A stretch of DNA of 20,597 bases, taken from IMG/VR virus record IMGVR_UViG_2534681697_000013. The stretch is one strand, 5' to 3'. A program made the position numbers and the translations under genes. The notes under the pieces were generated by a model, which worked only from the letters and a program-made list of their open reading frames with translations, was not told the origin of the DNA and searched no databases. The DNA is from a virus. Taxonomy: Duplodnaviria > Heunggongvirae > Uroviricota > Caudoviricetes. Positions 1 through 20,597 of this stretch are shown in pieces (within the stretch, counting starts at the first letter, position 1; the number at the start of each line of letters is the position of its first letter).

Positions 1-291
1 TCCAGCCAGGGACTATTGAGTACGAACGCCATCGACTTACGCGTGCGCAGGCCGACGCACAGGAGCTGAAAAATGCCAGAGACTCCGCTGAAGTGGTGGA
101 AACCGCATTCTGTACTTTCGTGCTGTAGCGGATCGCAGGTGAAATTGCCAGTATTCTCGACGGGATCCCCCTGTCGGTGCAGCGGCGTTTTCCGGAACTG
201 GAAAACCGACATGTTGATTTCCTGAAACGGGATATCATCAAAGCCATGAACAAAGCAGCCGCGCTGGATGAACTGATACCGGGGTTGCTGA

Positions 292-317
<26 letters not shown>
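1..317 (+). pseudogene. nu1: Terminase small subunit gpNu1, 3' portion (5' end outside window), with in-frame TAG at 126..128
   Basis: Frame ending at TAA 315..317 reads [103 protein letters not shown], recognisably the lambda Nu1 C-terminus. Its 3' end overlaps the start of A as in lambda. Confidence 0.8.
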
Positions 318-3298
<2,981 letters not shown>

Positions 3299-3374
3299 AA
3301 CCCTTGCTGCGTCTGGAATGTCGTTTTCCATGCTTTTGATGACCGTTCATCACCCTTCCAGTTTTTCGCGGTTT

Positions 3375-3428
3375 TGTGTATTGCAATGTGTATTGCAAAT
3401 TGGCGATCGGGATGGGTGTGTATTGCAA
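3375..3428 (+). repeat. Three direct copies of TGTGTATTGCAA (3375..3386, 3387..3398, 3417..3428); candidate integrase arm-type sites
   Basis: Exact 12-mers between the left junction and the int start; two more copies sit just inside the right junction. Confidence 0.55.
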
Positions 3429-3446
3429 ATCTCTTGAGGGCTTTTA

Positions 3447-4688
3447 ATGGCTATTGAAAACAAACTCAGTGACAAACTGTTAAAGAGTCTTGTCGGAAAA
3501 CGGCAGGACAAACAAAAAACAATAGCGGATGGGCGCGGGTTGTCTGTGCGTGTAAGCATGGTTGGGGGGATCAGCTTTGTTTTTTACTATCGTCTTGGTG
3601 GCAGGGAATCCCCTCCGGTATGGCTTACACTTGGTCGCTATCCTGACATGTCTCTTGCAACGGCCAGGCGCATGCGTGATCAGTGCCGTGAATGGCTGGC
3701 TGAAAATCTGGACCCCCGCAGGCAAATAAAACTTGCTGCCGAAAAAACTATGCAACCAGTGACCGTAAGGGATGCGCTGTTTTACTGGTACGACAATCAC
3801 GCCACAACAGCCAGAAAAGAGCATGAATATTTAATAAAACGATTTGAAAAGCATATCTTCCCCTATATCGGTGATATGGCTATAGAACAGTGCAAATTAC
3901 ACACATGGCTTACCGTCTTTGACAGGATCAAAAAAAATGCGCCTGTTATGTCTGGTGCAATTTTTCTTGATATCAAACAGGCGTTGCGTTTTTGTCGCGT
4001 CAGGCAATACATCGCGTGCGATCCCTTTGGAGATATTAACGTAAGTTATGTCGGGCGCTCATCCGGTATAAGGGATCGCGTTCTTAATATCAATGAAACC
4101 GCTGATGTATGGTCTTATGCTTACGGTAATAATTTGCTAACTCTGTCATCAATATATAACCGAAGAATAATGGTTATCTGCTTGGTGTTTGGTTGCCGAC
4201 AGCAGGAGGCGAGGCTATCCACCTGGGACGAATGGGATTTAAAAAACTGGGTATGGACAGTCCCAAAAGAGCACAGCAAAAACAAGGAGGCTATAGTAAG
4301 GCCTGTTCCTGACGGAATAAAACAATGGATCGTTAATCTTTACGCAGAAACAAAAAATCGCGGTTATGTTGTCGGTTGTGCTTTGCAAAGGGCGACAATA
4401 ACAGGGGCTGCAAACAGAATATGCAGGCGTCTTGGTCATGATACTAATGGCTTGTGGTGCATACATGATTTCAGGCGCACATTTTCCACTACGCTTAATG
4501 ATATGGGGGCGGATCCTTATATTGTCGAACTTCTTTTAGGTCATAAAGTGAAAGGGGTTGCTGGTGTTTACAATAAAAGCAGGCATATAAAGAAAAAACT
4601 TGAGGTGCTTAATATGTGGGTTAATTACCTTAATACGATAGCAGGATTTAACAACAACGTTATCGAGCTTAATAAAGAGGTGGTGTGA
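3447..4688 (+). CDS. int: Tyrosine recombinase / integrase (P4-type), 413 aa
   Basis: ORF with upstream GAGGG; C-terminal HDFRRTF...LLGHK...GVAGVYNKS is the tyrosine recombinase catalytic region. AT-richer than the flanking lambda genes. Confidence 0.92.
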   Translation: MAIENKLSDKLLKSLVGKRQDKQKTIADGRGLSVRVSMVGGISFVFYYRLGGRESPPVWLTLGRYPDMSLATARRMRDQCREWLAENLDPRRQIKLAAEKTMQPVTVRDALFYWYDNHATTARKEHEYLIKRFEKHIFPYIGDMAIEQCKLHTWLTVFDRIKKNAPVMSGAIFLDIKQALRFCRVRQYIACDPFGDINVSYVGRSSGIRDRVLNINETADVWSYAYGNNLLTLSSIYNRRIMVICLVFGCRQQEARLSTWDEWDLKNWVWTVPKEHSKNKEAIVRPVPDGIKQWIVNLYAETKNRGYVVGCALQRATITGAANRICRRLGHDTNGLWCIHDFRRTFSTTLNDMGADPYIVELLLGHKVKGVAGVYNKSRHIKKKLEVLNMWVNYLNTIAGFNNNVIELNKEVV

Positions 4689-4689
4689 T

Positions 4690-4947
4690 ATGGCAATTTA
4701 TTCTCTTGTTGATGAAAACGATTTGCGCACAATGAAGGACATTGATCGGTTCATTCGTGAAAAAGAGTGCATAGCACTTACCACGCTGGCAAACTCAACA
4801 CGCTGGAAAATGGAGCAGGCAGGTAAATTCCCGCGACGTATCAAGATCGGTGAACGTGCTGCAGGGTATCGACTTTCAGAGGTTCAGGCATGGATCCGTG
4901 GTGAGTGGCATCCTGGATGGAAACCTGGAAAAACAAAACAGCAATAA
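4690..4947 (+). CDS. alpA: AlpA-family wHTH regulator / excisionase-like protein, 85 aa
   Basis: Starts 2 nt after int stop; motif IALTTLANSTRWKMEQAGKFPRRIKIGERAAGYRLSEVQAWI matches the AlpA family. Confidence 0.8.
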   Translation: MAIYSLVDENDLRTMKDIDRFIREKECIALTTLANSTRWKMEQAGKFPRRIKIGERAAGYRLSEVQAWIRGEWHPGWKPGKTKQQ

Positions 4948-4960
4948 CCAGTAAATAATG

Positions 4961-4983
4961 CCCCTCATCACGAGGGGTTTTTT
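4961..4983 (+). terminator. Intrinsic terminator after alpA
   Basis: Stem CCCCTC / GAGGGG with loop ATCAC, followed by TTTTTT. Confidence 0.7.
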
Positions 4984-5003
4984 GTCTATAAGGTAAAAAC
5001 GCG

Positions 5004-5582
5004 ATGAATAAAAATATTGCCGTGACGGGCAAGGGGTACGCTCGTCCAGTGAAAAAATTCTGCGATATTCGTGATCTCGTCGTTCTGCGCTTTGATAGTG
5101 TGAACGTTCGTGTGGTGTATCTGAACGGCGATCCGTGGTTTGTTGCAAAAGATGTTTGTGCTGCGCTGGAACTAACCAATTCGCGTACGGCGTTGCAGAT
5201 GCTTGATGATGATGAAAAGGGAGTAAATTTAACTTACACCCCAGGAGGAAATCAGAATATGAGAATTATCTCTGAGTCAGGTTTCTACAAACTAATAGCC
5301 CGCAGCCGCAAAGCAACGACGCCTGGCACATTTGCTCATCGTTTCAGTAACTGGGTATTCAGAAATGTGATACCAGGTATCAGAAAAACGGGGACTTATG
5401 GTATCCCGTGGGGTGCATTACAGGATTTTTCCCGCCGTAAAGAGCAATATCAAATAAGTGCCAGCGAGAAGGGGAGGGAGCTACAGGCATGTAAGCGCAA
5501 AAAGCGTGAGCTGGAGGAAGAAGAAAAAACGCTGATACGTGAATATCAGCCTGAGTTTTACTTTGGTAACCGCATTCAGTGA
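5004..5582 (+). CDS. Bro-N domain protein (antirepressor-like), 192 aa
   Basis: N-terminus VVYLNGDPWFVAKDVCAALELTNSRTALQMLDDDEKG...GGNQNMRIISESGFYKLIARSRKA matches the Bro-N family; C-terminus is a charged coiled-coil-like tail. Confidence 0.78.
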   Translation: MNKNIAVTGKGYARPVKKFCDIRDLVVLRFDSVNVRVVYLNGDPWFVAKDVCAALELTNSRTALQMLDDDEKGVNLTYTPGGNQNMRIISESGFYKLIARSRKATTPGTFAHRFSNWVFRNVIPGIRKTGTYGIPWGALQDFSRRKEQYQISASEKGRELQACKRKKRELEEEEKTLIREYQPEFYFGNRIQ

Positions 5583-5591
5583 CAAAACAAA

Positions 5592-5612
5592 GGCGACCGC
5601 AAAAGGGTCGCC
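5592..5612. terminator. Hairpin between convergent genes (possible bidirectional terminator)
   Basis: Stem GGCGACC / GGTCGCC, loop GCAAAAG. T-rich tract only on the minus-strand side; none on the plus side. Confidence 0.5.
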
Positions 5613-5678
5613 AGTGGGAACAAGGGAAAACAAAAGCATCACCAACAATGCCACATTTGCGGCTGGTGGGCAATGTGA

Positions 5679-5858
5679 TCAGTCAGATTTGGTTCGTTCC
5701 AAGGTTTGCAACGAGAGCTTTTTCCTGTGCTCTTTAAGGAATTTCTCAAGAGCAAACGAACAAGGTGCGAATCTTTCTGATTCATGTTCATGCGCTATAT
5801 TTTTGCGTCGTCTCTTACGAGTTGGTGATGGTGTTTTGGTTGATTCTGTGTCGCTCAT
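5679..5858 (-). CDS. Small basic hypothetical protein, 59 aa (below the ORF-track size cutoff)
   Basis: Minus ATG at 5858 to TGA at 5679 encodes MSDTESTKTPSPTRKRRRKNIAHEHESERFAPCSFALEKFLKEHRKKLSLQTLERTKSD; weak AGGA upstream; directly downstream of the 101-aa minus ORF. Confidence 0.3.
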   Translation of the reverse strand: MSDTESTKTPSPTRKRRRKNIAHEHESERFAPCSFALEKFLKEHRKKLSLQTLERTKSD

Positions 5859-5915
5859 GGTGCTGTCCTGTAAAGCAATGCGCCTGCGTTCCTCAAACTA
5901 TGGCGCTGATATTGG

Positions 5916-6221
5916 CTATTCATGCTCTTTGACCTTGCGTCGCTGGAGTTCTTCACGCGCGACGGTGACGAGTTGCCCGATCTCCTCGGCTGCTTTGATG
6001 CCGATTTGTTCGACCTTAGCCAGGGCATCCAGTGACGACACAAGGGGATTTTCTCCGCTGCCTTCTGCTTGGCGGCGGGCTATTTCTCCGCGCATGGCGG
6101 TTACGATAAATCCGGCATTGCTTTCACCGTCCAGCTTAACGGATTCCATCCCTTGCATAACATCTAGTGGGACTCTGACAGTTGTCAGTTGTGATTTTGC
6201 GTTTTTGTTAGCCGTTGCCAT
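5916..6221 (-). CDS. Hypothetical protein, 101 aa; possible ribbon-helix-helix-type regulator
   Basis: AGGAG 8 nt upstream of ATG; N-terminal QLTTVRVPLDVMQGMESVK resembles a beta-strand plus helix start. Transcribed divergently from the operator region. Function is inferred. Confidence 0.5.
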   Translation of the reverse strand: MATANKNAKSQLTTVRVPLDVMQGMESVKLDGESNAGFIVTAMRGEIARRQAEGSGENPLVSSLDALAKVEQIGIKAAEEIGQLVTVAREELQRRKVKEHE

Positions 6222-6242
6222 TTCTGAAACTCCTAATCATCG

Positions 6243-6320
6243 GTGTGTTTCAGTATACACAAAAAAAGAAATACAAAAAGCCTTGACGTGTGTTTCATGC
6301 GCTCATAACATGAAACACAC
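6243..6320. promoter_or_regulatory. Divergent promoter region with operator-like repeats (candidate genetic switch)
   Basis: Plus strand: TTGACG (6283..6288), 17 bp, TAACAT (6306..6311). Perfect 12-bp inverted repeat GTGTGTTTCATG (6288..6299) / CATGAAACACAC (6309..6320), plus a third half-site GTGTGTTTCA at 6243..6252 over a minus-strand TATACT -10 candidate (6252..6257). Confidence 0.5.
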
Positions 6321-6348
6321 CGAAAGGATTGTTGAAATACAAAGAGCA

Positions 6349-6382
6349 ACGCCCCGCAGTGCTGGGAACACATACGGGGCGT
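6349..6382 (+). other. Stem-loop in the 5' leader of the rightward operon
   Basis: 8-bp stem ACGCCCCG / CGGGGCGT with an 18-nt loop, no T tract after it; lies between the promoter and the first ORF. Confidence 0.35.
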
Positions 6383-6411
6383 CTAACCAACAACGTAAAC
6401 TAGGAGCCGTT

Positions 6412-6609
6412 ATGGTTGCTGTAAATCATATACCACACCTTGTACACACACAAACGGCCTTTGTGTGGCGTTTTCTGGCACTGAGTGCCGGAGAATCTCA
6501 AATCATCCACGTAACCGCCTGGACGGAACGCGAAGCGCGTAGCCGTTGCCCGTCCGGTTGTGTTGCTGTATTCGCTGCAAAAATCCGCCAGGGAGTGAGT
6601 CATGCTTAA
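6412..6609 (+). CDS. Hypothetical small protein, 65 aa
   Basis: AGGAG 5 nt upstream of ATG 6412; stop overlaps the next ORF start at 6602. It is the C-terminal frame of the otherwise implausible track ORF 5539..6609. Confidence 0.4.
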   Translation: MVAVNHIPHLVHTQTAFVWRFLALSAGESQIIHVTAWTEREARSRCPSGCVAVFAAKIRQGVSHA

Positions 6610-6787
6610 AACCTTCCGTGTATTTGCCCGAGCTGTTAACCCAATAGGCCACACAATTGGTATCGCTCAGAATGTGAAGGCTGTTAATGTTCAGACGGCT
6701 ATTGCTGCGGTGAGAAGCGAATCATCAGAATATGGCTTATCACAAGTCATTATTTCAGCAGTGTATGAATTAAAAGAGGTGCATTAA
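6602..6787 (+). CDS. Hypothetical protein, 61 aa
   Basis: GGAGTGAG upstream of ATG; overlapping, translationally coupled operon layout. Confidence 0.45.
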   Translation: MLKTFRVFARAVNPIGHTIGIAQNVKAVNVQTAIAAVRSESSEYGLSQVIISAVYELKEVH

Positions 6788-6978
6788 TGCAGGAAATTAC
6801 ATTACACGAAGCCGCTGAACGTGCGCACCAGACAGAAATTATTTGCCGCCTTCTTGAGGTATACCCGAACAAAATTACAGATGCTGATATATCCGCACTG
6901 GCGAGCCTACTGGCGCGTCTTTCGGGAAGTGTCGCTAGTTTTTTGATTGAGGAAGAAAGTAAGCTGGTGGGGGATTAA
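6787..6978 (+). CDS. Hypothetical protein, 63 aa
   Basis: AGAGGTG upstream of ATG; start overlaps the preceding ORF end. Confidence 0.45.
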   Translation: MQEITLHEAAERAHQTEIICRLLEVYPNKITDADISALASLLARLSGSVASFLIEEESKLVGD

Positions 6979-7200
6979 ATGAATACAGAACGGGAAGTCT
7001 TTTTTAAATTGTTAGCATGTGCAGAAAGTTCATTAACTTTAAATAATTCAGCAAAAGCAATATTAAATATGTGGCTTGATTGCATAAATGACAATGAAGA
7101 TGCAAATATTGCTTATGGCCTGTTGTCACTTATTGATGAATCAGCAGAAAAACTCAATGACGCAATAAATAGTGCCCTGCTATCAAATAAGTCGAGTTAA
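6979..7200 (+). CDS. Hypothetical protein, 73 aa (AT-rich gene)
   Basis: Starts right after the previous stop with GGGGGA upstream; markedly lower GC than its neighbours. Confidence 0.5.
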   Translation: MNTEREVFFKLLACAESSLTLNNSAKAILNMWLDCINDNEDANIAYGLLSLIDESAEKLNDAINSALLSNKSS

Positions 7201-7217
7201 GTCGAGGAATAAATAAT

Positions 7218-7517
7218 ATGGAAATGAAAAATTCTGGCTTTATTGCCAGCGGCCCCGCTCGACCTGAATTTATGAACGGCGATATTTACCGCGATAAATA
7301 CGGCGGCACGGTAACGATTAAAGGCGTGGCAGAACGGCGCATCACTTACCGCCGTGAGGGGTATAGCTATGACTGCGTGATGCCTGTTTATCAGTTCCGG
7401 CGTGATTTTTCCCTGGTATATGCCGCACCCCGCAGTAAGCCCATCAGCAGGGAAAAAGCGTGGGGAAATATCCAGAAAATGAAAACCATGATTAACGGAT
7501 TCAGAGGTAAAAAATGA
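7218..7517 (+). CDS. Hypothetical protein, 99 aa
   Basis: GAGGAA upstream of ATG; stop overlaps the primase start. Confidence 0.55.
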   Translation: MEMKNSGFIASGPARPEFMNGDIYRDKYGGTVTIKGVAERRITYRREGYSYDCVMPVYQFRRDFSLVYAAPRSKPISREKAWGNIQKMKTMINGFRGKK

Positions 7518-9268
7518 AACTGGCACCGAACGTAAAACAGCAGTCACGCGGCATAAAACACAAAGGAACAGAAGTAATTATTTTTGCGGGTAGTGATGCC
7601 TGGGCACACGCGAAACAATGGCAGGAACATGATGCGCGTATGGCCGGAGATAATGAGCCTCCTGTGTGGCTTGGGGAGCAGCAGCTATCCGAACTGGATA
7701 ATCTGCAAATTGTGCCGGAAGGCCGAAAATCAGCACGCATATACAGGGCCGGATATCTTGCGCCTGTAATGATAAAGGCGATTGGTCAGAAGCTGGCGGC
7801 AGCAGGCGTACAGGATGCAAATTTTTATCCTGAGGGTATGCACGGCCAGGAGGTGCAGAACTGGCGCGAATATCTGGCCCGTGAACGCCAGAATCTTTCT
7901 GATGGTCTGGTCATTGAGCTTCCGGTAAAGCAAAAGGCGCAACTTTCGCAGATGGCGGACAGTGAGCGCGCGCAGTTGCTTGCCGATCGCTTTGATGGCG
8001 TTTGCGTACATCCTGAAAGTGAAATCGTTCACGTATGGCGCGGCGGGGTATGGTGTCCGGTCAGCACAATGGAACTTAGCCGCGAAATGGTGGCGATCTA
8101 TTCAGAGCACAGGGCCACTTTCAGCAAGCGCGTAATCAATAACGCCGTGGAAGCGTTAAAAGTTATTGCCGAACCAATGGGCGAGCCGTCTGGCGATTTG
8201 CTGCCGTTCGCCAATGGTGCGCTTGACCTGAAAACGGGGGAATTTTCCCCGCACACGCCGGAGAACTGGATCACCACGCACAACGGCATTGAGTACACGC
8301 CACCAGCACCAGGGGAGAACATCCGCGATAACGCGCCAAACTTTCATAAATGGCTTGAGCACGCAGCCGGAAAAGACCCGCGCAAGATGATGCGTATATG
8401 TGCCGCGCTGTACATGATTATGGCGAACCGGTACGACTGGCAGATGTTTATTGAGGCCACCGGAGACGGCGGGAGCGGTAAAAGTACATTCACACACATA
8501 GCCAGCCTTCTGGCAGGGAAACAGAACACGGTAAGCGCTGAAATGACATCGCTTGATGATGCTGGTGGACGTGCGCAGGTTGTCGGGAGTCGTCTTATCG
8601 TCCTGGCTGACCAGCCGAAATATACAGGCGAAGGAACGGGCATCAAGAAAATCACAGGCGGCGACCCCGTGGAAATTAACCCGAAATATGAAAAGCGTTT
8701 CACGGCGGTAATCAGGGCGGTGGTGCTGGCGACCAACAACAACCCGATGATATTCACCGAACGGGCCGGAGGTGTGGCACGTCGTCGCGTGATTTTCCGT
8801 TTCGACAATATCGTCAGTGAGGCCGAAAAAGACAGGGAGCTACCGGAAAAGATTGCGGCTGAAATCCCCGTTATTATCCGCCGATTGCTGGCGAACTTTA
8901 CCGACCCTGAGAAGGCACGGGCTTTACTACTGGAACAGCGTGACGGTGATGAAGCACTGGCAATAAAGCAACAGACGGATCCGGTTATTGAGTTTTGCCA
9001 GTTCCTGAATTTTCTGGAGGAAGCGCGCGGCCTGATGATGGGTGGCGGTGGTGATTCAGTGAAGTACACGACCAGGAACAGCCTTTACCGCGTCTATCTG
9101 GCGTTTATGGCATACGCGGGCAGGAGCAAACCGCTAAACGTGGCTGAGTTCAGCAAGGCCATGAAGCCAGCGGCGAAAGTTTACGGGCATGAATATATTA
9201 CGCGAAAAGTTAAGGGAGTAACGCAGACCAACGCAATTACAACAGACGATTGCGACGCGTTTTTATAA
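7514..9268 (+). CDS. Primase-helicase (P4 alpha-type), 584 aa
   Basis: Walker A GDGGSGKST and downstream helicase-like region; last gene of the small-ORF operon and followed directly by iterons. Confidence 0.88.
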   Translation: MKLAPNVKQQSRGIKHKGTEVIIFAGSDAWAHAKQWQEHDARMAGDNEPPVWLGEQQLSELDNLQIVPEGRKSARIYRAGYLAPVMIKAIGQKLAAAGVQDANFYPEGMHGQEVQNWREYLARERQNLSDGLVIELPVKQKAQLSQMADSERAQLLADRFDGVCVHPESEIVHVWRGGVWCPVSTMELSREMVAIYSEHRATFSKRVINNAVEALKVIAEPMGEPSGDLLPFANGALDLKTGEFSPHTPENWITTHNGIEYTPPAPGENIRDNAPNFHKWLEHAAGKDPRKMMRICAALYMIMANRYDWQMFIEATGDGGSGKSTFTHIASLLAGKQNTVSAEMTSLDDAGGRAQVVGSRLIVLADQPKYTGEGTGIKKITGGDPVEINPKYEKRFTAVIRAVVLATNNNPMIFTERAGGVARRRVIFRFDNIVSEAEKDRELPEKIAAEIPVIIRRLLANFTDPEKARALLLEQRDGDEALAIKQQTDPVIEFCQFLNFLEEARGLMMGGGGDSVKYTTRNSLYRVYLAFMAYAGRSKPLNVAEFSKAMKPAAKVYGHEYITRKVKGVTQTNAITTDDCDAFL

Positions 9269-9281
9269 TTTTTTGTAAAAG

Positions 9282-9503
9282 CCATCTACCCCATCTACCT
9301 GAACGAAATAAACGCATATTATTCAACATGATAAGTGGGTATAGGGCTAGGTAGAAGGCTAATAAAAGCTCTCTACCTCTTCTACCTGATTTTATCAGTT
9401 TCAGGTAGCAGGGTAGACGGCAGGTAGAGGAGTCAAAAAAGCTATCTACCCGCTGAAAGCGGCGCCATTACTGACATGATGAGCATTCGGGTAGATGGGT
9501 AGA
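9282..9503. repeat. Iteron cluster with AT-rich core; candidate replication origin
   Basis: (C)CATCTACC-type repeats on the plus strand at 9284, 9293, 9371, 9381, 9444 and inverted GGTAGA copies at 9350, 9404, 9412, 9423, 9490, 9498; terminal blocks CCATCTACCCCATCTACC and GGGTAGATGGGTAGAGG mirror each other; AT-rich stretch around 9300..9345. Confidence 0.6.
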
Positions 9504-9553
9504 GGGGGGGAGGCACAACTAAAAACTTTTTAAACGAGGGGGGGTGAAAATAA

Positions 9554-9868
9554 ATGCGCATACATAAAAATCACTTAACAAACATGCCAGCCGAAAACAT
9601 GAATCAGGGGCGACAAATGACCAAAATTCGCAGAGACAGAACACAGGCAAAATATAAAGCGTTAGACATGACAGAGCTTTCCTTAAAGGTGGCAATCAAA
9701 GCGATAGACCACCACACACGGGCAGGATACGCGAAGGAACATCCCGACCTGATAAGCGCATTCATGACCACAGCAGCGGCAAACTTTGCCACGCTGACAG
9801 AACGGGAGATTGCCGAAGCGGAACAGGTGACAACCATCAATGTTAAAACCGGAGAGCAGACAGCATGA
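9554..9868 (+). CDS. Hypothetical protein, 104 aa (true start may be a downstream Met)
   Basis: ORF after a G-rich Shine-Dalgarno-like tract; stop overlaps the SSB-like gene start (ATGA). Confidence 0.5.
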   Translation: MRIHKNHLTNMPAENMNQGRQMTKIRRDRTQAKYKALDMTELSLKVAIKAIDHHTRAGYAKEHPDLISAFMTTAAANFATLTEREIAEAEQVTTINVKTGEQTA

Positions 9869-10287
9869 CAGCACAGATAGCGGCTTACGGGCGGCTGGTG
9901 GCTGACCCGCAGTTAAAGACCACCAGCAAAGGGACACAAATGGCGATGGCGAGTATGGCGGTTCCCCTGCCGTGCAGCCAGGCAGATGACGGAACGGCGA
10001 CGATGTGGTTATCCGTCCTGGCGTTTGGCAGACAGGCCGACGCACTGGCAAAACACCACAAAGGCGAACTGGTGAGCGTGGCGGGTAACATGCAGGTAAG
10101 CCAGTGGACAGGCCAGAACGGCGAAACGCGGCGGGGCTGGCAGGTTATCGCAGACAGCGTAATCAGTGCGCGAACGGCGCGACCGGGCGGCAAAAAAGGC
10201 CAGCAGGGGCAGGCCACTGACGCACTGAACAGGGCAAAACAACAGTCGGGGAATGATGATCCGTACGGCGATAATATACCGTTTTAA
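9865..10287 (+). CDS. ssb: Single-stranded DNA-binding protein-like, 140 aa
   Basis: OB-fold-like core WLSVLAFGRQADALAKHHKGELVSVAGNMQVSQWTGQNGETRRGWQVIADSV, Gly/Gln-rich linker and a C-terminal ...DDPYGDNIPF tail resembling the SSB DDDIPF tip. Confidence 0.7.
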   Translation: MTAQIAAYGRLVADPQLKTTSKGTQMAMASMAVPLPCSQADDGTATMWLSVLAFGRQADALAKHHKGELVSVAGNMQVSQWTGQNGETRRGWQVIADSVISARTARPGGKKGQQGQATDALNRAKQQSGNDDPYGDNIPF

Positions 10288-10304
10288 ATTCTGCAAACAA
10301 AAAG

Positions 10305-10333
10305 ATGCCGGAAAAAAATAGATTTTCCGGCAT
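10305..10333. terminator. Strong hairpin after the SSB-like gene (putative terminator)
   Basis: Perfect 11-bp stem ATGCCGGAAAA / TTTTCCGGCAT with a 7-nt loop; no clear T tract after it, so terminator function is uncertain. Confidence 0.4.
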
Positions 10334-10498
10334 GCTACATAAATCCCGACCAAAGGAAGTAAATACATTAACACGAATTATCAGCACTGAAGTTGTTACG
10401 GCATATTTTATACAACATTGCACTTGGTTGCATGTGTTCGCATAGCAGACATCGGTAATAGAATATATTCACAATTATTTGTAATGAATGTAAAGAGG

Positions 10499-11545
10499 AT
10501 GAGTATGGTTGATTTATATTCGCCTACACAGCTTGTGCAGGTGGCTAATGCTGAAGATGTGCAAAAAAATTAAATGCGTTGTTTACCAGTTTGTTTTTCA
10601 CTCGCTCGGTAATGTTTGAATCGAGAGACATTATTCTTGATACGATCGACGATCCAAATATCCCGATCGCGGCGTTTTGCTCTCCTATGGTGGGCAGTAA
10701 AGTTTCACGAGATGAGGGATACGAATCAAAAACAATTCGTCCAGGTTATATGAAGCCGAAAAGCAGCATTGATCCAAATAAGTTAGCTGTGCAGCCCTGC
10801 TGGTGTGTCACCTGAGCAATACAATGCTTTTGGGGCGCGTAATATTAAAGTTAAACAGGCGATTGTAAATCAGGCTAAAGCTATTCGTGCACGTATTGAA
10901 TGGCTTGCTGTTCAGGCAATCACAACGGGGAAAAATATCATTGAGGGCGATGGTATTGAACGTTATGAGCTGGACTGGAATATAAAACCACAAAATATCA
11001 TCACTCAGTCTGGCGGTACTGAGTGGTCAGGTAAGGATAAAGAAACTTTTGATCCAAATGATGATATTGAGAGCTACGCAGAATTTAGTGAGGGCGTCAC
11101 TAATATCATCATTATGGGTGGTAATGTATGGAAGAAATACCGTTCATTCAGAGCGATAAAAGAGGCTTTGGATACCCGTCGTGGTTCTAATTCCGAACTG
11201 GAAACGGCCCTTAAAGACCTTGGTGATTCGGTGAGTTTTAAAGGGTATATGGGCGATGTTGCGATTGTTGTTTACAGCGGGCGTTATACCGACGAGGACG
11301 GAACAGAAAAACATTTCCTTGATCCTGATTTGATGGTGCTTGGCAATACGGCTCTTCAGGGGATTGTCGCCTATGGCGGTATTCAGGATCCGGAGCTAAT
11401 CCGAATGGGGCTGACTAAAGCCGAACTTGCACCGAAAAACTATATTGTGCCTGGTGATCCGGCTATTGAATATGTGCAGACACATTCAGCACCACAGCCA
11501 ATACCGGCCCGCATCAATCGTTTTGTTACCGTTCGCATTGGCTAA
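10499..11545 (+). pseudogene. Major capsid protein gene (lambda gpE-like), disrupted by two frameshifts
   Basis: Three consecutive frames each align with successive parts of gpE. First: MSMVDLYSPTQLVQVANAEDVQKN*, stopping at 10571. Second, to 10815: KKLNALFTSLFFTRSV...PGYMKPKSSIDPNKLAVQP. Third, 10805..11545: ...ITQSGGTEWSGKDKETFDPNDDIESY...DTRRGSNSELETALKDLG...GDVAIVVYSG.... The breaks sit in an A7 run (10563..10569) and a CCC run (10795..10797). Confidence 0.75.
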
Positions 11546-11554
11546 GGGGGAGCA

Positions 11555-11896
11555 ATGGCTACTCATTACACTGAACTCATGGCTGGCACTGAAGCACTGG
11601 TGACTACGCTGGGGATATTTTCAGCTAATAAAGGGGTAATTCCTGCATTTACGCCACTGATGCAGGAAGATGCAACAGGTGCACTGGTGGTATGGGATGG
11701 TTCGAGCGTAGGTAAAGCGGTTTATGTTTCCGCTGTACAAATCGACACCGCGAAAAAAACACAGGCTCAGGTCTATAAGACAGGTGTCTTAAATGTTGAT
11801 GCTCTGAACTGGCCTGAGTCTGTTAAAGAACTGTCAGTAAAGGTTGCAGCGTTTGTTGGCTCAGGTATTTCTGTTCAGCCGCTGGCTCGTGTGTAA
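11555..11896 (+). CDS. Head decoration protein (lambda gpD-like), 113 aa, apparently intact
   Basis: AAGGGGGA upstream of ATG. LVVWDGSSVGKAVYVSAV, VYKTGVLNVDALNWPE and AAFVGSGISV parallel the gpD motifs [34 protein letters not shown] and [10 protein letters not shown]. Confidence 0.72.
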   Translation: MATHYTELMAGTEALVTTLGIFSANKGVIPAFTPLMQEDATGALVVWDGSSVGKAVYVSAVQIDTAKKTQAQVYKTGVLNVDALNWPESVKELSVKVAAFVGSGISVQPLARV

Positions 11897-11907
11897 AGGG
11901 GGATACA

Positions 11908-12291
11908 ATGCAGAATGATTACAATGACCTTAAGCCAATTGCCGAAATGATGTACCCGAATCCAGCTGTAGAGGAATTAAAAGCTATCGCTGACAAAATG
12001 TGTTTAAGCGAGCGCCTTGTTGATATGAATCAGGTGATGGAAATTACAACCCTGAGTCGTCGTACACTGCTAAACCTTGAGGCTAGTGGAGAGTTCCCGG
12101 AGCGTGTGCAGGTTACGGAAGGGCGTAAGGCCTGGTATTTAAGTGAAGTGATCGACTGGATAAATAATATTCCTCGCGCTTCTGAATATTGCCGCGTACC
12201 TGTCCCAAAAAAGCCAGATGCGGCGCTATGCCTCAAGATTGAGCGTGTACGCCGCAATGCACGGGATGGTCGCTATAAGCTGATTGGTTGA
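11908..12291 (+). CDS. AlpA/MerR-type wHTH DNA-binding protein, 127 aa
   Basis: AGGGGGA upstream of ATG; motif MNQVMEITTLSRRTLLNLEASGEFPERVQVTEGRKAWYLSEVIDWI matches the AlpA family. Sits between the decoration gene and cos. Confidence 0.6.
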   Translation: MQNDYNDLKPIAEMMYPNPAVEELKAIADKMCLSERLVDMNQVMEITTLSRRTLLNLEASGEFPERVQVTEGRKAWYLSEVIDWINNIPRASEYCRVPVPKKPDAALCLKIERVRRNARDGRYKLIG

Positions 12292-12343
12292 TGAAATTAG
12301 GGCCCGCTCTGGCTGGCGGGTCCTTTCCGGTGATCCGGTAGGC

Positions 12344-12381
12344 TACGGGGCGGCGACCTCGCGGGTTTTCGCTATTTATGA
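12344..12381. other. cos site: lambda-type cosN (cohesive-end 12-mer GGGCGGCGACCT at 12348..12359)
   Basis: TACGGGGCGGCGACCTCGCGGGTTTTCGCTATTTATGA matches the lambda cosN region; downstream sequence up to the small terminase gene differs from lambda cosB. Confidence 0.75.
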
Positions 12382-12492
12382 GCCTTTTTCGGGTGCTGGT
12401 GGTGGTTTTGTTGTTCGCTCTATCTCTATGAATAAAAAGGAAAAGATAAAGCCAATACACCAACCTGAAACATTACTTAAGTGGGGATATTG

Positions 12493-13035
12493 ATGAAATC
12501 GCACCTGATGAACAAAAAAAACATGGCGCAAAGCTGCCGTGTAAGTGCGACAGCGTTCGACAAGTGGGGAGTGACTCCCGTTGAACGTAAAGGCCGCGAG
12601 GCGTTTTATGATGTTGCCAGCGTAATAGACAATCGGGTTAGCAATGCAATTAACCAGATTACAGACGACAAAGGCGAGATTGATGATGATGAACTCCTAC
12701 GAGTCAGGATCAGATTGCTGACAGCACAGGCAGAGGCGCAGGAGCTTAAAAACGAGCGCGAACGCGGCGACGTTATTGATACAGCGTTTTGTATATACGT
12801 GCTTTCAAAATTGGCGAGTCAGATTTCTTCAATCATGGACAGCCTGCCGCTTGCCATGACAAGGAAGTTTCCCGACATGAAGCCGTCTATGCTGGATGGA
12901 CTGAAAAAAGAAGTTATCAGAGCCTGTAACGCATGCGCAAAACTTGACGAAAACATACCGCTGATGCTGTCCGATTATCTGATGGAAACTGCCGGAAACG
13001 TACCGGATAAGTTGCAGCCGAATAAAGATAAGTAA
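12493..13035 (+). CDS. Terminase small subunit homologue (Nu1-like), about 180 aa; start could instead be 12481 (GTG) or 12508 (ATG)
   Basis: LLTAQAEAQELKNERERGDVIDTAFCIYVLSKLASQISSIMDSLPLAMTRKFPDMKPSMLDGLKKEVIRACNACAKLDENIPLMLSDYL parallels the Nu1 C-terminal half in this window; N-terminus MNKKNMAQ... parallels Nu1 MEVNKKQLA...; immediately downstream of cos. Confidence 0.8.
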   Translation: MKSHLMNKKNMAQSCRVSATAFDKWGVTPVERKGREAFYDVASVIDNRVSNAINQITDDKGEIDDDELLRVRIRLLTAQAEAQELKNERERGDVIDTAFCIYVLSKLASQISSIMDSLPLAMTRKFPDMKPSMLDGLKKEVIRACNACAKLDENIPLMLSDYLMETAGNVPDKLQPNKDK

Positions 13036-13046
13036 CGTAGTACGCT

Positions 13047-13328
13047 ATGACTGAATCCGAAATACTGCGATTAATCCGCCGTGCTTGTGGAATCAGCAAG
13101 CAGCATGACGAACAGGCCACGCAGCCGGACAGCGTGACCGCAGATAATTATGTGCGTGTAGTGGCTGAGGTGATGCGCCGTGACGGTATTGAGCTTAACG
13201 GCGTGGATATGCGCAACATACGAACAAGAGTCCTTGAGTTGCTGGCATATCGTCGCCGTTCTCAACAACGGAGGGAGAGCGCGAAAAATACTTACCAGTG
13301 GAAGAAGCCGGAACGATTGCGGCGGTAA
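13047..13328 (+). CDS. Hypothetical protein, 93 aa
   Basis: ORF 12 nt after the small terminase stop; no strong Shine-Dalgarno; function unknown. Confidence 0.45.
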   Translation: MTESEILRLIRRACGISKQHDEQATQPDSVTADNYVRVVAEVMRRDGIELNGVDMRNIRTRVLELLAYRRRSQQRRESAKNTYQWKKPERLRR

Positions 13329-13579
13329 CTTGCTGATATTCCCGATAACGCAAAATTGCGCTGGCTGACTTGTTGCATTGCAAAAAGTTAAGCAGGAAGG
13401 CACGGCCTGTAAGATGGGATGCAGTAAGTAGTTCAAGGCTACCTTGTGCTGGCACGCACAGTTAAGCCGTCGGTGCTGGATATCCCCCACTGGGGGAAAA
13501 GCTGGCTACATCCCTCACATCTGAGGACTGATAACGCGACATTGCGCTGGCTGGCAAAGTGCAAAATTGCACGATGGCC

Positions 13580-13726
13580 TAACCCATTGATTATTTCGAA
13601 AACCTGCAATGCAGGAAATCGGGGAAGTAAGCCTAAGCTATTGATTGTTTCGAAAACCCCCATTGGGGGATGTCGGGAAAGTAAGACTAACCCATTGATT
13701 CTTCCACAATCCTCAATTTGAGGAGG
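13580..13726. repeat. Tandem direct repeats of about 54 bp (2.5 copies), each with a short inverted repeat
   Basis: Units begin TAACCCATTGATTATTTCGAAAACC, TAAGCTATTGATTGTTTCGAAAACC and TAACCCATTGATTCTTCC; each contains a small palindrome (CTGCAATGCAG, CCCCCATTGGGGG, CCTCAATTTGAGG) and ends GG(G)AAGTAAG(C/A)C. Confidence 0.55.
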
Positions 13727-14041
13727 CCGGAACGTCTACATAGCTGCATCGCCGTAATGATGATTCAGCCCACCAGCCAAATCAGCACAGCAACGACAGA
13801 ATAGCCCGACACAGAAAAACCACGAATATGGGGTTTTTGTTATGACATGGTCATGATGACCACTCATACAAAACAGGTAAAGCCCACCAGCCTGATTAAA
13901 GGTTAACCGGAAAAAAGCCAGGTATCCAATCTCGATATGGGGATCCCTATATCGACATTAACGCCCACTAAAACTGTGCATATATGCATAGAAAAAGCAT
14001 CCACCAGCTTTATGACGGATGCCGCTCATCTTATAAATAAT

Positions 14042-14065
14042 CGTGTATTGCAGTGTGTATTGCGA
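14042..14065 (+). repeat. Two direct copies of (C/T)GTGTATTGC(A/G) (14042..14052, 14054..14065); candidate arm-type sites at the right end
   Basis: Same motif and orientation as the three copies upstream of int. Confidence 0.5.
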
Positions 14066-14137
14066 CTCCTTTAAACGATAGGTCTGAGCATTCGTAATGT
14101 ACTGTTTTTAAATTTTATTTTTTCCTGTCTTTTCATA

Positions 14138-14145
14138 AAGGCGAT
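14138..14145. other. Right junction core (attR-like) AAGGCGAT
   Basis: Direct repeat of 3239..3246; portal-like sequence resumes in frame immediately after. Confidence 0.6.
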
Positions 14146-14917
14146 GTATGCCGCCACCATTGAGAGTGAGCTGGATACGCAGTCAGCGATGGATTTTATT
14201 CTGGGCGCGAACAGTAAGGAGCAGCGGGACAAGCTGACCGGCTGGATTGGTGAAATTGCCGCGTATTACGCCGCAGCACCGGTCCGTCTGGGAGGCGCAA
14301 AAGTGCCGCACCTGATGCCGGGGGACTCACTGAACCTGCAGACGGCTCAGGACACGGATAACGGCTACTCCGTGTTTGAGCAGTCACTGTTGCGGTATAT
14401 CGCTGCCGGGCTGGGTGTCTCGTATGAGCAGCTTTCCCGGAATTACGCCCAGATGAGCTACTCCACGGCACGGGCCAGTGCGAACGAGTCGTGGGCGTAC
14501 TTTATGGGGCGGCGAAAATTCGTCGCATCCCGTCAGGCGAGCCAGATGTTTCTGTGCTGGCTGGAAGAGGCCATCGTTCGCCGCGTGGTGACGTTACCTT
14601 CAAAAGCGCGTTTCAGCTTTCAGGAAGCCCGCAGCGCCTGGGGGAACTGTGACTGGATAGGCTCCGGTCGTATGGCCATCGATGGTCTGAAAGAAGTACA
14701 GGAAGCGGTGATGCTGATAGAAGCCGGACTGAGTACCTACGAGAAAGAGTGCGCAAAACGCGGTGACGACTATCAGGAAATTTTTGCCCAGCAGGTCCGT
14801 GAAACGATGGAGCGCCGTGCAGCCGGTCTTAAACCGCCCGCCTGGGCGGCTGCGGCATTTGAATCCGGACTGCGACAATCAACAGAGGAGGAGAAGAGTG
14901 ACAGCAGAGCTGCGTAA
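14138..14917 (+). pseudogene. B: Portal protein gpB, C-terminal part (portal reading frame resumes at 14146)
   Basis: Translation (KA)MYAATIESELDTQSAMDFILGANSKEQRDKLTGWIGEIAAYY...GLRQSTEEEKSDSRAA* is the portal C-terminus; the last 20 nt overlap the GTG start of C. Confidence 0.9.
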
Positions 14918-16217
14918 TCTCCCGCATATTGCCAGCATGGCTTTTAATGAGCCGCTGATGCTTGAACCCGCCTATGCGCGGGTTTTCTTTTGTGCGCTTG
15001 CAGGCCAGCTTGGGATCAGCCGCCTGACGGATGCGGTGTCCGGTGACAGCCTGACTGCCGGAGAGGCACCCGCGACGCTGGCGTTATCCGTTAATGATGA
15101 CGGACCACGACAGGCCCGCAGTTATCAGGTCATGAACGGCATCGCCGTGCTGCCGGTTTCCGGCACGCTGGTCAGCCGGACGCGGGCGCTGCAGCCGTAT
15201 TCGGGGATGACCGGTTACAACGGCATTATCGCCCGTCTGCAACAGGCTGCCAGCGACCCGATGGTGGACGGCATTCTGCTGGATATGGACACGCCCGGCG
15301 GAATGGTGGCAGGGGCATTTGACTGCGCTGACATCATCGCCCGTGTGCGTGACATAAAGCCGGTATGGGCGCTGGCCAATGACATGAACTGCAGCGCAGG
15401 TCAGCTGCTTGCCAGTGCCGCCTCCCGGCGTCTGGTCACGCAGACCGCCCGGACAGGCTCCATCGGCGTCATGATGGCTCACAGTAATTACGGTGCTGCG
15501 CTGGAGAAACAGGGCGTGGAAATCACGCTGATTTACAGCGGCAGCCATAAGGTGGATGGCAACCCCTACAGCCATCTACCGGATGATGTCCGGGAAACAC
15601 TGCAGTCCCGGATGGATGCAACCCGCCGGATGTTTGCACAGAAGGTGTCGGCATATACCGGCCTGTCCGTGCAGGCTGTGCTGGATACCGAGGCTGCAGT
15701 GTACAGCGGTCAGGAGGCCATTGATGCCGGACTGGCTGATGAACTTGTTAACAGTACCGATGCGATCACCGTCATGCGTGATGCACTGGATGCACGTAAA
15801 TCCCGTCTCTCAGGAGGGCGAATGACCAAAGAGACTCAATCAACAACTGTTTCAGCCACTGCTTCGCAGGCTGACGTTACTGGCGTGGTGCAAGCGACGG
15901 AGGGCGAGAACGCCAGCGCTGCGCAGCCGGACGTGAACGCGCAGATCACCGCAGCGGTTGCGGCAGAAAACAGTCGCATTATGGGGATCCTCAACTGTGA
16001 GGAGGCTCACGGACGCGAAGAACAGGCACGCGTGCTGGCCGAAACCCCTGGTATGACCGTGGAAACGGCCCGCCGCATTCTGGCAGCTGCACCACAGAGT
16101 GCACAGGCGCGCAGTGACACTGCGCTGGATCGTCTGATGCAGGGGGCACCGGCACCGCTGGCTGCAGGTAACCCGGCATCTGATGCCGTTAACGATTTGC
16201 TGAACACACCAGTGTAA
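14898..16217 (+). CDS. C: Head protease / scaffold protein (lambda gpC-like), 439 aa, GTG start
   Basis: VTAELRNLPHIASMAFNEPLMLEPAYARVFF...NDLLNTPV*. The track ORF 14763..16217 extends upstream only because of an in-frame upstream start. Confidence 0.94.
   Translation: MTAELRNLPHIASMAFNEPLMLEPAYARVFFCALAGQLGISRLTDAVSGDSLTAGEAPATLALSVNDDGPRQARSYQVMNGIAVLPVSGTLVSRTRALQPYSGMTGYNGIIARLQQAASDPMVDGILLDMDTPGGMVAGAFDCADIIARVRDIKPVWALANDMNCSAGQLLASAASRRLVTQTARTGSIGVMMAHSNYGAALEKQGVEITLIYSGSHKVDGNPYSHLPDDVRETLQSRMDATRRMFAQKVSAYTGLSVQAVLDTEAAVYSGQEAIDAGLADELVNSTDAITVMRDALDARKSRLSGGRMTKETQSTTVSATASQADVTGVVQATEGENASAAQPDVNAQITAAVAAENSRIMGILNCEEAHGREEQARVLAETPGMTVETARRILAAAPQSAQARSDTALDRLMQGAPAPLAAGNPASDAVNDLLNTPV
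15612..16217 (+). CDS. nu3: Scaffold protein gpNu3 (in-frame internal start within C), 201 aa
   Basis: ATG at 15612 in the C frame gives a 606-nt ORF, the nested arrangement known from lambda; no independent sequence evidence beyond position. Confidence 0.7.
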   Translation: MDATRRMFAQKVSAYTGLSVQAVLDTEAAVYSGQEAIDAGLADELVNSTDAITVMRDALDARKSRLSGGRMTKETQSTTVSATASQADVTGVVQATEGENASAAQPDVNAQITAAVAAENSRIMGILNCEEAHGREEQARVLAETPGMTVETARRILAAAPQSAQARSDTALDRLMQGAPAPLAAGNPASDAVNDLLNTPV

Positions 16218-16226
16218 GGGATGTTT

Positions 16227-16471
16227 ATGACGAGCAAAGAAACCTTTACCCATTACCAGCCGCTGGGCAACAGTGACCCGGCTCATACCGCAACCGCGCC
16301 CGGCGGATTGAGTGCGAAAGCGCCTGCAATGACCCCGCTGATGCCGGACACCTCCACCCGTTCTACAAGTCCGGCACGTTCCGTTATGAGGATGTGCTCT
16401 GGCCGGAGGCTGCCAGCGATGAGACGAAAAAACGGACCGCGTTTGCCGGAACGGCAATCAGCATCCTTTAA
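16227..16471 (+). pseudogene. D: Head decoration protein gpD, frameshifted by an internal deletion
   Basis: N-terminal frame reads [43 protein letters not shown] then nonsense; the C-terminal segment [36 protein letters not shown] is in a different frame, from 16361. The locus is about 88 nt shorter than a 333-nt D gene. Confidence 0.75.
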
Positions 16472-16492
16472 CCTTACCCTTCATCACTAAAG

Positions 16493-16513
16493 GCCGCCTG
16501 TGCGGCTTTTTTT
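16493..16513 (+). terminator. Intrinsic terminator-like hairpin between D and E
   Basis: Stem GCCGC / GCGGC with loop CTGT, followed by TTTTTTT. Confidence 0.55.
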
Positions 16514-16526
16514 ACGGGATTTTTTT

Positions 16527-17552
16527 ATGTCGATGTACACAACCGCCCAGCTGCTGGCGGCAAATGAGCAGAAATTTAAGTTTGATCCGCTGTTTCTGCG
16601 TCTCTTTTTCCGTGAGAGCTATCCCTTCACCACGGAGAAAGTCTATCTCTCACAAATTCCGGGACTGGTAAACATGGCGCTGTACGTTTCGCCGATTGTT
16701 TCCGGTGAGGTTATCCGTTCCCGTGGCGGATCCACCTCTGAATTTACACCGGGATATGTCAAGCCCAAGCATGAGGTGAATCCGCAGATGACCCTGCGTC
16801 GCCTGCCGGATGAAGATCCGCAGAATCTGGCGGACCCGGCTTACCGCCGCCGTCGCATCATCCTGCAGAACATGCGAGACGAAGAGCTGGCCATTGCTCA
16901 GGTCGAAGAGATGCAGGCCGTTTCTGCCGTGCTCAAGGGCAAATACACCATGACCGGTGAAGCCTTCGATCCGGTTGAGGTGGATATGGGCCGCAGTGCG
17001 GCGAACAACATCACGCAGTCCGGCGGCACGGAGTGGAGCAAGCGTGACAAGTCCACGTATGACCCGACCGACGATATCGAAGCCTACGCGCTGAACGCCA
17101 GCGGCGTGGTGAATATCATCGTGTTTGACCCGAAAGGCTGGGCGCTGTTCCGTTCCTTCAAAGCCGTCAGGGAGAAGCTGGATACCCGTCGCGGCTCTCA
17201 TTCCGAACTGGAGACAGCGGTAAAAGACCTGGGCAAAGCGGTGTCTTATAAGGGAATGTATGGCGATGTGGCCATCGTCGTGTATTCCGGACAGTACGTG
17301 GAAAACGGCGTCAAAAAGAACTTCCTGCCGGACAACACGATGGTGCTGGGTAACACTCATGCACGCGGTCTGCGCTCCTATGGCTGTATTCAGGATGCGG
17401 ATGCATTGAGTGAGGGTATTAATGCGTCTCCCCGTTATCCGAAAAACTGGAAGACATCCGGCGATCCGGCGCGAGAGTTCACCATGATTCAGTCAGCACC
17501 GCTGATGCTGCTGGCTGATCCTGATGAGTTCGTGGCCGTTCAACTGGCGTAA
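16527..17552 (+). CDS. E: Major capsid protein (lambda gpE-like), 341 aa
   Basis: MSMYTTAQLLAANEQKFKFDPLFLRLFFRESYPFTTEKVYLSQIPGLVNMALYVSPIVSG...DPDEFVAVQLA*; the track ORF starts at an upstream in-frame codon. Confidence 0.96.
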   Translation: MSMYTTAQLLAANEQKFKFDPLFLRLFFRESYPFTTEKVYLSQIPGLVNMALYVSPIVSGEVIRSRGGSTSEFTPGYVKPKHEVNPQMTLRRLPDEDPQNLADPAYRRRRIILQNMRDEELAIAQVEEMQAVSAVLKGKYTMTGEAFDPVEVDMGRSAANNITQSGGTEWSKRDKSTYDPTDDIEAYALNASGVVNIIVFDPKGWALFRSFKAVREKLDTRRGSHSELETAVKDLGKAVSYKGMYGDVAIVVYSGQYVENGVKKNFLPDNTMVLGNTHARGLRSYGCIQDADALSEGINASPRYPKNWKTSGDPAREFTMIQSAPLMLLADPDEFVAVQLA

Positions 17553-17554
17553 TC

Positions 17555-17578
17555 ATGGCCCTTCGGGGCCATTTTCTC
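17555..17578 (+). terminator. Hairpin with T-rich tail after E
   Basis: Stem ATGGCCC / GGGCCAT with loop TTCG, followed by TTTCTCTCT. Confidence 0.5.
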
Positions 17579-17593
17579 TCTGTGGAGGAGTCC

Positions 17594-17603
17594 ATGACGA
17601 AAG
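17594..17603 (+). pseudogene. FI: Remnant of the gpFI gene: start codon plus about 3 codons, then the IS element
   Basis: GGAGGAG followed by ATGACGAAAG at the position expected for FI; the reading frame runs straight into the IS end GTAAGCGC. Confidence 0.55.
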
Positions 17604-17634
17604 TAAGCGCTCCGAGAAGTACGTAGCGTAAGGA

Positions 17635-19098
17635 TTATTTTACAGACGAGAAGTTCCAGGGCAGCAGTTCATGCACTTGGTTCGACGGCCAGTCATTGAG
17701 CTTCTCGATCACTTCGCGCAACCAGTCCTCCGGCTCCACTTCGTTCTGTTTGCAGGTGACCAGCAGACTGTAGATGATCGCCGCACTTTCTCCTCCCTTG
17801 TCTGAGCCGAAAAAGAGATAATTTTTTCTTCCAACCGCCACCGATCGTAACGCGTTTTCACCGATGTTGTTGTCTATTTCCACCCAGCCGTCACGACAGA
17901 ACTCGTTCAGCGCATTCCAGTGATTCAGGATATAGTCGAACGCCTTCGCCATCTCCGCATGTTTCGACAGCGTTTCCCTCTGCAACTGTATCCAGTCGTA
18001 CAACGACTGCATCAACTGGACGCTTCTGGCTTTTCTGACTGCAAGCCGTTCCTCTGCCGGACTGCCACGTATCTCCGCTTCTATGTCGTATAACTCTGCT
18101 ATCCGTCTGAGCGCTTCCTGAGTCATTTCTGTCGGACGGCGCACATCCTCGTCATGGATTTTTCGGCGGGCGTGGGCCAGGCACCCGGCTTCCTTCACCC
18201 GGCCCGTTTCGTACAGTACGTTATAACCTGCATAGGCATCAGCCTGCAGTACGCCCTGATACTTTGCCAGGTGGAGCTGCGGATGTTCTCCTTTGCGATC
18301 TGCCGAATACGCGAACCAGACGGCTGCCGGCAGGGATGAACCCGCATTACGATCATCCCTGACGTATACCCACAGACGACCCGTTTTCGTCTTTCCGTTC
18401 CCCGGGGCCAGTACTTTCACCGGAGTGTCATCTGCGTGCACCTTTCCTGCCTCCAGAACATAGTCATTCAGCGCTATATACAGAGGACGGAGTTTGTCTG
18501 CCATTTCTGATACCCAGCGCACCATGGTATTACGGCTCAGCTCCACGACCTGTCGCGCGTATATTTCTGACTGGCGATATAAAGGGATATGTTCCATATA
18601 TTTGCTGACCAGGATCCGTGCAAGTAACCCTGCACTGGCATAACCGCGTTCGATCGGTTTAGGGGGAAGTGGTGCCTGAACGATGACATCACACCGGCTA
18701 CAGGCCAGTTTGGGACGTATGGTTTCGATAACTTTAAAGGCGGTATTAATGATATCCAGTTGCTCTGAGATTGTTTCCCCCATTTCTTTCAGAACACCTC
18801 CACAGGCCGGGCAACTGGTTTCAGCAGGCAGAAGGCGATGTGTCTCCCGGGGAAGTTCTGCCGGCAGCGGTTTTCGTGAAGATTTTCGTCCCGGGGATTC
18901 AGGCTTACTGGCGATCGGGTTTTCTGACGGGGGACTGGTGTCAGGTGAATCTGTGACTGACGATGCATCTTCCAGAAGATTTCTGGCTGTGTTCAGCCGG
19001 TTTTCCAGTTCCGACAGTCGTTTTTCTGCCTGTCGGATCTGATTTTCAAGCTTATGACGCTTTTTCTCTGAACTCTGGCCGAACAGCATACGACGCAA
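17635..19098 (-). CDS. tnpC: IS66-family transposase TnpC, 487 aa as an uninterrupted ORF
   Basis: ...[29 protein letters not shown]..., with Cys-rich CPACGG and CSRCD motifs. The expected N-terminal about 30 codons ([31 protein letters not shown]) lie in another frame upstream. Confidence 0.88.
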
Positions 19099-19252
19099 CC
19101 TGTCGAGTTGCGCTTTCAGCCGTTCAATTTCCTGCTCATAGCCCGCGACCTGACAGCATACTGTCCAAGCCGACTCTGTTGCTTACGCACATGGCTTTAA
19201 GCAGCTCAATATCATCGGGGAGTTCATTGTTCATTCCTTGTTTTATCACGGG

Positions 19253-19600
19253 TTATATCCGGATGCCAGGCCGTTCTGTCCGTTTGGGATGTTGCCACGC
19301 GATCCCCTCCAGTAGCATGGATAACTGAGCTGGCGTCAGGTGCACTTTCCCTTCCCGGGTCACCGGCCAGACGAAGCGGCCCCGTTCCAGGCGTTTGGCG
19401 AACAGGCATAACCCGTCACGATCGGCCCACAGTATTTTCACCATTTTGCCACTACGGCCCCGGAAGACGAAGATATGCCCGGAGAACGGGTCATCTTTCA
19501 GCGTGTTCTGCACCTTCGAAGCCAGGCCATTGAAGCCACAACGCATATCTGTGATGCCAGCGATGATCCAGATTTTGGTACCGGTCGGCAGCGTTATCAT
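19253..19600 (-). CDS. tnpB: IS66-family TnpB (Orf2), 115 aa
   Basis: ...GHIFVFRGRSGKMVKILWADRDGLCLFAKRLERGRFVWP...LTPAQLSMLLEGIAWQ... is the IS66 Orf2 pattern. Confidence 0.88.
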   Translation of the reverse strand: MITLPTGTKIWIIAGITDMRCGFNGLASKVQNTLKDDPFSGHIFVFRGRSGKMVKILWADRDGLCLFAKRLERGRFVWPVTREGKVHLTPAQLSMLLEGIAWQHPKRTERPGIRI

Positions 19601-20271
19601 CGGATACCCCCTTTCATTTCGCGGATTAGCGCCCGTAACAGTTCCGGAGTGAGAGGGTCAAACAGTTTTACCACACCTGATTTAAGATGCAGCTCGCACC
19701 GTGGGACGTTTCCGGGAGCCCCCTCAGGGCGCTCATCATGCTTGTTACGCCAGAAGGGATTTGTAACTGGTCTGGTCGGCTCCGGCGTATCAGTCAGTGC
19801 CACCGGGACAGGCATGCATTCCTGTATGTCATCATCGCTCAGTAAGCCGTCCTCGTACTGGCTTTTCCATTTAAACAGCAGGTTATTATTGATATCGTGT
19901 TCTCTGGCGATCCGGGCAACAACAGCCCCAGGCTGTAACGCCTGCTTAGCCAGACGGACCTTAAATTCACGGCTATAGCTGGTTCGCCGTTCTTTTCGCC
20001 ATGAGCCTTCTCTGATTTGAGGCTCTGTTAATTCCTTCTTTCTGTTGGCATAAAGGATGGCGTCAAGTTGAGCGAATGAAACTGAATCGGGCAATGGCCA
20101 TGCGATACCGGATGCAAGAAATCGCTGAAAAAGCGTATGTATTGTGGAATGACTGAGACCCAGACGCTGAGCGATGGCCCGGATGGTCAGTTTATCTTCA
20201 AATCTTAAACGCAGGGCATCAGGCAAATAAGAACGGAAGCAGGGAATATCTTTTGTTGTCTGGGAATTCAT
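19597..20271 (-). CDS. tnpA: IS66-family TnpA-like protein (Orf1) with an N-terminal HTH-containing extension, 224 aa; true start uncertain
   Basis: ...RRTSYSREFKVRLAKQALQPGAVVARIAREHDINNNLLFKWKSQYEDG... is the IS66 Orf1 motif; the first about 90 residues (IRAIAQRLGLSHSTIHTLF...) look like an extra HTH domain. Confidence 0.75.
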   Translation of the reverse strand: MNSQTTKDIPCFRSYLPDALRLRFEDKLTIRAIAQRLGLSHSTIHTLFQRFLASGIAWPLPDSVSFAQLDAILYANRKKELTEPQIREGSWRKERRTSYSREFKVRLAKQALQPGAVVARIAREHDINNNLLFKWKSQYEDGLLSDDDIQECMPVPVALTDTPEPTRPVTNPFWRNKHDERPEGAPGNVPRCELHLKSGVVKLFDPLTPELLRALIREMKGGIR

Positions 20272-20354
20272 CGTTCGTGTCCATCAATATAGATGGGCGC
20301 GATTGTTGCCAGACAGGACAATTTTCACAAGACGTCGCTGATGGGGCGCTTACT

Positions 20355-20597
20355 TTACAGGTGTACTTCATCAATGTCTAACAATGACTTTTGAAGCACT
20401 TCAAAGACTGAACTATGGTCAAAGTCTTTGTTTTCTCGTGCAACTGAAATACCAGAGAAAGATTTACCATTCAATAAGCGTATAGTTATTTCTTGCTTGT
20501 AGTAGTCAAAAATCATCTCTTTGATAAATGACTTTATGGCAAGTTGTAGTTTGATACGTCCCTCTACAGTTTTCCGGTCACTGTCTTGGATATCATT
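20355..20597 (-). CDS. Hypothetical protein, C-terminal 80 codons (5' end outside window), low-GC DNA
   Basis: Minus-strand frame open from the window edge: ...NDIQDSDRKTVEGRIKLQLAIKSFIKEMIFDYYKQEITIRLLNGKSFSGISVARENKDFDHSSVFEVLQKSLLDIDEVHL*; stop lies 1 nt from the IS end. No start or Shine-Dalgarno is visible in the window. Confidence 0.35.
   Translation of the reverse strand, partial: NDIQDSDRKTVEGRIKLQLAIKSFIKEMIFDYYKQEITIRLLNGKSFSGISVARENKDFDHSSVFEVLQKSLLDIDEVHL

Follow-up and report, generated by a model that had tools for sequence, protein, structure and literature searches.

The 20,597-nucleotide stretch of Caudoviricetes DNA analysed here (IMG/VR record IMGVR_UViG_2534681697_000013; hereafter the window) contains a helper-embedded PICI whose late zone joins a lambda-like cosQ and cosN to a cosB region unlike that of lambda and to a complete Nu1-type small terminase (TerS) gene of its own. 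Judged from its sequence, this arrangement probably steers the packaging motor of the helper onto satellite DNA. We consider it somewhat probable that it is a packaging-specificity cassette, in which the subsites read by the helper TerL (cosN, where it nicks, and cosQ, where it terminates) would be retained in the form shared with the helper, whereas the TerS-read subsite, cosB, would be replaced by the satellite's own together with a matching private TerS that delivers the helper TerL. TerS homologues in Gram-negative PICIs have been noted before (PMC6092414), and SatelliteFinder counts a small terminase among its core markers of PICIs. Recent summaries give only four strategies, namely the borrowed helper cos, the SaPI TerS with Ppi, Rpp and the cf-PICIs, and in the literature searched we found no description or test of a cassette in which a Nu1-type satellite TerS accompanies a lambda-type cosN plus a cosB of the satellite's own.

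The satellite spans around 10.9 kb (3252..14150, + strand) by its gene content and core repeats. Its annotated genes begin with an integrase (3447-4688), alpA (4690-4947), a Bro-N protein (5004-5582), a D5-type primase (7514-9268) and, before the late zone, an SSB (9865-10287). The late zone, on the + strand, comprises a gpE-like capsid gene (10505-11545; Pfam Phage_cap_E, 1.7e-31), a gpD-like decoration gene (11555-11896; Pfam HDPD, 4.5e-15), a gene, immediately before cos, for a 127-aa AlpA-like HTH protein that is conserved in the module (11908..12291; Pfam Phage_AlpA, 7.6e-9; phrog_2790, 1e-49), the satellite TerS gene and, downstream of it, a gene for a conserved 93-aa protein of unknown function (13047..13328; phrog_1561, 1e-55) that also follows rppA in EcCICFT073. 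The element is mostly co-oriented and contains no lysis or tail genes. Its integrase, AlpA, Bro protein, primase, SSB and late zone thus bear out an earlier reading of the sequence alone, which had taken it to be PICI-like. A scan of the window against Rfam returned no matches.

On either side of the satellite lie genes of the helper, all on the + strand. The window opens with the 3' end of the helper Nu1 gene (1-317), followed by the gpA gene (292-2217), whose product shares 99% of its first 278 residues with lambda gpA and does not differ from it within residues 1-150. The W gene separates gpA from a split portal gene (B), the N-terminal fragment of which (2417..3250) matches residues 5-275 of a portal protein of 530 aa at 60% identity and is annotated in RefSeq as 'portal, missing C-terminus'; the C-terminal fragment (14132..14917) is 62% identical to portal residues 270-523. 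The split occurs at a 13-bp core repeat, AAGGCGAT(T/G)TATG, present at 3239-3251 and 14138-14150, and a doubled GTGTATTGCA motif is found at 3376-3396 and 14043-14063. The presence of the doubled GTGTATTGCAnTGTGTATTGC motif at both satellite ends fits the att-region motif of helper-embedded PICIs (HE-PICIs), for which portal gene B is among the known targets (Tommasini, Mageeney & Williams 2023, PMC10111431). With the elements described in that study the satellite shares both the doubled motif and the zone order of integration, Bro, replication and late genes. A satellite TerS is not discussed there, and the model element, 11capE, has no terS and is a presumed user of the helper cos machinery (PMC10111431).

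An identical copy of this locus, annotated in RefSeq, is present in E. coli EC93. The gpE-like capsid gene carries two single-base indels relative to EC93 and is frameshifted in the window, so the window's copy of the satellite may be decaying, which weakens the case for a working cassette in this particular copy. The EC93 helper encodes a Nu1 with a single residue changed from that of lambda, and its cos has a full lambda cosB. The helper and satellite loci of EC93 therefore form one composite with two cos sites, which have cosQ and cosN in common, carry unrelated cosB sequences and are each followed by their own small terminase.

The lambda-like core of the satellite cos extends from 12317 to 12381, where 62 of 65 aligned positions are identical to lambda cosQ-cosN. 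A lambda-type cosN had been proposed at 12344..12381; this holds, and the likeness runs beyond that interval to include cosQ. The cohesive end GGGCGGCGACCT (12348..12359, + strand) is the sole copy within the window, and the cosQ heptamer GGGTCCT (12318-12324, + strand) sits at -30..-24 from it, with the same spacing as in lambda. The same heptamer, without a change, is found in lambda, in the EC93 helper, in EcCICFT073 and in every satellite that we aligned. When 50,697 phage records were searched, 85 lambdoid records matched the window only at a cos stretch of around 76 bp. The satellite cosQ and cosN are also near-identical to those of the helper in the EC93 composite, and the helper Nu1 and gpA are essentially those of lambda; at the level of sequence, the nicking site thus fits helper gpA, as the sequence-only reading had supposed, and this agreement favours a cassette that shares cosQ and cosN with its helper. 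A variant cohesive end in a second satellite, L016, was considered as a way to ask if cosN follows helper type, and was dropped: changes at bp 7-12 of the cohesive end are tolerated by lambda TerL (PMC4669245) and the helper in which this satellite is embedded has a standard cosN, so the variant says nothing about tracking.

Downstream of the core the likeness to lambda ends. The satellite-specific cosB region (12382..12492, + strand) does not align with lambda cosB, in agreement with the earlier remark that the next 110 bp or so differ; alignment revealed none of the lambda R3, R2 or R1 sequences from 12382 to the start codon, no match to the IHF consensus (WATCAANNNNTTR) was found between 12360 and 12492, and the R3-I1(IHF)-R2-R1 layout of lambda is absent. 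At the R3 position we identified a candidate TerS-binding site, TGGTGGTGGTTTTGTTGTT (12397..12415, + strand; bp 50-68, counting 12348 as bp 1), with the form (GGT)3TTTGTTGTT and the (GGT)3 at bp 51-59. R3 is located at bp 50-65 in lambda and at bp 48-59 in N15 (N15: PMC4669245). The block is kept in all satellites with this TerS, including an Enterobacteriaceae clade at around 60% TerS identity, and the stretch between cosN and the block has diverged among the aligned satellites. No second copy that could serve as an rR2 analogue was found in the window within 3 mismatches. A 14-nt inverted match to the R3-like block (86%) lies inside the start of the TerS gene, where it overlaps conserved NKK codons and may be coding-driven. 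A second conserved block, AATACACCAACCTG (12454..12467, + strand; bp 107-120), occupies the lambda R2 position, as placed via the helper sequence; it is kept among E. coli satellites and is recognisable in the E. coli prophage L013.

L013 encodes an N15-like TerS adjoining TerL, and its cosB is recognisably homologous to that of the satellite. The satellite module therefore descends from N15/Monarch-type phage modules rather than from invention de novo; on these homologies the cassette is a diverged relative of such cos-TerS modules and not unrelated to phages. N15 likewise has a short cosB without an IHF consensus and a G/T-triplet R3 element at bp ~48-60. The elements differ in detail: the mapped N15 R3 is GAGGTT GTTGTT (PMC4669245), N15 has (GTT)3 where the satellite has (GGT)3 in the same register, and the satellite has its GGT triplets and then a second GTTGTT, unlike the N15 site. 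The GTTGTT hexamer of the satellite is 9 bp farther from cosN than that of N15; because R3 spacing is critical in lambda (PMC4669245), this shift weakens our interpretation of the block.

The relationship to N15 also raises the possibility that the cassette mimics the terminases of N15-like or Monarch-like phages and that these are the true helpers, with the lambda-type prophage a mere integration target. The closest relatives of the satellite TerS are N15 gp1 (48%) and the L013 TerS (46%), the latter with its homologous cosB, and the N15-specific terminase is promiscuous towards lambda DNA (PMC4669245), but several observations make this account improbable. The R3 block is (GGT)3 in the satellite versus (GTT)3 in N15 and L013, and the proposed recognition-helix residues differ as well, being VSATAFDKW in the satellite versus ISVQAFDKW in N15. 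The cohesive end is that of lambda, not of N15, and HE-PICIs are reportedly mobilised by the prophage that hosts them (PMC10111431). Finally, a TerS of the satellite's own would be superfluous if a helper TerS already read the satellite cosB.

The TerS gene itself (12493..13035, + strand) encodes a 180-aa protein that Pfam, PHROG, BLASTP and family-profile searches place, at full length, in the Nu1/N15 gp1 family and that RefSeq names 'terminase small subunit' (WP_000835282.1). RefSeq places its start at the ATG at 12493; an alternative in-frame GTG is found at 12481. The family profile phrog_57 (TerS) matches residues 1-176 (5e-51), and Pfam Phage_Nu1 matches residues 66-148 only (3.3e-24). 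By BLASTP, residues 6-167 are 38% identical to lambda Nu1 (E 2e-36), with the alignment reaching the last residue of Nu1, and the identity to N15 gp1 is 48% (E 3e-57). The region aligned with Nu1 100-140 is 51% identical and that aligned with Nu1 141-181 is 44% identical, showing that both the central self-association core of Nu1 and its C-terminal tail have counterparts here. A search of 12493..13035 thus recovered significant similarity to phage small terminases, consistent with the proposal of a Nu1 homologue alike in its HTH N terminus and its C-terminal half, the N-terminal likeness to lambda being the weaker part (35-43%) but real. Full length and alignment to the last residue of Nu1 favour the specificity cassette; the tail is homologous to the TerL-binding tail of Nu1 and may bind TerL. 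The gene is not one of the helper's, which has its own Nu1 at the start of the window. It lies downstream of cos, without the same-genome TerL gene that follows in a phage, the only nearby TerL being that of the helper.

For the N-terminal domain, a PDB search with the single TerS sequence gave only noise, whereas the profile of the satellite TerS family retrieved lambda TerS(1-98) (6HN7 chain B, E 0.005). With the phrog_57 match beginning at residue 1, this 6HN7_B match indicates a winged-HTH DNA-binding domain of the lambda TerS kind. An AF2 model, used only for its secondary-structure pattern, has the order beta-alpha-alpha-hairpin-alpha with a wing at residues 31-40, at moderate confidence (pLDDT 64). 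Foldseek comparison of this model with the PDB gave no significant match, the best local folds being non-significant MerR-type wHTH proteins. The moderate confidence of the model and the Foldseek result both count against the specificity-cassette interpretation.

Conservation within the protein is strongly graded. Among E. coli satellite alleles, identity is 93-98% in the DNA-binding domain, 80-88% in the core and 49-80% in the TerL-binding tail; against the Enterobacteriaceae clade the corresponding values are ~80%, 61-66% and 24-37%. The DNA-binding domain and the R3-position block, the latter with diverged flanks, are conserved over the same range of satellites, which favours the specificity cassette. 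Satellite terS is under purifying selection, since comparing E. coli alleles in pairs gives dN/dS values of 0.10-0.24 (dS 0.4-0.8), and in the tail omega is 0.14-0.30 (one near-identical pair excluded). In the same pairs dS reaches up to 1.4 in the tail versus 0.12-0.25 in the DNA-binding domain. The combination of low omega and high dS in the tail suggests that diverged tail segments have been exchanged yet remain functional. That selection extends to the tail again supports the specificity cassette and, more particularly, direct binding of TerL.

The same tail supplies the main evidence on the other side. Its identity to lambda Nu1 141-181 is 44% for the window allele and 29-34% for other alleles, compared with 32% for the phage 21-type TerS. 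By the established genetics of lambda/21 hybrids, lambda gpA is not known to work with a TerS of the 21 type. A tail as diverged as this incompatible type means that homology is no proof of compatibility with lambda gpA, and it leaves room for a mixed complex with helper Nu1. The phage TerS most similar to that of the satellite, N15 gp1 (56-61% identity in the DNA-binding domain and 48% over the whole protein), differs in this respect, its tail being 80% identical to that of lambda versus 44% for the satellite. In two composites, both with helpers of lambda-type Nu1, the two satellite tails share no more than 56% identity; we saw no tracking of helper type by tail type in this pair, which is too few for a conclusion. 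Both the 21-like divergence and this lack of tracking weaken the specificity-cassette interpretation.

Among the closest known systems are the cos PICIs that use Rpp (EcCICFT073 RppA, RppB and RppC; Fillol-Salom et al. 2019, PMC6739421; Murialdo & Feiss 2022, PMC9026076). EcCICFT073 has the order capsid-like gene, decoration-like gene, small protein, cos, 144-aa protein and 93-aa protein, the 144-aa product lying where RppA (c1503) would be expected. Its cosQ and cosN are lambda-like and its cosB is different again from those of lambda and the window satellite. The Rpp PICIs thus share with our satellite a lambda-type cosQ and cosN, a non-lambda cosB (of differing sequence) and, directly 3' of the cos, a wHTH gene of TerS ancestry; the late-zone order of gpE-like gene, gpD-like gene, small HTH or hypothetical gene, cos, that gene and the 93-aa protein gene; and the presumed outcome, redirection of the helper terminase onto satellite DNA. 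In O157:H7, a PICI at the chromosomal locus occupied by EcCICFT073 (pepT/roxA to phoQ) has the satellite TerS where CFT073 has rppA, so that TerS and rppA are alternative cassettes in one kind of element. The presence of TerS at the rppA position in otherwise similar PICIs is a further point in favour of the specificity cassette.

The proteins themselves are distinct. Rpps are 144-153 aa long, lack the TerL-binding C-terminal region of TerS, and form a heterocomplex with the helper TerS, which is strictly required (PMC6739421; PMC9026076). They have C-terminal dimerisation helices of their own, whereas the 180-aa satellite protein aligns to the C terminus of Nu1 and has the Nu1 core and tail that Rpps lack. 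BLASTP of the satellite TerS against RppA gave no alignment at E<=100, and RppC was absent from the PDB matches (E<=1) of the satellite TerS family profile. RppA matches phrog_57 only through its wHTH (residues 7-47), and it is via phrog_57 only that a remote wHTH ancestry common to RppA and the satellite TerS can be seen. On length, homology and domain content we rejected membership of the Rpp family. The sequence-only reading had described the module as the PICI-like strategy for cos phages; a PICI module it is, but the known strategy of cos PICIs is Rpp, which is not itself a full TerS and needs that of the helper (PMC6739421).

A functional resemblance to Rpp could nevertheless exist. Instead of binding TerL productively on its own, the satellite TerS might co-assemble with helper Nu1 through the core or the DNA-binding domain, so that a mixed complex reads the satellite cosB; the helper TerS would then be needed, and TerL would be engaged via the Nu1 tail. 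We regard this as rather unlikely, although it fits the position of the gene where rppA would be, the presumed derivation of Rpp from TerS (PMC6739421) with its phrog_57-matching wHTH, and a core 51% identical to Nu1 100-140 beside a tail diverged like the incompatible 21-type. Purifying selection on a full-length tail (omega 0.14-0.30) would be unexpected if that tail were unused. Moreover, the segment of Nu1 in which Rpp-escape changes fall (Y50, E65, D68-R70) lies mostly in alignment gaps of the satellite TerS, and an adaptor interface would need to differ from that of Rpp.

The cassette replaces Rpp in the same position with a logic closer to that of the SaPI TerS. As pac SaPIs are described in PMC6739421 (citing Ubeda et al. 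2007), their TerS-S strategy likewise uses a satellite-encoded TerS homologue for satellite DNA, presumed to pair with the helper TerL. Measured against that description, packaging is headful there and cos here, the TerS protein families are unrelated, and no Ppi-like partner was identified for the window satellite. With cos rather than headful packaging, TerS specificity must be combined with a cosN and cosQ compatible with TerL.

The specificity cassette would work as follows. After helper induction, the satellite would leave the portal gene and replicate. The N15-like winged-HTH domain of the satellite TerS would bind (GGT)3TTTGTTGTT at the R3 position, and the Nu1-homologous core and C-terminal tail would bring the lambda-type TerL (gpA) to cosN. 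Satellite concatemers would then be cut and packaged, four copies (4 x 10.9 kb, ~43.6 kb) fitting a lambda-sized head, which agrees with the multimer packaging proposed for EcCICFT073. Helper Nu1 would be unable to use the satellite cosB, and competition for gpA would lower helper packaging. Two results from phage genetics are consistent with such a division of labour. In the viable hybrid lambda-N15hy4, lambda TerL works with a cosB and a TerS DNA-binding end that both come from N15 (PMC4669245), a precedent that favours the specificity cassette, and cosB-N15 DNA is not packaged by lambda- or 21-specific terminases (PMC4669245).

To gauge how common this arrangement is, we counted the gene at >=80% coverage in complete E. 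coli genomes. The satellite TerS was present in 763 of 5,426 (~14%), O157:H7 included, and rppA/B in 97 of 5,426 (~2%), a count that RppC is too diverged to enter by this search; satellite TerS is thus ~8x more frequent than rppA/B in these genomes, yet it is Rpp that serves as the textbook explanation for the packaging of cos PICIs in Gram-negative bacteria. Should the satellite TerS act as a true small terminase together with the helper TerL, the majority of E. coli PICIs with such an architecture would swap a terminase subunit and not adapt one. It would also change the predictions for helper range, for phage escape (through mutations in TerL instead of TerS) and for the engineering of PICI-based delivery vehicles. 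The interest of the cassette lies mainly in its being much commoner than Rpp and in predicting a different dependence on helper genes. More tentatively, and with some doubt, we suggest that in many enterobacterial PICIs a complete Nu1-type satellite TerS pairs directly with the helper TerL, making packaging free of the helper TerS, unlike with Rpp. The DNA-binding domain and cosB would be fixed and the TerL-binding tail swapped by recombination to fit helpers, a route absent from the literature searched, and the cassette would be a plausible evolutionary link from phage TerS to Rpp. For the study of the lambda terminase, the cassette provides a natural system in which a conserved pair of DNA-binding domain and cosB is joined to diverse TerL-binding tails, and possibly a simple, R3-only-like cosB working with the lambda cosN.

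In all 22 contexts inspected, the cassette belonged to a satellite: TerS was preceded by a capsid-like gene, a decoration-like gene, a small HTH or hypothetical gene and a gap of ~200 bp, and in none of the 22 did a TerL gene adjoin it. N15 gp1, at 48%, was the best match in a set of 50,697 phage genomes, none of which yielded a TerS above 60% identity. The recognition region and small terminase are accordingly specific to the element, as had been surmised, and this pattern, with no close phage TerS, adds to the case for the specificity cassette. It also bears on the possibility that cos-terS is an inert remnant of phage late-gene capture with no role in satellite packaging. PICIs and HE-PICIs do acquire helper late genes, and the capsid-like gene of the window copy is frameshifted, but the nearest phage source is only 48% identical, the module persists with an intact ORF across satellites of E. 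coli, Citrobacter and Enterobacter, and its dN/dS of 0.1-0.24 at dS 0.4-0.8 is accompanied by a conserved cosB block, making inert capture very improbable. E. coli, Shigella, Citrobacter and Enterobacter contain many TerS homologues (58-99% identity), all of which are named 'terminase small subunit'.

In the window's satellite, a 14-nt inverted match (86% identity) pairs 12403-12416 with 12510-12523, with its arms lying in the GTTGTT portion of the R3-like block of cosB (12397-12415, a candidate TerS-binding site) and in the first codons of terS (MNKKNM). This arrangement resembles the remote inverted rR2 site of N15, the phage whose gp1 is the closest phage TerS to that of the satellite; the match may, however, be no more than conserved coding sequence. 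In E. coli MMC-J-0066, a lambda-type prophage holds a related satellite within its capsid gene E, and the cohesive ends of the two differ (L016, ~20040-20060 versus ~4930-4950): the satellite carries GGGCGTCAGGCG and the helper GGGCGGCGACCT. The satellite's nick-proximal bases and cosB are unchanged.

The right arm of the window's satellite contains a 54-nt unit present three times in tandem (13577-13738), placed between the gene for the 93-aa protein and attR, the right end of the element. On its minus strand, every unit matches the IHF consensus WATCAANNNNTTR exactly, and a short hairpin rich in GC comes next; the 20.6-kb window has no exact matches beyond these three. A search of the window against Rfam returned no family matching the array. 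The array may represent either arm sites for IHF within attP or repeats resembling RIP/BIME elements.

The gpE-like capsid gene of the same satellite (10505-11545) has an intact counterpart in E. coli EC93, which harbours an identical composite of satellite and helper (L002). Relative to EC93, the window copy has lost one nucleotide in an A-run (~10563) and gained one at ~10794, leaving ~230 nt out of frame; either the window copy is decaying or the two changes are sequencing errors in homopolymers. The EC93 helper's own major capsid gene E (L002 16816-17841, corresponding to about 16615-17640 in the window) is a pseudogene in the RefSeq annotation, interrupted by a stop codon, while a gpE-like gene is present in the embedded satellite. 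The EC93 helper prophage may be defective.

The TerS cassette also occurs in a chromosomal PICI of E. coli O157:H7 Gim1-1 (L010 2793-13229), located in the roxA-phoQ interval. This is the locus occupied by the model cos PICI EcCICFT073, and the cassette there replaces rppA, the gene for the packaging-redirecting protein Rpp. At another locus (L022 6001-12537), a TerS-type PICI runs straight into another set of integrase, AlpA and replication genes, apparently two satellites in tandem. The cosB of a prophage in E. coli N25 (L013) is homologous to satellite cosB; in that prophage, at 1705-2402, IS1 is inserted between cos and an N15-like terS. In E. coli strain 135, ~660 bp in a PICI late zone, between the genes for the 93-aa and 137-aa proteins (L014 1440-2102), are annotated with neither TerS nor Rpp, and the interval holds a cos-like match in the orientation opposite to the module.

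Follow-up and report, generated by a model that had tools for sequence, protein, structure and literature searches.

Copies of a Rha/Roi gene-internal segment joined to predicted IHF sites form a putative operator-mimic array in the right arm of a helper-embedded PICI

Little is understood of how PICIs of Gram-negative bacteria recognize their helper phages and act on them. For the helper-embedded PICIs (HE-PICIs), an attP has been described that carries a doubled TGTATTGC arm motif at positions -81 and +132 relative to the crossover (Tommasini, Mageeney & Williams 2023; PMC10111431). The sole mention of IHF in that paper is that the arm motif is unlike an IHF site, and a text search of it found no mention of non-coding DNA or of Roi. 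Lambda is reported to induce and mobilise EcCICFT073, an experimental model, but the phage signal for this element had not been identified as of 2018, and our literature text searches for the signal found nothing later than that year. In satellite P4, P2 Cox boxes are present at PLL, and the late promoters respond to Ogr/Delta. In lambda cosB, the gpNu1 R sites are interleaved with an IHF site, I1. The Roi protein of phage HK022 reportedly binds within its own gene, beside an IHF site. Regulators of the Rha/Roi family are common in lambdoid and Stx phages and poorly understood; the pRha domain (Phage_pRha) is present in both Roi and Rha.

The element analyzed here occupies about 3252-14150 of a 20,597-nucleotide stretch of viral DNA (the window) and is an HE-PICI satellite situated within the portal gene of a lambdoid prophage. 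Between the two portal halves, annotated in RefSeq as portal fragments at both flanks, lie genes for int, AlpA, Bro-N, primase, SSB, capsid, decoration, AlpA-like, and TerS-like proteins; we assigned the element to the HE-PICIs because this gene set and the attP motif fit the published type. Likeness to the elements of PMC10111431 covers the element itself, its insertion in a lambdoid late gene, and the arm motif, whose copy at 14041-14064 has a partner at 3375-3398 (and a third copy at 3417-3430). We looked for copies ~81 bp upstream and ~132 bp downstream of the crossover, a comparison that covers only the last ~100 bp of the right-end region, and found the doubled tgTGTATTGCantgTGTATTGCa in two co-oriented copies, with ~80 bp from motif end to crossover and ~130 bp from crossover to motif start. 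The remainder of the right-arm non-coding zone is undescribed in that work. The sole exact copy of the lambda-type cosN 12-mer, GGGCGGCGACCT, is at 12348-12359, upstream of the TerS-like gene; as this is 1 kb upstream of the right-end region, a cos site within the region was ruled out. Some relatives have a second cos, of the SfV/ST64B type, in the right-end zone, which is absent from this window. Scanning the genome collection with the primase yielded three loci, while the same scan with the TerS-like protein found no relative. Domain annotation of the satellite's genes revealed no Rha-domain protein, and any binder of the array described below would thus be helper-encoded.

The 800-bp right end is the non-coding right arm of this HE-PICI, and consists of cis-element DNA in four parts: a box array (13326-13738), three Chi sites, a 65-bp conserved module, and the attP arm (Table 1). 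An earlier note, made from the sequence alone, had described ~800 bp of non-coding DNA packed with repeats and palindromes, and every feature that it listed was recovered at, or within a few bases of, the place it gave. The 54-bp tandem array spans 13577-13738, with three copies at 100/80/61% identity (TRF: 13577-13700, period 54, score 164); the 12-mer AGCCCACCAGCC is exact at both 13767 and 13881; and the perfect palindrome TGCATATATGCA and the near-palindrome TCGATATGGGGATCCCTATATCGA are as described. The pair of direct repeats, given as about 42 bp, was overstated: 24 nt align at 92% (13344-13367 and 13530-13553), and the remaining ~18 nt are two different palindromes, TTGCATTGCAA and GTGCAAAATTGCAC. 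These repeats and palindromes are real and far above chance expectation. With arms of ≥5 and a spacer of ≤4, 14 palindrome calls, representing nine distinct palindromes, were made in 13325-13740, compared with 1.9 ± 1.6 (maximum 8) in shuffles and a mean of 2.0 (maximum 9) in 92 other 416-bp stretches of the same sequence.

We found no convincing ORF in this region, in agreement with the earlier note: in RefSeq, the last satellite gene is followed by no annotated CDS before the portal fragment, the best-conserved stretch contains 1-nt indels among relatives, and no hidden conserved protein-coding gene was detected. The ORFs of 31-91 aa that can be read are by-products of the repeats and are not maintained in relatives. 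One of the candidates we considered, a hydrophobic minus-strand protein of 43 aa (13736-13867), was ruled out by the 1-nt indels in the conserved block. The small RNA that had been proposed did not gain support. There was no Rfam match, either in the whole window at gathering scores or in 13200-14250 at E≤5, and the models searched included the C4/IsrK immunity RNAs of P4-like elements; fold z-scores were only -1.75 and -2.3, values too modest to retain a small RNA or terminator around 13740-13900; and the promoter scan found no sigma-70-like site adjacent to the array. The one weak sigma-70 consensus match, at 14012-14041, is 270 bp from the array, although activator-dependent promoters can escape such scans. 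A search for tRNA and tmRNA returned none, and no strong terminator was found between the last ORF and the array. Three other kinds of repeat were rejected: (i) a CRISPR array, as the units are contiguous, only 61-80% alike, and variable within each unit, and no cas-like genes are annotated in the satellite; (ii) ToxI-like repeats of a type III toxin-antitoxin system, as no plus-strand ORF >45 aa lies downstream before the att site; and (iii) host REP/BIME repeats, which also combine a palindrome with an IHF site, as no resemblance to REP was seen by eye and the units match phage genes.

Table 1. Positions of the features of the right arm, with the partner att block at the left boundary
Feature	Position	Strand	Description
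attL identity block AAGGCGATTTATG	3239-3251		Partner of attR block
Rha-type box U0a	13326..13367	-	IHF-like core, 10-nt spacer, palindrome CGCAAAATTGCG (13349-13360) plus GCTGGCTG
Palindrome TTGCATTGCAA	13373..13383		5+1+5
Palindrome TCCCCCACTGGGGGA	13483..13497		7+1+7; core as in unit 2, IHF part degenerate
Palindrome CCTCACATCTGAGG	13513..13526		5+4+5; unit-3-type variant, recurs in related right ends
Rha-type box U0b GATAACGCGACATTGCGCTGGCTG	13530..13553	-	92% copy of 13344-13367, imperfect dyad
Palindrome GTGCAAAATTGCAC	13559..13572		6+2+6; longer versions in relatives, e.g., CCATAGTGCAAAATTGCACTATGG, AAGTGCAAAAATGCACTT
54-bp unit 1	13577..13630	-	Perfect IHF consensus 13580-13592, 10-nt A/T-rich spacer, palindrome CCTGCAATGCAGG (13603-13615)
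54-bp unit 2	13631..13684	-	Perfect IHF consensus 13634-13646, spacer, perfect palindrome CCCCCATTGGGGG (13657-13669)
54-bp unit 3	13685..13738	-	Perfect IHF consensus 13688-13700, spacer, palindrome TCCTCAATTTGAGGA (13710-13724)
Chi	13770..13777	-	Inside first AGCCCACCAGCC 12-mer
Conserved non-coding module (65 bp) CAGAATAGCC..AAAAACCACGAATATGGGGTTTTT..GGTCATGATGACC	13797..13861		Weak A/U-flanked hairpin and 13-bp palindrome
Chi	13884..13891	-	Inside second AGCCCACCAGCC 12-mer
Near-palindrome TCGATATGGGGATCCCTATATCGA	13932..13955		Member of recurring CGATATGG..CCATATCG hairpin family of related satellites
Perfect palindrome TGCATATATGCA	13977..13988		Seen solely in portal-type satellites; ~155 bp from att crossover
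Third Chi	14001..14008	-	In loop of inverted repeat GCATCC..GGATGC (13997-14022)
Doubled arm-type motif cGTGTATTGCagtGTGTATTGCg of HE-PICI attP	14041..14064	+	Published motif and spacing (PMC10111431)
attR identity block AAGGCGATGTATG	14138..14150	+	Crossover region inside portal gene; right satellite boundary

The box array contains at least nine operator-like palindromes, and for four of these an IHF consensus that is perfect or nearly perfect lies 9-10 bp away. Exactly three perfect matches to this consensus, WATCAANNNNTTR, occur in the 20.6 kb (0.76 expected), one per 54-bp unit, and each is preceded on its strand by TTTTCGAAA(T/C)A or a similar A/T-rich tract; we regard these as predicted IHF-binding sites. 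Box U0a begins at the stop codon of the last satellite ORF, and its IHF-like core, TAACTTGCTGATA (13326-13338), read on the minus strand, has one mismatch to the consensus. The palindrome at 13483..13497 is found together with an intact IHF core in two related satellites (L137 and L156) and in EcCICFT073.

The origin of these units was indicated by blastn against a 2.3-Gb phage database. Units 1, 2, and 3 matched phage roi or anti-repressor genes (E = 2e-3, 1e-10, and 3e-13, respectively), all at the same position in the gene, nt ~120-180. Unit 1 is antisense to roi of phage CP-1639 (87.8% over 41 nt), and its palindrome, which includes the HK022 roi core CTGCATTGCAG, is the same as in Roi allele b (L088). 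Unit 2 is antisense to roi of VT2-Sakai, HK629, and many Stx phages (90.6% over 53 nt, gene nt 128-180); the phage counterpart of its palindrome is the imperfect CCCCCAATGGTGG in all 51 sampled loci of that allele. Unit 3 is antisense to a Roi-like ‘anti-repressor’ gene of phage phi330 (96% over 50 nt). The reverse complement of U0, CAGCCAGCGCAATTTTGCGT, matches AGCCAACGCAATTTTGCGT at 19 of 20 nt in a Rha-family gene of the host prophage (L119 23358-23882), at the place that corresponds by homology to the Roi palindrome. One further unit type, the fourth, comes from a relative (L004) and matches genes annotated as ‘Rha family transcriptional regulator’, in which the phage copy is a perfect 25-bp palindrome. 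Units 1-3, U0, and this relative's unit therefore all match the palindrome segment of pRha-domain genes. For most other palindrome types of related right ends, blastn detected no phage counterpart; a search with 7080-7270 of L004 gave no match, and one with 7000-7345 of a further relative (L005) returned the second cos site only.

Judged by these matches, the array is made of copies of a Rha/Roi gene-internal segment (the whole unit in the three 54-bp units) joined to predicted IHF sites, and the palindromes differ from unit to unit, being those of different Rha/Roi alleles, among them the Rha of the very prophage that hosts the satellite. Binding-site arrays had been expected here by the earlier note, and putative arrays are indeed present; their sequences are of this kind, however, and are not integrase or excisionase sites. 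A further prediction of the comparison is that an operator lies inside Rha-family genes generally, as exemplified by the 25-bp palindrome in one CDS and the HK022-type site with its IHF site. In HK022 (40.7 kb), the sole exact copy of the palindrome falls within roi, and 11 nt away is a perfect IHF site, of which the genome has only three; this fits what is reported of Roi and IHF in that phage. The architecture is the same in the satellite: unit 1 shares the core CTGCATTGCAG, which in HK022 is 11 nt from AATCAATGATTTA, and units 2 and 3 reproduce the corresponding segment of other roi alleles at 90-96% identity. Unlike the HK022 site, which lies in a gene, the satellite sites are in no Rha/Roi gene but in the non-coding DNA of an element that has no Rha protein of its own, and are arranged as a tandem array of several alleles, some of them perfected or recombined with a generic IHF core.

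Roi alleles are near-identical after about residue 66 and vary in the recognition-helix region and in the palindrome, the inner triplet of which shows paired changes (CCC/GGG, TGC/GCA, TCA/TGA). No more than 60 nt separate the recognition helix and the palindrome in the gene, and linkage by itself could explain why they occur together. Further, the L200-type Rha protein has a recognition helix that is almost that of Roi alleles c, d, and e, yet its palindrome differs, which a simple helix-operator code cannot accommodate.

Among 5,426 complete E. coli genomes, about 1,200 contain matches to parts of the region. The repeats are not absent from relatives: the unit design, with other palindromes, is shared by 37 of the 39 related right ends that we examined, as well as by EcCICFT073. 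These right ends are highly mosaic. The IHF core is kept 9-10 nt from the palindrome across satellites while its four N positions vary, and it is kept even in chimeric units whose phage source gene has none. Unit 2 is a perfected version of an imperfect phage site, and in EcCICFT073 each of the two halves is present in symmetrised form, as CCCCCATTGGGGG and CCACCATTGGTGG. Satellites whose integrases differ retain the design, and the same unit types are found beside unrelated arm motifs and att sites. Mismatches within near-palindromes (five G.T, three A.C, and eight other) showed no strand-specific wobble bias, in what is a weak test with only 16 informative positions. Together, the fixed IHF spacing, the chimeric units, the perfected palindromes, and the lack of wobble bias can be read as signs of DNA-level selection in satellites. 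We found such arrays described nowhere in our searches of the literature on PICI inducers, on Rha/IHF palindromes, and on Chi in PICIs.

We consider the chances about even that the array is a set of binding sites for Rha/Roi together with IHF. Both this binding and its consequence are what we infer from the anatomy of the array, its matches to phage genes, and the conservation of the design across satellites. The right arm would then consist of passive DNA elements that act in cis and are directed at both the helper phage and the host. Its first 415 bp would constitute an operator-mimic array, in which a full unit comprises a strong predicted IHF site and a palindrome of 13-15 bp, 9-10 bp away. 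During lytic growth of the helper, Rha/Roi protein and host IHF would load onto the arrays of the replicating, multi-copy satellite DNA, and the satellite would thereby titrate the helper's regulator. Such a sink, soaking up the helper regulator, is our preferred reading, held tentatively; alternatively, the bound Rha/Roi protein might be read by the satellite as a helper-specific signal. Either way, the copied sites suggest that satellites capture or read helper regulators through DNA. A broader and equally tentative idea is that the right arm may be an evolving multi-allele library of operator mimics on a common IHF scaffold, which would define the helpers that are sensed or sabotaged and would amount to a DNA-level record of helpers, exchanged as cassettes between E. 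coli PICIs. If the binding is true, helper Rha/Roi regulators captured or read through copied satellite sites would be a concrete, testable interface, and the array can be tested directly in EcCICFT073, which shares the design.

Known arrays offer partial parallels. Like the transactivation sites of P4, the boxes are repeated, satellite-borne sites that would bind DNA-binding proteins of the helper and couple the satellite to the helper cycle; the P4 sites, however, belong to promoters and do not copy any coding sequence of the helper, whereas here no promoter is evident and the sites are allele-specific, gene-internal copies. With lambda cosB the array shares the combination of winged-helix protein sites and an IHF bend in a compact nucleoprotein array, but cosN of the satellite is 1 kb upstream, and the units match regulator genes rather than cos.

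A P4-like arrangement, in which Rha/Roi and IHF at the array sense the helper and activate a satellite promoter, for example across attP into int-alpA in the circle, draws on the same binding-site evidence as the reading as a binding array. With several alleles in one array, more kinds of helper could be sensed; once the satellite is circular, ~550 bp separate the array from int downstream of it, and the phage inducer of E. coli PICIs had not been identified as of 2018. We nevertheless think an enhancer of this kind unlikely. With no promoter-like site beside the array (the sole, weak match being that at 14012-14041), the output of sensing is not visible; the array is 10 kb from int-alpA when the satellite is integrated; and lambda, in which we know of no Rha-family gene, induces EcCICFT073, such that the boxes cannot be a general induction switch. 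Similarly improbable, in our estimation, is an action through RNA, whereby the array, forming the 3' end of the transcript of the satellite late operon or of a read-through late transcript from the helper, would yield units that pair with roi or rha mRNA and lower its expression. Antirepressor genes are under antisense control in P22 (sar) and P1 (C4), which provides a precedent, and all five phage-matched unit types are antisense relative to the direction of the satellite genes, with 20-53 nt of complementarity at 87-96%, ample for antisense control, and with no convincing terminator separating the last ORF from the array. Against pairing with mRNA, the IHF core is conserved at its consensus positions only and is present also where the phage target has none, unit 2 departs from its target toward a perfect dyad, wobble bias favours neither strand, and neither an Rfam family nor more than weak fold z-scores were obtained.

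The units might instead be debris, or selfish palindromic repeats: fragments of Rha-family genes acquired by recombination with helpers, tandemly duplicated, and without a role. The late zones of PICIs are known to take up DNA from helpers, right ends are mosaic, and the units are exactly 18 codons long, with the source reading frame still open across units 2 and 1. Such an origin does not readily account for three different alleles of one 54-bp gene segment placed head to tail, for an IHF-palindrome spacing that is fixed in many satellites, for IHF cores added to palindromes whose source gene has none, for palindromes that have been perfected or symmetrised, or for a design that persists among satellites with different integrases, and we hold it to be quite improbable. 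Least credible of all is the view that the whole 800 bp serve as an attP arm in which integrase, excisionase, and IHF have arrayed sites, to which we give very little credence. An attP arm was expected here by the earlier note, and the region does end in one, with the doubled Int arm motif and the crossover at its far right, and IHF sites are typical of att arms; this arm, however, accounts for only the last ~100 bp. The units are 400-820 bp from the crossover, far past the published arm positions of -81 and +132, are of types shared by satellites with unrelated arm motifs and att sites, and match phage regulator genes rather than att sequences.

Beyond the array, the repeated 12-mer AGCCCACCAGCC holds the complement of Chi, and its repetition is thus that of Chi. 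The octamer, 5'-GCTGGTGG-3', has 10 exact copies in the window, all of them in the satellite, where 0.69 were expected, and related right ends contained 44 Chi in 18 kb. Based on their strand, we infer that the three right-end Chi are oriented to stop RecBCD coming from the cos/TerS (left, terminase) end; five plus-strand Chi elsewhere in the satellite would cover the other end. Chi-rich lambdoid phages without recombination modules have been described, among them phage LLS with 1 Chi per 1.86 kb (PMC12315714; Genome Res 2025). In common with these phages, the element is cos-packaged and has a Chi density well above the host average (10 in 10.8 kb, compared with 1 per 4.6 kb in E. coli), but it is a satellite, and its three right-end Chi are opposite to the lambda ‘active’ orientation. 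The clustering suggests that satellites may shield their cos-cut ends from RecBCD.

The 65-bp module was found in 29 IMG/VR contigs and in L005 and a second relative (L006), whose integrases and att sites differ. Coding is excluded by 1-nt indels among its copies, and hairpins were predicted for it with a fold z-score of just -1.75. Closer to the crossover, the palindrome TGCATATATGCA may be a candidate site for an accessory recombination protein.

The window covers the head-gene region of a lambdoid prophage, the portal gene of which is split by a ~10.9-kb insert whose genes all point rightward, an element of the type named 'helper-embedded PICI' by Tommasini, Mageeney and Williams (PMC10111431). 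Its non-coding right end spans from the stop codon of the last satellite ORF (13328) to the right junction. Near-unchanged copies of this region were found in 48 complete E. coli genomes, of which the 33 listed are all situated at a portal-gene fragment or next to one, and partial matches occur in ~1,200 of 5,426 E. coli genomes. Both the element type and the arm motif are already published (PMC10111431); literature searches returned no description of Rha/Roi-box-plus-IHF arrays, nor of Chi clustering in PICIs.

Features of the window and of the EcCICFT073 right end
Feature	Coordinates	Strand	Details
Large terminase gene	292-2217
gpW gene			also encoded in the window
Portal gene, two fragments	2417-3298; 14144-14917
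Insert genes			integrase, AlpA, frameshifted Bro-N, primase, SSB, lambda-E-like capsid, decoration, second AlpA-family, TerS-like, 93-aa ORF
Identity blocks	3239-3251; 14138-14150		AAGGCGAT(G/T)TATG
Doubled arm motif	14041-14064; partner 3375-3398		GTGTATTGCagtGTGTATTGC
cosN	12348-12359		exact lambda cosN 12-mer GGGCGGCGACCT, between second AlpA-family and TerS-like genes
Chi	12395-12402	plus	36 nt right of cosN
Unit 1	13577-13630		roi of CP-1639: 87.8% over 41 nt, E 2e-3
Unit 2	13631-13684		roi of VT2-Sakai, HK629, Stx phages: 90.6% over 53 nt, E 1e-10
Unit 3	13685-13738		Roi-like gene of phi330: 96% over 50 nt, E 3e-13
Chi	13770; 13884; 14001	minus	three in the right end
EcCICFT073 right end (E. 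coli CFT073)	L203 3655-4210		three IHF-plus-palindrome units and a CCACCATTGGTGG palindrome
EcCICFT073, other elements	L203 3655-4210		CCCACCAGCC, one base off Chi complement; CGTTATGGGGATCCCCATATCG hairpin

The 54-bp tandem array described in the earlier note was confirmed as three units (13577-13738; 100/80/61% identity; TRF score 164). On the minus strand, an exact match to the IHF consensus (WATCAANNNNTTR) is present in every unit, and the 20.6 kb has no others. A 9-10-nt A/T-rich spacer joins the IHF core to a perfect palindrome of 13-15 bp (CCTGCAATGCAGG, CCCCCATTGGGGG or TCCTCAATTTGAGGA), the dyad being lengthened in units 1 and 2 to ~25 bp by flanking CGA...TCG bases. A repeated 12-mer, a 12-bp palindrome and a 24-bp near-palindrome, all noted earlier, were likewise exact. 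The density of palindromes in 13325-13740 is not due to chance: 14 were called, where shuffled sequence gave 1.9 +/- 1.6 and stretches elsewhere in the sequence averaged 2.0. A minus-strand 74-aa ORF (13439-13663; MGVFETINSLGLLPRFPALQVFEIINGLG...) continues in the Roi frame across units 2 and 1 because each unit is exactly 18 codons long; having neither a ribosome-binding site nor conservation, it was taken as a by-product rather than a gene.

The pair of '42-bp' direct repeats reported in the same note held only in part: 24 nt align at 92% (13344-13367 and 13530-13553), and the remainder is a different palindrome in each copy. Both repeats open with an IHF-like core, the first of which (TAACTTGCTGATA) starts where the last ORF ends, at its stop codon, and each includes the palindrome CGCAAAATTGCG or a near copy. 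In reverse complement, the repeat matches at 19 of 20 nt inside the host prophage's 'Rha family transcriptional regulator' gene, a gene flanked by the lysis genes and nohD and located ~2 kb upstream of the window; the matched site and the Roi palindrome occupy homologous positions, ~19 residues past the RH of the recognition helix. These repeats are members of the same family as the 54-bp units. Related satellites contain complete units whose palindrome types recur, as variants, between the two repeats (at 13373, 13483, 13513 and 13559).

Searched against 50,697 phage genomes, the units had no matches outside genes annotated roi, Roi or anti-repressor; every match was antisense and fell at nt ~120-180 of the gene. 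Roi combines an N-terminal Phage_pRha domain with a C-terminal ANT/KilAC domain. Across a sample of 80 IMG/VR loci (L039-L118), Roi alleles are near-identical past ~residue 66 and differ in the recognition-helix region and the palindrome, both arms of whose inner triplet change together between alleles; in most, the palindrome is followed by TTTTCGAAAAAATCAATAACTTAGG, equal to the IHF consensus. The alleles are mosaic, with at least six classes over residues ~20-65 (recognition helix and wing), and in the class of L116 the compact palindrome is replaced by 8-bp inverted repeats 13 nt apart and the IHF consensus is absent. The roi gene of HK022 (L201 4656-5381) has the same layout of palindrome plus adjacent IHF consensus; its CTGCATTGCAG is the sole exact copy in the 40.7-kb genome, and the other two of three IHF consensus sequences are at or near attP. 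Clerget and Boccard reportedly found in 1996 that Roi binds a site in its own gene, closely linked to an IHF site, and that IHF stabilises this binding. The HK022 sequence fits that account. The Rha family gene of E. coli JNEC-KY176 (L200 952-1659) holds a perfect 25-bp palindrome (CAATTTCCACAGTCTGTGGAAATTG) within its coding sequence, located where Roi palindromes are. This type of Rha shares the recognition helix of Roi alleles c, d and e, yet has a different palindrome, which does not fit a simple helix-palindrome code.

As the earlier note had proposed, we compared related right ends, drawn from satellites near clpS, near narP and in other places, and from 80 IMG/VR loci found via the 93-aa ORF. 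All have 550-980 bp of non-coding DNA assembled from modules of the same kinds; 37 of the 39 examined contain one or more IHF-plus-palindrome units, invariably with 9-10-nt spacing and with differing palindromes (TTCGCCAGCGGCGAA, CAGCCAACGGCTG, GCGCAAAAATGCGC, AAGTGCAAAAATGCACTT, CCAATTTCC..GGAAATTGG). Rha-family genes of numerous E. coli genomes contain matches to the last of these; because the phage copy, a perfect 25-bp palindrome in coding sequence, has no IHF consensus, the satellite unit is a chimera that combines a borrowed palindrome with a generic IHF scaffold. The experimentally studied EcCICFT073 carries the same array, in which the imperfect Sakai-type site is represented by its two symmetrised halves (CCCCCATTGGGGG and CCACCATTGGTGG); the arm repeats of this element (GGTGTAGTTAAT, twice) are of another kind, and upstream of them lie its units, the CCACCATTGGTGG palindrome, CCCACCAGCC and the CGTTATGGGGATCCCCATATCG hairpin.

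Every phage-matched unit is antisense to the phage gene relative to satellite transcription, and no strong-terminator-like sequence precedes the units, as might be expected if they acted as antisense RNA. However, the IHF core is conserved at consensus positions and varies at N positions, keeps a fixed distance to the dyad, and is present even where the phage source has none, and in unit 2 the dyad is made perfect by one base at which the phage counterpart differs. Nor do near-palindrome mismatches, only 16 of them informative, show a strand-specific wobble bias, and the small RNA suggested in the earlier note found no backing, the region having no Rfam family match and unremarkable folds. On this evidence we favour putative protein-binding sites, at roughly even confidence, over antisense RNA, which we consider unlikely.

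As protein-binding sites, the array would require a binder from the helper, since the satellite encodes no Rha-domain protein; a helper-encoded Rha/Roi protein could fill this role. No promoter-like site adjoins the array, and lambda, which is not known to have a Rha-family gene, is reported to induce EcCICFT073. We therefore think it likelier that the array on a multi-copy replicating satellite would be a sink or decoy than that it would switch on induction in general; alternatively, it may serve in helper-specific sensing. Among known systems, those that come nearest are the Roi/IHF site of HK022 roi and, on satellite P4, the sites for helper proteins; unlike either, the array here has several alleles copied from the interior of helper genes and sits in satellite DNA that is non-coding. 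The idea of copied operators, with putative binding and function, is specific, applies widely and can be tested in a model that already exists.

The earlier note placed an attP arm in the region as probable; the att arm is the right ~100 bp only. The doubled motif with its partner and the two identity blocks together fit the attP geometry published in PMC10111431. Beyond the left doubled copy, the arm motif occurs a third time (TGTGTATTGCAAAT, 3417-3430), just upstream of the integrase start.

The repeated 12-mer (AGCCCACCAGCC) includes the complement of Chi. Ten Chi sites occur in the window (0.69 expected), five per strand and all within the satellite (5662-14008), and the helper DNA around it (~9.7 kb) has none; related right ends (22 distinct, 18 kb) hold 44, of which 31 share the orientation seen here. 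With GGGCGGCGACCT, the satellite has a cos site of its own. With cos at 12348, the three minus-strand Chi are the first correctly oriented for RecBCD entering from the TerS end, following the direction rules summarised in PMC12315714; the five plus-strand Chi elsewhere would serve the other end, and the sites presumably protect against RecBCD. Between the Chi sites is a 65-bp module (13797-13861), conserved in satellites with different integrases, whose 1-nt indels indicate that it is not coding. In the corresponding right-end zone, a related satellite near clpS in strain CFS3313 (L005 7237-7319) carries an 83-bp copy (92-95% identity) of the SfII/SfV/ST64B/phiP27-type cos region, which is probably an additional cos for another family of helpers.

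The helper prophage (L119; NZ_CP015912.1 4450000-4476000) has insertions of IS3 and ISVsa5, and its ren gene is split; it may therefore be defective even if satellite excision restored the portal gene. Just downstream of the frameshifted Bro-N gene, a plus-strand 356-aa ORF (5539-6609) with no Pfam match overlaps a RefSeq minus-strand YlcI/YnfO gene (5916-6221). The TerS-like 'terminase small subunit' (12493-13035) aligns through residues 66-148 with Nu1 profile positions 80-162, the C-terminal half only, so that its N-terminal DNA-binding part is different; in this it recalls the proteins by which PICIs redirect helper packaging.

Follow-up and report, generated by a model that had tools for sequence, protein, structure and literature searches.

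In bacteriophage lambda, trimers of the decoration protein gpD occupy the three-fold sites of the expanded capsid; the ordered fold of the trimer spans about residues 15-110, and the gpD N-terminus touches the capsid (lambda capsid structures 7VII/7VIK). Loss of gpD blocks stable packaging of full-length genomes and is tolerated below ~82% of wild-type length; D amber mutants and D-independent deletion phages of lambda were reportedly described by Sternberg and Weisberg in 1977. Decay of lambdoid phages within bacterial chromosomes is familiar from DLP12, Rac, Qin, and similar cryptic or defective prophages of E. coli K-12 and Shigella, and in Shigella it includes pseudogenization driven by IS elements. 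Lambdoid prophages may also carry helper-embedded PICI satellites (HE-PICI), described by Mageeney et al. 2023 (NAR Genom Bioinform 5:lqad036; PMC10111431).

The window analyzed here (20,597 nt) is the whole contig AERN01000048.1 of assembly GCA_000193915.2, from Shigella boydii ATCC 9905, the strain under which this assembly is listed (table in PMC6397287) and which also stands as source name on protein record EFW55519.1. Its D gene resembles that of lambda in its position between C/Nu3 and E and in the colinearity of the retained sequence, but it lacks 88 internal bp, is shifted in frame, keeps only residues 1-44, and fails the HDPD profile. It has the loss of gpD in common with the lambda D amber and D-independent phages, although these are laboratory mutants of viable phages, whereas the ATCC 9905 prophage would be unable to complete heads or tails from this locus in any case. 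The stepwise loss, by small deletions and by insertion or rearrangement involving IS elements, is that of the DLP12/Rac/Qin type, from which the prophage does not differ in kind; only the particular lesion is new. As in HE-PICI, a PICI of ~11 kb is inserted into the lambdoid late gene B in the same orientation; unlike in the HE-PICI report, decay here has affected the helper (D deletion, FI::ISSfl3) as well as the satellite (capsid frameshift), and the words "Shigella," "pseudogene," and "degraded" do not occur in the main text of that report (PMC10111431).

An 88-bp Deletion Shifts the Frame of D

D, a lambda-type head-decoration gene, lies at 16227-16471 between C (14898-16217) and E (16527-17552), and this position, together with its nucleotide homology, makes it the ortholog of lambda gpD. 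The features of the D region are as follows:

16227-16358, plus strand: D 5' remnant with codons 1-44, read in the native frame; it aligns colinearly with lambda D and equals the intact S. boydii allele at 100%
16359-16361, plus strand: deletion junction, CGT common to both endpoints (3-nt BLAST overlap; four equivalent placements)
16361-16471, plus strand: D 3' remnant with codons 75-110 and the stop, in a frame other than that of the 5' remnant; its translation is the gpD C-terminus (36 residues)
16227-16490, plus strand: frameshifted ORF of 87 aa as called in GenBank (EFW55519.1, RIF68994.1)

The first-pass annotation had proposed that D is inactivated by an internal deletion of about 88 bp, with its junction within 16350-16365, and had named a pairwise alignment with lambda D as the way to define the endpoints. 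That alignment (window 16218-16530 against NC_001416 5747-6079) contains a single gap of exactly 88 columns, is otherwise colinear, and yields no colinear in-frame D. The same single 88-column gap appears when window 16218-16530 is aligned with D of E. coli C8, and the same 88-bp gap, at window 16358/16359, in a 17.6-kb alignment with a related element of E. coli EcWJ. In BLAST searches against lambda, window 14138-16361 matches lambda 3658-5881 and window 16359-17603 matches lambda 5967-7211, with an overlap of 3 nt; the bases missing relative to lambda are 5879-5966 or, equivalently, up to 5882-5969, and the flanks of the deletion are colinear with lambda at 96-97% identity. With 245 nt in the remnant and 333 nt in the full gene, the proposed size is exact, and the junction (16359-16361) falls inside the proposed interval.

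The missing segment is nt 133-220 of D, that is, codons 45-73 plus a single base from codon 74, and since 88 is not a multiple of 3 its loss causes a frameshift. Codons 1-44 are still in frame, while the 3' homology at 16361-16471 is in a different one; the translations of 16227-16490 and 16361-16471 agree with the earlier remark that the gpD N- and C-terminal homologies occupy different frames. Compared with lambda D, the remnant comprises a colinear 5' segment of 132 nt and a colinear 3' segment of 113 nt, with 4 substitutions across the retained 245 nt.

The Parental Allele and Distribution of the Junction

We sought contigs that encode exactly the gpC and gpE proteins of the window. Contig ABBSSL010000157.1 is 100% identical to the window on either side of the junction, with the 88 bp present. 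The intact 110-aa D allele with Pro40 and Leu110, whose source name is S. boydii, occurs on 18 contigs; its full 333-nt gene has 5 substitutions relative to lambda D, and removing nt 133-220 (or 134-221, 135-222, or 136-223) from it gives the 245-nt remnant of the window exactly. The true parent is this S. boydii allele and not that of lambda. In CP026875.1 and ABBSSL010000157.1, for example, it shares 100% identical flanks, Pro40, and Leu110 with the remnant, from which it differs in having the 88 bp and encoding the full 110 aa. With the out-of-frame gap in the alignments and the two reading frames, this allele bears out the proposed inactivation of D by internal deletion; a frame-disrupting lesion set against an intact, near-identical parent, and reproduced in other assemblies, identifies a recent unitary pseudogene.

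The Pro40 and Leu110 allele is also present in prophages that still hold FI and the tail genes, and some E. coli genomes match the D part with those substitutions at 100%. Leu40Pro and Val110Leu had initially been read as drift after inactivation, as the combination is missing from the closest complete E. coli genomes; this was rejected because the intact S. boydii allele has both.

The exact 87-aa product is also encoded on QWSH01000168.1 (GCA_003572355.1) and in the Logan assembly of run SRR1811688. QWSH01000168.1 equals the window at 100% over 8604 nt and the SRR1811688 Logan contig at 100% over 3832 nt, and in both the identity runs across the D junction and into the start of the downstream IS. 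Because two other assemblies are identical across the junction, the D deletion is real and not an assembly artifact; the three assemblies that carry it are possibly re-sequencings of one strain or very close isolates and do not thereby show spread. A junction-spanning 44-mer had 0 matches in 5426 complete E. coli RefSeq genomes, although the D region is present in 3214 of them, and among the best matches listed in this set all span 499 bp for a 411-bp query, meaning that D is intact. Exact junction patterns likewise had no match in GTDB species representative genomes or in JGI metagenomes. The absence of the junction from the E. coli, GTDB, and JGI sets indicates that the deletion is confined to one lineage.

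The 87-Residue Product

Translation of 16227-16490 yields 44 native gpD residues followed by 43 unrelated ones, with a stop at 16490, 19 nt past the normal D stop. GenBank names this ORF "Head decoration protein" (EFW55519.1, RIF68994.1), and the exact protein EFW55519.1 forms a cluster with one member. Lambda gpD matches the Pfam HDPD family (PF02924) with 74.8 bits against a gathering score of 29.1 bits, whereas the 87-aa product matches no Pfam family at E<=0.01, HDPD included, and so has no full-length HDPD match above 29.1 bits. The out-of-frame C-terminal piece scores 22 bits against HDPD at profile positions 82-113, which is below threshold. Against solved gpD chains (7VII, 1VD0, 1C5E), the product aligns over residues 1-46 only. 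Because the trimer fold needs about residues 15-110, a functional gpD would be impossible from what remains of D, and we infer that the remnant has lost function and should be unable to form the decoration trimer.

Mechanism of the Deletion

CGT stands at both ends of the deleted segment, one copy is kept at the junction, and there are no filler bases, as in a microhomology-mediated deletion. The first-pass annotation suggested CCGT/CGT microhomology, of which the 3-bp CGT is shared but the longer CCGT is not, the left end reading CCCGT and the right end GACGT. Junction homology of at least 3 bp is found in 0.6% (length 88) to 1.9% (lengths 20-200) of the distinct possible D deletions; when counted by breakpoints instead of distinct products the fraction is roughly 6%, an estimate obtained by re-weighting the 0.6-1.9% fractions. 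These data lend modest support to slipped-strand or other microhomology-mediated illegitimate recombination between the two CGTs as the probable origin of the deletion, 3 bp of microhomology being weak evidence for any particular mechanism. Secondary structure that would bring the repeats together, a feature that the mechanism does not require, was not found: as DNA, the parental segment folds no better than shuffled sequence does (z = 0.21), and the sole stem noted within the deleted segment is a 6-bp GCGTGG/CCACGC. Hairpin-promoted slippage was rejected on the basis of this z value.

Condition of the Prophage around D

We examined the neighboring late genes and the downstream IS for their integrity, with the following features:

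2417-3251, plus strand: portal gene B, 5' part, to the attL core at 3239-3251 (window 1-3251 = lambda 420-3670; Pfam Phage_portal_2 positions 2-239)
14138-14917, plus strand: portal gene B, 3' part, from the attR core on (window 14138-16361 = lambda 3658-5881)
14898-16217, plus strand: intact gene C, encoding a 439-aa S49 head protease/scaffold (430/440 identities with lambda gpC; Pfam Peptidase_S49)
16527-17552, plus strand: intact gene E, encoding a major capsid protein of 341 aa (329/342 identities with lambda gpE; Pfam Phage_cap_E)
17594-17602, plus strand: packaging gene FI, first three codons ATG ACG AAA, cut by ISSfl3
17603-20353, minus strand: ISSfl3, IS66 family, with tnpA/tnpB/tnpC on the minus strand (99.3-99.6% identical to annotated ISSfl3 copies; Pfam IS66 domains)

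A (641 aa), W, C, and E each have their full length in the window, with one stop, at the end, and in-silico excision of the satellite restores an intact 533-aa B ORF. Homology to lambda stops at window 17603 (lambda 7211), shortly after the FI start (lambda 7202). The IS is ISSfl3 by its near-identity to annotated copies, its tnpA-C genes, and its terminal inverted repeats (GTAAGCGC...GCGCTTAC). A simple insertion of ISSfl3 (IS66) is expected to produce an 8-bp target-site duplication, and no such duplication was found at its ends (TGACGAAA to the left and TTTACAGG to the right); the flank that follows on the right (20354-20597) is an unrelated "recombinase family protein" gene from elsewhere. 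This arrangement indicates that the junction arose by an IS-associated deletion or a rearrangement/inversion and not by simple insertion. The missing target duplication and the foreign right flank imply that the region from FI to the tail genes has been removed or relocated and is no longer adjacent. With FI cut and B split, particle production from the locus would already have been impossible before D was lost.

The Embedded Satellite

Portal gene B is interrupted by a satellite with the following parts:

3252-14150, plus strand: helper-embedded PICI satellite, 10,899 bp, inside B (13-bp repeat 3239-3251 / 14138-14150 = lambda 3658-3670)
3447-4688, plus strand: tyrosine integrase (domains Arm-DNA-bind_3, Phage_int_M, Phage_integrase)
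7514-9268, plus strand: D5/primase-type replication gene
9865-10287, plus strand: SSB
10805-11545, plus strand: lambda-E-like capsid gene, remaining ORF, frameshifted
11555-11896, plus strand: D-like decoration gene, intact, 113 aa, HDPD family (38% identical to prophage gpD)
11908-12291, plus strand: AlpA
12348-12381: cos, 34 bases identical to the lambda left end (lambda 1-34)
12481-13035, plus strand: Nu1-like small terminase

The att repeat is identical at 12/13 positions and lies within gene B, and all satellite genes are on the plus strand, co-oriented with B, as in HE-PICI. The doubled HE-PICI motif tgTGTATTGCantgTGTATTGCa (doubled TGTATTGC) is present at 3376-3396 and 14043-14063; the copy at 14043-14063 ends 81 nt before the center of the attR core (14144) and that at 3376-3396 starts 131 nt after the center of attL (3245), in agreement with the published distances from the attP center to the two copies of the doubled TGTATTGC motif, 81±2 bp on the upstream side and 132±2 bp on the downstream side (PMC10111431). 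The break in B, at about position 239 of the Phage_portal_2 profile, lies close to the site published for HE-PICI, B:Phage_portal_2:241 (PMC10111431). We had considered the satellite-in-portal arrangement as new and rejected this, as it is already published as HE-PICI (PMC10111431).

The same left junction of B and satellite occurs in 64/5426 complete E. coli genomes. Between the satellite of the window and its copy in E. coli EcWJ there are ~9 substitutions in 10 kb, and the prophage flanks are far more divergent, with 12-41 substitutions per kb bin beyond 14 kb. The satellite capsid gene (10505-11545) carries a -1 indel near 10562, within a run of A8, and a +1 indel near 10793, ~231 nt downstream, which leave an ORF of 246 aa. 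Both indels are found in QWSH01000168.1 and the same 246-aa ORF in CP026875.1; this recurrence in other assemblies shows that they are real mutations, not read errors.

The satellite cos (12348-12381) lies ~100 nt upstream of the Nu1-like gene, as expected for a cos-packaged PICI. The non-coding right arm, between the last ORF and attR, contains three tandem 54-nt repeats (13577-13738), the later copies being 80% and 61% identical to the first; each holds a short palindrome (CCTGCAATGCAGG, CCCCCATTGGGGG, CCTCAATTTGAGG), and the repeats might be binding sites or small hairpin RNAs. In GCA_002993505.1 and GCA_049345195.1, E. coli-type assemblies with the same gpC, an element with integrase and AlpA follows D where E is expected (5724-7590 of locus L010 and 6126-7590 of locus L014); L010 has a capsid-gene ORF of only 89 codons ahead of the integrase, and no E ORF is called there in L014. 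The L010 pattern would fit the published HE-PICI site E:Phage_cap_E:80 (PMC10111431).

Order of the Lesions

The complete genome CP026875.1 shares with the window the satellite in B, its 246-aa capsid fragment, and an identical FI::ISSfl3 junction, together with an intact D. As this genome combines satellite and FI::ISSfl3 with an intact D, parsimony suggests that the D deletion came last, after the satellite entered B and FI was cut; this order holds on the assumption that the composites in CP026875.1 and in ATCC 9905 go back to a common ancestor and that gene conversion has not repaired D of CP026875.1.

Two further genomes, CP026845.1 and CP026877.1, encode the same gpE and the same D protein (with one synonymous nt difference each) and have no satellite. 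At ~260-1110 of each locus (L018, L021), portal gene B is instead cut short in its 5' part by an IS3-family element, and additional tail-gene ORFs are split. These genomes contain the same prophage type, decaying independently through different lesions.

Probable Neutral Decay and Its Alternatives

We propose that one spontaneous event removed nt 133-220 of D in the S. boydii sub-lineage that includes ATCC 9905, most likely through replication slippage, or some other form of illegitimate recombination, involving a pair of CGT trinucleotides at a distance of 88 bp. Loss of codons 45-73 and the frameshift would have left 44 native residues, 43 nonsense residues, and a late stop. The prophage would by then have been particle-dead, with FI onward cut off by the ISSfl3-associated rearrangement and B split by the satellite. 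Since such a prophage was probably already unable to make particles, losing D would have carried no further cost and had little or no biological effect; judged from this context, the deletion would have been selectively neutral and fixed by drift, as is usual in Shigella prophage decay. D is thus, very probably, a pseudogene formed by a spontaneous microhomology-aided deletion in an already defective prophage and fixed without selection.

The gap could in principle be a sequencing or assembly artifact of the 2011 draft, a collapsed or mis-joined region in a strain whose D is intact, and it does come from a draft contig (AERN01000048.1) whose satellite capsid gene also shows two indels of 1 nt each, one within an A7/A8 run. 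However, those indels recur in QWSH01000168.1, with the shortened capsid ORF also present in the complete genome CP026875.1; QWSH01000168.1 and the SRR1811688 Logan assembly are 100% identical to the window across the junction; and loss of 88 bp from non-repetitive sequence is an atypical mode of read error, which leaves an artifact exceedingly unlikely. If the deletion is accepted, one might still follow the GenBank label "Head decoration protein" and take the 87-aa ORF as a genuine functional truncated variant and not a pseudogene product, the more so as its first 44 residues are native and the gpD N-terminus contacts the capsid. Residues 45-87 are out-of-frame nonsense, however, no Pfam HDPD match is obtained, and the exact protein is a one-member cluster; moreover, the true C-terminus is readable in the other frame with 100% nucleotide identity to the intact allele, which points to a recent frameshift and not to an evolved variant, and we regard the chance of a functional variant as practically nil.

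Selection is a different kind of explanation, in that the satellite's D-like gene may have made helper D redundant or antagonistic, or gpD may have been costly or defense-triggering. The satellite does encode an intact 113-aa HDPD-family protein, 38% identical to prophage gpD, and the head genes A, W, C, and E are all intact whereas D is broken. Yet in this S. boydii lineage the satellite has a frameshifted capsid gene of its own, and FI is cut after three codons with nothing downstream adjacent, so that no particles of prophage or satellite are expected from the locus; the deletion is found in one small sub-lineage, against 18 contigs with the intact S. boydii allele, and does not recur in complete E. 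coli genomes, GTDB representatives, or JGI metagenomes. We therefore consider it very improbable that the loss of D was selected. Very improbable, too, is a step in helper/satellite co-evolution, in which the satellite's D-like protein would go with a domesticated head-building kit, possibly A, W, C, and E plus B once re-formed, or in which gpD would have acted as a defense trigger: the frameshifted satellite capsid, the loss of FI and the tail region, and the restriction to a single small sub-lineage argue against it. Neutral loss in a defective prophage is the reading that we retain.

The D lesion is an ordinary, lineage-restricted pseudogenization in a decaying prophage/satellite composite. 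Its significance reaches little beyond annotation, the more interesting satellite-in-portal biology having already been published as HE-PICI. The records EFW55519.1 and RIF68994.1 describe frameshifted remnants and ought to carry a flag as pseudogene products, and in S. boydii the 88-bp deletion could be used to mark the lineage of the ATCC 9905 sub-clade. For the stepwise decay of Shigella prophages the locus is a clean case, with both the parent allele and a genome at an intermediate stage to hand and the succession of lesions readable from them.

Follow-up and report, generated by a model that had tools for sequence, protein, structure and literature searches.

An ISSfl3 insertion in gene FI of a lambdoid prophage of Shigella boydii ATCC 9905, and a putative join of two ISSfl3 copies in the draft contig

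Features of the locus

The window, that is, the whole stretch of DNA that was analysed (20,597 nucleotides), is the entire draft contig AERN01000048.1 of assembly GCA_000193915.2. It was identified by an exact look-up of the truncated TnpC, which matched this single contig. The assembly is listed as Shigella boydii ATCC 9905 (table in PMC6397287). The contig stops 244 bp past a multi-copy IS, which is a reason for caution. The following features were recorded at the right-hand end of the window.

16527..17552, plus strand: E, major capsid gene, 341 aa (Pfam Phage_cap_E), the final intact phage gene to the left of the IS
17594..17602, plus strand: FI codons 1-3 (ATG ACG AAA), followed directly by the IS end GTAAGCG
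17595..17602, plus strand: left copy of the 8-bp target duplication, TGACGAAA; identical left junction in CP026875.1
17603..20353, minus strand: ISSfl3 (IS66 family), 2751 bp, against 2754 bp in intact copies
17603..17613, no strand: tnpC-side inverted repeat, with T at 17611 (IS position 9) as a marker of the FI-site copy
17635..19234, minus strand: tnpC pseudogene with its native ATG at 19234 (translations; alignment with intact copies)
17635..19098, minus strand: tnpC body ORF, 487 codons (translation)
19136..19234, minus strand: tnpC N-terminal ORF, 32 codons (translation)
about 19156, minus strand: 1-nt deletion, CC to C, codon 27 (alignment with intact copies)
about 19189, minus strand: 1-nt deletion, TT to T, codon 16 (alignment with intact copies)
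19235..19237 (about 19236), minus strand: third 1-nt deletion, GGG to GG, 2 nt ahead of the tnpC ATG, between it and the ribosome-binding region (alignment)
19253..19600, minus strand: tnpB, 115 aa, intact (NF033819, 125.6 bits)
19597..20271, minus strand: tnpA, 224 aa, intact and uninterrupted (NF038385, 283.9 bits)
20354..20361, no strand: TTTACAGG, flank of a second ISSfl3 copy and not FI target (empty site in contigs without the IS)
20355..20597, minus strand: last 80 codons and stop of a large serine recombinase gene (514 aa); TAA at 20355..20357, 1 nt from the IS; cut by the contig end (translation)

The preliminary description of this DNA claimed an IS66-family element in FI. Such an element does lie at 17603..20353, with its genes on the minus strand. 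It is 99.3-99.6% identical in nucleotide sequence, over 100% of its length, to RefSeq copies annotated as ISSfl3. The NF033517 IS66 transposase profile scored 463 bits on TnpC (cut-off 180), and the NCBIfam scores for the IS66 TnpA, TnpB, and transposase were all far above their cut-offs. The Pfam domains zf-IS66, DDE_Tnp_IS66, and DDE_Tnp_IS66_C were recorded on the called tnpC gene. The tnpA and tnpB genes overlap through ATGA at 19597..19600. The exact TnpA protein is widespread in genome-sized, IS-rich contigs; members of related clusters are named Shigella by NCBI.

The terminal inverted repeats read GTAAGCGC(T/C)CC, and are matched at 10 of 11 positions in the window copy and at 11 of 11 in an intact copy. 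The T at IS position 9 was found only in the window and in the FI copy of the closed genome CP026875.1; the 22 other ISSfl3 ends (fetched loci, some repeated) have C.

Damage to tnpC

Intact ISSfl3 copies encode a single continuous TnpC of 533 aa, which was taken as the criterion of autonomy; the window copy has the ORFs of 32 and 487 codons in its place. Translation agreed with the earlier observation that the TnpC N-terminus is out of frame with the 487-codon body, and three reading frames are involved rather than two. The break had been placed at a GGG run at 19141..19146. That run, which reads GCGGGC on the minus strand, is the same in intact copies, and the lesions lie at about 19189 and 19156. 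Together with the deletion upstream of the ATG, three deletions fall within 81 bp (p of about 0.003 if randomly placed). These deletions and the variant 19166C occurred in none of the 29 other matches to the segment (fetched loci, some repeated), including the full-length copy of the same assembly. In exact look-ups, neither the truncated 484-aa TnpC nor its 320-aa C-terminal part occurred elsewhere in the public collection. Since intact copies encode one 533-aa TnpC and the deletions are private, the split represents private damage or local sequence error, and not a family feature, as the preliminary description had also proposed.

Split tnpC genes are nevertheless common among Shigella copies of ISSfl3, which would be in keeping with a programmed frameshift as a designed feature of the family. 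However, those copies are split at different places, chiefly at a G5 run corresponding to window position 18662, with products of 232 and 320 aa. The single ORF of intact copies, the absence of the window's deletions from every other copy, and the two frameshifts that two separate deletions would demand make this explanation extremely improbable. The window copy, whether through error or decay, is unable to make a full-length TnpC. Its mobility would depend on TnpC from intact copies elsewhere in the genome, and an intact 533-aa TnpC is encoded by at least one copy of the ATCC 9905 genome, on AERN01000023.1.

The FI insertion and the continuation of the prophage

The exact E protein also occurs in related prophages, where FI comes next. 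By this protein the closed genome CP026875.1 (locus L017) was reached, whose prophage is the same, down to the satellite in the portal gene. Across the 11 kb left of the IS, that genome differs from the window by one mismatch, three single-base homopolymer gaps, and one 88-bp deletion. The substitution rate between CP026875.1 and the draft is about 1 per 10 kb.

In the window, FI is broken after codon 3, as had been reported. In CP026875.1, ISSfl3 occupies exactly this site; it is a simple insertion there, and its TGACGAAA duplication is perfect. The site reads ATGACGAAA, then the IS, then TGACGAAAGATGAACTG. After the second TGACGAAA, FI resumes with GATGAACTG and is followed by FII, Z, U, V, G, T, and H. 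The window copy and its CP026875.1 counterpart in FI share the left junction, the T at IS position 9, the prophage, and the satellite in the portal gene. In contrast to the window, the CP026875.1 copy is bounded by TGACGAAA on either side and leads into the rest of FI; it lacks the three deletions, carries a 1.3-kb IS4-family element in tnpA, and shows a separate 1-nt deletion in the G5 run.

A 151-aa ORF called in CP026875.1 runs from the IS end through TGACGAAA into FI. The exact protein is annotated in ATCC 9905 as EFW53941.1, on contig AERN01000078.1 (9973 bp) of the same assembly as the window. The match first returned by the junction-ORF search was an FI gene with an internal duplication, and was irrelevant. 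On AERN01000078.1, 630 bp of an ISSfl3 right end lead into TGACGAAA; the remainder of FI comes next, and after it a run of tail genes: FII, Z, U, V, G, T, H, M, L, K, I, and J, the last in part. Accordingly placed domains were recorded: PF14000 (Packaging_FI) and then Phage_attach (FII) come after the IS in CP026875.1 and AERN01000078.1, and not inside the window. Both junctions of the FI insertion can thus be read directly in the two genomes.

These junctions bear on several earlier claims. The IS had been thought to mark the end of the prophage, and the tail genes to be missing. The search elsewhere in the assembly that the preliminary description had itself suggested recovered the remainder of FI and the genes from FII to J on AERN01000078.1, joined to an ISSfl3 right end via TGACGAAA. 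The lysis genes had also been listed as missing; in lambdoid phages they lie upstream of Nu1, that is, to the left of the window start, and their absence is unrelated to the IS. The 8-bp flanks are indeed unlike in the window contig (TGACGAAA versus TTTACAGG), and the statement that there is no target duplication holds inside that contig. It fails beyond it, as the second TGACGAAA stands at the ISSfl3 right end on both AERN01000078.1 and CP026875.1. An identical 8-bp duplication had been named beforehand as the finding that would speak against the earlier reading, and it is present in both sequences.

The unlike flanks inside the window contig are the one observation that favours an IS-mediated deletion, by which the rest of FI and the tail genes would have been lost and the prophage would end at the IS. 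However, the remainder of FI and the genes from FII to J directly follow an ISSfl3 right end and TGACGAAA on AERN01000078.1. The missing genes and the second target duplication are in the same genome, and therefore nothing was deleted; AERN01000078.1 refutes the deletion, which is left as highly improbable. A rearrangement instead of a simple insertion, as the preliminary description had suggested, does not hold for the primary event; it survives as one of two options for a later step, namely recombination between copies or a chimeric join. Read from these junctions, the original event was an ordinary IS66-type insertion with an 8-bp duplication. Other ISSfl3 copies have the target duplications GACTTCCC, AGGCGAAG, and CTTTCATC. 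The host prophage has several defects: its portal gene contains a satellite, D has lost 88 bp, and FI is interrupted by the IS.

The right flank and a second ISSfl3 copy

The DNA beyond the IS was described as AT-rich and unrelated to the phage, and this applies to the whole 244 bp. The flank is identical over 244 of 244 bp to four loci (L036, L038, L039, and L041), in which the full 514-aa recombinase gene carries the Resolvase, Recombinase, and Zn_ribbon_recom domains. The empty site in contigs without the IS reads CACCTGTAAA joined to TATCAGGC. In several draft contigs, the serine recombinase gene adjoins dinB. Another S. boydii draft has a 97-aa partial recombinase product on a 295-bp contig, which corresponds to 97 codons, the stop, and one base. 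This contig appears to end exactly at the IS boundary, and the junction of the second copy is therefore real.

The flank had no match in 5426 complete E. coli genomes (megablast), in the plasmid collection (distant blastn), or in the species-representative genomes (exact 31-mer). For the 80-aa fragment encoded in the flank, a homologue search yielded one match with 90% identity, and better ones came only from an exact look-up of a 53-aa ORF. The other flank of the second copy in ATCC 9905 was not among the matches listed when approached through the neighbouring resolvase and the 320-aa TnpC piece; the window's own 320-aa TnpC allele has no record elsewhere and gave no route to it. The second ISSfl3 copy, at the recombinase site, was not retrieved from CP026875.1 either.

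Evidence for a join between two ISSfl3 copies

The ATCC 9905 genome contains two different ISSfl3 right ends. In the FI copy of CP026875.1, the 1.3-kb IS4-family insertion in tnpA has a 9-bp duplication, and it is within this duplication that AERN01000078.1 starts. The IS copy joined to the FI remainder thus breaks off at about 19724 in window coordinates, where the window tnpA is uninterrupted. At the equivalent of 19887, AERN01000078.1 has C and the window has T. Compared with the FI copy of CP026875.1, the window IS has 6 substitutions in 2751 bp, versus 2 in 20334 bp of flank, a 22-fold difference (Fisher p = 6e-5). From 17976 onward, the window carries variants absent from that FI copy.

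The shared T at 17611, the private variants from 17976 on, and the uninterrupted tnpA together suggest that the window IS is a join, in which the first 9 to 374 bp would come from the FI copy and the remainder from a second copy. The two-copy model is drawn from three junctions rather than four. Both the position of the switch and its attribution to artefact or to real recombination are inferred.

Chimeric assembly versus real crossover

The most likely account, to which we give a probability of about 55% as a whole, is as follows. The lambdoid prophage was already defective when ISSfl3 entered FI. The element would have transposed normally into FI at codon 3/4 and left the usual 8-bp TGACGAAA duplication, with the prophage carrying on past the other side of the FI copy. 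The draft contig would enter this copy at its tnpC-side end, switch copy between IS positions 9 and 374, and exit into the flank of a second ISSfl3 copy, which lies 1 nt beyond the serine recombinase stop codon. The switch is most likely a repeat-induced chimeric join in the draft assembly, although a real crossover would give the same structure. The tnpC frameshifts would be a tight cluster of private single-base deletions, caused by local sequence error or by decay of the second copy. The predicted other junction of the second copy is GCCTGATATTTACAGG followed by GTAAGCGC.

A chimera and a real crossover yield the same four flank-IS junctions. A repeat-induced assembly chimera has slightly better than even odds, and is favoured for three reasons. 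First, the near-identical closed genome CP026875.1 is unrearranged. Second, another draft contig, AERN01000023.1, also has unlike flanks across ISSfl3 (bcsZ and the ycaM-pflA region), where CP026875.1 has a simple insertion between bcsZ and bcsC with the duplication AGGCGAAG. Third, private indels occur in the draft ISSfl3 copies (three in the window and a +1/-1 pair in AERN01000023.1), and the unique regions of the draft keep intact ORFs that CP026875.1 splits. In addition, 19086G is present in both full-length draft ISSfl3 copies and in none of the four copies of CP026875.1, which suggests a pooled consensus in the repeats.

Several observations stand against the chimera. The draft resolves copy-specific variants and does not show a single collapsed consensus. 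One ISSfl3 lies inside a 128-kb contig, which hints at long-range data behind the joins, so that these are possibly correct. Undercalls in homopolymers of 2-3 nt are atypical of consensus error at good coverage. Moreover, 7 of 10 full-length ISSfl3 copies sampled in closed IS-rich genomes lack matching duplications, and real recombination is thus common.

The alternative takes the contig at face value: the simple insertion would have been followed by homologous recombination of the FI copy with the recombinase-side copy, by which the intervening DNA was inverted or translocated and the prophage split in two. The IS would then be a hybrid of 9 to 374 bp of the FI copy and the rest of the other copy, and the frameshifts would be true decay of the latter. 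This is consistent with the hybrid markers and with the real junction of the second copy; the private variants also keep to one type over the length of the contig, which a single real copy would show, and the FI remainder is kept beside an ISSfl3 end, as a reciprocal exchange predicts. The frequent lack of duplications in closed genomes points the same way. However, CP026875.1 is unrearranged at a distance of about one substitution per 10 kb, the second conflicting contig that spans ISSfl3 would need further independent events, the distribution of 19086G looks like pooling, and the reciprocal junction was not found. A real crossover is the less likely of the two. The more specific proposal, that a recent recombination between ISSfl3 copies sets ATCC 9905 apart from its near-identical closed relative, having split the prophage between E and FI and left a hybrid IS, is rather unlikely. 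In both draft contigs examined, the exchange point is within about 370 bp of the tnpC-side end. If the contig is correct, this could hint at an end-biased exchange, possibly linked to the transposase, rather than general recombination.

Comparison with known systems

The importance of the locus is small beyond annotation. When a draft contig runs through a multi-copy IS, a target duplication can seem absent and a prophage can seem to end, and frameshifts in draft-assembly repeats should be compared with other copies before they are given a biological reading. If the join were real, it would be one more case of the well-known IS-driven reshuffling of Shigella genomes.

In programmed-frameshift genes, such as those of IS3 or IS1, functional copies have a conserved frame change; intact ISSfl3 copies are single-ORF. 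The window copy shares with ISSfl3 (NCBI "IS66-like element ISSfl3 family transposase") the gene order tnpA-tnpB-tnpC, the ATGA overlap, the GTAAGCG terminal repeats, and the 8-bp duplication at the FI site. It differs from ISSfl3 in being 3 bp shorter, in one mismatch in the tnpC-side inverted repeat, in its unlike flanks in the contig, and in its tnpC, where two private 1-nt deletions disrupt the gene and a third lies shortly before the ATG. It is a known element doing a known thing, an 8-bp-duplicating insertion into a prophage gene, and nothing new. Shigella genomes are well known to be rich in IS elements and to undergo IS-mediated rearrangement. The window shares with such rearrangements the unlike flanks of one IS and the hybrid marker pattern inside it; however, the evidence here is a draft contig that passes through a multi-copy repeat.

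A satellite-like element in the portal gene

The portal gene of the prophage is interrupted by a 10.9-kb integrative element at window 3254..14137, and a repeat of about 15 bp is present at both element/portal junctions (the 3253/3254 and 14137/14138 sides). A total of 52 complete E. coli genomes carry the same portal-split arrangement, with an identity of 99%.

Features of the interrupted portal gene and the integrative element (window coordinates)
2417..3253, portal gene fragment, on one side of the element
3447..4688, tyrosine integrase of the element
7514..9268, primase of the element
10805..11545, capsid gene of the element, called as 246 aa
13579..13724, three 38-nt direct repeats with 54 bp spacing, in the element
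14138..14917, portal gene fragment, on the other side of the element

In addition to the integrase and the primase, the element codes for an SSB, a Nu1-like small terminase and an AlpA-like regulator. It also has a capsid protein (E-like) and a decoration protein (D-like) of its own. Because of this gene set, the element looks like a PICI-like phage satellite. Earlier reports of satellites within prophages are mentioned in PMC10085698.

The satellite capsid call has the same length in the near-identical closed genome CP026875.1, versus 346 aa in E. coli EcWJ, and a 42-aa ORF lies immediately upstream of the gene; the gene may therefore be frameshifted or truncated. The 38-nt repeats, each of which ends with a short palindrome, lie in the stretch that separates the region of the satellite's small terminase gene from its right-hand junction.

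Gene D and the left edge of the window

The head-decoration gene D of the prophage has an 88-bp deletion at window 16358/16359, which shortens the product from 110 to ~87 aa. The deletion is relative to CP026875.1 and three other contigs, and is private to the window contig. At the left edge (window 1..300), the first bases of the contig already fall within the prophage's gene for a Nu1-like small terminase; in related prophages, the lysis genes sit further left, beyond the window start.

Variants and flanks of ISSfl3 copies

The G5 run at window 18662..18666, in tnpC of ISSfl3, has one G fewer in many ISSfl3 copies of closed, IS-rich genomes. The loci concerned are L045-L054, together with L017 and L056 of CP026875.1. 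Loss of the G breaks tnpC in two, with products of 232 aa and 320 aa. Older drafts that go by the names S. dysenteriae 1012 and 155-74 have the 320-aa product annotated as well, so the shorter run is probably a genuine variant with a wide distribution rather than solely an error of long-read sequencing.

CP026875.1 also contains two copies of a composite ISSfl3 (L033 and L034), in which tnpA carries the same IS4-family element; one copy is in FI and the other near dxr/ispU/bamA. As the composite is present twice, it seems to have been moved or copied as a unit.

A second ISSfl3 of the draft, on contig AERN01000023.1 (L055), has bcsZ as one flank and the ycaM/pflA side as the other, and lacks a duplication. 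In both this contig and the window, the switch, where the draft passes from one ISSfl3 copy to another, lies at most about 370 bp from the tnpC-side end of the element. Unlike AERN01000023.1, the closed relative CP026875.1 (L056) has the arrangement bcsZ, ISSfl3, bcsC, with the duplication AGGCGAAG.
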